DNA from: a virus
Lineage: Duplodnaviria > Heunggongvirae > Uroviricota > Caudoviricetes
Virus record (IMG/VR): IMGVR_UViG_3300042885_000900
Direction: 5' to 3' (one strand)
DNA: 64,000 nucleotides
Shown: piece by piece, positions 1 to 64,000 of the stretch
Layout: the number at the start of each line of letters is the position of its first letter
How positions within the stretch are numbered: the first letter of the stretch is position 1
Notes under the pieces: generated by a model
Told to the model about the DNA's origin: nothing
The model's database searches: none
Seen by the model: the letters and a program-made list of their open reading frames with translations, nothing else
Position numbers and translations under genes: made by a program

Positions 1-14
1 AAGCTGTTGGTGAA

Positions 15-398
15 GTGGATGAAACAACCGAAGGGTTTAAAAGAAATAAAGATTTAAGAGATAAGAAAGAAATTACATACCAACAATTAAAACGAATGAA
101 AAATTGGTTTGATAATTTTGATGGTCACGAAAATGATACCACACATATTTTAAATGGTGGACATTATGTGAAAAATTGGGTCAATGACACATTAAATTCT
201 ATGAGAGATAATGTTGAGAATACTAAACAGAATAAGTCTGAAGTATTACCAAATCAATTCATCCAACCTCACGAAAAAAATGATATGACAAAGATGAATA
301 GACCAACTCAATCACATAAGTCAGCCGTGAATAGATATGATTCAGCAATTGTTGAGAATTTACAAAGAATAAACGATTTAATAAAAAAAATAATTTAA
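15..398 (+). CDS. hypothetical protein (5'-truncated by window edge)
   Basis: Open frame from the window start; C-terminus IVENLQRINDLIKK resembles a motif shared with other proteins here. Confidence 0.7.
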   Translation: MDETTEGFKRNKDLRDKKEITYQQLKRMKNWFDNFDGHENDTTHILNGGHYVKNWVNDTLNSMRDNVENTKQNKSEVLPNQFIQPHEKNDMTKMNRPTQSHKSAVNRYDSAIVENLQRINDLIKKII

Positions 399-401
399 GT
401 T

Positions 402-695
402 ATGGCAAATTTAGACCCAATAGACTTGGCTCAACCAGAAAATAAGTTGTCGTCTATCGCGACAGCACAAAGAGCAATATTATTCCCAAAAAACGATTAT
501 AAAACAACTAACCAATATTCTTCGGTTAATCCTGACGCATTGGCGGATGGAGATACTAAAGGTAAAGGGACTGGTGGTGATTTAGATGTTTATAATCAAG
601 GTGCCGGAGCAATCCAAGACATTTTAGAAAGAAAATCTGAAATAGTTGTGAATACCTTTAAACCAAACGCACCTTACACCACACCAAGCGCTTAA
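402..695 (+). CDS. hypothetical (likely virion) protein
   Basis: 97-aa ORF tightly packed between neighbours. Confidence 0.7.
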   Translation: MANLDPIDLAQPENKLSSIATAQRAILFPKNDYKTTNQYSSVNPDALADGDTKGKGTGGDLDVYNQGAGAIQDILERKSEIVVNTFKPNAPYTTPSA

Positions 696-1111
696 TGAAA
701 CTTTACAATACATTTAAGTCCCTTATTTTAGAAGTAGCGTCAGTTGACTCAATAGTCAATGCTATAAAAAATAAAGACAAGATAATAATTTACTACGATG
801 GTGATGAACCTGGTGGTCGTGGATTAAGGGAGATAGAACCTGTATGTTTTGGATACAGTAAAGCCGATAACCCTGTTCTACGAGCTTGGGATACTCAAGG
901 AGCGTCTCACACCGGTTATAAAGGAGAACAACCTCTACCAGGATGGAGACTTTTTAGAGCAGATAAAATTCTCTCTTTTAAACCATCCGGAGAAAAGTTT
1001 GACACACCAAAACCCGGCTATAATACAGCCGGAGATAAAAGTATGACAAGAGTTATCATAAATGCGGTTTTTAATGAGCAACCAACTCAAACAGAACCAA
1101 CACAATATTAA
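695..1111 (+). CDS. stand-alone WYL-domain-like protein
   Basis: I.Y....G.R.IEP..FG....LRAW...GWRLFR.DKI pattern typical of WYL domains. Confidence 0.7.
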   Translation: MKLYNTFKSLILEVASVDSIVNAIKNKDKIIIYYDGDEPGGRGLREIEPVCFGYSKADNPVLRAWDTQGASHTGYKGEQPLPGWRLFRADKILSFKPSGEKFDTPKPGYNTAGDKSMTRVIINAVFNEQPTQTEPTQY

Positions 1112-1117
1112 AACATT

Positions 1118-1729
1118 ATGACAAACGAAAATAGTTTAATGGAAAAATTAATGGTGTCTAAAAAAATGATAGACATTCATAACCAAACACCAAGAGGGGG
1201 ATTACCTTCTATGAATTCATATAATTCACCTGAAGTAGAATCATACGATGCTCCACAAGCAAAGTATTCATTACCTCAAGAGTTTTTACAAGAAAATTCA
1301 ACAACAAATGAACCTTATTTATCGTCAATACCTAAAACACCAACGATGCCACAACCTCTTACAAGTGATAGAGTTATGTCATCTAAATTACCTGACGAAA
1401 TAAAACGATTAATGATAGAACACCCAATTAACCAACCAAGTTCTATGGGTGGTGGTTCAGTTTTATCTGATGAATTAGTTGAAAAAGCGTCAAAATTAAT
1501 GAATTTAAAAGGTAATCAACAACCAACCCAAGTTGTTAAAGAACAATCATCTCAACCAAATTTTAATAACAAACAATTAAAGGAAATGTTAAAAGAAGTT
1601 GTTGAGGAAGTTTTATTAGAAAATGGTGTGATTGCCGAATCAACACAAAAATCAAACGAACTCTTCTCTTTTAAAGTTGGAAAACATGTTTTTGAAGGTA
1701 AGGTAACCAAGATTAAAAAATTATCTTAA
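1118..1729 (+). CDS. hypothetical protein
   Basis: 203-aa ORF followed by a terminator. Confidence 0.7.
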   Translation: MTNENSLMEKLMVSKKMIDIHNQTPRGGLPSMNSYNSPEVESYDAPQAKYSLPQEFLQENSTTNEPYLSSIPKTPTMPQPLTSDRVMSSKLPDEIKRLMIEHPINQPSSMGGGSVLSDELVEKASKLMNLKGNQQPTQVVKEQSSQPNFNNKQLKEMLKEVVEEVLLENGVIAESTQKSNELFSFKVGKHVFEGKVTKIKKLS

Positions 1730-1749
1730 CTTTATTTACTCTCAAGATT

Positions 1750-1780
1750 AACCCTCATCTACCAAGTTGGGGGTTTTTTT
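1750..1780 (+). terminator. intrinsic terminator
   Basis: aaccctca...tgggggtt stem followed by a U-tract. Confidence 0.6.
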
Positions 1781-1837
1781 ATTTAAAAAACTTTCCTTTT
1801 GATTAAACCGGTATATTTATATAATAAAGATAAAGTT

Positions 1838-2752
1838 ATGGATATTAAAACTGAAAAAAAAATTATCTCCGAATATAAAAAGGGGAAAAGTAGTTTAGAA
1901 ATTGTTAAAATTGTTGGATTATCAAAACCAACAATTCTTAAAGTACTACACAAACATAATTTAGTTAGAAAAAGAGATAGATGTTCTTCTTTAAATATTA
2001 AAAAAGATGGGGAAAAATACTATATTATTCGTAAATGTCCAAAATGTGGTCAAGACATAAAAACTACATCAAAAGATAGAACAATTGCTTGTCGGAATTA
2101 TTTTAATTCCATAAATAAAAATAGTAATTGTGTTAAATGTATGTCAGAATCTTTTATTGGTGAGGGAAATCATTTTTTTGGTAAAACTCACAAAAAAGAA
2201 AGTTTAGAAAAAATATCCAAAAGTAAAAAAGGTCAAAATTCAGGGGATAAAAATCATATGAAACAAGAAAAATATCGTCAAATGAGTAGAGATATTATGA
2301 GGTCAAATTGGGATAACGGTATATTAGATAGGGGTGTAATTTCTGAGCAAATGAAACAAACTCAACGAAGTGGTAAAATTAAATCAACTATTGTTTCAAA
2401 AAAAGAAAAAGAGATTGTTAAAGAATTGAGAAAATTAGGTTATAAAATAATTCATTCATATCGGGTTGATAGTAAAGTGTGTGATGTATATATCCCATCA
2501 TTAAATTTAATTATAGAGTATTTTGGAGATTATTGGCATTGTAATCCAAAAAAATATGAACCAAATTATTTTAATCAGAAAAAAAATAAATTTGCTTGGG
2601 AATTATGGGATTATGATAAAAAGAAACTTGAATTAATTAAAAGTTATGGTTATAATTTAGAAGTTGTGTGGGAGGGAGACCTAAAACTCAACAATAAATT
2701 AATAGAAATCATAATAGAATCCTATGTCACAAAACTCACTTCAACGCCCTAA
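1838..2752 (+). CDS. free-standing homing-type endonuclease (NUMOD3-like repeats + Vsr/DUF559-like PD-(D/E)XK domain)
   Basis: NHFFGKTH..E....IS NUMOD3-like motif, CxxC pairs, C-terminal CDVYIPSLNLIIEYFGDYWH...VVWE; ATG at 1838 follows a TATTTAT motif. Confidence 0.75.
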   Translation: MDIKTEKKIISEYKKGKSSLEIVKIVGLSKPTILKVLHKHNLVRKRDRCSSLNIKKDGEKYYIIRKCPKCGQDIKTTSKDRTIACRNYFNSINKNSNCVKCMSESFIGEGNHFFGKTHKKESLEKISKSKKGQNSGDKNHMKQEKYRQMSRDIMRSNWDNGILDRGVISEQMKQTQRSGKIKSTIVSKKEKEIVKELRKLGYKIIHSYRVDSKVCDVYIPSLNLIIEYFGDYWHCNPKKYEPNYFNQKKNKFAWELWDYDKKKLELIKSYGYNLEVVWEGDLKLNNKLIEIIIESYVTKLTSTP

Positions 2753-3983
2753 CGGTCAAGAAAAGATTAGCGTACTCGTACTGCCATCTGACCGCTCGGG
2801 CGTTGGTTAACAAAACGGTAAATTTCGCTCAGTCGACCCCCATGTATTCCTACAAAATCAATATCCCGATGATTTTCATGTGGATATTGATTACGACCCA
2901 AAGATAGATGATATTAATTATTGGAAAAAATATCAGATAATTCACGCACATAGAACTATTGGTAATAACTACGATGTGTCGGCACAAATAATTAAAGGGT
3001 TAAAAGAATTAGGGATTATTGTTATTGTTGATATTGATGATTATTGGTTACCAACAGTAGACCACCCAATCCATAGTATTATTGTAAAACATAAAATCCA
3101 CGAAAAAATAGTTGCAAATTTAAAAGAAGCCAGTTATGTTACAACAACAACTGATTTATTTGCAAACGAAATTCGTAAGCTTAATAAAAATGTACTAGTT
3201 TTACCAAACGCTATAAATCCAAAAGAGGGTCAATTTAATCAACCAACACCACCATCAGAAAAAATTAGAGTCGGATGGCTTGGAGGTAGTTCTCACATTG
3301 AGGATTTAAATTTGTTGGGGAATTTTGTTCAAAAAAATCAAGACATAAATGATAAATTACAATATGTTATTTGTGGTTTTGATATTAGAGGTACCGTAAC
3401 GGAAATGAATCCACAAACAGGTGAAGAAAGAAAAAGAGATATATTACCTCACGAAACTGTTTGGACTAAATATGAAGATATTTTCACTAACAAGTATAAA
3501 ACCATAGATGAGAACTATAAAAAACATTTATTAGAGTTCAAAGAAAGAGAATTTTTATCAACAAGTGATTTACCATATGTTAGAGTTTGGACAAAACCTG
3601 TTACAACTTACGCTATGAATTATTCAAAATTTGATATATCTTTGGCACCAATTAAAAATCATATATTCAATAGGATGAAATCTCAATTAAAGGTGATTGA
3701 GGCTGGGTTTTATAAAAAAGCGTTAATTGCTTCAGAAATCGGACCTTACACCATTGATTTAAAACATTGTTTGAAAAATGGTAATTTTACAGATGGTAAC
3801 GCAATTTTAATACCCGAGAATAGAAATCATAGTGATTGGTCTAAATCAATTAAAAAATTGGTTCAAAACCCTGAAATGATTACTGAATTAGGCGAGAGAT
3901 TATTTGAAACTGTTAAAGACAAATATGATTTAAAAAATGTGACCGTTACAAGAGCAGAATTTTACAAATCTTTAATTAAATAA
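2724..3983 (+). CDS. GT-B (GT4-like) glycosyltransferase interrupted by an in-frame TAA at 2808-2810
   Basis: ATG 2724 is in frame with ORF 2880-3983; reads ...VLVLPSDRSGVG*QNGKFRSVDPH...; body has DIDDYW, GWLGGSSH, FNRMKSQLKVIEAG motifs. Confidence 0.75.
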
Positions 3984-3986
3984 AAA

Positions 3987-4688
3987 ATGATAAACATACC
4001 TTTAACCAAAATATTGTTTCTTGATATTGAAACAGTTGGTGGATGTAAAAACTATACCGAGTGTAAAGTTAACAATCCTAATGTGGCAAAACAATTTGAA
4101 AAATATTTTGATTGGTTTCAAAAAAGATTTCCGGAAGATGTTGGTCGGTCATTTGACTATGTCTTTGAAAAACGAGCGGCATTAGTTCCCGAGTTTGCAA
4201 AAATTGTTTGTGTTAGTGTTGCTTTCGTTATGGATAATGGAGATATTAAAAAACAATCATTCTCCGGAGATGATGAAAAAAAATTACTAAAAGATTGCCA
4301 AACATTACTTAATCGTTGTGGTAAATTAGATTTTTATCTATGTGGACATAATCTTAAAAATTTTGACATCCCAATGTTGGCAAAAAGAATGATAATTAAC
4401 GGATTAAAACCATCCTCAATACTACCGTCTTACAATACAAAACCGTGGGAGATTAAAGCCATTGACACCAAAGAAATTTGGCAATACGGAGCTTACACCG
4501 CAATTGGTTCATTGGACTTAATGTGTTCTTGTATGGATGTTCCATCACCAAAGGAAGGTGATGTTACTGGAGATAAAGTTCACGACGCGTATTGGAATAA
4601 AAATATGTTATCAGAAATCACTGCTTATTGTGAGCGTGATGTGTTAGTATTAATTGATGTAATAAAAAAATTAAAAGAATTAGAATAA
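3987..4688 (+). CDS. 3'-5' exonuclease (DEDDy, PolB-exonuclease-like)
   Basis: FLDIET, GHNLKNFDIP, YCERDV motifs. Confidence 0.85.
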   Translation: MINIPLTKILFLDIETVGGCKNYTECKVNNPNVAKQFEKYFDWFQKRFPEDVGRSFDYVFEKRAALVPEFAKIVCVSVAFVMDNGDIKKQSFSGDDEKKLLKDCQTLLNRCGKLDFYLCGHNLKNFDIPMLAKRMIINGLKPSSILPSYNTKPWEIKAIDTKEIWQYGAYTAIGSLDLMCSCMDVPSPKEGDVTGDKVHDAYWNKNMLSEITAYCERDVLVLIDVIKKLKELE

Positions 4689-5284
4689 TGGAATATAATA
4701 ATTTAGATTTTTTAGAGGAAAAGGCTAAAGAATTAAGACAAAGATTAGAGGGTGATTTTGAAGATTTAGATATGACCGAAATGATGAATGAATTGGGTGT
4801 TGATATTAAAGATTTAGAGGATAAAATGTTAAATCATAGAACTAAATTACCTTTACAATTTAATAAATTACATCCCGATGCCGTAACACCTAAATACAAT
4901 TACGAAGGTGATTCGGGATTTGATTTACATTCTATTGATGAGATAATTATACCCCCATTTGGAAGAGCTTTAGTCCCAACAGGATTATCCTTTGACATTA
5001 AAGATGGTTATGAAATTCAAGTTAGAACCAAAAGTGGGTTAGCCATTAATCAGGGTCTTATGATATTAAATTCTCCCGGAACAGTAGATTCCTCATACAC
5101 AGGAGAAATAAAAGGAATTATTTTTAACACTAACCCTTTTGAGTTTACAATACCTAAAGGTATGAAAATAGGACAAGCTGTTCTATGTCCTGTTGTAAAT
5201 GGGGGGTGGGTTGACTTAATTGAGGTTAACAAAATAAACGAAAAAGATAGAGGTGAGAATGGATTTGGAAGTACAGGAATATAA
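4688..5284 (+). CDS. dut: dUTPase
   Basis: SGFDL, RTKSGLA, PGTVDSSYTGEI, RGENGFGSTG motifs. Confidence 0.95.
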   Translation: MEYNNLDFLEEKAKELRQRLEGDFEDLDMTEMMNELGVDIKDLEDKMLNHRTKLPLQFNKLHPDAVTPKYNYEGDSGFDLHSIDEIIIPPFGRALVPTGLSFDIKDGYEIQVRTKSGLAINQGLMILNSPGTVDSSYTGEIKGIIFNTNPFEFTIPKGMKIGQAVLCPVVNGGWVDLIEVNKINEKDRGENGFGSTGI

Positions 5285-5306
5285 CTCAACAAATTTAAAA
5301 GTGGTC

Positions 5307-5834
5307 ATGAGACCTTATGAATCAGAACACGAATTAAGATTGTTTTGTCAAGAATTAAGAGAAACTTTAGGAGATTCTCCTACAATTGTTGAGCTTGGTT
5401 CATACATGGGAGAAAGTAGTTTAATTTTTTCACAAGAATTTCCGAATGGAAAAATTATATGTATTGACTCGTGGGAAGGAGGTTTTGATGATTCTGATTC
5501 TGCTAGCCACGCTGATTATATTGATGTTGAAGAACAATTTGATTTAAGATTATCGTCTGTAAATAACATTACAAAATTAAAAGGGTATTCAACAGACTTT
5601 ACAATAGAATGTGATATGGTTTATATTGACGCTTGTCATAAATATGAGTGTGTTATGAACGATATTAAACATTGGAACCCATTGACTAAAAAAGTTATCT
5701 CTGGTCATGATTATAATACAGATGAATTTATTGTGGTTCATTCACATATAGCCGGAGTTAAAGTGGCAATAAACGAATCATTAGGAGTTCCGGATAAAAC
5801 ATTCGGAGATGGCTCTTGGTTTAAATTAAAATAA
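5307..5834 (+). CDS. class I SAM-dependent methyltransferase (Methyltransf_24-like)
   Basis: VELGSYMGES, IDSW, VYIDACHKYE, SGHDY; start placed at ATG 5307. Confidence 0.8.
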   Translation: MRPYESEHELRLFCQELRETLGDSPTIVELGSYMGESSLIFSQEFPNGKIICIDSWEGGFDDSDSASHADYIDVEEQFDLRLSSVNNITKLKGYSTDFTIECDMVYIDACHKYECVMNDIKHWNPLTKKVISGHDYNTDEFIVVHSHIAGVKVAINESLGVPDKTFGDGSWFKLK

Positions 5835-5835
5835 T

Positions 5836-6384
5836 ATGAAACATTTTTATATAGAGATTGATGGGTTTGCCGCGGATGAGGAACAAGGAGAATTACTTAG
5901 AACGATATTAACTAAAATTGATACCAAAACAAGTATAAATATTGCTGAAATTGGTGTTTATAAAGGAAGAGGAACCTCATTATGGAATATAGAATTAATG
6001 AACCATAATGTTGAATACACTTATTACGCGATAGACCATTTCATGGGGTCTAATGAACATGATAAATCGGTAGATTATTATAATATAACATTAAATAATT
6101 TACGACCAATACTTAATAAAATACATTTAATAAAAAATGATTCAGTTTCTGAATCGCAAAATTACCCTGATAATTTTTTTGATATTGTCTATATTGATGC
6201 GTCTCATGAATATGAATATGTCCTTGAAGATATTAAAAAATGGTTACCAAAAGTTAAAGATGGTGGTATAATTTGCGGAGATGATTACATTAGTGGATGG
6301 GACGGGGTAATAATAGGGGTAAATGAAGTATTCCAAGATAAAGTGAATATTGTTGGGAAACAACAATGGTGGGTTAAAAAATAA
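5836..6384 (+). CDS. class I SAM-dependent methyltransferase (Methyltransf_24-like)
   Basis: AEIGVYKG, IDHF, YIDASHEYE, GGIICGDDY. Confidence 0.85.
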   Translation: MKHFYIEIDGFAADEEQGELLRTILTKIDTKTSINIAEIGVYKGRGTSLWNIELMNHNVEYTYYAIDHFMGSNEHDKSVDYYNITLNNLRPILNKIHLIKNDSVSESQNYPDNFFDIVYIDASHEYEYVLEDIKKWLPKVKDGGIICGDDYISGWDGVIIGVNEVFQDKVNIVGKQQWWVKK

Positions 6385-6388
6385 TAAT

Positions 6389-7120
6389 ATGAGAGTAGCA
6401 TTAGTTTGTATTGCAAAAAATGAAGATAATTACATCCAAGAATGGGTTGATTATAATAAAAAATTGGGGTTTGACGACATTTTTATTTATCAAAACAATT
6501 GGAGATGTTCTATTGATGAACCAAATGTAATTAAAATAGAATACGATGGGACAACAAGACAAGTACCCTGTTATAATGAATTTATTAAAAATTATAAAAA
6601 AGATTATGATTGGGCAGCATTTTTTGATGTTGATGAGTTTTTGGTCTTAAAAAAACATAAGAATATTAAAGAATTCATTTATGACTATAAAGACCATAAT
6701 GGTATTGGTGTTAATTGGGTTCTGTTCGGGGATAATGGTTTATCTGAAATTAACAACGAATATAGTATGGTTAAAAGATTCACAAAATGTCAATCAAAAC
6801 CAAATGAACACATTAAAACAATTCTTAATTTAAAAGAACCTAATTTTATGAATGTTCACTCTCCAGACAGAGAAATTGTTGACACTAATCATGTAAAATT
6901 TAGAGGACCCTTTAACTATAAAGGGTTAACAGACATTGCACAACTCAATCATTACTTTTGTAAAACGAAAGAAGAGTTCATTCTTAAATGTAGTAGGGGG
7001 AGAGCAGATTACACTATTAGTAGGTCAATTAAAGAGTTTGATTCACATAATTTTAATGAAATTACAGATTTAACAGCATACAATTTTTTCTATGGTAACA
7101 ATAATATACTCAACACATAA
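6389..7120 (+). CDS. GT-A glycosyltransferase (GT92/GT2-like)
   Basis: CIAKNE..YI.EW..Y...LGFD, FFDVDEF motifs. Confidence 0.8.
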   Translation: MRVALVCIAKNEDNYIQEWVDYNKKLGFDDIFIYQNNWRCSIDEPNVIKIEYDGTTRQVPCYNEFIKNYKKDYDWAAFFDVDEFLVLKKHKNIKEFIYDYKDHNGIGVNWVLFGDNGLSEINNEYSMVKRFTKCQSKPNEHIKTILNLKEPNFMNVHSPDREIVDTNHVKFRGPFNYKGLTDIAQLNHYFCKTKEEFILKCSRGRADYTISRSIKEFDSHNFNEITDLTAYNFFYGNNNILNT

Positions 7121-8615
7121 AGACGAAACATGCAATAACAAATTTAGACAACATTTGTTACAAAGTTCAGGTTTAAAAGATATTCAAATATTAGAATATA
7201 TTAACCACAATCAATATAGTTTATCCGAATTATACAATAGAGGTATTTCTGAATCAGAGAATGATATTATTGTATGTTGTCATAACGATATTAAACTTGA
7301 AAATGGTTGGGGTAAGAAATTATTAAAAGATTTTGACGAAAACCCTGATTATGGTATTATAGGTAAAGCAGGTTCTTGTTATTTTCCGGAATCAGGGGTT
7401 TACTGGGAAAAAATGAATGAAACAATGGTTGGGCAAGTTTATCACCACCCTAAAGGACAGAATAAGTGGTTAAGTACTTATTCATCAAAATTACCTTATT
7501 TAATACCTGTCGTGACTATTGACGGGTTATTCATATCATTTAATAAGTTAAAAGTTAAACATCAATTTGATGAGACAATAGGTAAATTTCATTTTTATGA
7601 CCATTTATTTTGTGTCCCAAATTACTTAGATGGTATTAAAATTGGTGTTACCTCATCTTTTGAAATTACTCACGAATCCGTTGGTAAACCTAATATAGAA
7701 TTTTATCAATCAAAAGATATGTTCATTAAAAAATGGGGTAATAAATTACCTTTGGATTTAAAACCTTTGGAGGTTCATATACCAATTATAAAAGAAAAAC
7801 AATTAAAAAATATTGGTAGAGTCGCTGTAATTATACCAACAAAAGGTAAGACAGACTTATTATTTTCCTGTGTAAACTCTTTTATAAAAAATTGTAATCC
7901 CCAATTATTTGATGTATTTATTGCCGACACTGGGTCGTCAGATTTTGAAAAAAAAGAAATTAAAGAATTTATATTAGATAACCAAACTAATATTAGGATA
8001 ACCTTAATTGAGTATGATTATTATAATTTTGCAAAAATTAATAATGATGTGGTTAAAAATCATATAACCGATGAATACGAATTTTTATTATTTTGCAATA
8101 ACGATATTAAAATCCTTAACAACGTTATTTACGGGATGTTAAAACATTTTAAAGAAAATCCAAAAATTGGGACTGTTGGATGTAGATTACATTACGGAAA
8201 TAACACAATACAACATAATGGTATTGTCGCCAATTTTGATTCTGTTGGTAATTTTGGAGTAGGTCATATAGACTTAAATAAATACTATTCTAAAACATAT
8301 AAAGTTAATGATGTTATCGGTTCAACGGGTGGACTACTGATGATTAAAAAAATTATTTTTGAAAAATTAGGTTATTTTAACGAAAATTACATTTCTTGTT
8401 TCGAGGATGTTGAATTAAATTTAAAATCCACTTTATTATGTTATCGGAATATTTGCGACACTAGCTTAGTGGCGTATCATTTTGAAAGTCAAACTCGAAA
8501 TGATGACCCTGAAAATTTAAAAAAATTACAACTTGATTTTAAGAACACTTTATTCCCATTTGTTTCTAATAATATAGAAAGACTACACAAACATATTTTA
8601 ATGATTAAAACATAG
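7092..8615 (+). CDS. two-domain GT2-family glycosyltransferase
   Basis: CCHNDI, IDGLF, FHFYD; second domain IIPT, NFAKINN, FCNNDI, FEDVELNL. Confidence 0.85.
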   Translation: MVTIIYSTHKDETCNNKFRQHLLQSSGLKDIQILEYINHNQYSLSELYNRGISESENDIIVCCHNDIKLENGWGKKLLKDFDENPDYGIIGKAGSCYFPESGVYWEKMNETMVGQVYHHPKGQNKWLSTYSSKLPYLIPVVTIDGLFISFNKLKVKHQFDETIGKFHFYDHLFCVPNYLDGIKIGVTSSFEITHESVGKPNIEFYQSKDMFIKKWGNKLPLDLKPLEVHIPIIKEKQLKNIGRVAVIIPTKGKTDLLFSCVNSFIKNCNPQLFDVFIADTGSSDFEKKEIKEFILDNQTNIRITLIEYDYYNFAKINNDVVKNHITDEYEFLLFCNNDIKILNNVIYGMLKHFKENPKIGTVGCRLHYGNNTIQHNGIVANFDSVGNFGVGHIDLNKYYSKTYKVNDVIGSTGGLLMIKKIIFEKLGYFNENYISCFEDVELNLKSTLLCYRNICDTSLVAYHFESQTRNDDPENLKKLQLDFKNTLFPFVSNNIERLHKHILMIKT

Positions 8616-8661
8616 ACATTTAAATTAAAAGAAGTATTCTTATAAAATAAAAAACAATCAT

Positions 8662-9405
8662 ATGATGGCTGAACAACGAAAAAAAAAACCAACCACCACC
8701 CCTATCCCTGAACCAACAGGTAAACCGGTAAGTAAAAAAGAGTTAATTGGGCAAATAATTAAGAGAAAAACTAAAGAAAAGTTTTTAACTTTAAATCAAA
8801 AAAAGTATTACGACACCTTAATTGAAAGTGAGATTACTGTTTGTTCCGGTCCCGCCGGAACAGGCAAAAGTTACATCTCAATGAAAGCCGCTATTGATTT
8901 ATTATCCGACCCCGAAACACCATATGAAAAGATTATGATTGTTCGTCCTGCGGTTGAAAGTAGTTCATCTACGTTAGGGAGTCTTCCCGGTGATTTACGA
9001 GAAAAAATGGGACCATATGTTTATTCATCACTATCGTTATTACATAAAATAATCGGTAAAGAAACTACAGAGAAATTGGAACAGTCGGGTGTTTTGGAAA
9101 TAATGTCTTTATCATTTCTTAGAGGGTTTAACGCCGACAATATGATTTTAATTTTAGAAGAAAGTCAAAATTCTACACCGTCTGAAATGAAAATGTTGTT
9201 AACAAGGATTGGGTTTAACGCTAAATTTTTCATAAGTGGAGATATTGAACAATCAGACAAATTTAAAAAAAAGGAGTTATCGGGTTTATACGACGCAATC
9301 AAAAGATTATCCGATGTTAAAAATATTGGGATATTTGAATTTAATAATGATGATGTCGTTAGAAACCCTATTATTAAAATAATCTTACAAAGATATGAGG
9401 ATTAA
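8662..9405 (+). CDS. phoH: PhoH-family ATPase
   Basis: GPAGTGKS, RPAVE, LGSLPGD, LRG, ESQN, GDIEQSD, DVVRNP. Confidence 0.95.
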   Translation: MMAEQRKKKPTTTPIPEPTGKPVSKKELIGQIIKRKTKEKFLTLNQKKYYDTLIESEITVCSGPAGTGKSYISMKAAIDLLSDPETPYEKIMIVRPAVESSSSTLGSLPGDLREKMGPYVYSSLSLLHKIIGKETTEKLEQSGVLEIMSLSFLRGFNADNMILILEESQNSTPSEMKMLLTRIGFNAKFFISGDIEQSDKFKKKELSGLYDAIKRLSDVKNIGIFEFNNDDVVRNPIIKIILQRYED

Positions 9406-10400
9406 TTTTTAATTCTTTGTAAATTAACCAATAGATGGTTTAGTTTATTTTTTTTAACATAAGAATAAGTACCAAAATCATTAGTGATTAATTCATTAAG
9501 GTATTGGTACTTATTTATTTTTTCAATAACTTCACCCAATTCTCGTTTTTTTCTTCTACAACACATATGTTTAGTTAATTCATCAATTAAACCTAATTTT
9601 GATATTTTAACATAAATTGGACGCTCATTTTTATAAAACTCAGCAAATGAATTATATGTGTTAGTAATCTTAATTAAATCGTCAATATCATATACTTCAG
9701 AATAAGGGTTACCAATAATAACATTATTAATTTCATTAACCGATATGTTAATTTTTAAATCTTCAAGTTTTAATATTAATTGATTTTTTATATCTGTTTC
9801 ATAATCTCTATTATTTTCGTTAAGAGTTATTAATGTGATGTTTTTTAATAATGATAAATTATTTTTTAACTTATCCCGTTCGTTATCAATATGCCATCCC
9901 TTACCGTTATATTCAAACCCAAGATTATAGTCTGGTAAATATACATCAATTTCATATGGTTTTAATGTTCTTCTATCATTATAGACTATATTATCAGTGT
10001 TATATAATTTAGAAATAATATCTTTAAGAATTAATTGTGGAATACTAAACGACTTTGAAATCATATGGGAACAGATATCATTTAAAACACCATTTCGTCT
10101 TGAAGAAGAGTATGCTGACGGGTCATTCTTTTGAAATTCCGATTTTGTTTTATATTTTTTTGCAATTAATGATAATGTTTCGTAATTCAAATCCCTACCA
10201 ACCATTTTATTTCTTTTAGAGATACATTTTGATTTATGAGAGTTTGATTTATGTAACCCTAATTTATTTGCTTTAACATAAATAGATAGTTTAGTTCTAT
10301 CCAGAATTTTACACAATTCAGAATTAAACATATTTGAATAATTTTTCACTAAATAATTAATTTCGTCTTCCGACCAAACTTTTCTTTTATTTTCTTCCAT
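9402..10400 (-). CDS. homing-type PD-(D/E)XK endonuclease
   Basis: YEIDVYLPDYNLGFEYNGKGWH plus repeated helical DNA-binding units; antisense to its neighbours. Confidence 0.65.
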   Translation of the reverse strand: MEENKRKVWSEDEINYLVKNYSNMFNSELCKILDRTKLSIYVKANKLGLHKSNSHKSKCISKRNKMVGRDLNYETLSLIAKKYKTKSEFQKNDPSAYSSSRRNGVLNDICSHMISKSFSIPQLILKDIISKLYNTDNIVYNDRRTLKPYEIDVYLPDYNLGFEYNGKGWHIDNERDKLKNNLSLLKNITLITLNENNRDYETDIKNQLILKLEDLKINISVNEINNVIIGNPYSEVYDIDDLIKITNTYNSFAEFYKNERPIYVKISKLGLIDELTKHMCCRRKKRELGEVIEKINKYQYLNELITNDFGTYSYVKKNKLNHLLVNLQRIKN

Positions 10401-10484
10401 ATATTATATAAATACCCTAATTTTTCTTAAAAGTCAAATATTTACAAAAAAAAATATATAATTATTTTAATATAAAACAAATAA

Positions 10485-11087
10485 ATGAGAATAGCAATTG
10501 AGATTAATGGAGTATTAAGAAATACGATAGATAAAATAGTACAGACATATCAAAAATATATGATAGATAAGACGGAGGGTTTAGAGGATGAAGAATCTTT
10601 TAAATATGAGATATCATTACCGGTTGATAGTTTAAACCTTAGAAACCATTTTAAATTTCAAAATGATGATGAATTATTTTCATTTTTATATGAAGAATTT
10701 CCAATGGAAATATTTGGTCATTCACAATCTTCGGAATATTCAACTTTCACCGATTTAAATGAAGTGTATGTAAATTTGAGAGACAACCACGAATTATTAA
10801 TTGTGTCTGACGAAATTGGTAGGTCTAAACCAGCATCATTATTTTTCTTATCAAAATTTGGTTGTTTATTAGAAAAAGTGAAATTTTATAGTAATTCCAC
10901 AATAAATTCTATGTGGAACGAAATTGATGTTTTACTTACATCAAATCCTACCTTATTATTAGAACATCCTTCAGATAAAATATTAATAAAATTTGAGACG
11001 GAGTACAATAAAGAGATTAACACAATCCATTCAATAACATCAATTAAAGAATTGGACGATAAATTAAAAAAAATTATAGAATGTTAA
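10485..11087 (+). CDS. HAD/5'-nucleotidase-fold protein, probably divergent
   Basis: N-terminal RIAIEINGVLR resembles HAD motif I (DxDGV) with substitutions. Confidence 0.5.
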   Translation: MRIAIEINGVLRNTIDKIVQTYQKYMIDKTEGLEDEESFKYEISLPVDSLNLRNHFKFQNDDELFSFLYEEFPMEIFGHSQSSEYSTFTDLNEVYVNLRDNHELLIVSDEIGRSKPASLFFLSKFGCLLEKVKFYSNSTINSMWNEIDVLLTSNPTLLLEHPSDKILIKFETEYNKEINTIHSITSIKELDDKLKKIIEC

Positions 11088-11356
11088 AAGTATTAGGTGA
11101 AAATTATTATTTGGATTTAGATAAAATTGATGCTTATGTTCAAATAGAAGAGAAAGTATCGTCATCCGGAGAAACAGAGGGCACGGCAATTAGTATTATA
11201 AAATACGAAACAATTAAATTAATGTTAGAAATTATAATGGACGAGCAGGAAGAAATTGATGATAAATTAGGTATTAAAGGTATTAGTCAATTATCAATTC
11301 CGTTTAAATTAGCCTTTAACACTTTATTATATAAAAATTTACTAAATAAATTATAA
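11081..11356 (+). CDS. hypothetical protein
   Basis: 91-aa ORF in operon. Confidence 0.7.
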   Translation: MLKVLGENYYLDLDKIDAYVQIEEKVSSSGETEGTAISIIKYETIKLMLEIIMDEQEEIDDKLGIKGISQLSIPFKLAFNTLLYKNLLNKL

Positions 11357-11360
11357 CACA

Positions 11361-12422
11361 ATGACACAAGAACAAATTTCAAAAATAGAGAAATCTATAG
11401 AGAACATGAAAGATAAGAAATCAAGAATTTATCTTTTGGTTCAAGACACTAAAGGTAATGCAAAAGCTTCCTTATCTTATATCTATAATTTAGGTATATC
11501 ATTATTAAACGAAGGTTATAATGTAATTATGTTACACGAAAAATCTGACTACACAGGAGTTCAAAGTTGGTTAGGTCAAGAGTACATGGATTTATTACCT
11601 CATAAACCAATTGAAGGTGAAAATTTAGAAGTTTCTCCTGAAGACTTTATTATTTTACCAGAACTTTACGGATTTGTAATGAGTCAAATCTCCAAGTTAC
11701 CTTGTGGTAAAATAGTATTATGTCAAGCATATGACCACATATTAGAAACTTTACAACCAGGTCAAACTTGGTCACAATTAGGGTTTTTTAAATGTATAAC
11801 AACATCAGAGATTCAAAAAGAATATTTAGAAAATATTATGAGAAATGTATCATTTGATATATTAAAACCTTTTATCTCCGATGAATTTACTCCAAACACA
11901 TTACCATCAAAACCAATAATTGCAATACATGCGAGAGACCAAAGAGATTCCACTAACATAATAAAATCTTTTTATATTAAATTCCCCCAATATAGATGGG
12001 TAACATTTAGAGATATGAGAGGGTTATCAGAAACTGAATTTGCTAAAGCATTAAAAGAATGTTTCCTTTCTGTGTGGATTGATGAAACAAGTTCATACGG
12101 TACTTTCCCTTTAGAATCTATGAAATGTAATGTTCCGGTTTTAGGGTTAGCACCTAATTTAGTACCTGAATGGATGAATGAAGATAATGGTGTTTGGATT
12201 AATAATAAAATACAAATTGTTGATTATATTTCTGACTTTTTACAAAATTGGTTAGAAGATAGTATTAACGAAAATTTAGAAGGTGAAATGTTAAAAACCG
12301 TTGGAACTCTATCTACCAAAGAAACTTTCAACTCTGAAGTTATAAACCTTTTTGAAAGATACTTGTCTGTTAGATTAGAATCATTTGAAGAACAATTATC
12401 TAAACTAGAAACAATAGAATAA
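11361..12422 (+). CDS. GT-B fold glycosyltransferase-like protein
   Basis: DFIILPE and SYGTFPLESM (E-x7-E-like region). Confidence 0.6.
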   Translation: MTQEQISKIEKSIENMKDKKSRIYLLVQDTKGNAKASLSYIYNLGISLLNEGYNVIMLHEKSDYTGVQSWLGQEYMDLLPHKPIEGENLEVSPEDFIILPELYGFVMSQISKLPCGKIVLCQAYDHILETLQPGQTWSQLGFFKCITTSEIQKEYLENIMRNVSFDILKPFISDEFTPNTLPSKPIIAIHARDQRDSTNIIKSFYIKFPQYRWVTFRDMRGLSETEFAKALKECFLSVWIDETSSYGTFPLESMKCNVPVLGLAPNLVPEWMNEDNGVWINNKIQIVDYISDFLQNWLEDSINENLEGEMLKTVGTLSTKETFNSEVINLFERYLSVRLESFEEQLSKLETIE

Positions 12423-12423
12423 T

Positions 12424-13236
12424 ATGGAAGAAACTAAAACATTTGATGTATCCGTAATATTACCAATAAAATCAGGTAAAACATTAGGATTTGCAGAGTA
12501 TTTTGAAAAATGTATACTATCATTACAAAATCAAAAAGTAGAAATAAATGAACTAATAATTGTTCATACTAACGAAAGTTATTTGACCGATTATTTAAAT
12601 GAGTTTGACTTTGGAAGTTTAACGGTTAAAAAATATGAATGGACTAAAGACCCTAACTACGCCGACCAAATAAACTATGGTGTTAGAAATTCAAATTCAG
12701 AATGGGTCTCATTGTTTGAATTTGATGATGAGTATTCCAGTATTTGGTTTAAAAATGTTAACCTTTACAGTGAGGTGTATCCCGATGTAAATGCGTTTTT
12801 ACCAATCGTTGTAGATACTGACGAATCAGGTAAATTTGCCGGATTCACAAATGAAGCAACTTTTGCGGCCAATTTTACTGAAGAAATGGGTGTATTAACT
12901 AATGAAACATTACTTGACTATCAAAATTTCCAAACATCAGGTATGGTGATTAAAAAATCATCATTTATTGATTTTGGATTAATTAAGTCATCATTTAAAT
13001 TAACCTTTGGTTATGAATTCTTTTTAAGAATGACACATAACTCGGTAAAAATTATATCAATCCCAAAAATAGGTTATAAACATACAAATTTAAGACAAGG
13101 GTCTATTTTTTGGAATTATAAAAATGGTGAAAATGTGTTAACCGATGATGAGATTAAGTTTTGGATTGATTCAGCAAAAAAAGAATATTTCTTTATTAAT
13201 GATAGAAACATAAAATACGAACCTCAAGAAGTTTAA
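12424..13236 (+). CDS. GT2-family glycosyltransferase-like protein
   Basis: VSVILPI, INYGV...SEWVSLFEFDD. Confidence 0.65.
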   Translation: MEETKTFDVSVILPIKSGKTLGFAEYFEKCILSLQNQKVEINELIIVHTNESYLTDYLNEFDFGSLTVKKYEWTKDPNYADQINYGVRNSNSEWVSLFEFDDEYSSIWFKNVNLYSEVYPDVNAFLPIVVDTDESGKFAGFTNEATFAANFTEEMGVLTNETLLDYQNFQTSGMVIKKSSFIDFGLIKSSFKLTFGYEFFLRMTHNSVKIISIPKIGYKHTNLRQGSIFWNYKNGENVLTDDEIKFWIDSAKKEYFFINDRNIKYEPQEV

Positions 13237-13985
13237 TGAGTGAAATAGTTAATTTAACAGGAGATACCGTTGTTGAGTTAAAAAAGAAAGGTAGAAAACC
13301 AACTCAATTAAATTACTTTGATGTTCGGGAAGAATTAGCGGTTGTTAGATTTCTAGCAACCGATAATTATGAAGAAAGAAATAAAATTTATAATGAGTTT
13401 TTAAAACAACCTTTAGATAAGATGATATCCTCGATTATTCGTAGATATAAATTATATAGAAAAGATATGGATTTCACAGAAATTCATGTAGATACTCATT
13501 CATTTTTAATGACCAAGATTGAAAAATTTAAACCTTCCAGAGAAAAGAAGGCGTATTCTTATTTTGGTACCATATGTAAAAATTATTTAATGGGTCAAAT
13601 CATTAAAGACCAAAAAGAAACAAATAGAAAAATATCATACGAGGATATTTCAACAAGTATTGAAAATAATGAAATGTTTTCATATAGCATAGAAAACGAT
13701 GGATTAGACCCCGAAAGAATTATCAGACATTTTTTGTTAGATTTAGAAAAATTTATTAAAGATGGTAACCTGTCAGAAAATGAAGTTAAACTAGGTCATG
13801 CATTATACGAAATATTTGAGAATTACGATAAAATTTTTGTAGGAAATGATAATAATAAATTTAACAAAAACATTATTTTATTATCGTTGAGAGAGATGAC
13901 AAACTTAACAACAAAAGAAATTAGAGGGTCTATGAAAAAATTTAAAAATATGTATTTGGTGTTAATTCAAAATATGGTTAAATAA
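13236..13985 (+). CDS. late-transcription sigma factor (T4 gp55-like)
   Basis: NYF N-terminal motif and KFKP...KAYSYFGTICKNYL region-2-like segment. Confidence 0.65.
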   Translation: MSEIVNLTGDTVVELKKKGRKPTQLNYFDVREELAVVRFLATDNYEERNKIYNEFLKQPLDKMISSIIRRYKLYRKDMDFTEIHVDTHSFLMTKIEKFKPSREKKAYSYFGTICKNYLMGQIIKDQKETNRKISYEDISTSIENNEMFSYSIENDGLDPERIIRHFLLDLEKFIKDGNLSENEVKLGHALYEIFENYDKIFVGNDNNKFNKNIILLSLREMTNLTTKEIRGSMKKFKNMYLVLIQNMVK

Positions 13986-14010
13986 ATTACACACCTAAAT
14001 ATTTATCATT

Positions 14011-14391
14011 ATGGGAAGACCGAAAAAAAACGAAATTAATTTATCAAAAGAATCAATGTTATCATTGATGCAAGAAATCTATAATGAATTAGTTGAACAG
14101 AGAAATACCGCAATTAGAATTCAAAATAAAATGTTAACAATGATGAAGGAACCGGAAGATATGACTATCATAGGGCCTGTGATTGAGAAACAACAAAAAA
14201 TAATTAATGATTGTGTTGAGAAAAAATTAACTCTTTCTAAACTCCAATCCGGTATGTGGGAAAAATCTAATAACAATAATAATAACGAAAGTTTTTCTAT
14301 TACTGATTTAGGTGATGACGACGATTTATTAAAAACCTTAATTGAAAAAGACATATCCAAAAGTTCTGATTCTTATAAAATGAAAAAATAA
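14011..14391 (+). CDS. hypothetical coiled-coil protein
   Basis: 126-aa ORF behind TATTTAT motif. Confidence 0.7.
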   Translation: MGRPKKNEINLSKESMLSLMQEIYNELVEQRNTAIRIQNKMLTMMKEPEDMTIIGPVIEKQQKIINDCVEKKLTLSKLQSGMWEKSNNNNNNESFSITDLGDDDDLLKTLIEKDISKSSDSYKMKK

Positions 14392-14397
14392 TTTAAA

Positions 14398-16320
14398 ATG
14401 GGATTAGATTTAAACTTTGACTATAATTCTGTTCAAAATAAAATAAATGCAACAAAATCATATACCGATTTAAAAGGTCAGTATGATGATACTACTAAAA
14501 AAGCGGGTGAATCATTTGAGAAAGCAAAATCAGACGTTACCGGTCAAATCCAAAATTTAAAAAATCAATCTAAAAGATATCAAAAAGAGATTAAAACTCA
14601 ACTTGAACAACTATTAGATATTAACAAAATCACTGGTGGTAAGGGAGGGAATTCAACTAAATATGTTAAAAGATTATTTTTAACAGCCCTTAAAAATATT
14701 GAACCTAAAATCGCTAAAATTTTATCTGAAGAGGCTTTAAATGCTGTTGGATGTGACCAACAGCAATCTTTTAGTGCTCAAACTATCTATATTAAAGTTA
14801 AGTCCATTGATTTAATCAATCTTTTAAAATTATCACCAACTGAAGATGATGGAAAACCATTGTACGAAAAACAACCAATATCTGTACAAAATTATCCATT
14901 TGCAATGAATAAAGAATTATACGAATTAATTCAAAATGGTAATCCATATTCAACTACTAATGGTCAATTATATAAAGGACAATCGGGTAAAGATTTATTT
15001 GATATTCAATATGTTGAACAAAACAATTTAGGTCTTACTGGACCTTGGTACAAAGTAACTTTAAAAGACCGTATTGGGATTGGGGGCGGAACACCAAATA
15101 AAGTCGGTGAATTTATGGTAGATTATTTCAAAACAATTAGAGTTGTTGATACCACAAATATAATGGCAAATATTATGGAAGCCTTATCAGGGGCGGTTTC
15201 AATAAAAGCCAACGCTGGTATTGGTCAAATTGGTGACCAAACTAAATTTGGAGCAATTGTTCAAAGAATATTAGGGTTATGTTTTGATAATAGAAAAGAA
15301 ATTGATGTTAGTGGAATTGCCAAATTAGCCGATTTAGATGGTGTTGATGAATCATTTTTTGAATTTAATGAAATTGATTTAAGAAAAATAGAACAGACAA
15401 TCACAAATATAAAAAATGGGGTTATAGAATTTGAAGGATGTGATAACATTAAAGTTCCTGTGAATGCAAATGCAATTTTTGAAGATTTAAATAATTTAAA
15501 TTTTGTATCCGATAATGATTTGGTTGATGCGATGGATAATTTAACCAATTCGTTAATTAATGACCCTGTTTGGGGTTTATCACCTCAAATAGATGTGCAA
15601 GCGGCGGTTGATTTTAATTTTATAAAATTAATGTGTCAAGGAATTGCGTCATCATTATTATCTCCAAAAATATTATTGCCAATTTACATTATGTTAAAAT
15701 CTTTAGGTCAATCAGCGGTTGATTTAATTAATTCTTTTATGACTTTTATTAAAGAATTTAAAAAATTTGCAATTAATGTTATCTCAAAAGTTGGTGCGAT
15801 TTTTATTGAAGAATTATTTGAATTGATTAAAAGAGACATTATGGTATTAATTCAGAAAGTAGTTACTGATTTAATAAAAGAAAAAATTAATAAAAGATTA
15901 ACGATGATTTTAAAATTAGTACAATTATTATTAATTGTGTCAAGTTTTATTAGTGATTGGAGACGATGTAAAAGCGTTGTTGATGAAATATTATCAATGT
16001 TATCGTTAATAACATCATCAATACCTGGTCTTGGTGGTGGAATACCATTACCATTATTATTCGCCTCACAATTATTGGACGGGTATTCAGCATCAAGAGC
16101 TTTTATTGGTTCTATTGAGGAATTCCAAAAAATTGGGGTCCCAACAGGTGCATTACCAGATGGGAGTCCAAATTTAGACATATTATCAAAATTTGGACAA
16201 ATGAAAGCTATGGCAAATGAAGAAGATTCAAATGGTAAATTAGAGATAGCTATAGGACCATTAACAATGACACCAGCAGGTTTAACTATCCCATCTAAAG
16301 CCTCCGGAAAAAAAATATAA
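14398..16320 (+). CDS. large hypothetical (putative structural) protein
   Basis: 640-aa ORF upstream of baseplate-type gene. Confidence 0.65.
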   Translation: MGLDLNFDYNSVQNKINATKSYTDLKGQYDDTTKKAGESFEKAKSDVTGQIQNLKNQSKRYQKEIKTQLEQLLDINKITGGKGGNSTKYVKRLFLTALKNIEPKIAKILSEEALNAVGCDQQQSFSAQTIYIKVKSIDLINLLKLSPTEDDGKPLYEKQPISVQNYPFAMNKELYELIQNGNPYSTTNGQLYKGQSGKDLFDIQYVEQNNLGLTGPWYKVTLKDRIGIGGGTPNKVGEFMVDYFKTIRVVDTTNIMANIMEALSGAVSIKANAGIGQIGDQTKFGAIVQRILGLCFDNRKEIDVSGIAKLADLDGVDESFFEFNEIDLRKIEQTITNIKNGVIEFEGCDNIKVPVNANAIFEDLNNLNFVSDNDLVDAMDNLTNSLINDPVWGLSPQIDVQAAVDFNFIKLMCQGIASSLLSPKILLPIYIMLKSLGQSAVDLINSFMTFIKEFKKFAINVISKVGAIFIEELFELIKRDIMVLIQKVVTDLIKEKINKRLTMILKLVQLLLIVSSFISDWRRCKSVVDEILSMLSLITSSIPGLGGGIPLPLLFASQLLDGYSASRAFIGSIEEFQKIGVPTGALPDGSPNLDILSKFGQMKAMANEEDSNGKLEIAIGPLTMTPAGLTIPSKASGKKI

Positions 16321-16322
16321 TT

Positions 16323-16538
16323 ATGACAAAAATAGAAGAATCAGAAAAGGCGTTAGATATTATAAAAAATTATAAATCTTCATCAAACAAAGATTTAATT
16401 TTTGTTATGGATTTTATCCAAGAAGATTTTAAATTAACAAAAGAAACTATTATCAAATTAACAGAACATTTAGATAAGGTTGAGGTTACCTATAACACAA
16501 TTTTAAAAGAATATCAAAAAAGAACAAATACTAAATAA
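16323..16538 (+). CDS. hypothetical protein
   Basis: 71-aa ORF, stop overlaps next start. Confidence 0.65.
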   Translation: MTKIEESEKALDIIKNYKSSSNKDLIFVMDFIQEDFKLTKETIIKLTEHLDKVEVTYNTILKEYQKRTNTK

Positions 16539-18112
16539 TGCAAATAGATAGTCAAAATAAGTATCAAATATTATTTGCCGGTAGAGTATATGATAACCAA
16601 GACCCCACTATGCTTGGTCGTTTACGTGTTTTACCTGAAAGTAAAGATTATTCGGCCATAATAGGAGCTGTCCCAAATTGGTCTGAAGAGACTGATAAAT
16701 GGACAAGTAAAGACCCAATTGTTTTTATACCATTATTACCTTTCTACATTAGTCAAACACCTAAAATTGATGAATATGTTCATATCATTTATATGAACAA
16801 ACAATTCCCAAATCAAAATCAATTTTACATTCAAGGACCATTTTCTTCGCCAACAAAAACATCATTTGAGCAATTTAATGGTGCTCAAAAATTTTTAGCG
16901 TCAGGTGATAAAATAAAAGAGGGGATATCAATTAAAAATCAAAATGGTGAATATAGAAACCCAACTTTAAATAAGGGTATTTATCCTGAACCAGGAGATA
17001 ACGCTTTATTGGGTAGAGGTTCAGCTGATGTCGTTGTAAAACAAAATGAGGTGTTAATTCGCGCTGGTAAATCAAAACCTCTTACCGGAGCATTACCTGA
17101 AGTTAACACAAAAAGAGGGTTTTTACAATTATCTAATTTCTCAACACAAGAAATTCCTGGTACACCAACAATGGACACTAGGTTTGAGGAAGTTGTTGAT
17201 ATGGTTAAAAAAATGATAATATGGGATGTGTCATCAACATTAGAAAGTAATTCTAATTTTACTGGAACCGTTAGTTTACATAATGTAATACCAAGTATTT
17301 CTGTTAATACTAAAAATTTTAAACCGGAAAGTATTACATCTTTAAGTGTTGGTACTAACTATACAAATGCCGTTGAGAGTTATTCTTTTGTTGGTGATGA
17401 CTTTGATACTTGTATCAATAAAATTAATAAATTTATTTCTTCCGTTTTTGATGGTCATATTGATATTCCGGGATATGCGGTTAAAAACCCCCAAAATTTT
17501 GTAAAGGGGGCTAATTTACCTTTAATTGTTACTCCATCAAAATTATCCTATGAAATAGGTAATAACACTAACCCAAACACTACAAATATAACCGCTATCA
17601 CAAATTACATTAAATTTTACTCTAAAATTAAATGTAATTCAACTCAAACAAAAACCGGTTTTTTCCTAATATCCACAACAAATTCAAAAGGAGCACCATT
17701 TATTGGTCCACAATTTGATAAAAAAGAAGAGATTTCAATATTAAATGATTTCAATAATTCTGATATAACTTATGGAATATTGGGTAGTCAAAGAGTTTAT
17801 TTATTGTCTCACGATTCAACAGGACCAAAAGGTTTAATTGATTTATCTGACACTCTTTATGGTATTCCCCAAGATAGATTTGTTAGAGGTGAGGGAAGTA
17901 TTCTTAATAAAACTTACCCTGTTGTTAGAGGAGACCAATTGATGATATTACTCCGAAAAATGTTTGCTTTTGTTACGGGTCACGTACACCCAACGGCGAC
18001 AATGGCTCCGGTTCCGGTGGCATCTGGTAATGGACAAACTAGTTTTGAGGTAGAAAGTATTTTAGCCAATGCGGAAAATGACATACTAAATCAAAATATT
18101 CGAATTAATTGA
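16538..18112 (+). CDS. baseplate hub/spike protein (gp5/Vgr OB-fold-like N-terminus)
   Basis: GRVYDNQDP..LGRLRV N-terminus, PKIDE.V, C-terminal V.GD.L...L...HVH. Confidence 0.65.
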   Translation: MQIDSQNKYQILFAGRVYDNQDPTMLGRLRVLPESKDYSAIIGAVPNWSEETDKWTSKDPIVFIPLLPFYISQTPKIDEYVHIIYMNKQFPNQNQFYIQGPFSSPTKTSFEQFNGAQKFLASGDKIKEGISIKNQNGEYRNPTLNKGIYPEPGDNALLGRGSADVVVKQNEVLIRAGKSKPLTGALPEVNTKRGFLQLSNFSTQEIPGTPTMDTRFEEVVDMVKKMIIWDVSSTLESNSNFTGTVSLHNVIPSISVNTKNFKPESITSLSVGTNYTNAVESYSFVGDDFDTCINKINKFISSVFDGHIDIPGYAVKNPQNFVKGANLPLIVTPSKLSYEIGNNTNPNTTNITAITNYIKFYSKIKCNSTQTKTGFFLISTTNSKGAPFIGPQFDKKEEISILNDFNNSDITYGILGSQRVYLLSHDSTGPKGLIDLSDTLYGIPQDRFVRGEGSILNKTYPVVRGDQLMILLRKMFAFVTGHVHPTATMAPVPVASGNGQTSFEVESILANAENDILNQNIRIN

Positions 18113-18134
18113 TATTTATAAGTAAAACACTTAA

Positions 18135-19610
18135 ATGTCAATTAATAACTCATATTTTAGCAAGAACAATACCCTTACTTCAAATAGCTTTGTAAATACT
18201 GGAAGAAATCCGGTTACCGAGCTTTTTTATGGTTCAGTTATTAGTTCTCAATACCCAAACGGGTATAGTAGATTTATCTTTGATTTAGATTTAACCTTAT
18301 TAACTCAAAAAGTTTCTGATGGTACAATAAGTTTAAATTGTGGTGAACTTCCAACACATACTTTAAGAATGGTGAATACCTCATCATTTAATGAAGAACT
18401 ATTAAATACTACCACATCTCAAGGTAGAATGAGAGCCACTTCATTTGATTTAATTTTATTTAGAATACCATATATTGATAATGACCCTGACCAACCCCAA
18501 GTTTGGGATGAAGGTGTTGGGTATGATTTTGCCGATTTAATTTACGATTATAGTCCATCAGATAAAAACTTTTCTGATAGAGCATCAAATTGGTTTCAAA
18601 CAACCACTATTGGTACTTGGGAAGAAGAAGGTATATATAATAATCAAAACATTGGTAATGTTCCTTATAGTGGGTTAACCATTGTTGATACCCAACATTT
18701 TGAATTTGGTAATGAAAATGTTAGTTTTAATATGTCGGACGAAATTAATGCTATATTAACCGGTCAATTAACTAATGTTTCAGGATGGGGAATTGCTTAC
18801 AAACCACAAGTTGAGAACATAACAGGTATTACCGATAACTACGAAGTTCAATTTTTTACTCGTCATACACAAACATTTTACGAACCATTTTTAGAAACAT
18901 CTTACGATGATTTAATTCAAGATGATAGAAATTTATTTAGTTTGGGAAAAGTAAATAAATTATACCTATATCTTTTTGATAATGGTAATCCGATTAATTT
19001 AGATAATAATCCAATGGTGGATATTTTAGATTCGACAGGTACTGAAATATCTGGTCTAATTGGTCTTAGTACTTGTCAAAAAACTAAAGGTGTGTATGAA
19101 GTTATTATCCCTCCTCTTTTAGGTTATAAAACACCTTGCACATTTTCTGATAGATGGTATAATTTAAATTTAAACGGATTTGGATTACCTCAAATGACTA
19201 ACGATTTTGTTATATACCCATTAAAAAATTCAATTCAAATGGGGGTTGTTTCATCTGAACCTAAATTATATGGTTTTGACTTTTATGGTTTAAAACAAGA
19301 TGAAAAAATATATAATACCGACATGAGAAAAGTTGGTGTGGTTATTAAACAAGCATATTCTACACAAAAATTATTGCAAAATGTTAGTGCGTATTATAGA
19401 ATTTATGTTAGAGAAGGTCAAACAGAAGTTCAAGTACAAGATTGGACAAAAATTAATCGAACACCAAATGAATATTATTTTATGTTCGACACAAGAGATA
19501 AAATACCAAATGAATATTACATAGATATAAAAGTCGAAAGTAGTGGGGAAATAAACACTTACAAAAAACAAATCAAATTTCAGATTGTTAATGTAAAATA
19601 TTCAGAATAA
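18135..19610 (+). CDS. putative virion structural protein
   Basis: 491 aa, SRFIFD and WDEGVGYD segments as in phage DNRLRE-like structural proteins; late motif upstream. Confidence 0.55.
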   Translation: MSINNSYFSKNNTLTSNSFVNTGRNPVTELFYGSVISSQYPNGYSRFIFDLDLTLLTQKVSDGTISLNCGELPTHTLRMVNTSSFNEELLNTTTSQGRMRATSFDLILFRIPYIDNDPDQPQVWDEGVGYDFADLIYDYSPSDKNFSDRASNWFQTTTIGTWEEEGIYNNQNIGNVPYSGLTIVDTQHFEFGNENVSFNMSDEINAILTGQLTNVSGWGIAYKPQVENITGITDNYEVQFFTRHTQTFYEPFLETSYDDLIQDDRNLFSLGKVNKLYLYLFDNGNPINLDNNPMVDILDSTGTEISGLIGLSTCQKTKGVYEVIIPPLLGYKTPCTFSDRWYNLNLNGFGLPQMTNDFVIYPLKNSIQMGVVSSEPKLYGFDFYGLKQDEKIYNTDMRKVGVVIKQAYSTQKLLQNVSAYYRIYVREGQTEVQVQDWTKINRTPNEYYFMFDTRDKIPNEYYIDIKVESSGEINTYKKQIKFQIVNVKYSE

Positions 19611-19634
19611 ATGGATATTTATAAATAAAAAATT

Positions 19635-20000
19635 ATGGCAAATATATATTACTCAGGGACATCTTGTATTGATGATTCACCAATTGAACTTATTTCGGTT
19701 GAGGGTCTTTTAACCGGAAAAACATATCAAGATACTAATTTAAATTGTATTTCATTGGATTTTAGCGCGTCTACAACCGGAGAAACTAATACAACATTCG
19801 TATATGGTCCGTTCGACGATTGTACCGAGTGTAATGCTCCACTATCAGCAGGAACTGAATATAATGTATGTGTATTAGATTGTAGTGGTAACACTATATC
19901 TATAATACCCCCTCATCCGACTTATACAAATGGATTAGGTAAAGCGGTAGTTCAATTAAACGCAATTGCGTTAGGAGGAATAAACGGATTAAACAATTAA
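19635..20000 (+). CDS. small Cys-containing hypothetical protein
   Basis: 121 aa, GPFDDCTEC; late motif upstream. Confidence 0.6.
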   Translation: MANIYYSGTSCIDDSPIELISVEGLLTGKTYQDTNLNCISLDFSASTTGETNTTFVYGPFDDCTECNAPLSAGTEYNVCVLDCSGNTISIIPPHPTYTNGLGKAVVQLNAIALGGINGLNN

Positions 20001-20015
20001 AAATAAATAAAAATT

Positions 20016-20357
20016 ATGTTATACGCACAAATTACACCGGCAGCTGAAAAAACAACACAAGTAACCCCTTTCTCAGCAATTACTGAATCCGCAGACTTAA
20101 TGTTTGCTGTGGCAAGACCATACACATTAGGAGCTTCAAGAGTTAACTTCCAAGTAACTTTCGGAAATGGAACTATCGCCGACGGTTTAGTTTCTAACTT
20201 TCAAGAATTATTATCGTCAAATGTTACTCTAACGAGTGATGAACTTTCAAATTGGGGTACTGATGATTCCGTTGTATTAGGAACTATCGCAACCAAATTA
20301 GGAACAACATCTTTAGGTGTTTATACCTCAGCTCCACAACAAGGAAACAATTTTTAA
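20016..20357 (+). CDS. hypothetical protein
   Basis: 113-aa ORF. Confidence 0.65.
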   Translation: MLYAQITPAAEKTTQVTPFSAITESADLMFAVARPYTLGASRVNFQVTFGNGTIADGLVSNFQELLSSNVTLTSDELSNWGTDDSVVLGTIATKLGTTSLGVYTSAPQQGNNF

Positions 20358-20426
20358 TTAAAAGTTTAATTTTTCTTTTTTATATCATTTTTATTATTAT
20401 CTTTGTAGAATAATCTAAAAATAAAA

Positions 20427-20837
20427 ATGATGAAAATTTTAAGGAGATTAAGGAAAAAAATTAATTATAAGATTGTTAAATTCTTCAGAAATCTAACAAG
20501 TAATGATAGACCAATACTTGAGGATAATGAAAGAATATGTACATCTGTATGTAGAAAATTAATTAATCACCCAAATTCTAAATTTTTAATCGCCCCCCTT
20601 TCAATGAAGAGGTACATTAAGAATAGCGAATTAGAATTATTTATTGTTTTACAAGATAGACAAATTAGTATCACTAACCATGTATATCATTATGATGTTG
20701 TTATTAGTAATAGAAATTGGGAAAGAGTTACAACTATGTACGATAATAAAACCGAGAAGATTAGACAAGAATTTGAAACTGAAATGAGTTCTCAAATAAA
20801 ACATTCTTTATCAACAATACTGTCTAAATTAGATTAG
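20427..20837 (+). CDS. hypothetical protein
   Basis: 136 aa, preceded by TATCTTTG host-type promoter. Confidence 0.65.
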   Translation: MMKILRRLRKKINYKIVKFFRNLTSNDRPILEDNERICTSVCRKLINHPNSKFLIAPLSMKRYIKNSELELFIVLQDRQISITNHVYHYDVVISNRNWERVTTMYDNKTEKIRQEFETEMSSQIKHSLSTILSKLD

Positions 20838-20899
20838 TGTTTTTCAGATAAAACCTTTTTAATTAAATCCCTTAACGATTCGTTTTGGGATTTTTTATT

Positions 20900-21895
20900 T
20901 TAAAACATATCTTCTAATTTATCTAAATGTTTTTTAACAACATCTAAATCACTTATGTCGGTATAAGTCATACCTTGTTTTTTTAATATTTGAACTTGGT
21001 TATGTAATTGTGTCATCATCTGTTTAACCATAGAAGACATCATAGGGTAGTTTGTAATCATTTGGTCTAATTGATAATACTCATTAGGTAGTCCTAAACC
21101 TTTCCCAATTTTATTAACCCAATCTTTACCATAATTATCAGCATCCATTTCCATATCCCAATAAATTTGGTAGAACTCTTCAAAGTCCTCAATATCCCCC
21201 ATATAGGAATCTGCTAAACCAAAATCTATCATTTGTTGTTCGTGTTTTAATTCGTGAAATAAAACATAAACGAACCCCGCTAAATTAGGTATTGTATCCG
21301 GAGAACATAAAATAATTGAATCTCTTGTACGAACACCTCTATATCCTGTCTGACATCCATTAATAACTTTTATGTTAAATCCTCGGTCTTGTATAAACTC
21401 CTTTACCTTATTAAACATAACATCAAGTTTATGATGATACTCTTGTGGTATCTTACTTTTAAATTTGTTAATTACTCTATCGTAATTAGAGGGTGTTTTT
21501 AGACCGTTTGGGGTAATATCTTCTAAAATGGTGTCTTTGGTTATCTCAAACCATTCCGTTACAATAGGGACTATCTCCTTCTTCTTACCGGGGGTTTGAT
21601 TAATATTATTTCCGTCCTCATCACTTGATGTTAACTCCGGATGTTTTTCCATATACTTGGAAATTTTTTTAGATTTAGACTCAATCTTTTTGATTTGTTT
21701 TTTTGGTTCATCCATAGACCCATCATAACTATCGTACTCCAACATTGCGTCATCATATTTAGAAACAGGGATGTTAAACGGTTGCATATCAGATTTTTTA
21801 AATATTCTAATTCCCGGTTGCATTGGCCCAACATAAGAACCTCTTCCCCCACCATCACTTGTTCCCTCGTTAATATGTATTTTATTATTTTTCAT
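20900..21895 (-). CDS. zincin-like (HExxH) domain protein
   Basis: VLFHELKHEQQ ... EMDAD. Confidence 0.6.
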   Translation of the reverse strand: MKNNKIHINEGTSDGGGRGSYVGPMQPGIRIFKKSDMQPFNIPVSKYDDAMLEYDSYDGSMDEPKKQIKKIESKSKKISKYMEKHPELTSSDEDGNNINQTPGKKKEIVPIVTEWFEITKDTILEDITPNGLKTPSNYDRVINKFKSKIPQEYHHKLDVMFNKVKEFIQDRGFNIKVINGCQTGYRGVRTRDSIILCSPDTIPNLAGFVYVLFHELKHEQQMIDFGLADSYMGDIEDFEEFYQIYWDMEMDADNYGKDWVNKIGKGLGLPNEYYQLDQMITNYPMMSSMVKQMMTQLHNQVQILKKQGMTYTDISDLDVVKKHLDKLEDMF

Positions 21896-21927
21896 AGTAT
21901 AATTATAAATATCTTATATAATTAAAT

Positions 21928-22161
21928 ATGGAACAACAACCTGAAATATTCGGAAAACTATTTGAATCAATCCCCCTACACACTGAAGAGCACTTAGATA
22001 TTCTTTTAGATACTATGGATAATGATAGAGCAAACTACTTTTTAATACAAGCCGTTAAATACGCCTTCCATTCTGGAATATACTCTTTGGGTGAAGCCGA
22101 AGTGATTTCTAAATCAATTAGGGTTTTATCTAAAAAAGAAAAAGAGACCGAAGTCTCTTAA
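21928..22161 (+). CDS. hypothetical protein
   Basis: 77-aa ORF. Confidence 0.6.
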   Translation: MEQQPEIFGKLFESIPLHTEEHLDILLDTMDNDRANYFLIQAVKYAFHSGIYSLGEAEVISKSIRVLSKKEKETEVS

Positions 22162-22760
22162 TATTTTATTTTTTTTCTACAATTATCACACATCCATATT
22201 GATTCATTATCAATTGTTGAACCCTTCCCCTTCGCATCATTCATAACACACTTTTTATTGTGATTACAGTGGGGGACACCTAAAGTATGTCCTATTTCGT
22301 GGATAACGACTTTTTCTAATTTACCGTAATAATTGGTTCTCATTCTTTTATTAGAAACAACACAGGATTTAGTTCCTAATAACGAAAGACCTATTACCCC
22401 CCAATTTTTAAATGTTTTACCGTTTAATTGTCTGTTAGTACAAATATCTAATTGAGTTAATGCAACTACTTTACCATTAGTATTATTAAATTTAGTATTA
22501 AGTAGTTTCACTATTTTAACCGATGAATACTTTGATAATCCTTTTATTTTACATTCTACAGGTACATCAATTCTTGGTAGAATATTAACTTTACAGTTAT
22601 AAAACTTTTTAAGATTGTTTTGAACAAATACTACATCATTCTTGGGAAAATCCCCAATAACCACTATAGATATTTCTTTTGTTTTTGATGTTAATCCTAC
22701 ATAACTTGTTGAAGTTAATAGAATTATCAAGACAATGATTATTTTATATAAATTTTTCAT
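22158..22760 (-). CDS. secreted archaemetzincin-like (M54) Zn metalloprotease
   Basis: Signal peptide; HEIGHTLGVPHC....CVM...MCDNC. Confidence 0.8.
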   Translation of the reverse strand: MKNLYKIIIVLIILLTSTSYVGLTSKTKEISIVVIGDFPKNDVVFVQNNLKKFYNCKVNILPRIDVPVECKIKGLSKYSSVKIVKLLNTKFNNTNGKVVALTQLDICTNRQLNGKTFKNWGVIGLSLLGTKSCVVSNKRMRTNYYGKLEKVVIHEIGHTLGVPHCNHNKKCVMNDAKGKGSTIDNESIWMCDNCRKKIKY

Positions 22761-22798
22761 ACCGCAAAGATACGAAATTTAATTAATTAACCAAAAAA

Positions 22799-24025
22799 TT
22801 ACGCAACTCCCGTATTGTTTTCTCCTATACTTTGAGCCAACATAATTGGGTCTACACATTGTTGTCCATCTCCGTGTAATTTATCAAAAAATTCTGTAGA
22901 ATTTTGAACTAAAAAACTACCTTTAGTTTCTCCCATAACAAAAAGTCTAGCATTTTGAGCCAATTTTTTAACATTAGGGTTATCAATAAATTTAGCGGGA
23001 ACCCCAACACACCCAAAACTTTGATTTGCGTATGCTATAGATTTTGCCGAATCTAAATATTCTTGGGGTACTTTCCCTGATGAAATTTGTTTTTTTAATA
23101 AAGATTCTAAATCCGCACTTGCAGTTAATCTATCCGGTAATCCAGCCGGTATTCCGTGAATTGCACCAACAATGTTTTTACCACCACTATCTTTTAAATG
23201 AAGAACATTTTTACCTTTTCCCACATAACCTTTATCACTACTTAAACTACTAATACTATAAATCCCTTTAGGTAAAAATCTAGCAGCAATTTTAGTTAAA
23301 CTTGAATAGATTGGTTCTGATGGTTTACCTGTTGTGGGGTCAGTACATTTATATGGTTCAGATAATAAAAACTTACCATCTTTTTTACTAACTTTACACC
23401 AATCCTCAATTGTAAACGGTTGAGCATCTTTTTGGACATCAGCACCGTCAACCACTGAAGTATAATCAACTAAAGTTGGTGGTGAAAACCAACCGGTGGA
23501 TGGTGCAAATAAATAAATTAAATTTTCTTTAGGGTCATAAATAAAAAATGGTTTATTATCCATATCTCTATCTACGATATATTTAAGTTCTTGGTCAATT
23601 CTTGGAGTGTAATTGTATTTAGAAATTTTTTTAATTTTTTCTTTTTTGGATTGTTCTGTGTTTTTAACTGTTGGGACAACTTTAGAGACCTTATTTTTTT
23701 TAGGTACATCAACGGTTGTTTTGGGGGAAGCACCATAAATTTTAGTTTTAATAGCTTCAACACCTTTAGGTGTCTTTACTTCAGTCCAATTGGGGTTTTT
23801 ACCTGTATTTTTTTTTGCGTACCAAAATTTATCACTCCATTTCATATATTGATATGGGTCACCCTCTGGTCCTTGAACTATAGTGTCCTTTATAGGTGTG
23901 GTCATCCCTAATGGGTCGTTTAAATTAACACCCTGTTCTGATAAGTATTGTCTCTTTGTTGCACTCTCGTGAAGATTTAAAATCCTATCTTTTTCCTCTC
24001 CATCCAAGAAATATAAATTTTTCAT
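22799..24025 (-). CDS. L,D-transpeptidase (YkuD-like) domain protein
   Basis: PKGIY, AIHG...SFGCVG catalytic His/Cys motif. Confidence 0.65.
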   Translation of the reverse strand: MKNLYFLDGEEKDRILNLHESATKRQYLSEQGVNLNDPLGMTTPIKDTIVQGPEGDPYQYMKWSDKFWYAKKNTGKNPNWTEVKTPKGVEAIKTKIYGASPKTTVDVPKKNKVSKVVPTVKNTEQSKKEKIKKISKYNYTPRIDQELKYIVDRDMDNKPFFIYDPKENLIYLFAPSTGWFSPPTLVDYTSVVDGADVQKDAQPFTIEDWCKVSKKDGKFLLSEPYKCTDPTTGKPSEPIYSSLTKIAARFLPKGIYSISSLSSDKGYVGKGKNVLHLKDSGGKNIVGAIHGIPAGLPDRLTASADLESLLKKQISSGKVPQEYLDSAKSIAYANQSFGCVGVPAKFIDNPNVKKLAQNARLFVMGETKGSFLVQNSTEFFDKLHGDGQQCVDPIMLAQSIGENNTGVA

Positions 24026-24058
24026 AAAATTCTTTTAATATAAATATCCAATAATTTA

Positions 24059-25768
24059 TTATAATTCTAATCGATATTTAAATAACCCACAATCCCATAT
24101 TTTGTCATAACCCAATTCAGATGTGAGTTCTTTTTCCGTTTTATTATAGTCTAAATCCGGAAATCTTTTTTTAAGATTATTTTTACCAAATCCAAATTTA
24201 TGAAATCTTTTGTATTTACTAATTTTTGAATTATAATAATAATAATTTGGTTTTGTTATTGATACTAAATTAAACCCCAAATTAGTATATAGATTATTTT
24301 CCGGATTAATTGTCCATCTTCTATCCGCAAAACTAATTATTGATGTTGGGTTATACTCATTAATAAAATGTTTAATAAATTTAGAGGCTAACCCCCTAAT
24401 TAAATAATTTTGTTTTGTTGCGTATCGACTTAATTCAAATTCACCGTCATTATTTTTAGTCATATTTCTACGACCATTAAATGTTATAACACCAACTAAT
24501 TCATTATTATAATATGCCCCGTAATATATGTTTGACTTATCGGTGCCTTGTATATGATTATTATTTAAAAAAAATGTTTTATCTTCTAAATTTATTTTTT
24601 TAATGACAACATTTCTACCACCAATTTTAACACCATCATTTACATTTAATAAATGTTTTAATTTTGATTTAACTAATTCGGTATTAATAACCCATTCATC
24701 CTCAAAAATATGTATTAATTTATATCCTATTTGATTACACTCTATTGTTTTATTTAGATGATATGATGAAGTTTTTCCCATTTTTTCTGTGTGATAATAT
24801 AATCCATCATACTCAATACAAATATTGGTACCATCAACAATCAAATCAATTTCTTTACCATCTAATAATTTACGATTTTTACCTTTATTAACCATAAATC
24901 CAACACTTTCGATAAACTCTTTAATCTCCGTCTCACCTTTTGATGTCCAAGTAGGTATCATATTAATATTTGTTAGTTTCGCTAAATCACTTAAACATTC
25001 AGAAATAGATGTTGAAACTATTTTTTCATTAGGATATTTTAATTTATATTCTAATGTTGTGATATTATGTTTATTTTTTAAATGAGTGTTTGATATACTT
25101 TTCATTTTTTCACCACAAATTTTACAAATAACATAATTTTTACTTTTAGATAAAAATTTGGTTAATTCTGTTTTTTTTATGTAATTTGGGTGATGTTTAA
25201 TATCTTCAGGGAATTTTAATAAATAATCATCTAATGTTATTTTATGAGATTTACTTATATGTGTCTCAAAACAACCTGTTTTATTTGAAGTGTCTTCTGT
25301 TACCCACTCACATAATTTACATTTTCTTGTAGGAGAATTTTCAATCTTAATTATGTTGAAATACTCCTCAAACCACTTTTTGTTGTTAATTAATTCGTAT
25401 TTTTTTCTTTGGTAAGTATTGGATGGAATCCATACATCTCCATATAACTCAATAATATGTTTGGTTAATTTACCGGATAAATTATTGGGGTCTTTAATTA
25501 CCATATTAGTTTTTTTACATTGAGCAATTAATTCGTGGGTATCTGAAGTTGTATATAAGTTAGATTTTGTGGTTTCAATTTCAAAACTATTCCCCATTTG
25601 GGTTTGACCACCTTTTTTATTAATCACAATATTATTTTCCTTTAATATTTGACTAATTTTTTTATGACCAACCTTAAATTTTTCGGCTAATTTATGAGTA
25701 CTCGGAATTTCAGTTTGATATAATTCAATAATGTTAATTATAATTTCAGGTGTTAATTTGGTTTTCAT
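24059..25768 (-). CDS. homing-type endonuclease (Zn-finger repeats + PD-(D/E)XK)
   Basis: CKLC/CKIC..H fingers, EIDL...IEYDGLYYH, IHIFEDEW; lies just downstream of the capsid gene. Confidence 0.7.
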   Translation of the reverse strand: MKTKLTPEIIINIIELYQTEIPSTHKLAEKFKVGHKKISQILKENNIVINKKGGQTQMGNSFEIETTKSNLYTTSDTHELIAQCKKTNMVIKDPNNLSGKLTKHIIELYGDVWIPSNTYQRKKYELINNKKWFEEYFNIIKIENSPTRKCKLCEWVTEDTSNKTGCFETHISKSHKITLDDYLLKFPEDIKHHPNYIKKTELTKFLSKSKNYVICKICGEKMKSISNTHLKNKHNITTLEYKLKYPNEKIVSTSISECLSDLAKLTNINMIPTWTSKGETEIKEFIESVGFMVNKGKNRKLLDGKEIDLIVDGTNICIEYDGLYYHTEKMGKTSSYHLNKTIECNQIGYKLIHIFEDEWVINTELVKSKLKHLLNVNDGVKIGGRNVVIKKINLEDKTFFLNNNHIQGTDKSNIYYGAYYNNELVGVITFNGRRNMTKNNDGEFELSRYATKQNYLIRGLASKFIKHFINEYNPTSIISFADRRWTINPENNLYTNLGFNLVSITKPNYYYYNSKISKYKRFHKFGFGKNNLKKRFPDLDYNKTEKELTSELGYDKIWDCGLFKYRLEL

Positions 25769-25849
25769 AGTATCATATTTATATAAATATAATAATAATT
25801 ACTTAAAAGTCAAATTATAATCCATTTATTTTTAACCCATTCTATAAAT

Positions 25850-25878
25850 AAAAAAAGAGGACATATAGTCCTCTTTTT
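25850..25878. terminator. bidirectional intrinsic terminator after capsid gene
   Basis: aaaaaagaggac-atata-gtcctcttttt. Confidence 0.75.
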
Positions 25879-25901
25879 GTTAAATATAATAAGATTTTTG
25901 A

Positions 25902-27767
25902 TTATCTCAATTCTCTTAAGTCAAATGTTCTTACACCATCTACAGTGATACGTGCGTAAAAACGGTTATTTACCATTTTCTTCGCGTATCTCGTCATAAT
26001 CCCTTTAATTGGTGTAAAATTAAATGGGTTATACATTGTAGGTGTTAATTGTAACGGTACGTATGGTGCGTAGATGTATCCTGTGTCTAACAATGATGTT
26101 CCTTTATGTCCAATTAACACTGTGTTAGCTGGGAAGTAAGGGTCACGGTAAACTTGGTAACGACCTGCTAATGTTCCAACTCTTTCAATACCCATGTTAT
26201 ATTGGTCTTGTTCAGGAGAAGCATTAGATACGTGGAAGTACTCTAAATCATCAAAGATAGCAGAAACCTCAGAAGATACAACAATCCAGTTTGCTCCACC
26301 TCTTAAAGTAGATTTGTGGATTTGTGCAGACAATTGGTTGATTGCTGTAATTAATGTTTGGTTCCAATCTTTTTGAGTATAAGAAGTTGTCAAAGATAAA
26401 CGTTTCCAACCATTGTAATCCCATCTCAAGTTCCAAGCAGCACCTTTACGTAAATCTCTTAAGATTTCACGGTCAATTTCAGCAGCAACTTGTTCAGATA
26501 ATAAAGCTGTTAATTCAGCTTCAGCATCGATGTTGTGGAAAGCAGCAACGTCTTGAGCTAACTCAGGAGACCATTGTGCTCTTAATTTTCTTTCTGTAAC
26601 AGTAACAGTAACTGAATCTAATTCGAAAGAAACCTCACCGATTTTATCTTCAAATTCTAATTCTTTATATCTTCTGAAAACAGCAGTAAAGTCATTATTT
26701 GCTAATGTTCCGATTGTTGTTCCTGTGTAACCGTCTAAAGAGTCAGCACCACATGAAATACATACAGGACAAGATAAATCAACTTCTAAGTAAATAGTAC
26801 CTTCGATATCACAGATATCATTGTAGTTACCATTATTACCTTGAGAAGCCCAAGGAGCTTGTGATTGACCACCGTAAGATACGATACCTTTACCATATTG
26901 TTGAGTAACAACTCTAAACAATAAAGAATTAGGATTACCAGCCGCGTTAAATACTACATCACAAGGAGAATCTCCTGACCAAGTACCGTCTGTTGCAGTA
27001 CCGTTAGCGTAAATTTTCAAATCAGATAAGAAAGTTTCAGAATCATATTCGTTACCATCAGGTCCGATTAATTTACCAGCACCAGTGTTAGCGAAATTTA
27101 TCATTTTAACGATTACTTTTCTAACGTTAGAATCATTATATGCTCCATCAGCATCAATTAATCCACCATTAGACCATTTTTGAACTAATGTTGTAGCAGT
27201 AACTGCAGACCATTGTCCTTTAGAATAATCAAACAATCCTGGAGGGTCTAATTGACCTTCATTTCCTTCATAGAATAAATCATAAAGATTTTTCTTGTAA
27301 GCTCCTGCACTGTTTCCGTAACCAGAACCAACTTCAGTTGCGTTAGAGTTTGGTGCTCCGTATGGAGAATAATGCTCTCCTGATTCACCTGCATAACCAT
27401 TTTCAGGTGTTTGTGCTGTTCCATTATCATACCCTTGAATTTTAGGTACAAAGAAGAATAATTTACCGATTGGTAAATTCATTGCTTGTACAGATACGAT
27501 TTCATTCGCTAATAATTTAGAGAATACTCTTCTTACGATAGGGAATACAACAGTTTCGAATGAACCTGAAGACCCGTCAGAAGTAGCTTCGTTGATTAGG
27601 AAAGACGCTTGGTTCTCATATAATTGAGCTACGTTTTCTTTTAAGTGACCTTTAAGTCCTTCTAGGAATCCTAATTTATCCCATTTGTTAATTGTGTCTT
27701 CTTTAATAACTTTAAGGTGTTTTAACCCTATGTTACCAACTAGACCTGATTCTAATAATGCTCCCAT
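25902..27767 (-). CDS. major capsid protein (T4 gp23-like)
   Basis: VSVQAM..P.G..F, RKLRAQWSPELAQD..AFHNIDAEAEL...EIDREI, YAPYVPL, GIMTRY. Confidence 0.95.
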   Translation of the reverse strand: MGALLESGLVGNIGLKHLKVIKEDTINKWDKLGFLEGLKGHLKENVAQLYENQASFLINEATSDGSSGSFETVVFPIVRRVFSKLLANEIVSVQAMNLPIGKLFFFVPKIQGYDNGTAQTPENGYAGESGEHYSPYGAPNSNATEVGSGYGNSAGAYKKNLYDLFYEGNEGQLDPPGLFDYSKGQWSAVTATTLVQKWSNGGLIDADGAYNDSNVRKVIVKMINFANTGAGKLIGPDGNEYDSETFLSDLKIYANGTATDGTWSGDSPCDVVFNAAGNPNSLLFRVVTQQYGKGIVSYGGQSQAPWASQGNNGNYNDICDIEGTIYLEVDLSCPVCISCGADSLDGYTGTTIGTLANNDFTAVFRRYKELEFEDKIGEVSFELDSVTVTVTERKLRAQWSPELAQDVAAFHNIDAEAELTALLSEQVAAEIDREILRDLRKGAAWNLRWDYNGWKRLSLTTSYTQKDWNQTLITAINQLSAQIHKSTLRGGANWIVVSSEVSAIFDDLEYFHVSNASPEQDQYNMGIERVGTLAGRYQVYRDPYFPANTVLIGHKGTSLLDTGYIYAPYVPLQLTPTMYNPFNFTPIKGIMTRYAKKMVNNRFYARITVDGVRTFDLRELR

Positions 27768-27799
27768 TTTTTTGGTTTTTATTAATTTTTAGTTTATTT

Positions 27800-29257
27800 T
27801 TATTTTAATTTACTCATTAAATCTTTCATTCTAAGGAATTGAGGATTTTCATAAGTTTTTGATTCAATTAAGTTAATCGCTGAACCTGATACCGGAGCTT
27901 TTTGAATTGCTCTTTCCATCGATTCGTTCATTGGTTGACTTGTATTAACTGAAAGTTCATCTTTAAGATTTTGATATAAATTTTTAGATTCTTTGATAGT
28001 TTCAACACCATCAAATCTTCTTAAGATATTTATTTTTTCTTGTTTAGATGTTGAGTGTTCTGTAAACAAACGAGTAGCGTAAGCTAAGTTTGAATTAAAT
28101 ACTGCAACCTCATTCAATTTATTTCTAAATACATTAAGAGCTTTTCTATACTCTTCATTCTTTTCTCTAAGAATTGTTAATTCATTTGATTCTGTATTTT
28201 CAAATGTTAGATTTCTGTTAGGAGTAATTCCTTTTCTTAATCCTCTACCTGATTTAGAACCATTTCCGTATGTGTGAGCAGCTTCTTTAGTTTCTACTTT
28301 TTTAACGGACGCTTTTTTAACCGGTGCTTTTTTAATGGCTTTAAATTCACCATCAAGATTTTCACCTTCTTTGTATTCAAATTTAGCTTTACCTGTTCCA
28401 ACTGATTTTGGTGCTTCTTTTTTCTTCACATCAAATCCTTTTCCTTGGTTTGGTTTAGCATCGTATTTGAATTTAGGACTTCCGATTCCAGTACCTTTAG
28501 GTTTTACAGACATTTTAGATTCCATAACAGGCTCCTCTTCGTCACCCATATCGTCATCTTCATTCATCTCTTCTTCCTCATCGTCTTCTTCTTCGTCTTC
28601 TTCGTCCATTTCAATTTCATAAACTAATTCTTCAGACTCATCGAATTCTTCAAAATCTTCTTCATCGTCAAAACTTTCTTCTTCGTCATCAAAAGAAAAT
28701 TCCTCTTCTTCGTCGTTGTCGTTTCCAAAAATTCTTTCAACAATAGATTCGATAGATTCATCTGATTCATCAAATTCTCCCGATTCATCAAATTCACCGT
28801 ATCCATCTTCACCTTCTGTAACAATCATATATTCAGCGTCAGTTTCGTTGTCTTTAATATTAATGTTACCAGAATCATCTTTAGTAACAACAATATTATC
28901 GTCAGGACCCATTAATTTGAATACACGCAAGATTTCTTCATCATCTTTAATGTTAGTTAGGTCGATAACATCTTCATCTTCATCATCTGAATCGTCATCG
29001 TCCATATCAAGGTTATCCATATCCATTTCATCACCTTCTTCATCGTCAGACTCTTCGTCATCCATGTCAGGTAATTCCATGTCAATGTCAGTTTCAATCT
29101 CATCTTCTTCTTGTTCAGTTAGAGATTCTTTTACTAGTTCGTTGATTTCTTCCTTCATAGTAGAAGCAAGTATTCCTTTTGCATTTTCAGCTACCGCTTC
29201 TTCCAAATTTTTCATTTGGATGATAGCTTCTTCAACTAAAGATTTTTCTTTTGCCAT
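27800..29257 (-). CDS. prohead core scaffold protein (gp22-like position), very acidic
   Basis: D/E-rich; lies between protease and capsid genes. Confidence 0.7.
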   Translation of the reverse strand: MAKEKSLVEEAIIQMKNLEEAVAENAKGILASTMKEEINELVKESLTEQEEDEIETDIDMELPDMDDEESDDEEGDEMDMDNLDMDDDDSDDEDEDVIDLTNIKDDEEILRVFKLMGPDDNIVVTKDDSGNINIKDNETDAEYMIVTEGEDGYGEFDESGEFDESDESIESIVERIFGNDNDEEEEFSFDDEEESFDDEEDFEEFDESEELVYEIEMDEEDEEEDDEEEEMNEDDDMGDEEEPVMESKMSVKPKGTGIGSPKFKYDAKPNQGKGFDVKKKEAPKSVGTGKAKFEYKEGENLDGEFKAIKKAPVKKASVKKVETKEAAHTYGNGSKSGRGLRKGITPNRNLTFENTESNELTILREKNEEYRKALNVFRNKLNEVAVFNSNLAYATRLFTEHSTSKQEKINILRRFDGVETIKESKNLYQNLKDELSVNTSQPMNESMERAIQKAPVSGSAINLIESKTYENPQFLRMKDLMSKLK

Positions 29258-29370
29258 TTGTTTTATGTTATTTTAATATATAAATATATGAAATTATGAA
29301 AAAAGCACATTTGTACTAATATTCATAACATCTTTTTATTTATTAATAAATATCACAAAAATGTAAAAAA

Positions 29371-29400
29371 CAAAAAAAGGAGACAAAATGTCTCCTTTTA
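29371..29400 (-). terminator. intrinsic terminator
   Basis: aaaaggagaca-aaa-tgtctcctttt. Confidence 0.7.
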
Positions 29401-29421
29401 GTTTAATCAATTAAAATTTTT

Positions 29422-29631
29422 TTATTCTATAACTTCGTTAATTTTACTCTCAACGATTGCGGTTATTCTCCACTCCATAGAATAATTTTCAAATACTTTA
29501 GTGACTTTCGCCTCTACGTCGGTGGGATTGTAACCACTAACTAATTTTTCTTCTCTTAACTTTTTAAGTTTTCCTGTTTCAGTATCTACTGAATCCAATG
29601 TAATTTTTGCGATGAAATACTTTTCGTCCAT
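29422..29631 (-). CDS. DUF4494-like small protein
   Basis: YF.AKI.....TGK.KK..E..LV......EAKV pattern like Bacteroidota DUF4494. Confidence 0.55.
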   Translation of the reverse strand: MDEKYFIAKITLDSVDTETGKLKKLREEKLVSGYNPTDVEAKVTKVFENYSMEWRITAIVESKINEVIE

Positions 29632-29647
29632 AATGTTTAATTTTTTT

Positions 29648-30373
29648 TTAGTATCCTAAATAATCGTTTAATTTTTTCATTAAGTCAAGCGATTTGTTTC
29701 CAGATTCGCCAACTTGTCTTTCTACTTTCATTTTTTTCTCTTCTTCCAAATTCTCATCAAAATTAAACCTATCATCAGGATTTTGAAAAAGGTATGCTCC
29801 TGGTGTTGATGGTGATGAAACTAAGTCAAAACAGATTAATTCAAAATCATCTTGTACTTCATTTTGTTCACCCACTTTTTTAAGAGACCCCACACCTCTT
29901 GAAGATATACCCAATGTAACACCTTGTCTAAGATAGTTTGCCGCCAAATCACCTTTGGTTGATACAATCCCTCTTTCGTGGAAACCAGGAGATGTTAATA
30001 GTTTTATTTTACCCATTAAAACGGGTCCTTCCCACCATATCTCTGTAATTGCGTGAGATACTCTATCTAAATCAATTAACGATGATTCAGGATGATTTAA
30101 TTCTGAAAGGGCTGTTCCTTTGTTAATCATCTTTTTATAATTCTCGGCCTCTCTTTTTAAGATTCTCTCAGGATACAATCTACCATTTCTATTTGGTGTA
30201 TTATATTTTTGTAGAACCGCATAAAATTCAAAAGGTTTTGAATGGTCTAAATCTTCTTTAGACTCTTTAATCATCGCAGCATTTTTCTTATCTGTTGGGG
30301 AAATAAATCCGGCATCTTCCTCAATTAATATCCCTCTCCCTATTTCATTTGGTTTTAAAATTGTTAAATTCAT
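29648..30373 (-). CDS. prohead core protease (T4 gp21-like)
   Basis: NRNGRLYP, ELNHP, RVSH, LGISSRGVGS, FDLVSSPSTPGAY. Confidence 0.92.
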   Translation of the reverse strand: MNLTILKPNEIGRGILIEEDAGFISPTDKKNAAMIKESKEDLDHSKPFEFYAVLQKYNTPNRNGRLYPERILKREAENYKKMINKGTALSELNHPESSLIDLDRVSHAITEIWWEGPVLMGKIKLLTSPGFHERGIVSTKGDLAANYLRQGVTLGISSRGVGSLKKVGEQNEVQDDFELICFDLVSSPSTPGAYLFQNPDDRFNFDENLEEEKKMKVERQVGESGNKSLDLMKKLNDYLGY

Positions 30374-30396
30374 TTTGAATGTTTTATTTATAAATA

Positions 30397-30867
30397 TTAA
30401 ACATTCTCAATTTGTACTGGTTCCTCTGACGATTTGATTTTTTTTGTTAGATAAAATTTAAAATTTTCATTTTCTAAAAAGTTATCTAAAAAGATTTGGT
30501 TAATAATTTCTTTTAACGAATTTTTAATTTCGTCGGATTTAAAGTCCATATCAGTTTGAATTATAAAAAAATTAATTTCTAAATTCATAAAAGATTTTTT
30601 TCCGATTGTTAGACCGCTTGACCTTAAATCCAAGTCAACAATGAAATTTGTATCAAAAATTGTTTTGTCTAATGATTCATAAACTGAATGTTTTATACCT
30701 CTACTCATATTAAGAACTGTCCTTGTCCAGTTATTAGCTTCGTAAATTGGTTCTACCCATGTTTGAATGTTTAGGTAGAGAGATTTTAAACTCATTGAGT
30801 CGACTGTTCCATATATTATTTTAGCAGTCTTAAACCCATGAATTTGTGAGGTTTTCCCCTTTTTCAT
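30397..30867 (-). CDS. hypothetical protein
   Basis: 156-aa ORF in head module. Confidence 0.7.
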   Translation of the reverse strand: MKKGKTSQIHGFKTAKIIYGTVDSMSLKSLYLNIQTWVEPIYEANNWTRTVLNMSRGIKHSVYESLDKTIFDTNFIVDLDLRSSGLTIGKKSFMNLEINFFIIQTDMDFKSDEIKNSLKEIINQIFLDNFLENENFKFYLTKKIKSSEEPVQIENV

Positions 30868-30962
30868 TAATTTCCATATTTTTTCGTTTATTTTTTAAAA
30901 AAAATAGGTGAAAATACTTCAATAGTCAAAACTTTTTGAAAAGATGGGGATATATGTAATAT

Positions 30963-31157
30963 ATGTTAATAGTTAAATTAGATAAAAACACTACGATTGA
31001 GCGAGCTTTAAAACTTTATAAAAGTAAGGTAATAAAAACTCGACAAAGTTCTGAACTTGTTAAAAGAAAAGAATTTGTTAAAGAGTCTGTTATTAAAAGA
31101 GCTGAACTTTCTAAGGCAAAGTATGTCCAAAAGAAGTTTAAGTCGAATAACGACTAA
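30963..31157 (+). CDS. rpsU: ribosomal protein bS21
   Basis: MLIV......IERALK.YK.KV.KT....EL..RKEF.K.SV.KR....KA.Y.Q, the Bacteroidota-type S21 pattern. Confidence 0.85.
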   Translation: MLIVKLDKNTTIERALKLYKSKVIKTRQSSELVKRKEFVKESVIKRAELSKAKYVQKKFKSNND

Positions 31158-31903
31158 AGAGTTTCGTTTAAACTTTTAAGTTTAAAATAAGTTAGTTTGT
31201 CGTATTTCTCAGATATTACCTTGGATAAGGTATCATTGATTCTGCTCTTAACTGAACTATCATCTGAAGTAGATTTCATTTTAGTTAATTTACCAACAAC
31301 ACTTTCTTTAATCACATTAAAATCTTCATTAAGTTTACTATCGTCTTCAGATAGTAATTTAATCAATTCATCTTTATCGGATTCATTTAAAGATTCTATA
31401 TAACTATTAATTGTTTGGTTGGCAATACTAACCATTGCTTTTAATGGTATATTAACACTTTCAGTTTTAGTGATAGGTAATTTTCTTAAATTTTCTGAAA
31501 TAATTTTTTTACTTTTAATTCTTGATTCAATTGTTAAAACATCTCTTGAAAATAAGTTATCAATATTATCGTAAGCGTCATTTGATTTAGAATCTTTAAC
31601 CCACTCATTTAGACTTTTAATTTCAGATGTGGATATTTTATTTACGGTATTTTCATATATAGTAATACATTCGTGAATATATTCGGTGATATACGATTCG
31701 GATAATGCTTTTGGTGAATTTAATTCATCATACATATAAAAAATTTTACTGATGTTTTTATTCTCTAACACCAATTTTTTAAAATTTTTTATTTCTTGTT
31801 TAAATGTTCCATTATTATACGATTCTAATAATACATTTTCTATTTTCGATTTTAAGATACCAAATTTTGTCATTTTTCTTTTTTTATTATAAATATCAAT
31901 CAT
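31154..31903 (-). CDS. hypothetical head-module protein
   Basis: ORF immediately downstream of portal; true start may be ATG 31873. Confidence 0.7.
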   Translation of the reverse strand: MIDIYNKKRKMTKFGILKSKIENVLLESYNNGTFKQEIKNFKKLVLENKNISKIFYMYDELNSPKALSESYITEYIHECITIYENTVNKISTSEIKSLNEWVKDSKSNDAYDNIDNLFSRDVLTIESRIKSKKIISENLRKLPITKTESVNIPLKAMVSIANQTINSYIESLNESDKDELIKLLSEDDSKLNEDFNVIKESVVGKLTKMKSTSDDSSVKSRINDTLSKVISEKYDKLTYFKLKSLNETL

Positions 31904-33761
31904 TTAGAAGTTTATCTAATTCCTTTGAAATATCTCCTAAAGAATTTCTAGATTTGGATAAATCTATATAAGAATCATCATCAGTCATATTACCACTTTC
32001 CAGTAAAATATTCCAATTTTCTTTTCTATTAAATGATTCCGGAGTTATTTCAGCTTCTCCGCCTGCTTCAGGTGCTGGTGGGAGTTCTTCACCTCCTAAT
32101 TCAGGTTCTCCACCCAAATCTGATTCTCCACCAAAATCTCCTCCTCCAAAACTACTTCCACCTCCCGGTGGTGGTGGTGCTGGAACTTCAGCTGATTGTG
32201 TTGTTCCTGATTTACTACCATATAACTTATCAATATTATCAAATATACCTGTGTGAGATATTATTGTTGCTGTATTTGTTAATTCAGCACCAACGGCTTT
32301 TTCTATTCTTTGTTGTTGTAAATCTAATTTAATTTCATCATCCGAGAATCCTAATACGTGTTTTTTAGCCCAAGTAACCGATACAGGTGCAATACCTTCT
32401 ATCGCCGTTACAGCGTCTTTATACAATAATATTTTTTCTTTCCAAACATCAATTTTTAATAAATCTGCTTGGGTAGATGGATTGGTTAAACTTAATCTAA
32501 AGTTGGATAATTCATCTTCAAACCCTAATAAAAATAAATGAACAATAGCGATTTTATTTAATTCGGCTATCATACATTTTTGTATTCTATTGATAGTTCT
32601 TGCAAAACGAATATCCTGTAATGATAAATTTTTTCCATCACCAACAGTTTCTTCAAACCCTAAAAAGGCTTTAGGAACACGAAGTGCTGTTAATAATTTC
32701 TTTTGGATATATTCAATATCAGCAATTTCCGCTAAATTCTGAGCTCCGGGCAATGTTTCTATTGGAGATGTTGCCGCTGGGTCACGAACAGGAATAAAAT
32801 AATCTTGGTCAACCGCCATTTGATTAAATCTCATATCCACGTTTCCGGTTTTAGAATCGACAACTTGGTCTCTTTTAAATTTATTGGCAACTCGTTGTAC
32901 ATATGGTTCAACATCCTTATCATCCATATTACCAACAAATACTTTAAAAACTCTTCTTTCAGGTGCTCTCGAAGTTCTATAAATTAACATCGCATCTTCA
33001 GATAACAATAATTGTTTCCAAATACGTCTAGCCTTTTCTAACATAGAAGTACCGTAAGGAAGTTTTCTATCATCACCCAATAATCTAAAATGAGCCACTT
33101 CCCAAGAGTTAAACTCCATATCTTTAGCTTTCCACTTAAATCGTAACCCTTTGTTTTCAGCAGGTTCATCAACATTTGCCGATTTTGCTGCCATACCTCG
33201 TTCTAATCTTTCAATCTCAATATTTGGTAATTGCATACAACCAACAATACCTTTTTCAGCGTCAAGTTTTAAATAGACAAAATTATCACCGTATTTACAA
33301 GTGTTTCTTGTCCACATTGGTAAATTGGTGTTAAGGTCTAAAATATTATTAAATAAATCTGAAATAATCCCTTTTATCCTTTTTGATTCTGAATAAATTT
33401 GTAACATATGACCATTTTGGTCAACTGTAGTTGATTCCTCACCATAAATGTCTAACGCTGCTGAAATTTCTGGTGTATATTCCATACTTTCGTAATCATA
33501 AAATGATGCTAAACGAGTTGGTTCGTAATAAACTGCTTGAGTATATAAATTACTCTCAATTTTTGTCCACTGATTGGCTAGATAATAAGTTTGTTGAGCC
33601 TGAAGTTTTTCTTTTTCGTACTCTGCTTGAGATGTAGTTTTTAATAATTCTTTTTTATCTAACTTATATGTTGGGTAATCTTGATTCAATAGAGCATTTG
33701 GTCCAAAAGCTCTGGATAATCTTTGCCAAACAGTTAAGTCGTTATTTTGATTGTTTTCCAT
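31896..33761 (-). CDS. portal protein (T4 gp20-like)
   Basis: YESME..PEISAALD, EDAMLIYR.SRAPERRVF, DYFIPVR, IETLPG, ALRVP, DIRFARTI. Confidence 0.93.
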   Translation of the reverse strand: MENNQNNDLTVWQRLSRAFGPNALLNQDYPTYKLDKKELLKTTSQAEYEKEKLQAQQTYYLANQWTKIESNLYTQAVYYEPTRLASFYDYESMEYTPEISAALDIYGEESTTVDQNGHMLQIYSESKRIKGIISDLFNNILDLNTNLPMWTRNTCKYGDNFVYLKLDAEKGIVGCMQLPNIEIERLERGMAAKSANVDEPAENKGLRFKWKAKDMEFNSWEVAHFRLLGDDRKLPYGTSMLEKARRIWKQLLLSEDAMLIYRTSRAPERRVFKVFVGNMDDKDVEPYVQRVANKFKRDQVVDSKTGNVDMRFNQMAVDQDYFIPVRDPAATSPIETLPGAQNLAEIADIEYIQKKLLTALRVPKAFLGFEETVGDGKNLSLQDIRFARTINRIQKCMIAELNKIAIVHLFLLGFEDELSNFRLSLTNPSTQADLLKIDVWKEKILLYKDAVTAIEGIAPVSVTWAKKHVLGFSDDEIKLDLQQQRIEKAVGAELTNTATIISHTGIFDNIDKLYGSKSGTTQSAEVPAPPPPGGGSSFGGGDFGGESDLGGEPELGGEELPPAPEAGGEAEITPESFNRKENWNILLESGNMTDDDSYIDLSKSRNSLGDISKELDKLLND

Positions 33762-33846
33762 CTTAATAATTTAAATATTTTTTTTTATTAATAAATAGTT
33801 TATAAGTTGGATTAAACTTGGTGGTTATTATTGTTATCTATCATTA

Positions 33847-35622
33847 TTAATTTACTTTATTCAATACAAAAATATCACTATAAATATTGTTTCCTGTGCT
33901 AGCAGTTCCCCATTCAACTGTCACATTTAATGTATTACCAATTGTTGTGTCAAATGTTGTGTTGTTCACTACATTAAATCCAAATCCTTGAACCGTAGCA
34001 TTGTTAGTTTTTGTGTAATGAAAACTACCTAAAGATACGACAGATGCTACACCAGCAGCTCCAAGTTGTCTAATTGTAAAATCAACATTCAAAGACCATA
34101 CATCATCTACAACACTACTTCCAAGACTTTGAATACCGCTATCTAGAAGAATAACAGAACCTGTTCTTAATCTAATTATAATAGTTTGATTATTATCAGC
34201 GTTAATAACACCACCAAAAACAGCTCTAAAGCTATCACCAACACTGAAACCATTAGCGGGTACACTTAATGTACCAACTCCTGTGCCAATAAGTGTTGAT
34301 TCAGTTGTTGTATTGGTTACAATAGTACTGTTAGTTGTTTGAGCAAATAAACCATATGATATTGATGGTGGTAGAACTGGTGAACTTCCACTTGTTCCTG
34401 ATGAACCACTTGTTCCTGATGAACCACTTGTTCCACTAGAACCATTCGCACCTGATGTTCCCGAAGAACCGCTAGTTCCTGATGAACCATCAATCCCCGC
34501 AATTGATGGTGATAATGTTGTTGTTACTTGTCCGATAGTGGCGTCGTTAAAGTACATTGTAAGTTCTTTAGTATAAGGTGAATTGATTGCAATACCATAT
34601 AATTCTATAAGAATTCTATCTGTCGGCAGAACATTAGCTGCATCAATTGGCATTGACCATAACTTTATGGTAGGGACAAGATACTTGTCTATTGGAACAG
34701 GAACGGGAGTAACAGTAGATAACAACGTAGTTGTCCCTCCAGTATGATATGCGTATATTCTCGCATATATTCCGTGGTCGGCATTTGTTGCGGTAGTATT
34801 AGCATATACTTCAAAATTCCAATTTCCACCCACAAGATTACTAATATTGGGGTCATTATTAGGTGTTATGAATGTCCCAAATAATTGTGCTGTTGCTCCT
34901 GATAATGTTTGAGATAAAGATGTTTGTCCGCTAATACTAATTAACCGGTTTAAATCATAATATGATGCACTTCCATCACCTTGGTTAGGTGTATCTCTAT
35001 TGAGGTAATAAACTAACCCTGTTGAAAATCCGTTAATACCGCTAGACCCTGAAGAACCACTAGTACCTGATGAACCACTTGTTCCACTTGTTCCCGAAGA
35101 ACCACTTGAACCATTTCCTCCGGCAGCACCTTCTAAATTAACCGTCCAACCTGAATATAACCCACTACCAGTTATTGTTTCAACATCAACCACCATATCA
35201 CCATTTGACGAGTTATAACTAACAACCATACCAATCATGTGATTAGATAAGTCATATGCGATTAACACATCTTGAGCAACACTATAACCTAAGTTAGTCC
35301 CAACAACAAAAGTCCCAGTACTTCCTGTTTGGATTGTTAAAGGTGTTGTAGATGTTGTTCTATATAAATCCCCAGAAAATCCACTAGAACCTGATGAACC
35401 TGATTCACCGCTTGTCCCACTAGTTCCTGATGAACCTGATTCACCGCTTGTCCCACTAGTTCCTGATGAACCACTAGCACCCGAAAATTGTTGAGTTAAT
35501 GCTGAAAAATAGATTGAATTGGTTTCTCCTGACGAAATAACATCGTAGTTTACAATAACCATCAACGATTCTGGTTGACCGGATAACGCTAAAGGTAATT
35601 GTGATATAGGTAAATTAGGCAT
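33847..35622 (-). CDS. fibre-like structural protein with (G-S/T-S)n repeats
   Basis: Three SGTSGSSG repeat blocks; N-terminal ISQLP motif. Confidence 0.65.
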   Translation of the reverse strand: MPNLPISQLPLALSGQPESLMVIVNYDVISSGETNSIYFSALTQQFSGASGSSGTSGTSGESGSSGTSGTSGESGSSGSSGFSGDLYRTTSTTPLTIQTGSTGTFVVGTNLGYSVAQDVLIAYDLSNHMIGMVVSYNSSNGDMVVDVETITGSGLYSGWTVNLEGAAGGNGSSGSSGTSGTSGSSGTSGSSGSSGINGFSTGLVYYLNRDTPNQGDGSASYYDLNRLISISGQTSLSQTLSGATAQLFGTFITPNNDPNISNLVGGNWNFEVYANTTATNADHGIYARIYAYHTGGTTTLLSTVTPVPVPIDKYLVPTIKLWSMPIDAANVLPTDRILIELYGIAINSPYTKELTMYFNDATIGQVTTTLSPSIAGIDGSSGTSGSSGTSGANGSSGTSGSSGTSGSSGTSGSSPVLPPSISYGLFAQTTNSTIVTNTTTESTLIGTGVGTLSVPANGFSVGDSFRAVFGGVINADNNQTIIIRLRTGSVILLDSGIQSLGSSVVDDVWSLNVDFTIRQLGAAGVASVVSLGSFHYTKTNNATVQGFGFNVVNNTTFDTTIGNTLNVTVEWGTASTGNNIYSDIFVLNKVN

Positions 35623-35624
35623 AA

Positions 35625-36614
35625 TTAATTGATTAGAATTTTATTATTATTTTCTTGGTCTAATGTAAAATAATTCTCTTGTAATAAATAGTTTGTATCT
35701 ACAATTTGTGTGGGAGTTGGTGTCATTGTTGGTGTTGGTGTTGAAGTTGGCGTTGGAAGAACAGGACATAATCTTTGTAAATCCCATCCAGTTAATCCAC
35801 CTGAAGGTCCGGTTATTCTAATAATAACATTACTGTTTATTATATAATCTGACGGAGTGTATGTCCACCATACAAATTGGTCGTAAGAACCTGTTAATGT
35901 TAAATCAAAACCTGTTTCAGTTAAAAGTTCGGTTTTTCTAGATGGTATTGGTTGGATATTTTTATAATAGGTCGGAGGAATCGTACTAAAACTAGTTCTA
36001 CCAATAAATTGATTAATATCGTATGTCTGAGCAATCGTTGGTAAATTAGTTGGTGGTACACCGTATGAATCAAATGGTCCTGAATTACCATCCGATAACA
36101 TCCCAGATGTTGATTTTTTAACACCATTATGAATTATTTCCATTTTATCCGGAACATTTCTAGCGCTAAATAGGAATAATATAACACCCCCTATTGAATC
36201 TAACGGTATTGTGTATTCGGTTACCCCAAAACCACCAGAACTATACGACTGACTACACGATACAATTGGTATATTAGTTTGTGTTGGTGTTATAGTATTA
36301 GTGGGTGTGTTAGTTGGTGTTTGAGTCGGAGTTGGGGTTGGGGTTGGTGTTGAAGTTGGTGTTTCTGTGTTTGTTGGGGTATTACTTGGTGTTGGTGACA
36401 AACCAAATGTTGGTGTTATTGATGGTGTCGGAGTTATTATCGGTGTCGAGGTTGGTGTCGAGGAAACCTCAAAATAAGAATCATTATCTTGTTTACTACT
36501 TAATTTATTGAAGCCTGGTGGAATAACCTGAACATTAAAGATATTTTGCCCATTAACAACTAGTCGTGAACCCCCAATAATATTCCCTGATTTTTTTCTA
36601 TTAACAAATCCCAT
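35625..36614 (-). CDS. Pro/Thr-repeat structural or decoration protein
   Basis: Two (PT)n linkers; VPDKMEI segment. Confidence 0.6.
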   Translation of the reverse strand: MGFVNRKKSGNIIGGSRLVVNGQNIFNVQVIPPGFNKLSSKQDNDSYFEVSSTPTSTPIITPTPSITPTFGLSPTPSNTPTNTETPTSTPTPTPTPTQTPTNTPTNTITPTQTNIPIVSCSQSYSSGGFGVTEYTIPLDSIGGVILFLFSARNVPDKMEIIHNGVKKSTSGMLSDGNSGPFDSYGVPPTNLPTIAQTYDINQFIGRTSFSTIPPTYYKNIQPIPSRKTELLTETGFDLTLTGSYDQFVWWTYTPSDYIINSNVIIRITGPSGGLTGWDLQRLCPVLPTPTSTPTPTMTPTPTQIVDTNYLLQENYFTLDQENNNKILIN

Positions 36615-36634
36615 CTTCTTTTAATTAATAAATA

Positions 36635-38404
36635 TTATCTTCCGCCAAATAACCAACCATATTTCATATAATCGTCTTTGGAAACTTGACTGGAACTAAA
36701 TTGGTTTATTCTTTCGGTTAAATTTGGCATAACCGGATTAAAAGAAATAGATTGTCCTATGTTCTGATTATTACTAACCGACCAAGAATCAATCATTGCT
36801 TTGGTATGTTCTGTTACTTTGGTTAAATTACTAAATGATGATTCCGCTACATATGTCGCCATAGCAATTGACATAATTAAATCATCGTGGTGTCCTTTTT
36901 GATGGTCAGGTCTACCATTCATATAGATAAAAGTATTCATTTCCCCACATAAACGAGTACTATAAATCTTAAATCCGTGTCTTAATACCTCTTCAAAAGA
37001 CGCAATAATCTGAACCCTTTTATTATTAAAATTTATTCCTGGTATTTTATCTAAAGCTTTTGGGTCGTATTTCCATTTATTTGATGCGTCAATACCATCA
37101 ATATATAAATTTCTATACCCCATCTCTTGCATTTTTCTTGCTGTTGATACACCCATTCCTCCGGTAATATCAATAACAACAAAACATGAATACATTGTTG
37201 CCCATTTATAGGCTATTTCTGCCATAACATCTGGTGGTATCTTCCCAACATATTCGGCAACTTGTTCATTAGTATCAAAATCAACAATTTGGAATGAACT
37301 AAAATCTTCACTATCACCCCTAGATACATCACAACCCATAATATATTTATGACCAATAACAGGTTCTTTCCATATCCAAAGAGCATTACCCATCATTTTA
37401 CTAATAGGGTCTTTAACCATATTTTCACGAATACCTTGCATCATTTTAGAATCAAATACATTATCTCCGGAACCCAAAAAGTTACATTCTAACTCTTGTG
37501 ATACTTTACGTTTGTCGTATTTTAATTTTTTAACCATCGCCTCAAACCAAGAAGAACAAGGTTTGTATCCGTCATCCATTAAAACTCTTAATTCTTTATA
37601 ATCTCTTTCGTATGGTGATATGCTCTCCCAACTAATAATTTCCTTTTCATTGTAATCTTCTTTATTTAAAAGGTAATGAATTATATCCTCGGTTTTAACT
37701 AAATATAAATCTTTAGTATAACGAGGGTCACGATACCAATACATTTCGGTAATCTTGAAGTCATTCATACCTCTTAACGCTTGGTCATAAATTTCGTAGT
37801 AAATTGGGTCGTATCCATTGGGTGTTGAAACCACAATTACTTTACCCCCCGTAGATAGGGATGCCATACAAGCAGACCAGAAATCATTATCGGCCTCAAT
37901 AAACGCCGCCTCATCAAATATTAGGATTGTAGGTGTAAATCCACGAAGTGCATCCTTTGATGTTGCAACCGCTTTAACTTCACTACCATTAAGTAATTTA
38001 TAATGTTTTTGAGCGTTTTTGTCAGGGGAAAATCCAATACCAACCCATTCAGGCCATTGGGCAACAAATGCTCTAATCTTGTTCGCCATCTCAATGGATG
38101 TATCAAGCTTATTGGCAATAATCAAAACTTTTTCTGGTTTTGTTTTTTTGGCAAACGATAATTTCATTGACGCCCAAGCTGCGGTAACGGTTGTTACACC
38201 TGCTTGTCGGTATTTTAACGCAATGTTTTCGTTGTTGTTTTCGTAATCCTCAAGTAAGGTTATTTGGTCGGGGAATAATTCTAATGGGACATATTTTGAA
38301 ACAGTATTGTCATAAGTCTGTAGATACGTCTTTAACGCGTAACTTACATCCTTATGACATTTTACATATTCTATTAATACTTGTTCTCTTGTTAAATTTG
38401 ACAT
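36635..38404 (-). CDS. terminase large subunit (T4 gp17-like)
   Basis: KYRQAGVTT, LIFDEAAF, VSTPNG, QELEC.FLG, GCDVSRG, HDDLIMS. Confidence 0.93.
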   Translation of the reverse strand: MSNLTREQVLIEYVKCHKDVSYALKTYLQTYDNTVSKYVPLELFPDQITLLEDYENNNENIALKYRQAGVTTVTAAWASMKLSFAKKTKPEKVLIIANKLDTSIEMANKIRAFVAQWPEWVGIGFSPDKNAQKHYKLLNGSEVKAVATSKDALRGFTPTILIFDEAAFIEADNDFWSACMASLSTGGKVIVVSTPNGYDPIYYEIYDQALRGMNDFKITEMYWYRDPRYTKDLYLVKTEDIIHYLLNKEDYNEKEIISWESISPYERDYKELRVLMDDGYKPCSSWFEAMVKKLKYDKRKVSQELECNFLGSGDNVFDSKMMQGIRENMVKDPISKMMGNALWIWKEPVIGHKYIMGCDVSRGDSEDFSSFQIVDFDTNEQVAEYVGKIPPDVMAEIAYKWATMYSCFVVIDITGGMGVSTARKMQEMGYRNLYIDGIDASNKWKYDPKALDKIPGINFNNKRVQIIASFEEVLRHGFKIYSTRLCGEMNTFIYMNGRPDHQKGHHDDLIMSIAMATYVAESSFSNLTKVTEHTKAMIDSWSVSNNQNIGQSISFNPVMPNLTERINQFSSSQVSKDDYMKYGWLFGGR

Positions 38405-38423
38405 ACATTGTCGTTTTGTTTGT

Positions 38424-39785
38424 TTAGAACCCTAGTTCTGACAAATCAAAATCATCAAAGTCGTCATCACCGTAGTCGTCGTTATCTTCATCATCGGAAC
38501 CCATTTTTTCATCATATTCGTCTTTTTTCAAATCCTCAACGATTTCATTTACCATTCTTTGGATAAATTCACCACCTTTTGGGTCACCTTGTAAAATTAA
38601 TTTAGCAACTCTCATAAATTCTGGTGCCGATAATTTTGAAAATCTAACAAATAAGTAATGTTGGATATGTTTCATATCATCGTCAAATAATTTGTCAGGA
38701 TATGATTCAATAAATTTTTCCCAAAATATTGGTCCTAATCTAGAATCCCATACCTCAGCAGGTAAAGTATCTTCAGCTCCTAAAACCATTTCAGCTTGTC
38801 TTGGGTCATCAGGTAAACCGTGAGTACCAAACACTTCATAAACACCTTTCACTAATTCGTGAATTAATAAAGGGAATGTCATTGCTTTCGCTTTAACTGT
38901 TGGTGGGTCAGTTTCTTCATCAACCTCACTTTGACCCATTTGACCACCACCTCCGGCTGCCATACCTTCCATATCCGGATATAACCAATATAAATGTTCC
39001 ATTAATGATTGGGTTACACCATAAAGATTTAATAAATTAGGGTCTAGTCTATTGATTTCGTCGCTAAGTAAAACATACATATGTCCACCTTTAAACGCTG
39101 CTCCTTGTATAAGAGAATTAATCATTCTTCTTTTTGCCTTCTCTAAATTAAATTGTTCAAATTCGTCGGCAAAATCTTGTAATTCTTCACTATGTTCTTC
39201 AGCCTTTTTAAACGCGTCTTTAACTTCTTCTTCACTAGGTTGTGTCGGTTCCGCTTGCATTCCTTGAGCAGCACCCATTGGTCGTTGGATAAGTTGAGCA
39301 TCAAATTGTAAAGACCCTTCAGGTATACCCAATTCTTTTTTAACTAAATTAACTGCCAAATTCTCAAGATATTCTTTATTTTGAGATTCAACTCTCATAA
39401 TTTGTTGTAGACTATTCATTACGGTTTGCATAATGTTCATCATAGGGTTATTTCCTTGTATAGCGGAAGTATCACCCAAGTAACGTCTTACTTTATCAAC
39501 AGAGTCTTTAAAACGCTTTGAGGAGATAACCTCAATATAATCAGTATCACCATCTTTTGGTAATGCTGGATGTTCAGCGTAAGGAGTTTGTCTTGAAGTT
39601 ATTTTTCTCTCAATACCTGGTTCCATTCTTTCAGGACCTTCATAACTAATTGGAGCCTCTTTTAAATTAGATTTAATTTCGTTTAAAATTGACTGTTCTC
39701 TTTTTGTTAAACCTTCGTTAACTAATTTTTTTTCTAAATTCGCCTTTGATTTCAATATCTTTTCCATTTTTAAATTTACACTCAT
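38424..39785 (-). CDS. conserved hypothetical protein
   Basis: 453 aa; FPLLIHELVKG (HExxK, zincin-like but lacking the second His). Confidence 0.65.
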   Translation of the reverse strand: MSVNLKMEKILKSKANLEKKLVNEGLTKREQSILNEIKSNLKEAPISYEGPERMEPGIERKITSRQTPYAEHPALPKDGDTDYIEVISSKRFKDSVDKVRRYLGDTSAIQGNNPMMNIMQTVMNSLQQIMRVESQNKEYLENLAVNLVKKELGIPEGSLQFDAQLIQRPMGAAQGMQAEPTQPSEEEVKDAFKKAEEHSEELQDFADEFEQFNLEKAKRRMINSLIQGAAFKGGHMYVLLSDEINRLDPNLLNLYGVTQSLMEHLYWLYPDMEGMAAGGGGQMGQSEVDEETDPPTVKAKAMTFPLLIHELVKGVYEVFGTHGLPDDPRQAEMVLGAEDTLPAEVWDSRLGPIFWEKFIESYPDKLFDDDMKHIQHYLFVRFSKLSAPEFMRVAKLILQGDPKGGEFIQRMVNEIVEDLKKDEYDEKMGSDDEDNDDYGDDDFDDFDLSELGF

Positions 39786-40714
39786 TACCCTTTAAGTTTA
39801 ATACCTATTTCATTAAAAGACAACCAACTTGGTAAATTCTTTTTAATTGCTTTCGGAGCTGGTTTAGGACCTGGTTTAGGACTATATGGTGACCCCGGTT
39901 TTTTAGGTTTTGTTCCCGGTTTAACCGTTGGTCTTGCCGGAGCAATTTCAGGAGATTGTTCACCAATTTCTTTTTTCGCCTTTGGAGCTGGTTTAACACC
40001 AGGTTTAGGTTTGTAAGGAGAATCAGTTCCCGGTTTTGTTGTTGGTTTAGTTTTTGGTTTTGCCGGAGCAATTTCTGACCCTTCATCTAAAAGACTTAAA
40101 AAATCTTTTTTACTCATTTTTGGGGTAATGTGTTTCTCAACTAATTTTGTAATTCTATTTTCTAATTCACTTACAAATTTAGGGTTTGGTTGGACTTGTC
40201 CTACTTTATTTGACATAATTTTAGTGTGTGCGTTTTGTACCATATCTAAATAACCTTCTTTAGTTTCCGTTTTCTTTTCAGGTAGTTTGGCAAAGTTAGT
40301 CTTTTTTGAGAATTCATCCGCCATTTTACACCATTTTTTTTGTTCTTTGGTTTTTCCGTCACCACATTTAGAGAAGAAATATTTTTGTTGTTTTTTAGAT
40401 TCAAATTTTTCATCTACTTCTCCTTCAACTGTTTCATCTTTTTCAGACACAACCGTTAATTTTTTAGTTGCCGGGTCTATACTCATTGGAACACCTTTTT
40501 TAGACATCAAATCTTGAGCAGCTTTTCTATCAGCATCTACCGCTGGGTCAAATGTAGTTGTTGTTGAGGTTTTTGTGACCGATTCTTTAGTGTCTTTTTT
40601 AGATTCCACTAATTTACCAAACAATAGATTAACTTGAGATTCAGTCAAATTTTCTAAAGTGGATGGTTTTAATCCGTGACCAATTAATTTTAATTTTTTT
40701 TGATTAGTGTTCAT
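39785..40714 (-). CDS. Lys/Pro-rich hypothetical protein
   Basis: Duplicated EIAPA.P..KP....SPY.PKPG.KPAPKA unit; FESKKQQKYF motif. Confidence 0.65.
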   Translation of the reverse strand: MNTNQKKLKLIGHGLKPSTLENLTESQVNLLFGKLVESKKDTKESVTKTSTTTTFDPAVDADRKAAQDLMSKKGVPMSIDPATKKLTVVSEKDETVEGEVDEKFESKKQQKYFFSKCGDGKTKEQKKWCKMADEFSKKTNFAKLPEKKTETKEGYLDMVQNAHTKIMSNKVGQVQPNPKFVSELENRITKLVEKHITPKMSKKDFLSLLDEGSEIAPAKPKTKPTTKPGTDSPYKPKPGVKPAPKAKKEIGEQSPEIAPARPTVKPGTKPKKPGSPYSPKPGPKPAPKAIKKNLPSWLSFNEIGIKLKG

Positions 40715-41114
40715 ATATAATTGTTTTTTCAAATTCTAAAACGATATCTCGTTCATATAATTTATTTTTAACCGATTCTTCGGTTTCTCCAAATTTAAAA
40801 ACCAACCTTTTTTGGTGGTTAAAATCAACATCATCGTTTTCATTTTCCCAAGACAATGAGATAATACCATCAATAGTATCAATCATTGAGAAATAGTCAG
40901 AGTTTTGAATTACTGACATTGTTATAACGTCATTCTTCAAAACTCCTACTTTTTTTATATGTTCTAAATCAGGTGGTAATGGGTAACCGTTAGATGGTTT
41001 TGAATCCCAATTTTCCCCCCAAATATTTTCTGAACTATCCGAAAAAATAAATTCATATATGTTATCACCCTTATAATTTGGTCCTAATTCATTAACATAT
41101 ATTAAATAATTCAT
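40704..41114 (-). CDS. hypothetical protein
   Basis: 136-aa ORF in operon. Confidence 0.7.
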   Translation of the reverse strand: MNYLIYVNELGPNYKGDNIYEFIFSDSSENIWGENWDSKPSNGYPLPPDLEHIKKVGVLKNDVITMSVIQNSDYFSMIDTIDGIISLSWENENDDVDFNHQKRLVFKFGETEESVKNKLYERDIVLEFEKTIIYEH

Positions 41115-42412
41115 TACAATATTTGACCTTTGGTGTTTACTCTTAATTGTTTATTGTTCATTTCAAACACTAAATTATTTTTGTTAGTTTTACCAATTAA
41201 TTTTGCTTCAGGATATTTGTTAATCACTTTAGTTGATGCAACTTCTTGAGAAATACTTTCAGAAAGTTTTTTAATATTACTAATTTTTTCTTTTCTAATT
41301 TCTTTTAATGAATTTGATTTTTCTAATTTAGATTCTAAAAGTTGTTTTTCTTTTTCATTAATTTTAAAATATTTTTCTAAAATACTATCAACTTTTGATT
41401 CACTGAATAATCCCTCAATCATTTCTTCCATACGACTAGAGTGGTCATTACTCATAGATTGATGTCTATGTCTAGGTTTTCTATAGTTTGGTAATTCATC
41501 TTCAATGTCGTCAGGGTTTTCATCCTGAACATCTTCATAACCAAATCCTTCACCCATTTCACCACTTGGTACTTCAGGTTGTAATTCGTCGTCACCCATT
41601 TCTTCAGAACCCATTTCGTCTTGACCTTCATCATTTCCACCATCAAAAGGATTTTCATCTTCAATACCTTCTAATTTATTCATAATATCTTCTTTATCTT
41701 CTTCTTCTAAAGATTCTAAATCTAAAGCCGATAAAATAGAGTTGATAACATATTTTACATCTTTTGATGAAAGATTTTCTTCTTCACTATCTTCAAGGAT
41801 TCTTAATTTTTGAGCTAATTTCCCTGTCAATTTTTGAATAACTTTAAGGTTAACAACCTCATCGTCCATTTCTTGGTCATCACCTAAATCCATATCTTCT
41901 TCCGGTTCAGGTAAATCTAATTCTTCTTCAGGTGCCGGAGCGGGTGCAGGTGCGGGTGCCGGAGCGGGTGCTGGTGCAGAAGCCGGAGCGGCAGCAGGGG
42001 CTACTTGTTCTGTAGCATCTATTTTTAAAATATATTTCGTAGCGTCATTATCGCTTTCAAAAAATAAATTAACATTATTTTCTTGACCTTCGTTAACATT
42101 AATTTCTTTCGCAATTAAGTTAAGTCTTTTAAAGGCTTGTGAATATGATGAATAATATTTTCTATTTTTCATAGGGTCTAAATAATCACCTTCACCGGTA
42201 GATTCTGATATTGTTTTTTTAATTACATAACCATTTCTTTCTTTAACAATTTGATAATTGTTTCCGTCAGCCAATACTTTATTATATTCAACTGATTTAT
42301 TCTCATTAATTGAATTTGGAGTATTTTCTTTATATCTGGCAATTTCCATTATACGAGCAATTTTTTCCATACCCTCTAATTTTTCACTACCAATTGGTTT
42401 TAATTTTCCCAT
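41114..42412 (-). CDS. acidic hypothetical protein with (AP)n linker
   Basis: 432 aa; late motif upstream. Confidence 0.7.
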   Translation of the reverse strand: MGKLKPIGSEKLEGMEKIARIMEIARYKENTPNSINENKSVEYNKVLADGNNYQIVKERNGYVIKKTISESTGEGDYLDPMKNRKYYSSYSQAFKRLNLIAKEINVNEGQENNVNLFFESDNDATKYILKIDATEQVAPAAAPASAPAPAPAPAPAPAPAPEEELDLPEPEEDMDLGDDQEMDDEVVNLKVIQKLTGKLAQKLRILEDSEEENLSSKDVKYVINSILSALDLESLEEEDKEDIMNKLEGIEDENPFDGGNDEGQDEMGSEEMGDDELQPEVPSGEMGEGFGYEDVQDENPDDIEDELPNYRKPRHRHQSMSNDHSSRMEEMIEGLFSESKVDSILEKYFKINEKEKQLLESKLEKSNSLKEIRKEKISNIKKLSESISQEVASTKVINKYPEAKLIGKTNKNNLVFEMNNKQLRVNTKGQIL

Positions 42413-42488
42413 TTTTTTATTTTTGTTTTTTAAATTAATTTATATATAAATATATTCAGAATTAAAAATGTTGAGATTTTAATTCTTT

Positions 42489-43235
42489 TTATTGTATTTC
42501 ATTTAAGGATAATGATTTATCAATGTACTCATTTTGAAAATTAAACAATTTTTCTAGGTATCCATTTCTTCTCAATACCTTGAAAACTAAATTTTCATTT
42601 GATAGTTCCCCACCTTTTTCTAGTCCTGAAGTTCTATACTTTTTTAACTTATCTTTATATCTATCTATCAATTTTTTTGCGTCGTCCAATGACTCATCTT
42701 TAGCGTTTTCGATAACATCATCTATGGTTTTCATCCATTCTTCCGATTTTATTTTAACTGATTGGGTATCAATTTCCACATTTTCTTTTTTTGGTTCGCT
42801 AACCCATTCATCAAATAATACAGAATATTCTCCACTACTAAAATGTTTTTCAACATCATCCTGAACATACAATTCAACATCATATCCATATATGGTGATA
42901 TTATGTTTATCGTTATATAAAGTTTTTTTTAATCTAAATAATTCTTCGTATAATGGTAATTCTTTTTCCGAAAATTGTTTAAAATCCACAATTATATGTA
43001 AATCCACATCGGAATATTTTGACCAATTAAAATTTGCCAATGAACCGGTCATTACCACATCGGAGACAATTATATCAACACCCAAAAAATCAATAAACTC
43101 ATAAGCAATTTCTAAAAGACGCTCCCTAACTTTAGGGTTTATCGTTTCTGTTTTATTTTCTTTTGAGTTCCAAAATTTAGGGTTTAATTTGTCCTGTAGT
43201 TTAAAACTTGATAATATACTTTTTAAATTACTCAT
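42489..43235 (-). CDS. Pol-beta superfamily nucleotidyltransferase
   Basis: TGSLANFNWSKYSDVDLH ... VELYV (GS-x-DxD motif). Confidence 0.8.
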   Translation of the reverse strand: MSNLKSILSSFKLQDKLNPKFWNSKENKTETINPKVRERLLEIAYEFIDFLGVDIIVSDVVMTGSLANFNWSKYSDVDLHIIVDFKQFSEKELPLYEELFRLKKTLYNDKHNITIYGYDVELYVQDDVEKHFSSGEYSVLFDEWVSEPKKENVEIDTQSVKIKSEEWMKTIDDVIENAKDESLDDAKKLIDRYKDKLKKYRTSGLEKGGELSNENLVFKVLRRNGYLEKLFNFQNEYIDKSLSLNEIQ

Positions 43236-43265
43236 TAACTATAAATACTTAATTATTTATAATTG

Positions 43266-43508
43266 TTACAATTTTTTGTATTTGAATACTTTTGAAATAT
43301 CTGTGGTAAAAAACTTACCCTGTGATTCAGCCATTCTAAATTTTGTATATACATTATGAGGAACAGCCTCATACTCGTATTTCATACCATTTTTAAATTC
43401 TGCTATTAATTTTTTAGTTTCTGTATCGTATTCAGTTTTTACGATATTTGTTGACTCAATTTCGTTAATAATTTTAGTCCCGTCTATTGTTTCTTTTTTT
43501 ATTGCCAT
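43266..43508 (-). CDS. KTSC-domain protein
   Basis: STNI....YD.....L...FKNG..YEY..VP..VY......SQGKFF. Confidence 0.85.
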   Translation of the reverse strand: MAIKKETIDGTKIINEIESTNIVKTEYDTETKKLIAEFKNGMKYEYEAVPHNVYTKFRMAESQGKFFTTDISKVFKYKKL

Positions 43509-43806
43509 TTTTTAAAGGTGTTTCTAAATCAATTATTTGTAATTTATTCATAAGATAATTGTTAAACTCATTATTATCAACATCACCGAAAAAACTTCTT
43601 AATTCTGAATAGACATTATCCCTTAATGTTGAGAATTTTTGAAAATTTCTCATAATATCATTTGGGTAATATGGTGGTTTTTTAATATCTTCATCTGACC
43701 AACCTTCTCGTTGGAAAGCCAACCTAAGATTCCTATAAGTCTCTATTAGTTCATTATCAATACCTAAAGCCTCAATATATTTTTTCCAAGCGTCTTTATA
43801 TTCCAT
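43474..43806 (-). CDS. hypothetical protein
   Basis: Likely start MEYKDAW at 43806 behind a TATTTAT motif; the longer called ORF overlaps the Clp gene antisense. Confidence 0.6.
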   Translation of the reverse strand: MEYKDAWKKYIEALGIDNELIETYRNLRLAFQREGWSDEDIKKPPYYPNDIMRNFQKFSTLRDNVYSELRSFFGDVDNNEFNNYLMNKLQIIDLETPLKNGNKKRNNRRD

Positions 43807-43918
43807 TTTTATAAATATATTCAAAAAATGTTTTGTTATTTCAAAAATAGGTATTACTTTTGTCCAATCATTTGAAATAATGAAATTAACCCTTATACTT
43901 AAATAAAACAAATTAATT

Positions 43919-45970
43919 ATGATAGAATCTATGGATGGTAACGAAGGAAGAGGTAAAAACACAAGTATTACCGAATCAGCAACACCAGTGTTGGACAATT
44001 TTAGTCGAGATTTAATAAAATTGGCTGAAGAAGGGAAATTAGACCCCGTTATTGGTAGAGAAAGTGAAATTACGAGAATCGCCCAAATTCTTTCTCGTAG
44101 AAAGAAAAATAACCCAATTATTATTGGAGAACCTGGTTGTGGTAAAACCGCCATCGTTGAGGGTCTGGCAATTAAAATCTACAATGGGGATTGTCCAAGA
44201 AATTTAATGGATAAAAGAATTGTATCGTTAGATATGATATCAATCGTTGCTGGAACAAAGTATCGTGGTCAATTTGAAGAACGAATGAAAATAATTATTG
44301 AAGAATTACAAAACGCACCAAATATCATCGTATTCATTGATGAGATTCATACCATCGTTGGTGCGGGAAATTCATCCGGGTCAATGGATGCGTCAAACAT
44401 CTTTAAACCAGCTCTTGCTCGTGGAGAAATCCAATGTGTTGGAGCAACAACATTAGATGAATATAGAAAAAACTTTGAAAAAGATGGAGCGTTAGAAAGA
44501 CGTTTTCAAAAAGTTGTTGTTGATTCACCAACCAAAGAAGAGACATTACTTATCTTGGAACAATCAAAAGAAAAATATGAATCTTACCACAAGGTTACCT
44601 ATTCCAATGAGATTTTAAATCTATGTGTTGATTTGGCGGAGAGATATATCACCGATAGAGAATTTCCGGACAAAGCGTTTGACATCCTTGATGAGGTTGG
44701 TGCAAGAAGTCAGGTGGAAATTAAGATGCCAGACTCAATAGAAAAGTTGAAACTCCAAGCGTCCGATATTAAACAACAAAAAATGGATGTTGTTAAACGA
44801 CAAGATTATGAGGAAGCTGCAAATCTTCGTGATAAAGAAAAGAGAGTGTTAAATAAACTTGAGTCTGAAAAGAAAAAGTTTGAAGAGGACCTTCTTACTA
44901 ATAAGAAAGAAATCACCATTGATTTGGTTTATGAGGTTGTATCCAACATCACCAAAATTCCAATCACCAAATTAAACTCTGATGAGACTAAATTATTATC
45001 CGAAATGGAAGGTAATTTATGTGATAAGGTTATTGGACAATCTGAAGCTGTTTCAAAAATTGCCAAGTCAATCAGAAGAAATAGAATCGGGATTAAAGAC
45101 CCAAACAAACCAATTGGTTCATTCATCTTTTTAGGGTCAACCGGTGTTGGTAAAACATATTTAGCAAAACAACTCGCCAAACAAATGTTCGGTAGTGAGG
45201 ATAATATGATTCGTGTGGATATGTCAGAATACCAAGAAAAACATACCATATCAAGATTAATCGGAGCACCTAGCGGATATGTTGGGTATGAAGATGGGGG
45301 ACAACTAACCGAACAGGTTAAAAATAAACCATATTCTGTTATTCTATTTGATGAGGTTGAGAAAGCTCATAAAGATATTTTCTCCACACTTCTTCAAGTA
45401 TTGGATGAAGGACACCTAACCGATAGTTTAGGGAAAAAAATCAATTTCAAAAATTGTGTGATTATTATGACCTCAAATGTCGGAGCAAAAAAATTACAAG
45501 ATTTTGGTTCAGGTGTTGGTTTTAAAACTGGGTCAAGTACCTATGTTGAGGAAGAATATCGTAGAGATGTTTTGAAAAAGGAATTAAAGAAATTCTTTAC
45601 TCCGGAATTCTTAAATCGTGTAGACGAGATTGTAATCTTTAATTCTTTAGTGAAAGAAGATGTTAAAAAAATTGTGAAATTAGAATTGGATATTCTAACT
45701 AAAAGATTAGTTGGAATGAAATACAACATCACTTTTGATGGTAGTGTTTTAGATTTAATATCTGATGTTGGATTTGATGAGACCTACGGAGCAAGACCGA
45801 TTAAACGAGCTATCCAAGACAAACTTGAGGATTTTGTATCAGAGGAGATTATAAAAGGAAATGTGGTTGAAAACACCCCATACACAATTATCTCTGTGGA
45901 TAAAGAAATTAAATTTCAAGAGGTTGTTGAAGTTGTGAAAAAGACAAGAAAGAAAAAGGGGGATGTATAA
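43919..45970 (+). CDS. clpC: ClpC/ClpA-type AAA+ chaperone lacking the N-terminal Clp-repeat domain
   Basis: LDPVIGR, GEPGCGKT, FIDEIH, UVR-like QDYEEAANLRD, GSTGVGKT, GVGF (ClpP-docking loop), YGARPI. Confidence 0.9.
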   Translation: MIESMDGNEGRGKNTSITESATPVLDNFSRDLIKLAEEGKLDPVIGRESEITRIAQILSRRKKNNPIIIGEPGCGKTAIVEGLAIKIYNGDCPRNLMDKRIVSLDMISIVAGTKYRGQFEERMKIIIEELQNAPNIIVFIDEIHTIVGAGNSSGSMDASNIFKPALARGEIQCVGATTLDEYRKNFEKDGALERRFQKVVVDSPTKEETLLILEQSKEKYESYHKVTYSNEILNLCVDLAERYITDREFPDKAFDILDEVGARSQVEIKMPDSIEKLKLQASDIKQQKMDVVKRQDYEEAANLRDKEKRVLNKLESEKKKFEEDLLTNKKEITIDLVYEVVSNITKIPITKLNSDETKLLSEMEGNLCDKVIGQSEAVSKIAKSIRRNRIGIKDPNKPIGSFIFLGSTGVGKTYLAKQLAKQMFGSEDNMIRVDMSEYQEKHTISRLIGAPSGYVGYEDGGQLTEQVKNKPYSVILFDEVEKAHKDIFSTLLQVLDEGHLTDSLGKKINFKNCVIIMTSNVGAKKLQDFGSGVGFKTGSSTYVEEEYRRDVLKKELKKFFTPEFLNRVDEIVIFNSLVKEDVKKIVKLELDILTKRLVGMKYNITFDGSVLDLISDVGFDETYGARPIKRAIQDKLEDFVSEEIIKGNVVENTPYTIISVDKEIKFQEVVEVVKKTRKKKGDV

Positions 45971-45995
45971 TCCCCCCTTTAAATACCAAAAAAAA

Positions 45996-46022
45996 TAACC
46001 CCACCTTTCGGAGGGGTTTTTT
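45996..46022. terminator. bidirectional terminator
   Basis: aacccc.cc-tttc-gg.ggggtt flanked by A/T tracts; second hairpin at 45955-45980. Confidence 0.65.
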
Positions 46023-46024
46023 AT

Positions 46025-46846
46025 TTAAAACTTATAAAAATATTTTGAATCCGTTTTATATAAATATTTTTTATATCCCAAATCCTGAATCATCTTTTTA
46101 CCGGTCTCTATTCCACTATAAACATCCTCAACAACCACATATTCATTTTTAGTGTGATAGTTGTAATAACCTATCGCAAAATTGATACAGGAGAAGTCAA
46201 AAATGTTTTTTAAAGCGTAAACATCGGTATAAGGATGTGATTGGTAATCGTGTCTACCCTGAAACCCCTCGTTTAACGCAACATCACAAATTTTAAAGAA
46301 CTCCCCATCTCTATCAAATAATTGAGTCCCCATACAAAATTCACTAACCATAACATTTCCTGGAGCATCAAACTGAATCCCATAACCAACATTCATAAAG
46401 AAGTCAGGGCTTGCTTTTTTGGACCCGTGACATCCGGTTTCTTCTGATACAAAGAATGCCGCCTTTAGATTTGGTAATTCTTTTAATAATTCCAAACAAG
46501 CATAAACACCACATTTATCATCACCACCAATTCCGGTTGGATGTCCAAAATGATTATAAGCCTTTAATGATGGTTTTTTTTGACCTTGTTCATTTAATAA
46601 AATTTCTTCAGTTACGATAATATTATCTAATGAATGAACGGTGTCTGTATGAGCAATAACACAAGGAAAATAATCAATAAATTCGTCTGTTTGTTTTATA
46701 GCGTAGATATTATTATGTTCATCCACATTGAAGGGAATCCCATTTTCCTCTAACCAATTGATTAGAAATTCTACCATAAGGTCTTCTTGATATGTTTTTG
46801 TCGGAACCGACAATACATCTTTTAATAATTGATAATTTCTTTCCAT
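46025..46846 (-). CDS. M20/M28-clan Zn peptidase
   Basis: AHTDTVH, GGDDKCG, EETG..GS, YHT..E. Confidence 0.8.
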   Translation of the reverse strand: MERNYQLLKDVLSVPTKTYQEDLMVEFLINWLEENGIPFNVDEHNNIYAIKQTDEFIDYFPCVIAHTDTVHSLDNIIVTEEILLNEQGQKKPSLKAYNHFGHPTGIGGDDKCGVYACLELLKELPNLKAAFFVSEETGCHGSKKASPDFFMNVGYGIQFDAPGNVMVSEFCMGTQLFDRDGEFFKICDVALNEGFQGRHDYQSHPYTDVYALKNIFDFSCINFAIGYYNYHTKNEYVVVEDVYSGIETGKKMIQDLGYKKYLYKTDSKYFYKF

Positions 46847-46887
46847 AGCACAAATATAGGGAAAATAATTAACATAAAAACATTATT

Positions 46888-48249
46888 TTAATTTATTCTA
46901 ACAAAACCCTCAAATAATTCGGGTGAAACTAAAAAGTTATTAAATTCTTCTTCGGTATAACTTCTACGAGCAACACCAGTTTTAGTGAAAACATCCATGT
47001 GTATTCTATTTGTTTCCGGGTCAATTTCTCTAAGAAAAAATTCTCTACCATATGAAGTTTTACTTCTAGTATTAATTGGGTATTTAGAGACAACTCTATC
47101 GTAGATATTTGAATATTCTAAAATATCCACATACTTATCAGATTCTTCTAATTCCTCAAGTATTTCATCTAATTCTTCACCTATTACGCGATTAAGTCGT
47201 TCTTCGTCAAAATCATTACATTGTATTTCATAACGATATTCATCCCATCCACCAGTGTTAAATGTGTGTCCGATATCTGTTAAAACACCATTGATATTTT
47301 TGGTGGGGTCTTGACTAATCTTAAACATTGACAATAAAAGTCCAACAGTGGTATAATAAGTTTCAAAACAATCTATGTTGATTAACCCATAATTTTGGAA
47401 AATTTCACAAAGTTCATCTTTAATTTCTTTTTTAGCCTTATCGTGACGACACCCATTTTCAAGGTCCACATATTCTTCTAACATACTTTCAACTTTACCT
47501 CCGAACATATCCATTAATTTTTTAGCAGCCTTTTCTTTGGTTTCCTCGCCATCTAACGAAATTAAATCAGGTGAAATATATTTTAAAATTTGTTTTAATT
47601 TACCCTTATTTTCATCTGAAAACCAACCGAAAAAATACCCCCCTTCCCAATCATCGGCGGCTACATTATAATCAACATAATCATATGTGTCGCCGTAATA
47701 TGAAAATAAACTATTAACATAATAAACATCATCTTCCTCAACATCAAATAATTTAACATAATCTTCTATATTGTCAAATCGTAATTTGATTGTGCTTTTA
47801 CCTGGATTTTTTTCGTTGTAATTAAATTTATAAACTAAATCGTCAGCACGTTCCATTTCATTAGATGACACCGGTTCACCATTCTTAATCTTAACCAATA
47901 ATTCATAAATTGGACTATAACCAATTATGGGTTCAAGTTCCGATTTAACTTCATTAGGTAACTCATAAAATAATTCTTTCCTATCAATAAGTCTATATCT
48001 CATAGCCTCACTGCCCAAATAAAGTATTTCATTATCGGGACCTTTATGAATAACATATATTTGGATAGGTTCTTTATCTTTATCAATAATAAAGTAAGTA
48101 TTTCCATCCCGAAATTCATCCCATTTAGATTTTATCGAAGGAGGAGCGTAATATATAAAAGAATCGTAATCCATTGGTTCAACAATTAACCAATCGTCAT
48201 TGTCAAATATTGTTTTAAATTCCCCGTGAGAGTCGTTTTTATCGGGCAT
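46888..48249 (-). CDS. hypothetical protein
   Basis: 453-aa acidic ORF. Confidence 0.7.
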   Translation of the reverse strand: MPDKNDSHGEFKTIFDNDDWLIVEPMDYDSFIYYAPPSIKSKWDEFRDGNTYFIIDKDKEPIQIYVIHKGPDNEILYLGSEAMRYRLIDRKELFYELPNEVKSELEPIIGYSPIYELLVKIKNGEPVSSNEMERADDLVYKFNYNEKNPGKSTIKLRFDNIEDYVKLFDVEEDDVYYVNSLFSYYGDTYDYVDYNVAADDWEGGYFFGWFSDENKGKLKQILKYISPDLISLDGEETKEKAAKKLMDMFGGKVESMLEEYVDLENGCRHDKAKKEIKDELCEIFQNYGLINIDCFETYYTTVGLLLSMFKISQDPTKNINGVLTDIGHTFNTGGWDEYRYEIQCNDFDEERLNRVIGEELDEILEELEESDKYVDILEYSNIYDRVVSKYPINTRSKTSYGREFFLREIDPETNRIHMDVFTKTGVARRSYTEEEFNNFLVSPELFEGFVRIN

Positions 48250-48281
48250 AGATATTTATTTTAATAATAAATATATTTTTA

Positions 48282-48312
48282 TTTGGAATTATCTAAAAAT
48301 GTATTATCTTTG
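48282..48312 (+). promoter_or_regulatory. Bacteroidota sigma-A-type promoter for tmRNA
   Basis: TTTG (48282-85), 19 nt spacer, TATCTTTG (48305-12). Confidence 0.75.
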
Positions 48313-48326
48313 TATCAGAATAATAA

Positions 48327-48737
48327 GGGGATGACCGGTATTGATTGGTATTATTAATTATTCGGGGCACGTAGTGAGATGTTCTCTATCACTTAAATCT
48401 ATGGGTAACAAAATTCTAAATGGCAACATTTTAAACAAAATGGCTCTAGTAGGTCTTGTACGTCAAGATGAGCTTGTGAACGTAGCGTAAGCAAACACAC
48501 ATTAGGGTCGGTGGACAGATACCCAGTAACAGGAGTCCAATAAGGTGTAATACCACCCGAAGATGTATTAGGAGTCTCGTTCAGGGAGCTACTTCAACAC
48601 AAGTGAACCCGACACAGTTATTGGTAACGATGTTAAAATAGGAACCAAATATTTGTCAGTTGAGAATTAATTGAATAAACGTGTAGTCCTTAATTTTTAA
48701 GGTAAACAAGAAAGGGGTTCGATTCCCCTCATCTCCA
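48327..48737 (+). ncRNA. ssrA: tmRNA
   Basis: 5' GGGGATG pairs with 3' CATCTCC-A giving a G3:U wobble; T-arm AGGGG TTCGATT CCCCT; internal tag ORF 48422-48490; smpB nearby; CCA not encoded. Confidence 0.92.
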
Positions 48738-48761
48738 CTGGTGAGTCCCATCACCTCCACA

Positions 48762-48833
48762 CAAAAAAGAGACCTAAATGGTCTCTTTTTTTATTGATAA
48801 TCACCAATAAAAAAACCACCCGAAGGTGGTTTG
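48762..48833. terminator. two terminators between tmRNA and the convergent gene
   Basis: aaaaaagagacc-taaat-ggtctctttttt and aaaccacc-cgaa-ggtggttt. Confidence 0.75.
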
Positions 48834-48856
48834 TTATCAGTTCAAATGTTTATTTT

Positions 48857-49201
48857 TTAATCTTTTAATACTTGTTTATCCCCAACCGGAGATGTAAATT
48901 TATTTGTTAATTTATCTAATCTTGAATCAAAAATTCTATATGTGTCGTTGATTGTCTTATTGATATACTGATTTATTTCAGTATGTAATCTATTAACCCT
49001 ATCAACCTCACCATCTATACGACGATTAAGAGTGTCTCCTTCTCTATTTATCTCATTAAAGATATGTCCTTGGACTTGTTCTAATTGCTTACATTTATTT
49101 TTTAATCTGTTAATCTGAATGCACATTATAACCATAACCACAACTCCCAGTACCCCGAGAACCAAACCTATACCCATAATGAACGATGTTAAATCTACCA
49201 T
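48857..49201 (-). CDS. membrane-anchored coiled-coil protein
   Basis: N-terminal hydrophobic helix. Confidence 0.65.
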   Translation of the reverse strand: MVDLTSFIMGIGLVLGVLGVVVMVIMCIQINRLKNKCKQLEQVQGHIFNEINREGDTLNRRIDGEVDRVNRLHTEINQYINKTINDTYRIFDSRLDKLTNKFTSPVGDKQVLKD

Positions 49202-49262
49202 AATTTCTTTTTTTTATTTGTTTATTATTGAACTGATGATTAAATATAATAAAAAAAAGGGA

Positions 49263-49700
49263 CTATTTCAAGTCCCTTTTCATATCTCTCTCTATGTCCC
49301 TCTCTTTAATTGAGAATCTTTTATCGTGTATTTTCTTCCCTTTGGCAAGAGCAATTTCCATTTTAATTAATCCGGTGTCGTTTATGAAGACGCGATAAGG
49401 AACGATTGTGGTACCGTTGATTAACTCATTCTCCAACTTAATAAGTTCTTTTCGTTTGGCTAATAGTTTTCTATCCTTTACGGTCTCGTGGAACGACCCA
49501 AACCCATAATCGGAGATGTTCATCCCCTTTATAAATAACTCCCCGTTATTAAAATAACAATACCCTTCAGAGATGGATACCTTCCCCTGACGAATGGACT
49601 TTACCTCTGAACCAACTAGTTTGATTCCAACAATTAGTGTCTGTAGGAATGAATACTCAAACTTGGCTTTCTTATTGACTATGTTTATTGATTTTTTCAT
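49263..49700 (-). CDS. smpB: SsrA-binding protein SmpB
   Basis: NKKAKFEY, GIKLVGSEVKSIR, RKLL..RKE, GKK.HDKR; ATG 49700 directly follows a TATCTTTG promoter. Confidence 0.95.
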   Translation of the reverse strand: MKKSINIVNKKAKFEYSFLQTLIVGIKLVGSEVKSIRQGKVSISEGYCYFNNGELFIKGMNISDYGFGSFHETVKDRKLLAKRKELIKLENELINGTTIVPYRVFINDTGLIKMEIALAKGKKIHDKRFSIKERDIERDMKRDLK

Positions 49701-49732
49701 AGGACAAAGATAATATAAAAATTGATATAAAC

Positions 49733-49767
49733 AAAAAAAGGTGATACAAATTAATGTACCACCTTCT
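49733..49767 (-). terminator. terminator closing the large ncRNA
   Basis: minus strand AAGGTGGTACA-TTAATT-TGTATCACCTTTTTTT. Confidence 0.7.
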
Positions 49768-49769
49768 TG

Positions 49770-50646
49770 GCTTAATACGATGAGAATACTCGTCTTATTG
49801 AGAATCTTCGGAAGGATTATTGTTTCCCTTCTTTTCCACATTCTTTTGGAATGTAATCCTCAGTGATAATTGGTTAGACCAATCACTCCTTGAGTCGCAA
49901 ACTACTCTCTTATTACTACACTCTCTTTAATCTTGCGAACTAATTAATCCTTGCGGGATTAGAGGTTTTTGGTAAGAATACACATCAACTTGCGGTTTTT
50001 GTGTGCTACGGACATCCCGTAACTAAGTAATCACCTATCATTTACGACTATCAGACACTTTTGCTTTTTTCTGTTTAGTTTTTCACCATATTGAAAATAG
50101 TAATTGTGTTGTGGATGTGTCGAAGAAGGGGTCTGATATAAGCTTTGTTATCTTTTGAACAACAAAATACTAACCTCCTCCGTGTAATGTCCCCATTACG
50201 AAATTTCAAGTGTAGTTCATATTAACATCTTGGTAGATGTTTGATAGGGATAAAATCGACACCACTCGTTCTTTATCTTACCTTTCGGTTTTAACTCAAC
50301 TCTAATTTTGGAACCCGCAATTACACATTTGGAAATATGTTTCTTACTTGATTCCTATGGGTTATTTTTATTGGTGTTCCCACCTCAACCGGACAATCCA
50401 CATTGCCAAGTTAGTATTCCATTTCCCTACGAAGTTATCCTCGGTACTACAGGACTACTAATATCCCACTTGCTTACTCGAGTTCGGTTTCCCAAACCAC
50501 AAAATCACTAACACAAATGATTTCATTTTATCCCCGTTTCCGGGATTATTTAAAGATGATAAGCCACCTATTATCTTTGATACAACACCGAAGTGTTATA
50601 ATGGATAATCTAAAATTTCTAAGAACGTCTTTAAGGTTTCCCTTAA
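49770..50646 (-). ncRNA. large ornate structured RNA (GOLLD-like candidate)
   Basis: ~0.87 kb with no credible ORF, own promoter and terminator, many GNRA/UUCG hairpins on the minus strand, adjacent to tRNA-like genes. Confidence 0.7.
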
Positions 50647-50654
50647 TTGTTTTA

Positions 50655-50684
50655 CAAAGGTAAGTGATTTTTTTCATTTGTCAA
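50655..50684 (-). promoter_or_regulatory. host-type promoter of the large ncRNA
   Basis: minus strand TTGACA ... TACCTTTG. Confidence 0.7.
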
Positions 50685-50711
50685 GCACTTTATAAAACTT
50701 TTTTTTTTCAG

Positions 50712-50802
50712 TGGTATCAACGGGACTCGAACCTGTGACACAGGGTTTTTCAAAACCCTTGCTCTACCAAGGGAAATAAATCTCCCACTGAGCTATAATA
50801 CC
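50712..50802 (-). tRNA. aberrant tRNA (Phe-like) with D-loop hairpin insertion and 8-nt anticodon loop
   Basis: GGTATTA/TGATACC acceptor, TAGCTCAGT..TGGTAGAGC D-arm, AGGGT-TTTGAAAA-ACCCT, GGTTCGAGTCC. Confidence 0.7.
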
Positions 50803-50810
50803 ATATAAAA

Positions 50811-50895
50811 TAATGTGGGTGTATGCTCTACCATCTGAGCTACGGATTTGAAACCGGAGGGATTTGAAACCTCGACACAACACCCACACCATTAC
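50811..50895 (-). ncRNA. circularly permuted tRNA-like element
   Basis: Order on minus strand: anticodon-stem 3' strand, variable GTGTC, T-arm, closed short acceptor, TAGCTCAGATGGTAGAGCA D-arm, anticodon-stem 5' strand. Confidence 0.65.
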
Positions 50896-50967
50896 TTCAA
50901 TGAACTTATTTTCTTCTACAAAGATAATACATTTATTTTAATCTGTCAAATATTTTTTGAAATTTTT

Positions 50968-51177
50968 TTAATTCATATTATCCAAGAACATTTCAATAAT
51001 CTCATCTTCCTCTTCATCTGTCCCTTCGGCTCCGTTAAGCCATTCTATGGTATCTACAGTGTAATCGTCCCAATTGTCCCAGAATGCGTGAATTGTAAAT
51101 CCTCTTCCATCCTCTGTTTGACCATCATAATCATAATTTGCTGAAGTTAAAATTTCACTCGAATAATTTATTTCCAT
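50968..51177 (-). CDS. small acidic hypothetical protein
   Basis: MEINYSSEIL...; the longer called start lies inside a tRNA-like gene. Confidence 0.55.
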   Translation of the reverse strand: MEINYSSEILTSANYDYDGQTEDGRGFTIHAFWDNWDDYTVDTIEWLNGAEGTDEEEDEIIEMFLDNMN

Positions 51178-51197
51178 TTTTACTTTTTTAATTTTTG

Positions 51198-51330
51198 TGT
51201 GTCGTACAGGATTCGAACCTATAACCATGCGTAATCTTCTACTTCAACTCATTGTACTTTTGAGTCCGTCACAGCTTGTTAGTATAAGTAGCTTTTCTTA
51301 TACTGTGTCTACCAATTCCACCAACGACAC
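51198..51330 (-). ncRNA. tRNA-like RNA (133 nt; Leu-type D-arm, extended anticodon and variable regions)
   Basis: GTGTCGT/ACGACAC acceptor, GGTGGAATTGGTAGACAC, AGTATAAG/CTTATACT 8-bp stem, ATAGG TTCGAAT CCTGT. Confidence 0.65.
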
Positions 51331-51339
51331 ATATTTTTG

Positions 51340-51432
51340 TAGTCAGGAGAGGAATCGAACCTCTCTACAGGGAGCTACCCGTCATCCATGACCTTCCATC
51401 GGACTCGAACCGACCTTGTATCCAACCTGACT
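51340..51432 (-). ncRNA. tRNA-like RNA with two T-loop hairpins and no D-arm
   Basis: AGTCAGG/CCTGACT acceptor, AGAGG TTCGATT CCTCT, internal TCGG TTCGAGT CCGA. Confidence 0.6.
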
Positions 51433-51584
51433 ATTTTTCGCTAATGTTAAAAACTGAGTCAATCCTCCAAAAAAACACTAACTTGGTACTTACCTATCTT
51501 GGCTCCCCCATCCATTTTAAATATATATTCACCTGAAACTTCAGCGGGTTGTTGATTGACCACTCCCACCTACTCAAGTAGTTT

Positions 51585-51839
51585 TTACACACTCATCATC
51601 CAACCCATCCGGTTTTGAGATTGATACTCACTATAAGTACATTTTCTCATTGAGGAATAGTCGGGTCTCAACTTAACATGAGTCGGATATTTCTTCTCGT
51701 GTTCTTTACTCTCTCTCACCACCTTAGCGTACGCTTCTCTTTTACTTGGAGCCCACACGTCATTAAATCCACCACCTATCCAATTAAACAAATAAAGGTA
51801 TTCACCGTTAACACTTCTATACAATTTCTCTTTAGCCAT
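51585..51839 (-). CDS. hypothetical protein
   Basis: MAKEKLYRS...; host-type promoter at ~51863-51870. Confidence 0.6.
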   Translation of the reverse strand: MAKEKLYRSVNGEYLYLFNWIGGGFNDVWAPSKREAYAKVVRESKEHEKKYPTHVKLRPDYSSMRKCTYSEYQSQNRMGWMMSV

Positions 51840-52015
51840 AATGATTAGTTTTAAATCCGATACAAAGATAAGCATTAAATCCACACTTCCAAACTTTATT
51901 TCATTTTTTTTAAAAAATTTTTTTACGATAACGATTCCGTAAGTTTATTTACTATTTTTCTTGACATGTCGGACATATTTATCTATAATTTAACAGAATT
52001 AAAAAACAAACTATT

Positions 52016-52192
52016 ATGAAAAAGTTATTATTGGCGATTGTTATCGCAGGGTCTTTATCTCTAACTTCTTGTTGGAAAGGTACAAAAAATGAAGAATCAA
52101 CAACAGAAGTTGCAACCGATACCACACAAGTGGATTCAGTACAGGTTGATTCAGTGGAAGTGGATACTATAAAAGTAGATACGGTTAAGTAA
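52016..52192 (+). CDS. small lipoprotein (58 aa; not in ORF track)
   Basis: MKKLLLAIVIAGSLSLTS-C lipobox, followed by VDS/VDT repeats. Confidence 0.75.
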   Translation: MKKLLLAIVIAGSLSLTSCWKGTKNEESTTEVATDTTQVDSVQVDSVEVDTIKVDTVK

Positions 52193-52196
52193 TCAG

Positions 52197-52222
52197 AAAC
52201 CCCTCTTAACGGAGGGGTTTTT
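52197..52222. terminator. intrinsic terminator
   Basis: aaacccctc-ttaacg-gaggggttttt. Confidence 0.75.
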
Positions 52223-52782
52223 TATTTTAAAAGTTGTTTAATTCTATTAATATCTTCATTAAGTTCATCGTCTTTTTTCTTTGGTTTGTCGGATAACGCT
52301 TTTTTAATAAAAGATATTGGACTTAAAAGTATGTCAGTAAAAATGTCTGACCCACCGATTCTAGGCTCATTTGATTTTACAATAGGTTCTTTGGTTTCAG
52401 ATTTTTTAACATCTTTTTTCTCATCTTTTTTAAACTGATGACCACTTAAAAAATCATTAACATTTTGTTTTGATTTTTTTTTATTTAGAATTGAGAATGA
52501 TATTTCTTTATCCGAAAAATATCCAATAGTGTGTCCTTGTTTCACTGTACTACCAATTCCAACAATAACTCTACCTATTTCACAAAAATCTGAATAAAAG
52601 GTTTCACCATTAACATTATGCTCAATAGTTAGATTTCCGTCACAACGATTAATAGATGGTACAACTATACCATCATAAGGACTAACTAACCTATCGTTAT
52701 CATATGATGAAAGACCGACAGTTTTTGATAACATTCCTTGGTTTAAGTTACCATTAGGTGAAGGTGAGATGAAATGATTCAT
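52222..52782 (-). CDS. M23-peptidase-fold protein, probably inactive
   Basis: VSPYDGIV, LTIEH, V..G..VKQG..IG; Zn ligands not evident. Confidence 0.5.
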   Translation of the reverse strand: MNHFISPSPNGNLNQGMLSKTVGLSSYDNDRLVSPYDGIVVPSINRCDGNLTIEHNVNGETFYSDFCEIGRVIVGIGSTVKQGHTIGYFSDKEISFSILNKKKSKQNVNDFLSGHQFKKDEKKDVKKSETKEPIVKSNEPRIGGSDIFTDILLSPISFIKKALSDKPKKKDDELNEDINRIKQLLK

Positions 52783-53399
52783 TATAATAAATTTTTTATA
52801 CGATTAATACTCTCAAGTATTCTTTTATTTTTAAAAAAATTTTCATTATTTAACGACATAATTTTTGATATTCCAGCAGATAATAAATCACCACCAAGTT
52901 CCGGTTTTCCATCAACATAAGTGGTTGTTGTGTTATCATCATTATTGGTTATGCCGCTCTTTGTCGAACCCTTACCTTCCGGTTGACCACTTCTATATGA
53001 AATATGAAAATGTCCGCCAGTTGCTTTAGAGGTTGGACTTGTATATTCGTCAATATATGAAAATCCATTGTATTTTGTCTTATATGAATCTAATAATGAC
53101 TTAAAATCTGAACGACACGCACTATCTAAAGTCACATCAACCGCCTCTCCTTTAGTATGACGACTAGTATAACTTGTGATTTTTTTATGAAAAGAATCAT
53201 TACCGGATGTAAAAGTTAAAGGACAATTACTTTTTAGTTTTTTCCAATCATCCATAAATTTAGATAATATGTCTAAAAAATCGGGTTGTAAATCACCACC
53301 AGAGGTTAATTCATTACCCTTTTCAACATTCCCAACACTTTTAAGTTTAGATTTGAATTCTGATGAAGATATTTCTAATAATGTTATTAATTTTTCCAT
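52782..53399 (-). CDS. M15/LAS-family peptidoglycan peptidase (endolysin-like)
   Basis: TSG.D..H, SRH..G.AVD, HFHIS. Confidence 0.7.
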   Translation of the reverse strand: MEKLITLLEISSSEFKSKLKSVGNVEKGNELTSGGDLQPDFLDILSKFMDDWKKLKSNCPLTFTSGNDSFHKKITSYTSRHTKGEAVDVTLDSACRSDFKSLLDSYKTKYNGFSYIDEYTSPTSKATGGHFHISYRSGQPEGKGSTKSGITNNDDNTTTTYVDGKPELGGDLLSAGISKIMSLNNENFFKNKRILESINRIKNLL

Positions 53400-53400
53400 A

Positions 53401-54006
53401 TTATTGTTGTAGATGGTTCATTAAAACACCACCCAATGAGGCTGAATACATTTTTAAATGTTGAATATCCTCTTCGTCCAATTTAGTTTTTCTTTTTGTA
53501 TAATCTAAACCTAATGTCCCAATATATTTTCCATCAATAGATTTGATTGGAAATAAGTATCCGGATTTACATCCGGTGTCTTCAGCAACATATTTTAATC
53601 CAAAAGTCGCTATTGTCTCATCTTTATAATCAGAAATTTCAATAGATTCATTCTCTAATAAATAGTTGATAGATTTTGAAAATAAATTAACGGGGATATT
53701 TTGAAAGTTTGATTGGATGGATGAGACACCGGTTTTCACTGTTTCGTAGATAACACTAAACTTAGCCATTGATTTACCTGTTGGGTAGAAATTTCCACCA
53801 TTATGAAATTGGGTTACCCAAACTCTATCAGGTTTTAATTCGTCTTTGATACGGTCTAATTTAGACATTACGAGCTCACTAACTTTTAAGGTTTCTATAA
53901 CCATATCAGGTTTTTGATTCCTTTTATCTAATTTATTTTTAATAAATAATAATATAACTGGACCTAAAACTCCCGTGATAAATGCTACTATTACTGATGT
54001 ATTCAT
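53401..54006 (-). CDS. single-TM GAF-like protein (T4 holin T-like architecture)
   Basis: N-terminal TM, DRVWVTQFHNG, FPIKS..G..IG.LG.DY; adjacent to an endolysin-like gene. Confidence 0.55.
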   Translation of the reverse strand: MNTSVIVAFITGVLGPVILLFIKNKLDKRNQKPDMVIETLKVSELVMSKLDRIKDELKPDRVWVTQFHNGGNFYPTGKSMAKFSVIYETVKTGVSSIQSNFQNIPVNLFSKSINYLLENESIEISDYKDETIATFGLKYVAEDTGCKSGYLFPIKSIDGKYIGTLGLDYTKRKTKLDEEDIQHLKMYSASLGGVLMNHLQQ

Positions 54007-54045
54007 AATTTGTTAATATATCAAGATAAATAGTTTAAAAATAAA

Positions 54046-54072
54046 AAAAGTGAGGGCAACCCCTCACTTTTA
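54046..54072 (-). terminator. intrinsic terminator
   Basis: aaaagtgaggg-caac-ccctcactttt. Confidence 0.75.
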
Positions 54073-54082
54073 ATCATTTTTC

Positions 54083-55117
54083 CTACAACTTTTTAAACTC
54101 CGGTCTGATTAAGTTCCATATGATTTCAGAATAATCTTTTTTATCGAACATCCTAAATAATATCCCTGATAAATGTTTATTTTGTTGTGACACCCACTCA
54201 GCGTATTCTTTTCTATCTGTGATAGGTTCTTTGTCGTTATATTTACCATACATTTTACCATCAAATTTTTTACCAGCATCTTCAGATATTTGGAAATAAA
54301 AATACCTTAATTCTTTTACATAATTTTTAATTTTGGTGTAAAATTCATCCGGAACATCTTTTAATAATTCCATCACATCTTCACCATTTTTTAGATATTC
54401 CCAAACTCCGGTTGTTGATACATTGGTCATAATTTTATGAAGACGCAAATACTCAACACCTTTAACTTTAACTCTATCCCCATTTGAAAACTTCACCACA
54501 AACCCTTCTTGGTTGTTTTTAACCATTTCTTTAAGTTCTTTGAAGTCCTTAATACCATCGTATTTTTTAACCACATCAAACCCGTATTCTCTCCACATTT
54601 CTACATCATATTCTTTTCCGTTTTTATCAAAGGTTCCCAATAGGACTAATCCTTCGTAATCACCGTAATCTACTACCACGCGATTCTGCGGGAATAAAAT
54701 TTCAAAACAGAAAGTCAGATGTCTGAACATAATATCTGTATTATACTTTTTAAGGAGTTCAATACCTTTAATTGATTGGTCGGAAGTAAATGACCCACGA
54801 GTGGCTACCACCCATTGACCCTCATACCAAAAAACCAACAAAAGTGAACCATCCATTTTTTCCCACACCTCAAAGTTTTCAGTTGGTTCAAATTTCCCTT
54901 CTTCAATATTGAAGAATTTGTTAAAACCTCTTGCAACAATATTACCCTTATCATTTGTCACCAACCCCCGACAACTTAATGTTATTTCGTCCCAATAATT
55001 TTCATATTGTGTTGTTTGACTATAATTCCATATAATCAAAGGAAGAGTTGGGTGATTTTGACTTAATAACCACCCATCATCTCTATATTTAACTAATGTA
55101 TCTAAATTAATCTCCAT
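54083..55117 (-). CDS. RNA ligase (T4 Rnl1-like)
   Basis: CRGLV, KFFN, EKMDGSL, TRGSF, FEI, EGFVV, KVK..EY. Confidence 0.88.
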   Translation of the reverse strand: MEINLDTLVKYRDDGWLLSQNHPTLPLIIWNYSQTTQYENYWDEITLSCRGLVTNDKGNIVARGFNKFFNIEEGKFEPTENFEVWEKMDGSLLLVFWYEGQWVVATRGSFTSDQSIKGIELLKKYNTDIMFRHLTFCFEILFPQNRVVVDYGDYEGLVLLGTFDKNGKEYDVEMWREYGFDVVKKYDGIKDFKELKEMVKNNQEGFVVKFSNGDRVKVKGVEYLRLHKIMTNVSTTGVWEYLKNGEDVMELLKDVPDEFYTKIKNYVKELRYFYFQISEDAGKKFDGKMYGKYNDKEPITDRKEYAEWVSQQNKHLSGILFRMFDKKDYSEIIWNLIRPEFKKL

Positions 55118-55895
55118 AATAATACTCCCATTTATATCCACCACAATGTTTCATTGACCCATTTAATACTTTACTAACATTTTTATATGTTGTTGTGGTT
55201 CTAATTTCCCATACCGATGAATAGATTTTTATAATTTCATTGTCCTTGTTTTTTTGAACAACTTGTTTTTTTGTTTTACTATCCCCAATTTTTTTCTTTG
55301 TAATTTCGGATAATATTTTTCCTTTGTGAAATTCTGAAATTTCTTTTTTTCTTTCTTCAGAATGTTTTTTTCCAAACATTGGATTTTTATCCCCAATTTT
55401 AGTTACGCTTAATTTATTTTTAGTTTCATCACTTCGTTTCCTACCTAAATGAGTTTTTTTACAATTTTCAGACATTTTTTTTCTTTCATCATCAGTGATT
55501 ACTCTATTTTTTGCGGATTCTCTAACTTTACTTAACCATTGATTATAATCTTCCTCAGAACGCCAAACTCTTTTTTGTCCCGGCATAGAACCTGAGTCAC
55601 CACCTTCAGAAATGTTTAATAAATTACAACCTTTTTCTTGGTAAGAAGAAATATATTTTTTTTCAATTTCCTTCCAATCGTTTTCTTCAACTACGTCAAT
55701 AAGTTTAATAATTGGTTTTAAGTCCTCTTTCAATAGAGATTTAATCCAAGTATTTTTATGGGTTGTTTTATTATCAGAATTTTTAGCTTTAGATATATGA
55801 TTATTTAATCTAACACTAAGTTTTTTAACAGTTTGTCCTACATACCTAATTTCATTAGTTTTTGGGTCAATTAATACGTATATACTATGTTCCAT
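55107..55895 (-). CDS. GIY-YIG homing endonuclease with NUMOD3-like repeats
   Basis: IYVL.DP....IRYVGQT, RL..H, NPMFGKKHSEE. Confidence 0.85.
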   Translation of the reverse strand: MEHSIYVLIDPKTNEIRYVGQTVKKLSVRLNNHISKAKNSDNKTTHKNTWIKSLLKEDLKPIIKLIDVVEENDWKEIEKKYISSYQEKGCNLLNISEGGDSGSMPGQKRVWRSEEDYNQWLSKVRESAKNRVITDDERKKMSENCKKTHLGRKRSDETKNKLSVTKIGDKNPMFGKKHSEERKKEISEFHKGKILSEITKKKIGDSKTKKQVVQKNKDNEIIKIYSSVWEIRTTTTYKNVSKVLNGSMKHCGGYKWEYYYGD

Positions 55896-55965
55896 AATAA
55901 CCTTTTATTATAAATATCTCGTAATTATGTTTTCGTATTGAATTTACTCAGTATAATTTTTTAAT

Positions 55966-56331
55966 TTATAATGTGGAACAAAATATTAATGTTCCGATTA
56001 ATTGTATGTAATGTAATACTTGGTCAAATCCAACCACCACAAATCCGTTGTGGAAATCTTGTTTATCCCAATATGGTTTTCCAATTCTACTAGTTACAAA
56101 ATCTGTAATCCAATGACAAATGAATGTAATGACGGAGAATATTAAAGCAATTCTAAAATCACTCAAATAAAACCAAGATGCCAACAACCACATTATGGAA
56201 TAAACCCCAACGTGGTATGTTAACCATTTAAGACTTGTACTTTTTCCGGTCGCTTGTTCGTGTGTCTGTAATCCAAAATCAGCTAAGAAGTGAATTAACA
56301 ATACAAATATTAATGTTGTAAATGATATCAT
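55966..56331 (-). CDS. DUF3307-like membrane protein
   Basis: HFLADF.LQ, H..D, DQVLH. Confidence 0.75.
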   Translation of the reverse strand: MISFTTLIFVLLIHFLADFGLQTHEQATGKSTSLKWLTYHVGVYSIMWLLASWFYLSDFRIALIFSVITFICHWITDFVTSRIGKPYWDKQDFHNGFVVVGFDQVLHYIQLIGTLIFCSTL

Positions 56332-56332
56332 A

Positions 56333-56656
56333 TTACCAAGTGTATCTAATGTATTCTATTTCAAATTTATCCCAAACTCGGTAAACAGCCTCTACAAATG
56401 GAATGGACCACTCATCACCTTCTTCGGTAATATATTCAATCACGTAATCCATTCTTTCACCACAATCATAACGAACTATTGTATCGTTTATAACATCTGA
56501 CTGAAAATACCTCAACCAAATATGCCATAGGTCTTTATATTCACCACCAACTAACTTGTGATAATCTCTGAAGTATTGTTCTTCAATACCCATCTCTTTA
56601 CAGATTTCTTTTCGAATATCAAACCAATCATAAAATTCTATCGTGTGTTTTTCCAT
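56333..56656 (-). CDS. hypothetical protein
   Basis: 107-aa ORF. Confidence 0.65.
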   Translation of the reverse strand: MEKHTIEFYDWFDIRKEICKEMGIEEQYFRDYHKLVGGEYKDLWHIWLRYFQSDVINDTIVRYDCGERMDYVIEYITEEGDEWSIPFVEAVYRVWDKFEIEYIRYTW

Positions 56657-57750
56657 TACTTCTCGTTTAATAAGAATTTGTTACTAATAACTTTGAATGA
56701 GATTGTTCTATCGTAACTTCTAATTACAACACCTTCTCTATCAAAGTTTGGATTCAAATCTGATTTACCATCAGCCATCTTTAATAACTCATCAATCGTG
56801 TCCGGTAAATGGAAATGTGTGTCTAACACCGGTACGGTCTCTATACCTAATTCAGTCACCAGTGATTGAAATAAAGATAATGAATCATACTCTTGTAAAT
56901 CAATATGAAACAGGTTGAAGAATCTTACGGTTTGTCCTTTGATTTTATATGGGTTCCCTTGGATACCCTCACCAATAAGTTCTCCTTGAATAGAGATGTT
57001 CGCGTTCTCACCATATTCTCTCATTTTGTTTTCCAAATCCAATTCACGAGCAACTTTCCAAAATGTGTTACCTTCAGTTTCCAATAACTCCAAATTACGA
57101 GAACAAACACCAAACTCTCCGTTATTGTAGTAGAATGTTGAGGAAGAACCATCTAATTTTTCTGTTACATAGTAAGTATGTTTCTTCATTTCTTCATACT
57201 CGGATGCCAAGTTCTGAATTCTCTCTTCATCAGTTTTACGAATGAAACTTGGGAACATACCTTTAACCTTTCCGGCTAGTTCTGCTGGAATTGGTGGTTC
57301 GTACTTAACGATTCCCAATTTTTCAGTCACATCAGTTCCCGGAACCAATTCAATCATATCTGATGGTGAAATAACGGTTCTATTTGGTTCCAAAGCAACA
57401 TTCTCATTTAATAACGTTTCAGAAACTCTATAACCATAACCTTCAAATAAAACAGATAAAGGTAAAATTAATCCTTGGGATACCTGCCCGCGAAGTTTCA
57501 CGGTCCTCAAACGGAATCCTTCTTCATCACCCATTTTCTTATATGAACTCTTACGTAAGAATTCAAATTCTTCTCTGATTGGTAAGAATGAATCAATCTC
57601 ACAATATACAACCAAATCATTTATTCTGTGACCAACTTCTTTTGCCACAACCACTTTCCAACCATCCACGATTGCCAATTCAATCATATCGGCCCCGGGA
57701 ATTTCTTGAATATCACTAATTCTTCTAATACTAGCTAACTTTCTTTCCAT
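56656..57750 (-). CDS. RNA ligase, DRB0094 family
   Basis: RKLASIRRI, GADMIE, KLRGQVSQGL, KTDEERIQN, TEKLDGSS, QGELIG.GIQGN.Y, EGVV, FKVISN. Confidence 0.9.
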   Translation of the reverse strand: MERKLASIRRISDIQEIPGADMIELAIVDGWKVVVAKEVGHRINDLVVYCEIDSFLPIREEFEFLRKSSYKKMGDEEGFRLRTVKLRGQVSQGLILPLSVLFEGYGYRVSETLLNENVALEPNRTVISPSDMIELVPGTDVTEKLGIVKYEPPIPAELAGKVKGMFPSFIRKTDEERIQNLASEYEEMKKHTYYVTEKLDGSSSTFYYNNGEFGVCSRNLELLETEGNTFWKVARELDLENKMREYGENANISIQGELIGEGIQGNPYKIKGQTVRFFNLFHIDLQEYDSLSLFQSLVTELGIETVPVLDTHFHLPDTIDELLKMADGKSDLNPNFDREGVVIRSYDRTISFKVISNKFLLNEK

Positions 57751-58133
57751 TATATCAATTCAAATTTTGTTAATGTATCTCTTCTTTCTTCTTTGTTAAT
57801 ACCCAATAAATAATTCTTAACATTACTCACAATTGTCTTACTATAAATCTGAGCAATAGCCCTGAATGTTATAGTTTTTTTTACAATATGGTCGGGATTA
57901 CTTTTTAACCTATCGTTTTTATAATCACTTATCGCTTTAAGGATGTTGTTTTTATAACCACTAGACCCATCAACTAAATTAATAGTGTGTTCGGTAAATT
58001 GGCCATTTACAACAATTCTCAATAAATGAACTTTCTTAGATTTACAAAAGGTTATGACGTATTCGTCATAACCCATATGTGTAAATCCGGTATCGGTTTT
58101 TTGGTATTTAGCTACCTTGAAGATGTTCTCCAT
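57750..58133 (-). CDS. hypothetical protein
   Basis: 127-aa ORF in operon. Confidence 0.6.
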   Translation of the reverse strand: MENIFKVAKYQKTDTGFTHMGYDEYVITFCKSKKVHLLRIVVNGQFTEHTINLVDGSSGYKNNILKAISDYKNDRLKSNPDHIVKKTITFRAIAQIYSKTIVSNVKNYLLGINKEERRDTLTKFELI

Positions 58134-58504
58134 TATACTCTTACCATTTTTTTAGGGTCTTTACCCAATTTTTTCAAAATCTCATTTCTCTCGTATGTGT
58201 CTTGGTCAATGATTGATTTACTCAATTTCATCAGTTCCATTTTAGACATTTCACCACACTCGTTATACACTTCTGATTGTAGTTTTGAGTAATCACTCAA
58301 AGCTCTTTCAGACTCACCCATTAATCCACGGAAGTTGGCTGATTGCATTTTCAACGAACCTAATGAAGAACCAATCCATTTAGCCAATGAAGTTTCATCT
58401 TTTAAATACAAACCGTAAGTTCCGTATTTTGTGTAATAGAACGCTAAGATGTTATCTTCTTTTGTCCATTCGTGTAATCCTAAAGTTTTGCTACGTGTTG
58501 CCAT
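58133..58504 (-). CDS. hypothetical protein
   Basis: Likely start MATRSK; host-type promoter at ~58553-58560. Confidence 0.6.
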   Translation of the reverse strand: MATRSKTLGLHEWTKEDNILAFYYTKYGTYGLYLKDETSLAKWIGSSLGSLKMQSANFRGLMGESERALSDYSKLQSEVYNECGEMSKMELMKLSKSIIDQDTYERNEILKKLGKDPKKMVRV

Positions 58505-58587
58505 AATTTTTAAATTTGTAAATGTTAATGTATTTGTTACTATTTGATGGTACAAAGATACTACTTTATTTTAATCCACCAAATTTT

Positions 58588-58980
58588 TTACAAAGAAATT
58601 TCAAATCTTTTTCGCATTAGTTCTAACTTATCTTCCGGAACCCCGTGTTCATTGACTCCACCGTGTCTGTTTTCTACAATTATAGAGAATACTTTATATC
58701 CGTATTTTGATGCCAAGTCATAATATGGTTGCATTTCCCACTCTTGTGTGAATGTATTTGATACCACAACTTTATGTTCGTATTTCATTAAAAAATCAAC
58801 TTCTTCTTGACACCAAGAGTGAGCATCTTTAATTTCAGATGGTTTGAAATTATAATTTCCATCTCTATCCACAAAAAACATATCAGCTTCTTTAATATAC
58901 CCTCTATTACCGGCAATAGATTTAGCCAATGTTGATTTACCACTTCCTGGTAACCCTCTTAATAAAAATAACTCTTTCAT
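58588..58980 (-). CDS. P-loop kinase (AAA_33 / polynucleotide-kinase-like)
   Basis: LRGLPGSGKST, EAD.FF, VVSNTF, HGVP. Confidence 0.85.
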   Translation of the reverse strand: MKELFLLRGLPGSGKSTLAKSIAGNRGYIKEADMFFVDRDGNYNFKPSEIKDAHSWCQEEVDFLMKYEHKVVVSNTFTQEWEMQPYYDLASKYGYKVFSIIVENRHGGVNEHGVPEDKLELMRKRFEISL

Positions 58981-58981
58981 A

Positions 58982-59263
58982 TTAATTTTTTAAATATTTT
59001 ACAATCTTCTCAATTCCGTCAGTATCATCCGGATTTATGATGAACTCATCAAATGCTCCGTACCTACATTGATACCCAAAAATATATTTTAAACCATAAC
59101 TAACTCTTTCCCAAAAAGGTCGTTTAGTTAAATGAGTATGGATATAAACCATTGGATATTTTACACCATCAATTTCATCTTCATCATATAAAACAACCAT
59201 TTGATGTTCCGTATTATGACAGGAACAAATGAATAAATCTTTTTGTGTTTGTTTAATTTCCAT
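58982..59263 (-). CDS. hypothetical protein
   Basis: 93-aa ORF with CSCH. Confidence 0.6.
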   Translation of the reverse strand: MEIKQTQKDLFICSCHNTEHQMVVLYDEDEIDGVKYPMVYIHTHLTKRPFWERVSYGLKYIFGYQCRYGAFDEFIINPDDTDGIEKIVKYLKN

Positions 59264-59264
59264 A

Positions 59265-59927
59265 TTATTTTCTTTTTCGACCTTCGTCGGTTATCATATC
59301 ATCTGTGTGATGGTCATCGTCCATATTTGATTTAATTTCTCTCAATTTTACAATCTTAATAACATTGTCTAATGAGTATGGTACAAAAAACAATGAACCA
59401 TCAATACCAACATCCATTCTACGACCCTTACCAAAGATTTTACCCGTTGGGAGATGTACATGTCCATGGAGGTGAATATGTCCTTTATTTAGTCCATCCC
59501 AAGAATCTATAGGGTAGTGCATTAAAACTAAAGTGTCAAATTTATACATCAATTTTGTGTAATGATTAACACTCGTAAACAATTCCTGACAATCACCTCT
59601 ATTATTTTCAATGTGATGGTCGTGATTACCTAATATAAGGTGAATCTCTTGACACACAATTCTATCTCTAAAAATTTTTACATTTTCAAAACCACCAAAA
59701 CTCCAATCACCCAAGTGAATCAAAACATCATCTTGACCAACAACACTATTAATACCGTGTACAATAGCGTCGTTCATCTCCCCAATATTACTAAAATCTC
59801 TTGTTTGGTGAATTGGAACACTTCCATCCGGAAGTCTCCATTCGGTTACACCACGACATATATTCTTATGCCCAAAGTGTGTGTCGGATATAATCCAAAC
59901 TTTTCTATCGTTATCTATCTTAATCAT
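59265..59927 (-). CDS. calcineurin-like metallophosphoesterase
   Basis: SDTHFGH, HLGD, LGNHD, HYP, HGHVH, DVGID. Confidence 0.9.
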   Translation of the reverse strand: MIKIDNDRKVWIISDTHFGHKNICRGVTEWRLPDGSVPIHQTRDFSNIGEMNDAIVHGINSVVGQDDVLIHLGDWSFGGFENVKIFRDRIVCQEIHLILGNHDHHIENNRGDCQELFTSVNHYTKLMYKFDTLVLMHYPIDSWDGLNKGHIHLHGHVHLPTGKIFGKGRRMDVGIDGSLFFVPYSLDNVIKIVKLREIKSNMDDDHHTDDMITDEGRKRK

Positions 59928-60417
59928 ACTGCAAATCTAATTCTTTTTTTCCAAACCAAAAAGGTTTTTCTCTGTTTTTCCAAGACGCTAAATTAATTTT
60001 AGCCCCCATATAATAATTTCTATAAGATTCCACAACAGAATCCACCTTAAACTCATCCGGCATCGCCATAGCCGGAGTAGTAAAATCAATGTCCGGGATG
60101 TTTGGTTTATTTATAATACACCAATTAATCACATCTATTGATTTATGTCTTTTACCATACCTGTGGGTATATTCCTTACCAAGTTCTAAACCTAATTCAC
60201 AAAGATACAAATAGTTTGATAAACTCTCACGAGTCCAAATAGCACAAGGGTGGTTCTTATGTGACAACTTGTACGGTACTTGGTGGGTAACTTGTTCGGT
60301 TACGTGATGAACCGAACATAATAACTGAGCCGTTTCAAGTATCATTTTGATACAGTGGGAATTATTATGATATTGAGCATTTAATTTAGGGTTTTCGTCT
60401 AAGAAAAAAATATTCAT
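59920..60417 (-). CDS. pyrimidine-dimer DNA glycosylase / endonuclease V-like
   Basis: MNIFFLD..P....H..KMILETAQLL, HKNHPC..W, EY..RYGK.H. Confidence 0.75.
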   Translation of the reverse strand: MNIFFLDENPKLNAQYHNNSHCIKMILETAQLLCSVHHVTEQVTHQVPYKLSHKNHPCAIWTRESLSNYLYLCELGLELGKEYTHRYGKRHKSIDVINWCIINKPNIPDIDFTTPAMAMPDEFKVDSVVESYRNYYMGAKINLASWKNREKPFWFGKKELDLQYD

Positions 60418-60454
60418 TTTTATTATTTTTAAATATTAAGGGACAAAGATATAA

Positions 60455-61318
60455 CTATTTTTTTTTATTCCAAGGGATTGACCCTTTTTTTCTCCCTGAT
60501 TTTTCTACACAGATTTCATCAATTTTATCAAATTGATGATATCTCCAAATAAAACCTCCGGAACTTTTTGACTTACCTAACGAACAATTCTCAATACCAC
60601 CTCTGTTAATATTTAATTCGTTTGATGCAACACTAATACACCCCCACTCTTTTATTAAGTAACCTTTTAGATTATATTGATACACTTTTTTTGTACTACT
60701 ATTACACCCTAATAAAAATTTTACACCTTTATTCCAAGGAATACCACCTTTTTTTCTACCTGACTTTTCATAAATTATCGGTTTAATTTCTTCACCATTA
60801 ATATTGTTTTCATATTTCCAAATAAACCCACCAGAACTTTTAGACATCCCCCTACCACAATTTTCAATACCACTTGATTTAATACCTAAATTTTTAGAAG
60901 CTGTTTTAACAGAATCGTATCTTTGTATAAATTCACCACTCAGTGTGAATTGTAATATTGGTTTTCTATTGTTCAATCTTTCGGGTAAACCAATTAATCT
61001 TAATTTATTTTTAAAATTATCGTATATTCTACTTGAAGGTGAATAACGTTTTTGATTACCATTACCATTTATTAAACACCACATAGCGTAATACATTTTA
61101 TTACAAAATGGTGTTTTTTTATAAATCTCAACTAGTAATTTGTGACAAATATAATGTTCTTTTGGTGTTAATAACACTAAATTACCTTTATTATTTAACC
61201 CACCAACACTTTTAGGTATTATATGGTGATTTTCATAAATCTGACCTTCTTTAGTTTTTTTTCTATTTTGAGAATCGGCCTTATCAATTATTTTTTCATA
61301 AATTTTAATGTAATTCAT
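60455..61318 (-). CDS. HNH homing endonuclease with NUMOD1-like repeats
   Basis: ENHHIIPKS.GG....NLVLLT..EH..CH; two QF...G..I....S...A...GGFIW repeats. Confidence 0.85.
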   Translation of the reverse strand: MNYIKIYEKIIDKADSQNRKKTKEGQIYENHHIIPKSVGGLNNKGNLVLLTPKEHYICHKLLVEIYKKTPFCNKMYYAMWCLINGNGNQKRYSPSSRIYDNFKNKLRLIGLPERLNNRKPILQFTLSGEFIQRYDSVKTASKNLGIKSSGIENCGRGMSKSSGGFIWKYENNINGEEIKPIIYEKSGRKKGGIPWNKGVKFLLGCNSSTKKVYQYNLKGYLIKEWGCISVASNELNINRGGIENCSLGKSKSSGGFIWRYHQFDKIDEICVEKSGRKKGSIPWNKKK

Positions 61319-61403
61319 AATCTTTGTTTAATTATAAATATCACAAAATATTATAATATTTTATTTTTAACCAAATAATATTACCATAACCAATAATGTT
61401 TGG

Positions 61404-61874
61404 TTATTTAATAGGTATTCGAACCCTAACACAGGTCTCAGGTTGTTTTTCATTTTTTAAGAAATTGTTAACCCAACCACAAATATTGTGGGCTCCAACA
61501 GGATTTGCTGAATGAACATAAATTAACGGGAAAATAAATTTATCATTCTTTTTTTCGTTTTTAGTCATATTAATTCTTTCCGGAAATACATAATAGAATT
61601 GATTTACTAACCACTTAGCGGCATCATAACCAGTTTTCTCATTAATATTGTTATAGTCCAAAGTGTAGTTTGGAGAAACATTATTAAAATACTCTTTCAT
61701 TGCAGAATCACCTAAATCGTGGTCCAAAGATATAATATCAATATTCTCCAACCCAATCTTATTAACTTGTACAACAAATTCATCGTAATCTCTAACTACA
61801 ATCCAATCATCACCAGTAGGAGTTCTCACATCATCAAGATATATTCTACAAGGTGGTTTCATATTATTTTCCAT
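61404..61874 (-). CDS. receiver-like domain of the cyclic-phosphate-processing type
   Basis: YLDD.R, ISLDHDLG, TGYD, VHSANPVG. Confidence 0.7.
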   Translation of the reverse strand: MENNMKPPCRIYLDDVRTPTGDDWIVVRDYDEFVVQVNKIGLENIDIISLDHDLGDSAMKEYFNNVSPNYTLDYNNINEKTGYDAAKWLVNQFYYVFPERINMTKNEKKNDKFIFPLIYVHSANPVGAHNICGWVNNFLKNEKQPETCVRVRIPIK

Positions 61875-61943
61875 ATCTAATTATTTAGATGCAAATATAA
61901 TAATTTTTATTTAATAAACGAAATATTTATAAATAAAAATAAT

Positions 61944-63434
61944 ATGAAAGGTCAAAGATTAATAATTAGAAATAATGGTATAACAAAAATTATAATAAAT
62001 TATCAAAATTTAAACGATTTCTCATTGAGGAATGGGGTAATATTAAACCCAAATCAAATTAGACACATATGGTGCGTTAAAGGAACTTTTACACACACAT
62101 TTGGTGCGTTAGAGATAATATCAAATATTGATTGGCCGCCAGTTAAATCTGTTCGTAAATCACCAACACCAACACCTACACCTACACCTACTATAACTCC
62201 AACACCGACAAACACACCTACGCCTACTATAACTCCAACGAACACACCAACACCAACACAATTACCGTTGTCGTTAAATTTAACATTTGATAATATAACA
62301 AATGCCGATATTTTAGTTGGAGATTCTACTAATGTTGCCGATTGGAACACATTCTTTGATTTACCTACCAATGGAAACCCATTTATTAATGTTGAGGTAA
62401 GTGGTAATACTGTTAATTTAATTGGTGGTAGTAATATTATTATTAAAGATAACCTGTTCAATAGTGATATTGTAGGATTGATTATTTTACAAGTTAATGA
62501 TATTGGTGGATGTGTTACCACATTAGGTTTAAGTTGTTTTTACTATCAACCTAATATGACAAGTATTTCTTTCCCTAATGTTGTTAATAATTTAAATGTT
62601 GATGAAGATTATGGACCATTTGCTTACGCATATGGATTAACTTATGCTAATTTACCTTCTTTAGTTAATGTTGGTGATTATTTATTTTATGAATGTCAAT
62701 CATTAGAATCAGCTATTTTACCTTATGACTCTATAACTGAATTTGGTATTGGAATGTTTAGTTCTTGTCTTATTACAGATGCATATGTAAATCAATTTAT
62801 TAATTTAGAAATAATTAATAATGATGCTCTTCAAAGTTGTACAGGATTAATATCCCCATCATTTTCTTCTGTGACATCTATAGGATATTATGGTATGTAT
62901 GATTGTACAAATTTAACTACAATTAATTTACCATCATTAACAACCGCAAGTAATCATTGTTTTGCATATTGTACATCACTAACAGCAATAGATTTACCAT
63001 TATTAACAACAGCAGGTGATTATTGTTTTGCATATTGTACATCACTAACAACAGTTGATTTACCACTATTAACAACAGCAGGTTATGGTTGTTTTGCATA
63101 TTGTACATCACTAACAGCAATAGATTTACCATTATTAACAACAGCAGGTGATTATTGTTTCTACGATTGTACATCACTAACAACAATAGATTTACCACTT
63201 CTAACAACTGCCGGTGAGAATTGTTTCTATAATTGTACATCATTAACAACAGTTGATTTACAAGCTTGTACTGACCTAGGCGGAACAGTTTTAAATAACA
63301 ATATGTTTTACAACATTTCAGGAGAAACAATAACACTAACAGTACCTTCTGCTTTAATGACTTGTAACAGTGGAAACCCAGATGGTGATATTCAATATTT
63401 ACAAGCTAATAATACAGTAACAATATTTTCATAA
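61944..63434 (+). CDS. BspA/LRR_5-type leucine-rich-repeat protein with (PT)n linker
   Basis: 22-aa repeats LTTAGDYCFAYCTSLTxxDLP; late motif upstream. Confidence 0.85.
   Translation: MKGQRLIIRNNGITKIIINYQNLNDFSLRNGVILNPNQIRHIWCVKGTFTHTFGALEIISNIDWPPVKSVRKSPTPTPTPTPTITPTPTNTPTPTITPTNTPTPTQLPLSLNLTFDNITNADILVGDSTNVADWNTFFDLPTNGNPFINVEVSGNTVNLIGGSNIIIKDNLFNSDIVGLIILQVNDIGGCVTTLGLSCFYYQPNMTSISFPNVVNNLNVDEDYGPFAYAYGLTYANLPSLVNVGDYLFYECQSLESAILPYDSITEFGIGMFSSCLITDAYVNQFINLEIINNDALQSCTGLISPSFSSVTSIGYYGMYDCTNLTTINLPSLTTASNHCFAYCTSLTAIDLPLLTTAGDYCFAYCTSLTTVDLPLLTTAGYGCFAYCTSLTAIDLPLLTTAGDYCFYDCTSLTTIDLPLLTTAGENCFYNCTSLTTVDLQACTDLGGTVLNNNMFYNISGETITLTVPSALMTCNSGNPDGDIQYLQANNTVTIFS
62925..63260 (+). 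repeat. 66-bp tandem repeats encoding LRR units
   Basis: About five near-identical ttaccattattaacaacagcagg...tgtacatcactaaca units. Confidence 0.8.
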
Positions 63435-63462
63435 AATAATAATATTTATAAATAAAAATAAT

Positions 63463-64000
63463 ATGAAAGGTCAAAGATTAATAATTAGAAATAATGGTAT
63501 AACAAAAATTATAATAAATTATCAAAATTTAAACGATTTCTCATTGAGGAATGGGGTAATATTAAACCCAAATCAAATTAGACACATATGGTGCGTTAAA
63601 GGAACTTTTACACACACATTTGGTGCGTTAGAGATAATATCAAATATTGATTGGCCGCCAGTTAAATCTGTTCGTAAATCACCAACACCAACACCTACAC
63701 CTACACCTACTATAACTCCAACACCGACAAACACACCTACGCCTACTATAACTCCAACGAACACACCAACACCAACACAATTACCGTTGTCGTTAAATTT
63801 AACATTTGATAATATAACAAATGCCGATATTTTAGTTGGAGATTCTACTAATGTTGCCGATTGGAATACATTTTTTGATTTACCTACCAATGGAAACCCA
63901 TTTACAAGTGTAAATATTATTGGAAATGAAGTAAGTTTATTTGGAGGTAGCGAAATTACATTGATAGATGGTTTATTTACTTATTATAATCATCTTACAA
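63463..64000 (+). CDS. paralog of the 61944 gene (3'-truncated by window)
   Basis: Same ATG context and N-terminus; diverges after 63904. Confidence 0.85.
   Translation, partial: MKGQRLIIRNNGITKIIINYQNLNDFSLRNGVILNPNQIRHIWCVKGTFTHTFGALEIISNIDWPPVKSVRKSPTPTPTPTPTITPTPTNTPTPTITPTNTPTPTQLPLSLNLTFDNITNADILVGDSTNVADWNTFFDLPTNGNPFTSVNIIGNEVSLFGGSEITLIDGLFTYYNHLT

Follow-up and report, generated by a model that had tools for sequence, protein, structure and literature searches.

A candidate short-distance programmed ribosomal bypass in a phage glycosyltransferase gene carrying a homing-endonuclease cassette

The 64,000-nucleotide stretch of DNA analysed here (the window; Caudoviricetes record IMGVR_UViG_3300042885_000900) contains a glycosyltransferase (GT) gene that is interrupted near its 5′ end by a short gap opening with a stop codon. 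Based on comparison with the natural alleles of this gene, it is likely, with a probability of roughly 0.8, that the gap is crossed by programmed short-distance ribosomal bypassing. The original prediction, made from the window alone, was that the ribosome makes a minimal programmed hop from one Gly codon to a matching one, and it is supported by all of the comparative tests that were run, on the protein junction, the border of the insertion, gap lengths free of the reading frame, and a covarying stem. Split coding pieces, matched codons, a stop in the A site, and a gap length free of the triplet rule, which are features of bypassing as a class, were all found. The features of the locus are as follows.

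1118–1729, plus strand: conserved upstream neighbour gene and left homology flank, followed by a terminator-like hairpin and T-run reaching to about 1782.
1783–2816, plus strand: putative mobile cassette of 1,034 nt, with the endonuclease, the recoded 5′ end of the GT gene and its N-terminal extension, the hairpin, and the gap.
1838–2752, plus strand: homing-endonuclease-like ORF, likely start ATG 1838, open from TTG 1799.
2724–2807, plus strand: GT piece 1, which opens with ATG and closes after 28 codons with the Gly codon for take-off, GGT (2805–2807).
2741–2806, plus strand: 5′ hairpin, with an outer stem (2741–2749 with 2798–2806), a middle stem (2753–2758 with 2789–2794), and a variable apex.
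2808–2816, plus strand: coding gap TAACAAAAC, made up of the stop TAA (2808–2810) and six A/C bases (CAA AAC), which the ribosome would skip.
2817–2866, plus strand: recoded or co-converted tract, with 8 differences from the cassette-free phage L003 in 50 nt.
2817–3983, plus strand: GT piece 2, from the landing Gly codon GGT (2817–2819) through 387 more codons (KFRSVDPH...) to the stop TAA (3981–3983).

Re-reading of the sequence agrees with the original prediction on the ATG at 2724, the succession of GGT, TAA, CAA, AAC, and GGT, and the frame onward from there. Translation of the window from this ATG starts MSQNSLQRPNGQEKISVLVLPSDRSGVG, and in piece 1 an N-terminal extension of 10 residues is followed by strand beta1 (ISVLVL) and then by the Gly loop (PSDRSGVG). 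Uninterrupted homologues read MKEKINVLVLPSDxxGVGKFRS, the interruption falling exactly between GVG and KFRS, and when the two pieces are joined at their Gly codons the same ...GVGKFRS... junction is obtained as in these relatives. The region upstream of the gap had also been described as GC-rich and rich in codons that are rare in this genome; the GC profile (45–52 % over 2730–2850 against 31 % for the whole window) and the codon counts bear this out, the genome using CGC 0.3, CTG 0.7, GGC 1.0, CTC 1.1, AGC 1.6, and TCG 4.3 times per thousand codons. A scan of the window for a second codon-stop-codon site with long open flanks returned ordinary gene ends only, and a search with the RNA model found no second copy of the RNA element in the window.

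The history of the interruption is best seen against the near-isogenic phages L002, L003, and L004, which are cassette-free and in which the GT gene is uninterrupted. The window is collinear with these up to 1782, at 93–96 % nucleotide identity. When window positions 1–6000 are compared with them by blastn, the match stops at 1782 and restarts at 2817, and base-by-base comparison places the right border of the cassette exactly at the landing codon. The 1,034 nt of the cassette stand in place of 110 nt in the relatives, which comprise intergenic DNA and the first 18 GT codons. Beyond the recoded tract that follows the border, that is, after 2866, the differences from L003 fall to about 2 per 50 nt; over the codons of 2817–2866 the protein is unchanged between the window and L003. 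Presence or absence at one site, otherwise collinear genomes, and a recoded border tract are features of a free-standing homing-endonuclease cassette. On these comparisons the segment 1783–2816 is such a cassette, which seems to have replaced the 5′ end of the GT gene with its own recoded copy. The window phage is a large lake phage, and the nearest record to the window, G001, is without the endonuclease. In the phage collection searched, blastn gave nothing useful and tblastn found distant GTs only (35 % or less), one of them uninterrupted, in a 735-kb phage.

The endonuclease ORF has a Pfam NUMOD3 match (7e-6, above cut-off) and matches PHROG HNH/homing-endonuclease families; for the catalytic domain there are PHROG matches and a weak PD-(D/E)XK match of the C-terminal domain (REase_MTES_1575, E 0.0027, below cut-off). 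No PDB relative was found by sequence. The last 29 nt of the ORF overlap the start of the GT gene, and its stop codon, TAA 2750–2752, sits in the internal loop of the hairpin.

Interrupted alleles were collected from IMG/VR and JGI metagenomes, giving 86 that are distinct and come from many independent metagenome assemblies. All 86 have the form GGY, stop, gap, GGN, and in 85 the stop (TAA, TGA, once TAG) is directly after take-off, L069 reading GCT-TAA. The recurrence of the same architecture in so many alleles and assemblies, including a second contig (L254) with the 9-nt gap of the window and flanks 95–97 % identical, puts the feature well beyond chance and excludes an assembly artefact, a concern raised with the original prediction. 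The codon pair for take-off and landing is GGY/GGY in 76 alleles (GGT/GGT in the window) and GGT/GGA in the other 10. Piece 1 is open from its ATG to take-off in all alleles examined. Among the distinct gaps of 6–12 nt, the bases after the stop are 43 A, 17 C, 2 T, and no G.

The gap is 3 nt long in 64 alleles, 8 nt in 14, 6 nt in two, 9 nt in two, and 2 nt (L245, GGT-TA-GGT), 11 nt, 12 nt, and 41 nt in one each; the last of these, L069, is known from one short contig and is the sole allele with a hairpin in its gap. Since these lengths (2, 3, 6, 8, 9, 11, 12, and 41 nt) disregard the reading frame, a hop is favoured over readthrough. In nature, readthrough occurs far more often than hopping. 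Here it would require TAA or TGA to be decoded by a suppressor or near-cognate tRNA and the gap to be translated, adding two to five residues to the Gly loop (G-x-Q-N in the window). This is possible wherever the gap is divisible by three, as are both the 9-nt gap of the window and the commonest gap, of 3 nt. However, readthrough cannot rescue the 17 alleles, out of 86, with frame-changing gaps of 2, 8, 11, or 41 nt, nor does it fit the occurrence of the same cassette with 8- and 9-nt gaps behind identical upstream sequence (L015 and L011, 90 of 90 positions; the window and L015 share 85 of 90). TAA and TGA are interchangeable at the site, a search of the window revealed no suppressor tRNA, and the flanking Gly codons and the lack of G in the gap would go unexplained. 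Together with the ordinary use of all three stop codons in this genome, described below, this makes readthrough very improbable.

A number of other readings were rejected or are disfavoured. Because TAA is a normal terminator here, ending 44 of the 51 long ORFs in the window, and TAA, TAG, and TGA all end ORFs in the genome, a reassigned genetic code is not the explanation. Gaps of 2–12 nt fall well short of the size of any known intron, which makes a micro-intron improbable. A +1 frameshift at GGT-T leads into a short dead-end ORF (2803–2907). For the 8-nt alleles a −1 frameshift lacks a slippery heptamer, and it cannot serve the alleles with gaps of 2, 3, or 41 nt. Termination followed by reinitiation was likewise rejected, there being no start codon near the landing site.

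The protein that would result from joining the two pieces was characterized from piece 2 and from an uninterrupted relative. Piece 2 matches the glycosyltransferase family phrog_7162 (1.4e-45), and there is no Pfam match at E <= 0.01, Glyco_trans_1_4 scoring 15.1 bits against a cut-off of 27 and so lying below the Pfam gathering threshold. An AF2 model of the uninterrupted L003 protein (98 % identical; pLDDT 74, pTM 0.78) has Foldseek matches to MshA, GlgM, PglA, PimA, and BshA, with E from 2e-12 to 1e-10, those of MshA, PimA, BshA, and PglA lying between 2e-12 and 1e-11. As modelled, the product is a GT-B (GT4-like) glycosyltransferase with two Rossmann-like domains. Within this fold, the beta1-Gly-loop-alpha1 element is where the two pieces meet, therefore a protein without piece 1 would lose its first strand; the interrupted loop of the sugar-transferase gene is essential.

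Among interrupted alleles, both flanks of the gap are under purifying selection, with dN/dS of about 0.15. Upstream, over the last 15 codons of piece 1 and across clades, dN is 0.19 and dS 1.35; downstream, dN is 0.20 and dS 1.27. Within the flanks both codon families are in use for Ser (TCN and AGY) and likewise for Arg (CGN and AGR). A fixed-offset estimate for the rest of the GT gene was discarded, as indels make its value meaningless. The downstream ORF is intact, at 386–389 codons, in all full-length interrupted alleles, and the pseudogene-like decay that had been considered as a counter-indication to the original prediction is not seen.

These data bear on whether the gene is simply split or inactivated, with a selfish cassette, two pieces that are never joined, and an ORF that is intact because the invasion is recent, or with the GT made from an internal start. 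Homing cassettes can spread even when costly, and under some conditions a phage may be able to do without the GT genes of this cluster. Yet piece 1, which moves with the cassette, keeps beta1 and the Gly loop (dN/dS about 0.14) across endonucleases that are 38–87 % identical, and the downstream ORF is also intact in the alleles with a decayed endonuclease, which implies long residence. An internal start fares no better. Past landing, the first in-frame ATG, GTG, or TTG lies anywhere between codon 6 and codon 215, some alleles having none before codon 167 or 215. A restart is thus not conserved, and strong conservation is seen over the 22 codons that separate landing from any possible start. 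Random inactivating lesions, moreover, would not all take the form Gly-stop-(A/C)n-Gly. A split or inactivated gene is therefore very unlikely, and bypassing remains the preferred reading.

Both of the stems named in the original prediction (2742–2749 with 2798–2805, and 2753–2758 with 2789–2794) are predicted by RNAfold. The hairpin of the window has a minimum free energy of −26.9 kcal/mol (z = −2.55), 2 of 200 shuffles folding as well, and the last two bases of its 3′ arm are the first two of the take-off codon. In the comparison across alleles, single-sequence folds, a pair table anchored at take-off, and covariance-model realignment were used. The hairpin is present in all 33 alleles from viral contigs that were folded singly (−24 to −35 kcal/mol, and −47.6 kcal/mol in the allele with the 41-nt gap), with its 3′ arm ending at the take-off codon in every one. 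A strong fold is found over the same stretch in 86 of 86 interrupted alleles. When interrupted and uninterrupted alleles were compared, the energies were −29.9±2.5 kcal/mol and −12.7±3.2 kcal/mol, respectively, and the hairpin is absent from the 31 uninterrupted alleles. Covariation supports the pairing: 85 % of cells are paired against 33–54 % when the table is slid, and there are 30 double-change cells against 6.7±2.7 in the control, the slid and shuffled controls being the relevant comparison for a realignment that was fitted to the structure. Compensatory changes occur at four pairs of the hairpin, partly at third-codon positions, and the N-terminal extension differs between clades while the RNA pairing is kept. 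With MAFFT and RNAalifold on 129-nt segments, nothing beyond a trivial 4-bp helix was recovered, since the 5′ arm is one column off between clades.

The hairpin and the GC-rich recoding might instead serve the endonuclease, by conferring target-site immunity, by affecting how the mRNA is processed or how stable it is, or by controlling expression of the endonuclease or the GT, and be linked to the gap only physically. The endonuclease stop codon within the internal loop, the overlap of its 3′ end with the GT start, and recoding on both sides of the gap, which fits escape from a target site, would agree with such a role. Among gene-60 homologues, 5′ stem-loops are not conserved (Manning & Atkins, bioRxiv 10.1101/2022.08.31.505936), so that the hairpin is a candidate driver of the hop. 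Against a role in the service of the endonuclease, L083, L092, L112, L120, and L147 have wholly lost the endonuclease and keep the hairpin with compensatory changes; the 3′ arm ends at the take-off codon wherever alleles were folded individually; and L023, L034, and L048, which have the endonuclease and an uninterrupted GT gene, have no hairpin. A hairpin that serves the endonuclease is thus most improbable; such a role would concern the hairpin alone and is compatible with a hop.

For the hop itself, the following steps are proposed. Translation of the 28-codon piece would take the ribosome across rare codons and a strong hairpin to a stall, at which peptidyl-tRNA-Gly sits on GGT and the A site holds TAA, which is slow to decode. 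Once the tRNA had unpaired, the mRNA would slip forward by 12 nt, and the tRNA would re-pair at the next GGN, as no triplet earlier in the gap contains G. Translation would restart at AAA, giving a product ...SGVG-KFRS... with the same junction as in the uninterrupted homologues. With GGT in the P site, the 3′ arm of the hairpin would be the 9 nt in the mRNA exit path; by re-zipping with the 5′ arm, already exited, it could pull the mRNA forward by about the observed 5–15 nt and would also block backward slippage. The GGT/GGA pair is not read by one tRNA-Gly under standard wobble, and for the 10 alleles that have it re-pairing in the P site at two of three positions is therefore assumed. At take-off the nascent chain has 26–29 residues, with no peptide signal like that of gene 60. 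Short peptidyl-tRNAs are prone to drop-off. The hop may be inefficient, and the cassette would then be chiefly a parasite.

The closest likeness is to T4 gene 60 and MobA. In both systems an essential motif is interrupted at a conserved Gly codon by a non-coding insert that lies between matched Gly take-off and landing codons and has a stop directly after take-off; the insert belongs to a mobile endonuclease cassette that brings recoded adjoining codons and an N-terminal extension; and its gap is free of premature landing triplets. The T4 bypass cassette likewise persists after its endonuclease has decayed or been swapped (Manning & Atkins 2022, bioRxiv 10.1101/2022.08.31.505936; also Huang 1988; Bonocora 2011). 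There are also differences. The gene here is a GT4-like glycosyltransferase, not the Toprim region of the gene for the Topo II large subunit; the endonuclease has NUMOD3 and a PD-(D/E)XK-like domain and is not MobA, and it does not split the GT gene into two ORFs; and the gaps are of 2–12 nt rather than about 50 nt. Of the stimulators in T4, the take-off (A-site) stem-loop, built there from take-off codon, stop, and the beginning of the gap, is absent from the unpaired 9-nt A/C gap of the window, as are the nascent-peptide signal (KKYK...SSS, 14–30 residues before take-off) from piece 1 and the mini Shine-Dalgarno, about 6 nt 5′ of the landing codon, from the G-less gap. In the window, an SD-like 4-mer is found upstream of 6 of 51 long ORFs against 2.9 expected. 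The TGAGG or TAAGG of the 3-nt alleles resembles a Shine-Dalgarno sequence but overlaps the landing codon. Conversely, the strongly conserved and covarying 65-nt hairpin ends in the take-off codon here, whereas the T4 5′ stem-loop lies 9 nt upstream of it and is not conserved.

Synthetic stop-hops in E. coli, in which a stop stands between matched codons and one amino acid is obtained from 9 nt, and the +5 and +6 hops are close in form: the 64 alleles with a 3-nt gap are exactly GGY-TRA-GGN, and L245 would be a +5 hop. Those were artificial constructs without stimulators, with an efficiency of about 1 %, whereas the present sites are natural, conserved, and equipped with a dedicated RNA structure. 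In E. coli, such hops between matched codons on either side of a stop are well documented (Weiss, Dunn, Atkins & Gesteland 1987; O'Connor 1989; PMC5009743), and a 2016 NAR review, which knew of no natural stop-hop, noted that shorter natural counterparts of gene 60 had long been expected (PMC5009743). In the mitochondria of Magnusiomyces capitatus, many short, non-coding inserts ('byp' elements; Lang 2014; Nosek 2015) are likewise skipped between matched or near-matched codons. They are, however, mobile GC-clusters of 27–55 nt in many mitochondrial genes with no attached endonuclease, in contrast to the one site in one phage gene, the shorter gaps, and the upstream hairpin described here. Free-standing phage homing endonucleases (T4 seg and mob; MobE in nrdA of Aeh1) share presence or absence at one intergenic site in near-identical phages, a position beside a conserved target gene, and an adjoining tract in which synonymous differences have accumulated, but in their case target-site polymorphism, or splitting of the gene with added tails, is found instead of a stop-containing insertion in frame.

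The original prediction had suggested that the insert may be linked to the upstream endonuclease. The link is real, endonuclease homologues occupying the same place in most interrupted alleles, but it is not obligatory, as the gap and hairpin are kept where the endonuclease is truncated, frameshifted, lost, or swapped for an HNH enzyme (L254). When homologous genes with and without the endonuclease are compared, as proposed at the outset, the cassette-free ones are indeed uninterrupted and without the hairpin, but the insert persists after the endonuclease has gone. Coexistence of the endonuclease with an uninterrupted GT gene in L023, L034, and L048 shows that interruption is not the sole route by which the two can be combined. 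By analogy with MobA and gene 60, it is most likely that the insertion, with synonymous recoding on both sides, destroys the target of the endonuclease, making the carrier immune, and that the hop keeps the GT working.

On balance, it is probable from these comparisons that the locus represents a second, evolutionarily independent phage family of programmed bypassing and the first natural stop-hop, with a jump of 5–15 nt that would be driven mainly by re-zipping of the hairpin in the exit path and not by a nascent peptide or an A-site stem-loop. Efficient bypassing in bacteria and phages has so far meant T4 gene 60 and its homologues in one gene, and the bypass cassette there 'remains unique' (bioRxiv 10.1101/2022.08.31.505936). 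There is also a warning for annotation, since GT genes of this kind are annotated as truncated ORFs that begin at a GTG or ATG inside the gene, and other loci with Xxx-stop-Xxx sites of this type may be misread as pseudogenes or as readthrough. If the reading is correct, the cassette keeps its target gene alive through a ribosome jump of 5–15 nt, and the series of gaps of 2–12 nt and 41 nt, on an otherwise constant element, would be a ruler for how far pairing of the exiting mRNA pulls the ribosome. It would likewise be a simple system in which to test the driving role proposed for mRNA pairing at the ribosome exit (bioRxiv 10.1101/2024.12.09.627546). A non-homologous family of 86 alleles, with minimal gaps and a different stimulatory RNA, would then make an endonuclease combined with a hop a recurrent evolutionary solution.

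The glycosyltransferase (GT) gene of the window has the layout originally described from the sequence, with the following features:

GT piece 1: ATG 2724 to GGT 2805-07 (take-off codon), 28 codons
Gap: TAA 2808-10, then CAA and AAC, between the two GGT codons
GT piece 2: GGT 2817-19 (landing codon) to TAA 3981-83, 388 codons in frame
Endonuclease ORF: 1799/1838-2752, carrying a NUMOD3 motif and matching PHROG homing-endonuclease families, ending inside the 5′ half of the hairpin

The GC-rich upstream stretch with codons rare in this genome was likewise borne out. GC content at 2730-2850 is 45-52 %, against 31 % for the whole window, and piece 1 contains seven rare codons (CGC twice; AGC, CTC, CTG, TCG, and GGC once each), each at no more than 4.3 per thousand in this genome. 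RNAfold also returns the stem as it had been described, in a hairpin pairing 2741-49 with 2798-2806 and 2753-58 with 2789-94 (-26.9 kcal/mol, z = -2.55).

A protein-guided scan of IMG/VR identified 374 relatives, 80 of which were retrieved for comparison. Most of these are uninterrupted and read MKEKINVLVLPSDxxGVGKFRS, with the GVG-KFRS junction read without a break. One uninterrupted protein (L003), 98 % identical to the window's GT, models as a GT-B enzyme, and the solved folds closest to this predicted structure are the GT4 enzymes MshA, GlgM, PglA, PimA, and BshA. In the model, beta1 spans residues 5-10 and the Gly loop residues 11-24, which places the junction within the first strand-loop-helix element. 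Three near-isogenic contigs (L002-L004) share 93-96 % identity with the window on either side of 1783-2816 but do not contain that segment, having 110 nt (intergenic DNA and the first 18 GT codons) where the window has 1,034 nt. Compared with these, the left border of the additional DNA comes after the terminator of the upstream gene and the right border falls precisely at the landing codon. There are eight differences in the first 50 nt past the right border, versus about two per 50 nt further on, with the protein unchanged. Such borders and such a difference-rich tract are typical of a mobile cassette that carries an endonuclease and whose edge has been recoded or co-converted.

Pattern scans of IMG/VR and JGI metagenomes, with some contigs common to both collections, identified 86 distinct interrupted alleles among 139 loci. 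In all 86, the first piece stays open over its 26-29 codons, from the ATG up to a Gly codon, after which come a stop and then a Gly codon and KFRS. The take-off, stop, and landing codons are GGC-TGA-GGT (32 alleles), GGT-TAA-GGT (30), GGT-TAA-GGA (nine), GGT-TAA-GGC (seven), GGT-TGA-GGT (five), GGT-TGA-GGA (one), GGT-TA-GGT (one, its TAG stop overlapping the landing codon), and GGT-GCT-TAA...GGT (one). The gap is 3 nt in 64 alleles, 8 nt in 14 (six different sequences), 6 nt in two, 9 nt in two, including the window, and 2, 11, 12, and 41 nt in one each; the two pieces are therefore in different frames in 17 alleles. In the distinct gaps of 6-12 nt, the bases past the stop are A in 43 cases, C in 17, and T in two, never G. 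Upstream of the gap, an 8 nt allele (L015) and a 9 nt allele (L011) are identical at 90/90 positions, and the window matches L015 at 85/90. The window's own gap is also present in L254, a separate contig with 95-97 % identity to the window.

The 41 nt gap (L069:1244-1361) is from a single 4.9-kb contig with an N-terminal extension unlike the others. It runs GGT GCT TAA, a perfect 7-bp G/C stem-loop, an A-rich stretch, and GGT AAA, and is gene-60-like in appearance, but has a sense codon between take-off and stop; its stem holds possible earlier landing codons (GGT GGG GGA). The pattern scan also caught an unrelated, highly conserved phage protein family with SSGDGWGKFRSVDPQAVAESK in approximately 25 large IMG/VR contigs (many of L097-L148, e.g. 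L097:3414-3445), an uninterrupted, chance match to GKFRSxDP.

Among clade representatives of the interrupted alleles, dN is 0.19 and dS 1.35 in the last 15 codons before take-off, and 0.20 and 1.27 in the first 22 codons past landing. In both flanks, Ser codons switch between TCN and AGY and Arg codons between CGN and AGR. Every allele with sufficient contig has an entire downstream ORF of 386-389 codons. The first in-frame ATG, GTG, or TTG past landing varies by allele from codon 6 to codon 215. From these patterns, both pieces are predicted to be translated, with nothing else able to start the second.

For the window allele taken alone, readthrough of the stop codon might account for a full-length product. 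ORFs of this genome normally terminate in TAA, which ends 44 of 51 long ORFs (TAG five, TGA two), and no suppressor tRNA was found within the window. A hop of peptidyl-tRNA-Gly from take-off to landing is the only decoding that would serve all of the alleles and restore the conserved protein. It would skip 5-15 nt, or 44 nt in one allele, and the GGT to GGA landings would require relaxed pairing. Matched codons, an A-site stop, and the absence of competing triplets from the gap, all known to favour hopping, are present.

The hairpin is a feature of the interrupted alleles. All 33 distinct viral-contig alleles have a three-tier hairpin of approximately 65 nt (-24 to -35 kcal/mol, L069 excepted, which forms a further hairpin within its gap and reaches -47.6 kcal/mol), the outer 3′ arm ending at the take-off codon or taking in its first bases. 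For the full set of 86 alleles, the folding energy of the 123 nt that precede the landing codon is -31.2 ± 3.5 kcal/mol; in matched segments, uninterrupted alleles (n=31) have -12.7 ± 3.2 versus -29.9 ± 2.5 kcal/mol in interrupted ones. In a covariance-model alignment of 32 alleles, controlled with slid partners and 500 shuffles, 85.2 % of cells are paired versus 33-54 % with slid partners, and 30 cells have changes on both sides versus 6.7 ± 2.7 in shuffles (0/500). Compensatory types occur at four pairs (e.g. CG/GC/UA), with six types at one pair, and on the 3′ side several of the covarying bases fall at the third position of Ser/Thr and Gly codons. The 5′ arms are encoded by an N-terminal extension that uninterrupted alleles lack, and none of the alleles compared has extension or hairpin without the gap. 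Since clades differ in the extension peptide but preserve the pairing, the extension appears to exist for the RNA rather than the peptide.

The rare codons and hairpin just ahead of take-off should slow the ribosome. At take-off the 3′ arm is the sequence in the exit path, and it is therefore proposed that it re-pairs with the exited 5′ arm, which would pull the mRNA forward. For gene 60, a driver role is now argued for pairing of exiting mRNA (bioRxiv 10.1101/2024.12.09.627546).

The suggested link to the upstream endonuclease is borne out, though it is not strict: most interrupted alleles have a full homologue directly upstream (38-87 % identity), and in others it is a C-terminal remnant (L032, L137), frameshifted (L101, L121), absent (L083, L092, L112, L120, L147), or replaced. 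In L254, a 220-residue HNH-type ORF (3804-4466, + strand; ...WHIDHIIPLS...) replaces the NUMOD3-type endonuclease, the last 28 codons of which remain unchanged at 4540-4626, as do the hairpin and 9 nt gap; at this homing site one endonuclease has thus been exchanged for another. If it works like MobA/gene 60 as summarised by Manning & Atkins (bioRxiv 10.1101/2022.08.31.505936), the insert would protect against the cassette's own endonuclease. In three alleles (L023, L034, L048) the endonuclease is present but the GT is uninterrupted, and two of these have Ser in place of the landing Gly. Ser (TCG/TCA) is at this position, uninterrupted, in L023:1133-2350, L048:3953-5167, and L073:3950-5167, two directly behind an endonuclease homologue, which suggests an alternative, substitution-based path to target-site immunity. 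At 9876-9947 (- strand, E 0.026) and 24788-24865 (- strand, E 0.24), the window has weak tblastn matches to the endonuclease's GDYWHCNP-type region; these may represent additional, diverged genes for such enzymes.

The GT cassette has the same logic as the T4 gene 60/MobA cassette. It differs from that family in host gene, take-off stem-loop, nascent-peptide signal, and mini-SD, and its endonuclease, with NUMOD3 and a possible PD-(D/E)XK domain, is not of the MobA type. The commonest allele form, GGY-stop-GGN, is the 'stop-hop' built artificially in 1987, of which no natural case was known to a 2016 review (PMC5009743). A full-text literature search turned up no earlier account of bypassing in a glycosyltransferase gene from a phage; the one overlapping paper concerns mycobacteriophage Corndog, with an unresolved tape-measure gene start beside an HNH gene (PMC4351075).

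In the window, 6 of 51 long ORFs have an upstream Shine-Dalgarno-like 4-mer, versus approximately three expected by chance, which fits a host not relying on SD pairing. ARAGORN made two tRNA calls:

50711-50802, - strand: 'tRNA-???' with a four-base anticodon (ccct), 92 nt
51339-51432, - strand: tRNA-Pro(tgg), 94 nt

Both are approximately 15-20 nt too long, with further tRNA-like fragments between them, and the sequences at 50700-51450 may be tRNA genes that contain introns, are permuted, or have degenerated. An expanded-anticodon tRNA, if real, would be of interest, as the recoding site is in the same genome.

Follow-up and report, generated by a model that had tools for sequence, protein, structure and literature searches.

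GOLLD RNAs are cage-forming; the structure has been solved, and the function is not known. Assembly into a 14-mer cage is known only for a GOLLD member other than the one described here (cryo-EM preprint, bioRxiv 10.1101/2024.12.08.627333), and tRNAs located in the GOLLD linker were proposed in the same preprint to be cargo of the cage. GOLLD genes occur near tRNAs, and a pseudo-tRNA lies inside the mycobacterial GOLLD (PMC6582537, citing Weinberg 2009). Resemblance to tRNA is also a feature of the YrlA RNAs, a group of bacterial and phage Y RNAs: their tRNA-like modules undergo modification and, in one species, are cut and given a CCA tail as tRNAs are (PMC4201824). Counts of phage tRNA genes usually come from tRNA finders, and the genes are interpreted as supplementing codon usage or as replacements that resist nucleases.

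The locus described here belongs to a ~300-kb Bacteroidota phage and was studied in a stretch of 64,000 nucleotides (the window). Positions 48327-51432 hold a tmRNA gene, smpB, a GOLLD RNA of ~870 nt and four tRNA-shaped genes (elements A, B, C and D), all four on the minus strand. All five exact matches to the T-loop motif GGTTCRANTCC in the window fall inside this island, at 48716-51411. About 0.2 would be expected by chance from the base composition of the 64-kb window, thus the clustering is not accidental. A family of ~300-kb freshwater phages shares this conserved non-coding RNA island, and its hosts are taken to be Bacteroidota because of the promoter type.

Composition and promoters of the island

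The tmRNA gene (48327-48740, plus strand) gave a full-length match to the Rfam model RF00023 (73.7 bits, GA 47). Its acceptor stem, GGGGATG/CATCTCC, forms the tRNA-Ala-like G3.U70 pair (G3.T70 in the DNA), the T arm is canonical and CCA is not encoded. Translation predicts the tag GNILNKMALVGLVRQDELVNVA*, which is homologous to the tags called by ARAGORN in relatives. Usual tmRNA tags are short and of the ALAA type, whereas this one has 22 residues and ends in NVA. The 145-aa smpB gene (49263-49700, minus strand; Pfam SmpB, E = 6.8e-46) lies 520 nt from the tmRNA gene, and 80 viral relatives of the protein were found. Pairs of a phage-encoded tmRNA and its SmpB are already known from huge phages (PMC7162821). 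The nearest public phage records to the locus are 634-kb and 642-kb genomes, of the kind studied in that paper.

The GOLLD RNA occupies 49777-50650 on the minus strand (Rfam RF02032), its 5′ domain and leader ending at about 50650. The 3′ domain (49777-50182) scored 320.6 bits against a GA of 150, and the model also matched 11 of 12 related loci. The 5′ part, which extends to about 50650, is poor in ORFs and is conserved in a 634-kb phage; in LR745206, blastn conservation of GOLLD reached window position 50568. The leader includes a GAAA-capped hairpin and GTTCTTAGAAA at 50616-50626; it is identical in the related locus L019, and the leader motif is conserved in relatives.

The preliminary description had presented tmRNA, smpB, the giant RNA and the tRNA-like genes as contiguous. 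All are present and clustered, but two minus-strand ORFs interrupt the series. One, found in the ORF list, encodes 114 aa (48857-49201) between smpB and tmRNA, has an N-terminal hydrophobic segment and a weak match to DUF4446, and has tblastn homologues in 28 fetched loci. The other, a small acidic ORF of ~69 aa (50968-51177), lies between C and the promoter of B and is more than 90% identical in L003, L005 and L019. Genes for an Rnl1-type RNA ligase, a second RNA ligase, a kinase, a phosphoesterase and a cyclic-phosphate-processing domain neighbour the island.

A Bacteroidota-type promoter, TTTG ... TATCTTTG, was identified by pattern match 15 nt upstream of the tmRNA gene (48282-48312, plus strand). 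The extended TATTATCTTTG box of this promoter is found again upstream of smpB and of B, in promoter-like motifs that were also identified by pattern match at 49705-49735 and at 50919-50950 (both minus strand); the latter, which precedes the B-A unit, is conserved in relatives. The bipartite motif TTTG-N19-21-TAnnTTTG is thus present upstream of tmRNA, smpB, B and one ORF upstream of D. GOLLD has only the TACCTTTG -7 box (50655-50662, minus strand; read from the sequence), not the full bipartite motif, and L019 shares both the box and the leader. No match to the bipartite pattern was found directly before C or D, and A, being joined directly to B, lacks a separate promoter. The suggestion that every unit stands behind a TAnnTTTG promoter therefore holds for tmRNA, smpB, B and, in part, GOLLD, but not for A, C and D.

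The four tRNA-shaped elements

Element A (50711-50802, minus strand) is a tRNA-Phe derivative, whose score with the Rfam tRNA model (RF00005, 46.7 bits) requires a 20-nt D-loop insertion. It has a 7-bp acceptor stem and A73, and position 17 of its D loop carries an inserted 6-bp hairpin. In the 'anticodon' arm 5-7 bp close UUUGAAAA, with GAA retained; the arm folds with an 8-nt loop or, alternatively, as 6-7 bp closing a loop of 4-6 nt. Among the variants the arm ranges from a 5-bp stem with an 8-nt loop to a 7-bp stem with a tetraloop, GAA being invariant. Comparison of 18 variants showed that 92.9% of the cells were paired and that 14 pairs had changed on both sides, a result equalled by none of 500 shuffles.

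Element B (50803-50899, minus strand) abuts A and is a circularly permuted tRNA mimic: a long stem is followed by the variable loop, the T arm, a short capped 'acceptor' hairpin, UA, the D arm, A and the other strand of the long stem. There is no anticodon arm, and no cleavable acceptor stem or acceptor end. Its covariation is also strong (96.7% of the cells paired, six pairs changed on both sides, 0 of 500 shuffles equal). B scored 40.1 bits with the Rfam YrlA model (RF02553) and 34-42 bits in relatives, below the GA of 69. The two RNAs share the permuted module of T arm, acceptor-like hairpin and D arm closed by a long stem. Unlike YrlA (PMC4201824), B contains neither the Ro60-binding motif GNCGAAN(0-1)G nor the long Ro-binding stem. 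The motif core CGAA is absent from the 5′ strand of B in the window and in relatives, the 5′ flank being GAAGUAAUG in the former and GAAA(A/G)AUAG in the latter. A search for a TROVE/Ro60 gene gave no match in four complete relatives (308-322 kb) and no significant tblastn match in the window.

Element C (51198-51330, minus strand; 133 nt) has a tRNA-Leu-type frame composed of the acceptor GTGTCGT/ACGACAC, A73, a Leu-type D arm and a T arm. Its middle starts with a 7-8 bp stem and an 8-nt loop, AAAAGCUA, followed by ~55 further nt. C had no Rfam match at E ≤ 10. No exact relatives of it were found, and it appears unique to this genome; L003 has non-tRNA sequence at the corresponding position. 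Element D (51340-51432, minus strand), a 'double T-loop' tRNA-like RNA, combines the acceptor AGTCAGG/CCTGACT and A73 with a T arm; in the position of the D arm there is another T-loop hairpin, followed by two short hairpins. ARAGORN called it tRNA-Pro, a spurious assignment resulting from a forced fold. Where a decoding tRNA has a 5-bp anticodon stem and a 7-nt loop, D has a 4-bp stem with a tetraloop. The 24-mer of the D core occurs in 48 viral contigs, and 20 variants from diverse phages show 93% column identity, with covariation in T arm and acceptor. B, C and D had no match to RF00005 at E ≤ 10.

C and D contain parts of a tRNA-Leu-type frame, of which D shares only the AGTCAGG acceptor stem and has no Leu-type D arm. 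A 25-mer of the AGTCAGG frame occurs in more than 120 viral contigs and in only 16 of ~185,000 prokaryotic genomes, scattered across taxa. The 160 unique elements of this family fall into 120 core clusters, with a nearly invariant frame and hypervariable middles. A73 is present in all, U8 in 153, A14 in 144, A15 in 139 and U48 in 134 of the 160. The Leu-type D arm UGGCGGAAU(U)GGUAGACGC, A73 and the U8-A14 and A15-U48 pairs are common to C and the AGTCAGG family. A Leu anticodon in a 7-nt loop and a long variable arm were not found in either, nor was a loop with U33, a triplet and purine 37 in C or D. The middles of the family are unrelated structured inserts of 20-150 nt, and differences between related cores are compensatory. 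One syntenic slot, with flanks more than 90% identical and the same frame, holds the D core in the window and L003, a 103-nt core in L005 and a 77-nt core in L019. Judged from these sequences, the middles behave as exchangeable cassettes between conserved frame ends, and two of the four elements belong to large phage families of tRNA-framed RNAs that are apparently undescribed. The combination of invariant frame and variable middles could also reflect cassette recombination or mobility rather than recognition by proteins.

None of the four elements has a 7-nt anticodon loop, which bears out the view that every tRNA-shaped gene of the island is non-canonical. The T arm is less regular than described: A has an A51.C63 mismatch, and the arm of B has only 4 bp, with the 53-61 pair mismatched. 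CCA is encoded in none of the four, as stated, but this is uninformative because the canonical tRNAs of relatives likewise lack it: canonical and non-canonical genes there share an N73-CA trailer, which in the canonical ones reads N73-CA(A/T). The promoter and CCA arguments of the preliminary description carry no weight. In the complete relatives the canonical tRNAs, 18-23 in number, are clustered 18-30 kb from the mimics, and in relatives the positions of the mimics are taken by the same non-canonical genes rather than by canonical tRNAs. Compensatory changes in relatives also agree with the earlier proposal that selection acts on the tRNA frame (acceptor stem, T arm and tertiary nucleotides of the D arm) and not on a decoding loop. 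Conservation and covariation in relatives largely refute random decay of canonical tRNAs for A, B and D.

Possible roles of the mimics

We put the chance at about even that the elements are processed, stable, possibly chargeable tRNA mimics, which act in trans on tRNA-binding factors. Each retains features by which tRNA enzymes recognise their substrates (7-bp acceptor stem with A73, T arm, the elbow nucleotides U8, A14, A15 and U48, and the 3′ trailer found in the real tRNAs of the phage), and each has lost a decoding anticodon loop. RNase P and 3′-end processing would excise A-D, CCA would be added as for tRNAs, and the RNase P cut at the 5′ end of A would also free B. The mimics would then accumulate as stable small RNAs and, instead of reading codons, occupy or recruit tRNA-binding proteins; aminoacyl-tRNA synthetases, processing or modification enzymes, tRNA-directed nucleases and ribosome-associated factors are candidate targets. 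It is in this sense that we infer processing, stability, charging and action in trans.

LeuRS identity consists of A73 and A14, the anticodon arm being dispensable, and PheRS reads G34, A35 and A36 (PMC9976931). LeuRS may thus be able to charge the elements with Leu-type frames, which are C and the AGTCAGG family, and the middles of the frames would be free to be replaced because LeuRS does not need the anticodon arm; the Phe-type element A retains the GAA needed by PheRS. A synthetase of Leu, Ile, Val or Met type or an L/F-transferase was not found encoded in the relatives searched, so that these phages show no protein of their own that would use charged mimics. The decoy role against tRNA-cleaving defences suggested in the preliminary description is a candidate role; anticodon nucleases that are specific for the loop would have nothing to cleave in a decoy that lacks it.

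The mimics might alternatively serve only in cis, as RNase P/RNase Z signals defining the ends of B, GOLLD and the small ORFs. The gene arrangement lends itself to this: B abuts A, so an RNase P cut at A would make the 3′ end of B, and D and C lie without promoters of their own between the upstream promoter and ORF and the acidic ORF. The frame of acceptor stem and T arm is exactly what the two enzymes require, and hypervariable middles would suit a released product that is under no constraint. The middles, however, are structured and within classes conserved with compensatory changes, as in the D core, a separate -7 box and leader serve GOLLD downstream of A, the D-arm and Levitt-pair nucleotides are conserved although cleavage does not need them, and B has no acceptor stem to cleave. 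We consider such processing punctuation unlikely. The order B-A-GOLLD is kept in at least 25 loci on contigs of related phages, as would be expected if the mimics bound, lay within or helped to assemble a GOLLD 14-mer cage. The association of GOLLD with tRNAs, the mycobacterial pseudo-tRNA (PMC6582537) and the linker tRNAs proposed as cargo (bioRxiv 10.1101/2024.12.08.627333) point the same way, and in this clade the decoding tRNAs are elsewhere, only mimics being beside GOLLD. Yet the D class and the AGTCAGG family occur in many phage contigs, with no GOLLD found in the 13 loci scanned, and the more distant GOLLD-SmpB loci L033, L034 and L038 lack A and B, which makes a role as GOLLD partner or cargo distinctly improbable.

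That the elements are working tRNAs (A an 8-nt-loop tRNA-Phe that resists nucleases or promotes frameshifting, the rest odd decoders) seems to us highly unlikely. GAA and A37 are kept in every variant of A, so residual decoding by A may occur; canonical tRNA-Phe was not found in the relatives G002-G004, and phage tRNAs have been proposed to alter their anticodon loops against anticodon nucleases (PMC10264068, PMC11555353). Against this, most variants of A have C or G in place of U33, the two end nucleotides of the loop vary together as a base pair would (U-A, C-G, A-U, U-G), the orthologue in L025 has a 7-bp stem with a GGAA tetraloop, and the relative G005 carries a canonical tRNA-Phe together with A. 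B, moreover, has no acceptor end, and C and D have no loop with the features of a decoding one. Fast turnover of phage tRNA clusters, the uniqueness of C and the non-tRNA sequence that L003 has in its place could be taken as signs of decaying pseudogenes. Such decay is largely refuted for A, B and D: they covary and are strongly conserved, although SmpB is only 57-97% identical across the phages, the acceptor stems are perfect and the same non-canonical features recur in every relative. As an explanation of the island, decay has hardly any probability.

It is conceivable, though doubtful, that natural 'tRNA-scaffolded' RNAs, made of a tRNA-Leu, -Phe or -Glu frame and an exchangeable middle, form a large class in phages that has so far escaped description. 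A Glu-type example may be the tRNA-Glu-like genes beside GOLLD in the 634-kb and 642-kb phages, which have the same 6-bp arm and 6-nt loop and keep UUC. The frame would then ensure tRNA-type processing, stability and perhaps aminoacylation, and the structured middle would give specific activity. The middles might trap tRNA-directed defence nucleases, synthetases or ribosome factors and be swapped as cassettes in an arms race. The ~300-kb Bacteroidota phages would in that case combine mimics, GOLLD, tmRNA-SmpB and RNA-repair enzymes in an island for translation takeover and counter-defence. Hundreds of phage contigs carry tRNA-framed non-decoding genes, and phage tRNA inventories are partly contaminated because ARAGORN mislabels mimics as tRNAs (Pro, Thr, Tyr, Leu and others).

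Comparison with known systems

The T4 RNAs RNAC and RNAD are encoded with tRNA genes, in the tRNA cluster of that phage. They are likewise non-decoding small stable RNAs, and their function is not known (PMC9697503). The RNAs described here differ from them in having explicit tRNA frames, in forming families with exchangeable middles and in lying apart from the decoding tRNA cluster. Altered anticodon loops are shared with the phage tRNAs that escape or compensate tRNA-targeting defences (PMC10264068, PMC11555353), and the present genes stand beside Rnl1-type tRNA-repair genes. Those tRNAs, however, decode and have point changes only, whereas here the anticodon arm is short-looped, replaced or absent.

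The 'tRNA scaffold' of Ponchon and Dardel reportedly yields a processed, stable chimera for recombinant RNA expression. There, too, an arbitrary structured RNA takes the place of the anticodon arm in a molecule that otherwise retains the acceptor stem and the D and T arms; it is a laboratory design, whereas the present RNAs would be a natural, diversified phage gene family. As in known GOLLD loci, which lie beside tRNA genes, the full-length phage GOLLD is flanked here by tRNA-shaped genes. In contrast to those loci, all the tRNA-shaped genes adjacent to GOLLD are conserved non-decoders here, the tRNAs that decode are clustered elsewhere, and smpB and tmRNA are linked to GOLLD. The fixed neighbours of GOLLD in one large phage clade are thus non-decoding mimics, which narrows the meaning of its 'tRNA association' and provides concrete candidate partners.

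Layout of the RNA island and its relatives

The minus strand of the island carries four tRNA-shaped elements, A to D, in the order D (51432-51340), C (51330-51198), a small acidic ORF, a promoter, B (50899-50803) and A (50802-50711), followed by the promoter box of GOLLD, a large cage-forming RNA. Downstream of this box lie a leader, the GOLLD RNA of about 870 nt, smpB (49263-49700, minus strand; Pfam, 6.8e-46) and a 114-aa ORF, and the tmRNA gene (48327-48740, plus strand; Rfam/ARAGORN, 73.7 bits) is convergent on the other strand. The Rfam search covered positions 47500-52500 at E ≤ 10. It identified the GOLLD 3′ domain (49777-50182, minus strand; 320.6 bits) and a single match to the tRNA model, corresponding to A (50712-50802, minus strand; 46.7 bits); C and D had no match. 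ARAGORN found no canonical tRNA elsewhere in the 64-kb window, and all five exact matches of the window to the T-loop motif GGTTCRANTCC fell inside one 2.7-kb stretch of the island.

The preliminary description had placed host-type promoters before every unit. By pattern matching this held for tmRNA, smpB and B, which are preceded by TTTG-N19-21-TAnnTTTG, a promoter typical of Bacteroidota. It did not hold for GOLLD, which is preceded only by a TACCTTTG box and not by the full bipartite motif. Another motif, GTTCTTA(A/G)AAA (window 50616-50626, minus strand; 4500-4510 and 5068-5078 in the related locus L021), is conserved clade-wide downstream of GOLLD promoters and, in many relatives, of B promoters. 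In the GOLLD leader it follows a GAAA-capped hairpin, and a role as leader or antitermination-type signal is possible. The conserved, very acidic ORF (50968-51177, minus strand; about 69 aa, with a D/E run near the C-terminus) lies between the slot occupied by D and the B promoter. It had no Pfam match, and is >90% identical in the related loci L003, L005 and L019.

The nearest public phage records were uncultured phages of 634 kb and 642 kb. A search with SmpB yielded 80 viral contigs. Several of them were complete, at 308-322 kb, and four of the complete genomes (G002-G005) are the basis of all genome-wide statements. GOLLD-SmpB-tmRNA synteny was kept in the relatives scanned. The tag predicted from the tmRNA of the window (48422-48490, plus strand) has 22 residues and ends in NVA instead of an ALAA-type sequence; tags of the relatives are similarly long and end in VVA or TVA.

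The complete relatives encode 18-23 canonical tRNAs (45-70 bits) in a cluster of their own, 18-30 kb away from the mimics, i.e. the elements that keep a tRNA frame without a decoding anticodon loop. The proposal that the tRNA frame rather than decoding is preserved was thus borne out by conserved frames without decoding loops and by the separate location of the canonical genes. The lack of an encoded CCA, which had been taken as a mark of non-canonical status, proved uninformative, since the canonical genes of the relatives also lack it and have the same N73-CA trailer as the mimics. The mimics thus probably share the maturation route of canonical tRNAs.

Elements A and B

Element A was analysed in an alignment of 18 variants from relatives, which covered the whole cloverleaf. 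The fold was 92.9% paired with 14 pairs changed on both sides, a value reached by none of 500 shuffles. All variants but one have a 6-bp hairpin with a UUUA or UUCG cap inserted at D-loop position 17. The anticodon arm consists of a 5-bp stem closing 8 nt with (U/C/G)GAA in the centre, and the outer two of the 8 nt covary as a pair (U-A, C-G, A-U, U-G); the orthologue in L025 has a 7-bp stem and a GGAA tetraloop. A resembles phage tRNA-Phe in its acceptor stem, D arm, GUGYC variable loop, A73 and GAA. It is not simply the tRNA-Phe of the phage, because G005 has both a canonical tRNA-Phe and A.

The tRNA-Glu-like genes adjacent to GOLLD in the 634-kb and 642-kb phages follow the design of A: a 6-bp stem closes a 6-nt loop in which UUC is kept. 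One of them carries a D-loop hairpin insertion. In these regions of the two phages (L001 5684-5773 and 6907-6980; L002 5244-5317) a canonical tRNA-Met also flanks GOLLD and abuts it.

Element B is a permuted tRNA: a 9-10 bp stem is followed by the variable loop, the T arm, a capped 3-4 bp hairpin replacing the acceptor stem, UA, a canonical D arm, A and the return strand of the stem. Pairing in this fold reached 96.7%, and six pairs had changes on both of their sides. In every relative B scored 34-42 bits against the model of YrlA, a bacterial Y RNA with a tRNA-like module, below the gathering score of 69. B was rejected as a Y RNA, since it lacks defining features of that family: the Ro60-binding motif of YrlA (as described in PMC4201824) is absent from B, and neither the window nor any of the four complete relatives has a TROVE/Ro60 gene. 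B would therefore function as the tRNA-like portion of such an RNA does.

Several relatives have a second permuted mimic downstream of A, which has been lost from the window. It consists of a stem, a T arm (GTTGG/CCAAC), a long capped hairpin, a D arm and the return of the stem (L019 4890-4975; also L005, L011, L014, L027 and L043), and is located between A and the GOLLD promoter, where the window has an A-rich stretch.

Elements C and D and the tRNA-Leu-framed family

Many relatives contain elements with a tRNA-Leu-type frame, 5′ AGTCAGG-UG-GCGGAAU(U)GGUAGACGC and 3′ ACAGGUUCGAAUCCUGU-CCUGACU-A, around middles whose length ranges from about 20 nt to some 150 nt. These elements have a D arm of the bacterial tRNA-Leu type, and U8, A14, A15, U48 and A73 are conserved. 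The 198 copies reduced to 161 unique elements, and the 160 without N formed 120 core clusters. Related cores differ by compensatory changes. Short members have a tetraloop hairpin in place of the anticodon arm; long members have multi-hairpin inserts, some at D-loop position 17 too. In other phages such elements stand among canonical tRNAs and are wrongly labelled by ARAGORN.

Besides the anticodon and variable region, the family has a second recurrent insertion site at position 17, the same D-loop position as that of the hairpin in A, with insertions of 30-60 nt (L007 2724-2868, L021 3318-3461, the 169-nt member of L166, and others). The 102-nt and 114-145-nt classes of the relatives had no Rfam match. 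A core class of 102-106 nt (...CACCYCC(CC)AAGGUUGAG...; L007 2453-2554, L016 4606-4707, L010 1275-1376, L014 3284-3386, L103, L220), likewise without Rfam match, is conserved even where the D arms of its members differ, which suggests that the core itself may be a functional module. The inserts were not accepted as introns, since group I introns are longer than these middles and there are no flanking anticodon-stem halves.

A 25-mer from the 3′ part of the frame occurred in at least 120 viral contigs, but about 185,000 prokaryotic genomes yielded just 16 contigs with it; the latter belong to unrelated, scattered taxa and look like mis-binned phage DNA. Because of this distribution and the conservation of the 5′ half of the frame, a reading of the 25-mer as an attP site or a copy of a host tRNA was rejected.

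Element C combines a Leu-type D arm and the T arm of the family, but has a different acceptor stem. In a blastn comparison with all loci retrieved, it matched pieces of the frame only, and viral contigs scanned for exact copies gave no match. Element D has the AGTCAGG acceptor stem and a distinct core, in which a second T-loop hairpin takes the D-arm position and is accompanied by two short hairpins. A 24-mer of this core is present in 48 viral contigs. In 20 variants identity was 93% per column, and the T arm and acceptor stem covary. The D structure was drawn by hand, the RNAalifold consensus being poor owing to truncated alignment rows; support for the junction helix in this drawing is weak (85.5% of cells paired, none changed on both sides). 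Upstream of the acidic ORF is a slot whose flanks are >90% identical; it contains the D core in the window and L003, a 103-nt core in L005 and a 77-nt core in L019, all beginning at the same AGTCAGG. Differing cores in one slot argue that the middles are exchanged as cassettes.

Possible roles and known systems

The mimics have conserved tRNA frames without decoding loops, and are read neither as decay products, at least for A, B and D, nor as a codon supply. The rival readings are processing signals acting in cis, partners of GOLLD, odd decoders and decay. Among odd decoders, quadruplet decoding by A is unlikely, because its fourth base varies and its outer loop positions covary as a pair. 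In the mechanism that we propose, the mimics would undergo tRNA-type processing, be stable and act in trans on tRNA-binding factors.

The anticodon arm is lost entirely in Leu-type frames, and the triplet is kept in Phe-type and Glu-type frames. LeuRS can dispense with the anticodon arm, whereas PheRS reads G34, A35 and A36 (PMC9976931). The pattern is suggestive of synthetase recognition. As possible users of charged mimics, a Leu/Ile/Val/Met-type synthetase and an L/F-transferase were sought in the relatives and not found. Just two of the four complete relatives encode, elsewhere, the head domain of a CCA-adding-type nucleotidyltransferase. In the window, a 248-aa ORF (42489-43235, minus strand) has a weak match to a nucleotidyltransferase domain (NTP_transf_2).

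An RNA healing-and-sealing cluster occupies 54083-61874 (minus strand): an Rnl1-type RNA ligase (54083-55144), a second RNA ligase with a PHA02142 OB domain (56656-57750), an AAA_33 kinase (58588-58980), a calcineurin-like phosphoesterase (59265-59927) and a cyclic-phosphate-processing receiver domain (61404-61874), interspersed with GIY-YIG (55107-55895) and HNH (60455-61318) homing endonucleases. Beside it is a 496-aa BspA-type leucine-rich-repeat protein (61944-63434, plus strand; Pfam LRR_5, 1.9e-48). A ClpC/ClpB-like double-AAA ATPase (43919-45970, plus strand) lies 2.4 kb from tmRNA. The ligases, kinase, phosphoesterase, cyclic-phosphate-processing domain and ATPase fit a translation and RNA-repair neighbourhood, which is no proof of a link. 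RNA-repair genes and mimic families occur together in about 10 independent loci of other phages, a number that has no background rate and does not count as evidence.

Rfam and full-text literature searches found no description of a clade-wide set of non-decoders beside GOLLD, of the D class or of a tRNA-Leu-framed family with swappable middles. Full-text search found no paper with the frame sequences, and literature searches found nothing specific on phage tRNA-like decoys. Other parts of the island are of known kinds: tmRNA with SmpB, published for huge phages (PMC7162821), GOLLD beside tRNA genes (PMC6582537; 10.1101/2024.12.08.627333) and YrlA-like mimicry. For the non-decoding RNAs themselves the nearest classical precedent is the pair RNAC and RNAD of phage T4, whose functions are still unknown (PMC9697503).

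Follow-up and report, generated by a model that had tools for sequence, protein, structure and literature searches.

A full-length GOLLD RNA with a boxA-like leader in the RNA island of an uncultured phage

The block at 49770-50646 of the window (the whole stretch of phage DNA analysed here, 64,000 nucleotides from IMG/VR record IMGVR_UViG_3300042885_000900) is a full-length GOLLD RNA on the minus strand, a genuine though unremarkable example of a giant RNA already known from phages. It has a conserved two-domain fold with pseudoknots and is accompanied by promoter, boxA-like and terminator signals. The probability that this RNA is a GOLLD that also assembles into a cage is put here at about 0.85. 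Hundreds of GOLLDs are known, the family forms hollow RNA-only cages, and the structure of a close type has been solved, so that the sequence as such is ordinary. Its modest value lies in the context, namely the leader, the neighbouring tmRNA, the dispensability of smpB as a neighbour and the set of homologues assembled around it.

Family assignment

In an Rfam scan of the whole window, the GOLLD model RF02032 (1-416) matched the minus strand from 49777 to 50182 with 320.6 bits (E 5e-91), against a curated cut-off of 150 bits, which makes firm what an earlier sequence-only reading had called "GOLLD-like". The other matches above cut-off were a tmRNA (48327-48740, plus strand) and one tRNA, while ROOL, OLE, RNase P and the group I/II introns, which are large structured RNAs as well and whose models had been proposed for the search alongside GOLLD, did not reach theirs. 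By design, RF02032 describes only the conserved 3' domain (406 nt here) and leaves the 5' domain, which in GOLLDs is variable and about 420 nt long (PMC12286853), outside the model. This partial coverage and the variable leader upstream of P1 could point to a new RNA class, as the sequence-only reading had also envisaged, or to a GOLLD 3' domain joined to a novel 5' domain. Either is extremely improbable, since the 5' domain agrees with that of the GOLLD env-38 in motif order and in bridge motifs, and the length from 50572 to the end, 799 nt, is set against a median of 809 nt among homologues. Given the full-model match and the env-38-type 5' domain, a new class was rejected. The block combines a full-length 3' domain, a 5' domain of some 400 nt that is structured and less conserved, covarying pseudoknots and a phage site near tRNA genes.

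The two domains were found side by side again in about 35 loci retrieved via SmpB and likewise in the majority of another 119 stretches retrieved via a 5'-domain motif, and all ten of the homologues from these two routes that were tested against Rfam passed the GOLLD cut-off (270-327 bits). A BLAST search of annotated phages returned two uncultured phages of 630-640 kb, the tRNA cluster of an Acinetobacter phage and short matches to Streptococcus phage GOLLD. The tRNA cluster of the cultured Acinetobacter phage vB_AciJM_313 (PX050566) contains an unannotated GOLLD-like sequence (L093:2417-3148; 149 bits with a profile built here), and no boxA-like site was found at this locus. As the window's phage is uncultured, its own GOLLD copy alone does not make function testable; the Acinetobacter locus is a possible genetically tractable model.

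Table 1. Features of the GOLLD locus and its neighbours in the window, with the counterparts of the env-38 bridges
Feature	Coordinates	Strand	Remarks
Upstream unit	promoter 50919-49; boxA-like site 50896-50907		Own promoter; heads the YrlA-like RNA
YrlA-like RNA	50803..50899	-	Circularly permuted tRNA mimic; core 50812-50893
tRNA-shaped RNA	50711..50802	-	D-loop hairpin insert; no canonical anticodon loop
GOLLD promoter	50655..50684	-	Bacteroidota sigma-A type, TTG-N19-TAnnTTTG
Leader hairpin	50631..50646	-	GAAA loop; at predicted transcript start; boxB-like position, putative role
boxA-like element	50618..50627	-	One change from commonest homologue form
Variable leader element	50570..50609	-	Helix 50604-09/50570-75 around UUCG hairpin 50581-50600
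GOLLD 5' domain	50184..50569	-	P1-P12; env-38 "long" type; predicted cage cap; outside Rfam model
GOLLD 3' domain	49777..50182	-	RF02032 model 1-416; 320.6 bits
Variable linker	50066..50108	-	A-rich; 43 nt (29-61 in homologues)
Pseudoknot of P1 loop	50560-64 with 50472-76	-	87/87 canonical; z 17.7 and 28.1
Long-range pairing	loop 50396-50402 with 50110-50116	-	Joins 5' domain and linker; covariation
Bridge B1			GAAA at L2
Bridge B2	50440/50434		G and C
Bridge B3			GGAA at L8a
Bridge B4			L10/L12 complementary; register ambiguous
Bridge B5			Invariant UGGU/ACCA
Bridges B6, B10			A-runs in L14 and L25
Bridge B7 equivalent	50064-49992 and 50063-49993	-	87/87 canonical, z 21.7; C-G here vs A-U in env-38, compensatory change
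Bridges B8, B9			Self-complementary GC in L21a and L21b; CG in some homologues
Intrinsic terminator	49733..49768	-	U tract overlaps -33 element of smpB promoter
smpB promoter	49705..49734	-	4 nt before ATG; putatively leaderless mRNA
smpB	49263..49700	-	145 aa; separate transcription unit; PF01668 156 bits
tmRNA	48327..48740	+	Convergent neighbour; own promoter at 48283; tag frame starts 48422

Coding capacity, fold and covariation

The block had been described as poor in open reading frames, and its sole ORF is indeed a TTG ORF of 67 aa on the plus strand (50308-50511). An 85-codon stop-free stretch might be taken for the remnant of a decayed protein gene, the outcome that the sequence-only reading had considered fatal to its proposal, yet the median for the longest such stretch is 75 codons. 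Because conservation shows no three-base periodicity (0.748/0.764/0.756), a decayed gene is excluded; with the strong covariation of the helices also counting against chance structure, the probability of either origin is negligible.

Folding of the minus strand beats shuffled sequences for the whole block (z -5.65) and for the 5' part alone (z -4.18), and perfect stems of at least 7 bp number 29, against 26.6 +/- 5.5 in shuffles. Since this stem count matches the shuffles, the long-range complementarities listed by the sequence-only reading, although present as letters, are at chance level, and such pairings therefore needed a comparative test. The five hairpins it had listed (49946-60, 50224-41, 50280-89, ~50532-44 and 50583-98) all exist. 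Two of the loops described there as stable tetraloops are more plausibly loops that make contacts: ACCA at 50231-34 is complementary to the invariant UGGU at 50261-64, and the loop of the 49946-60 hairpin contains a self-complementary GC.

The comparative test rests on 87 non-redundant phage homologues that are 54-92% identical to the window, with covariation measured as mutual information with APC. The helices covary strongly, those of the 5' domain included: of the 100 column pairs that covary most, 89 are canonical, and among 24 close relatives two-sided changes occur in 116 of 207 predicted pairs. One of the three long-range pairings proposed earlier stands: 50396-402 with 50110-16 is canonical in 76-86 of the 87 homologues per pair and reaches z 12.1 at 50399-50113, where z, as in all covariation scores given here, ignores kinship (effective number about 35). 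The other two were rejected, since the strands involved covary with partners nearby. For 50410-18/50166-74, z is at most 2.8 and the canonical fraction ranges from 0.06 to 0.96 in the 87 homologues, the two strands pairing with 50453-61 and 50144-51 instead, and for 50525-34/50247-56 z is about 0, the strands being parts of P2 and of the 50273-76 helix. Further pseudoknots came to light by covariation at 50131-37/50050-56, 50030-34/49863-67 and 49834-35/49785-86, and the pseudoknots, including 50560-64/50472-76 and 50063-64/49992-93, are each canonical in 85-87 of 87 homologues. The 87 diverse full-length homologues thereby support 5'-domain pseudoknots that lie outside the Rfam model. No tRNA was found embedded in the variable linker (50066-50108), the env-38 counterpart of which is the linker of the cage interior (PMC12286853).

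GOLLD alleles look mosaic in the alignment of close phages (A1, L001-L041), with helices occurring in a few discrete versions that are differently combined, which suggests frequent recombination within the gene.

Relation to the env-38 cage

The env-38 GOLLD was resolved by cryo-EM as a D7 14-mer cage (PDB 9MEE; PMC12286853). The 5' domain of the window RNA is colinear with that of env-38, with the same motifs in the same order, in a comparison made by eye over short motifs against an env-38 sequence that was machine-read from the paper's supplement and contains letter errors. The sequence elements of all ten bridges listed in env-38 Supplementary Table 2 (B1-B10) are present, as mapped by motif (Table 1), and a GC/CG switch in the L21 loops has been reported for GOLLD (PMC12286853). 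Because P11a-c and both L21 loops are present, the window RNA is assigned to the long (env-38) type, and this type together with the bridge elements makes it likely that the RNA forms a cage. The stoichiometry of GOLLD cages varies, with 10, 12 and 14 subunits described (PMC12990946).

Promoter, leader and terminator

The promoter and terminator that the sequence-only reading had placed at 50655-84 and 49733-67 were both confirmed, the terminator here being 49733-68. The promoter follows the consensus of Bacteroidota (PMC2483708), a pattern that occurs at 19 sites in the window against 6.9 expected and precedes tmRNA, smpB, GOLLD and the upstream RNAs; in 59 of 82 homologues it is present no more than 260 nt before P1. 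After it come, in order, a short hairpin, the boxA-like site at 50618-27, a variable helix and P1. Of 82 homologues, 80 carry a boxA-like motif in the 260 nt preceding P1, whereas random windows contain one in 5% of cases, and the core of the motif is shared with the 16S leaders of Bacteroidota (three leaders compared); a leader of the rRNA type is thus nearly universal in the GOLLD subfamily of the window. The closing-helix motif of the variable element at 50570-50609, an element absent from the env-38 construct, recurs in 28 of 87 homologues. In three relatives (L018, L027 and L028) a larger, branched insert with about 27 extra nt stands in place of the UUCG hairpin. A literature search that left most subscription papers outside its reach found no paper describing a GOLLD leader or a link between GOLLD and tmRNA.

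Read from these signals, the host sigma-A polymerase would make a transcript of about 0.9 kb, which might also be reached by read-through from the upstream tRNA-like genes, as no terminator was found between those RNAs and GOLLD. The rRNA-type leader would recruit the host's Nus factors to make transcription processive and to aid folding. The mature RNA of about 800 nt would self-assemble, by way of kissing loops and A-minor contacts, into a hollow cage of 12-14 subunits that resembles the one of env-38. Taken jointly, a host sigma-A transcript, a Nus-recruiting leader and self-assembly into such a cage are highly probable on sequence grounds.

The presence of portal, terminase and tail fibre genes identifies the window as phage DNA. 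Its relatives are IMG/VR contigs of up to 322 kb, and the GOLLD carrier appears to be a jumbo phage of roughly 300 kb, which from the phage type we take to be of freshwater origin. The host is probably a member of the Bacteroidota, since the promoter form and the best SmpB genome matches (Bacteroidota, 50-58%) point there.

The smpB and tmRNA neighbourhood

The RNA had also been proposed to be linked to tmRNA and SmpB, and this stands as a matter of neighbourhood only: smpB has its own promoter behind a terminator and is often absent or far away, and GOLLD shows no unusual complementarity to tmRNA. In the window, smpB starts 77 nt past the GOLLD 3' end, beyond the terminator, and among relatives its promoter mostly accompanies it where 0.3-4 kb of other DNA has been inserted. 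The gene seems leaderless in most relatives, with the ATG 4 nt past the -7 promoter element. The tmRNA of the window, which was missed by ARAGORN and found by Rfam, has a tag reading frame (48422-48490, plus strand) of 22 residues that ends in VNVA.

That GOLLD acts directly with tmRNA-SmpB in ribosome rescue could be argued from the adjacency of smpB, which is 71-94 nt away, in numerous close relatives as well as at two loci with a 48% identical SmpB, and from the position of tmRNA within 6.5 kb of GOLLD in 12 of 14 records that contain both (8 of the 9 not chosen by SmpB), at distances of 110-160 nt in some. Such a direct role nevertheless has a slim chance. Promoters and a terminator separate the genes, the gap between GOLLD and smpB ranges from 71 nt to 4 kb, and neither obligatory co-occurrence nor co-transcription with smpB was found. 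At 39 loci found without SmpB, covering 2.5 kb on both sides and not de-replicated, tRNA genes occur in 27, tmRNA in 14 and smpB in 3; these counts must be taken with caution, since the records are related and therefore not independent. Moreover, smpB is missing from four GOLLD phages that are 92-100% complete and lies 37-98 kb from GOLLD in five distant phages, while no tmRNA was found near cut-off in 8 of 22 GOLLD records and in one close relative it is more than 100 kb away. Direct pairing of GOLLD with tmRNA was rejected, as the longest complement is 8 nt, whereas shuffles most often give 9. The link to SmpB is thus weak, a matter of local gene order, and smpB is not a required partner of GOLLD. 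The tmRNA is the more regular neighbour, recurrent in the way that tRNA genes are, though not obligatory. The simplest reading is that GOLLD, tmRNA and smpB share an island of stable translation RNAs.

tRNA-like RNAs and other neighbours

The tRNA-shaped RNA at 50711-50802 ends 65 nt upstream of the GOLLD leader and takes the slot that is usually held by tRNA-Met in other GOLLD loci. Its extra D-loop hairpin is conserved, it has a non-canonical anticodon loop containing GAAA and an encoded CCA, and it is kept in about 15 relatives; it is probably non-decoding. The adjacent RNA at 50803-50899 has the right topology for YrlA and scores 40.1 bits against RF02553 (E 5e-7), under the cut-off of 69, with a T arm, a closed acceptor hairpin and a D arm within a long stem; 14 other sequence variants occur in the clade. 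No TROVE/Ro60 gene was found in five relatives that are 96-100% complete, and a host Ro60 is a possible partner. Two GOLLD phages of 480-630 kb (L293-L296; G018, W01) encode a TROVE/Ro60-like protein of 488 aa.

Two further tRNA-like genes lie on the minus strand. The gene at 51338-51432, just downstream of a conserved block at about 51435-51500, has a conserved acceptor stem and T arm, with the middle swapped for unrelated sequences among relatives. The other, at 51189-51330, combines a Leu/Ser-type D arm with a long insertion that replaces the anticodon arm, and no homologue of it was found in the loci fetched. Upstream of the RNA island lie two RNA ligases, T4 Rnl1-like and PHA02142-type (54083-57750, minus strand), the first of which is overlapped at its start by a GIY-YIG/NUMOD endonuclease. 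Also near the island are a nucleotidyltransferase-like gene with a weak PF01909 match (42489-43235, minus strand) and a ClpB/C-type ATPase gene that has a Bacteroidota-type promoter of its own (43919-45970, plus strand).

Possible functions

During infection the cage might serve phage translation as a shelter or store for tRNAs or ribosomal particles, working in parallel with tmRNA-SmpB and not as its partner. This proposal is tentative, at somewhat under even odds. It is in line with the neighbours of GOLLD and with cited observations of ribosome binding in pull-downs and of induction during lysis (PMC12286853). Against a sheltering role count the empty interior of the solved cages, in which no cargo was seen (PMC12286853), and the lack of a tRNA in the linker of the window RNA.

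The same neighbourhood could be read differently, with GOLLD acting as an abundant decoy for the host's anti-phage RNases or RNA-sensing defence proteins, which it would soak up, and with the tRNA mimics doing likewise. The non-decoding tRNA-shaped RNAs, the YrlA-like mimic and the two RNA ligases 3.4-7 kb upstream would fit such a decoy, and a multivalent cage would suit a sponge. However, the conserved loops are explained by RNA-RNA contacts, so that hardly any conserved surface is left over apart from the L11a GAAA loop, and we consider a decoy unlikely. A structural part in virion assembly, packaging or lysis, like that of the phi29 pRNA, is highly improbable: the symmetric multimer and the rise in expression during lysis (PMC12286853) would agree with it, but GOLLD sits with translation RNAs, portal and terminase are 11-18 kb away, and the cage is closed and D7, unlike a motor ring.

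Support of phage translation remains the preferred role. A broader version, rather improbable as it stands, would make GOLLD the core of a stable-RNA operon in Bacteroidota jumbo phages that is rRNA-like and depends on Nus factors. This operon would also make non-decoding tRNA mimics and a Ro60-less YrlA-like RNA and would form, with the phage tmRNA, a dedicated module that keeps translation safe from host defence or rescues it.

Comparison with known systems

Among known systems, the window RNA is most readily compared with env-38. By eye, both have two domains, about 800 nt and motifs ordered from P1 to P27, among them P11a-c and two L21 loops, and they share the bridge elements, a variable linker and a site just downstream of a tRNA-shaped phage gene. 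They differ in P11a, a short GAAA hairpin here and a long arm in env-38, and in the upstream gene, which here is a non-canonical tRNA mimic whereas env-38 has tRNA-Met. In addition, the leader of the window RNA, with its boxA-like site and extra helix, falls outside the env-38 construct, and smpB lies directly downstream here. The GOLLD of Streptococcus agalactiae, a dodecamer of 700-nt RNAs (PDB 9L0R; PMC12990946), shares the conserved 3' domain and belongs to the same cage-forming family, but it is without P9, P11a-c and P21b, whereas the window RNA has P11a-c and both L21 loops. For the leader, the counterpart is the boxA of Bacteroidota rRNA operons, a site of Nus antitermination, which has the same core and the same type of promoter upstream. 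The clade of the window carries a one-base variant of it, and here this putative Nus site heads a phage RNA.
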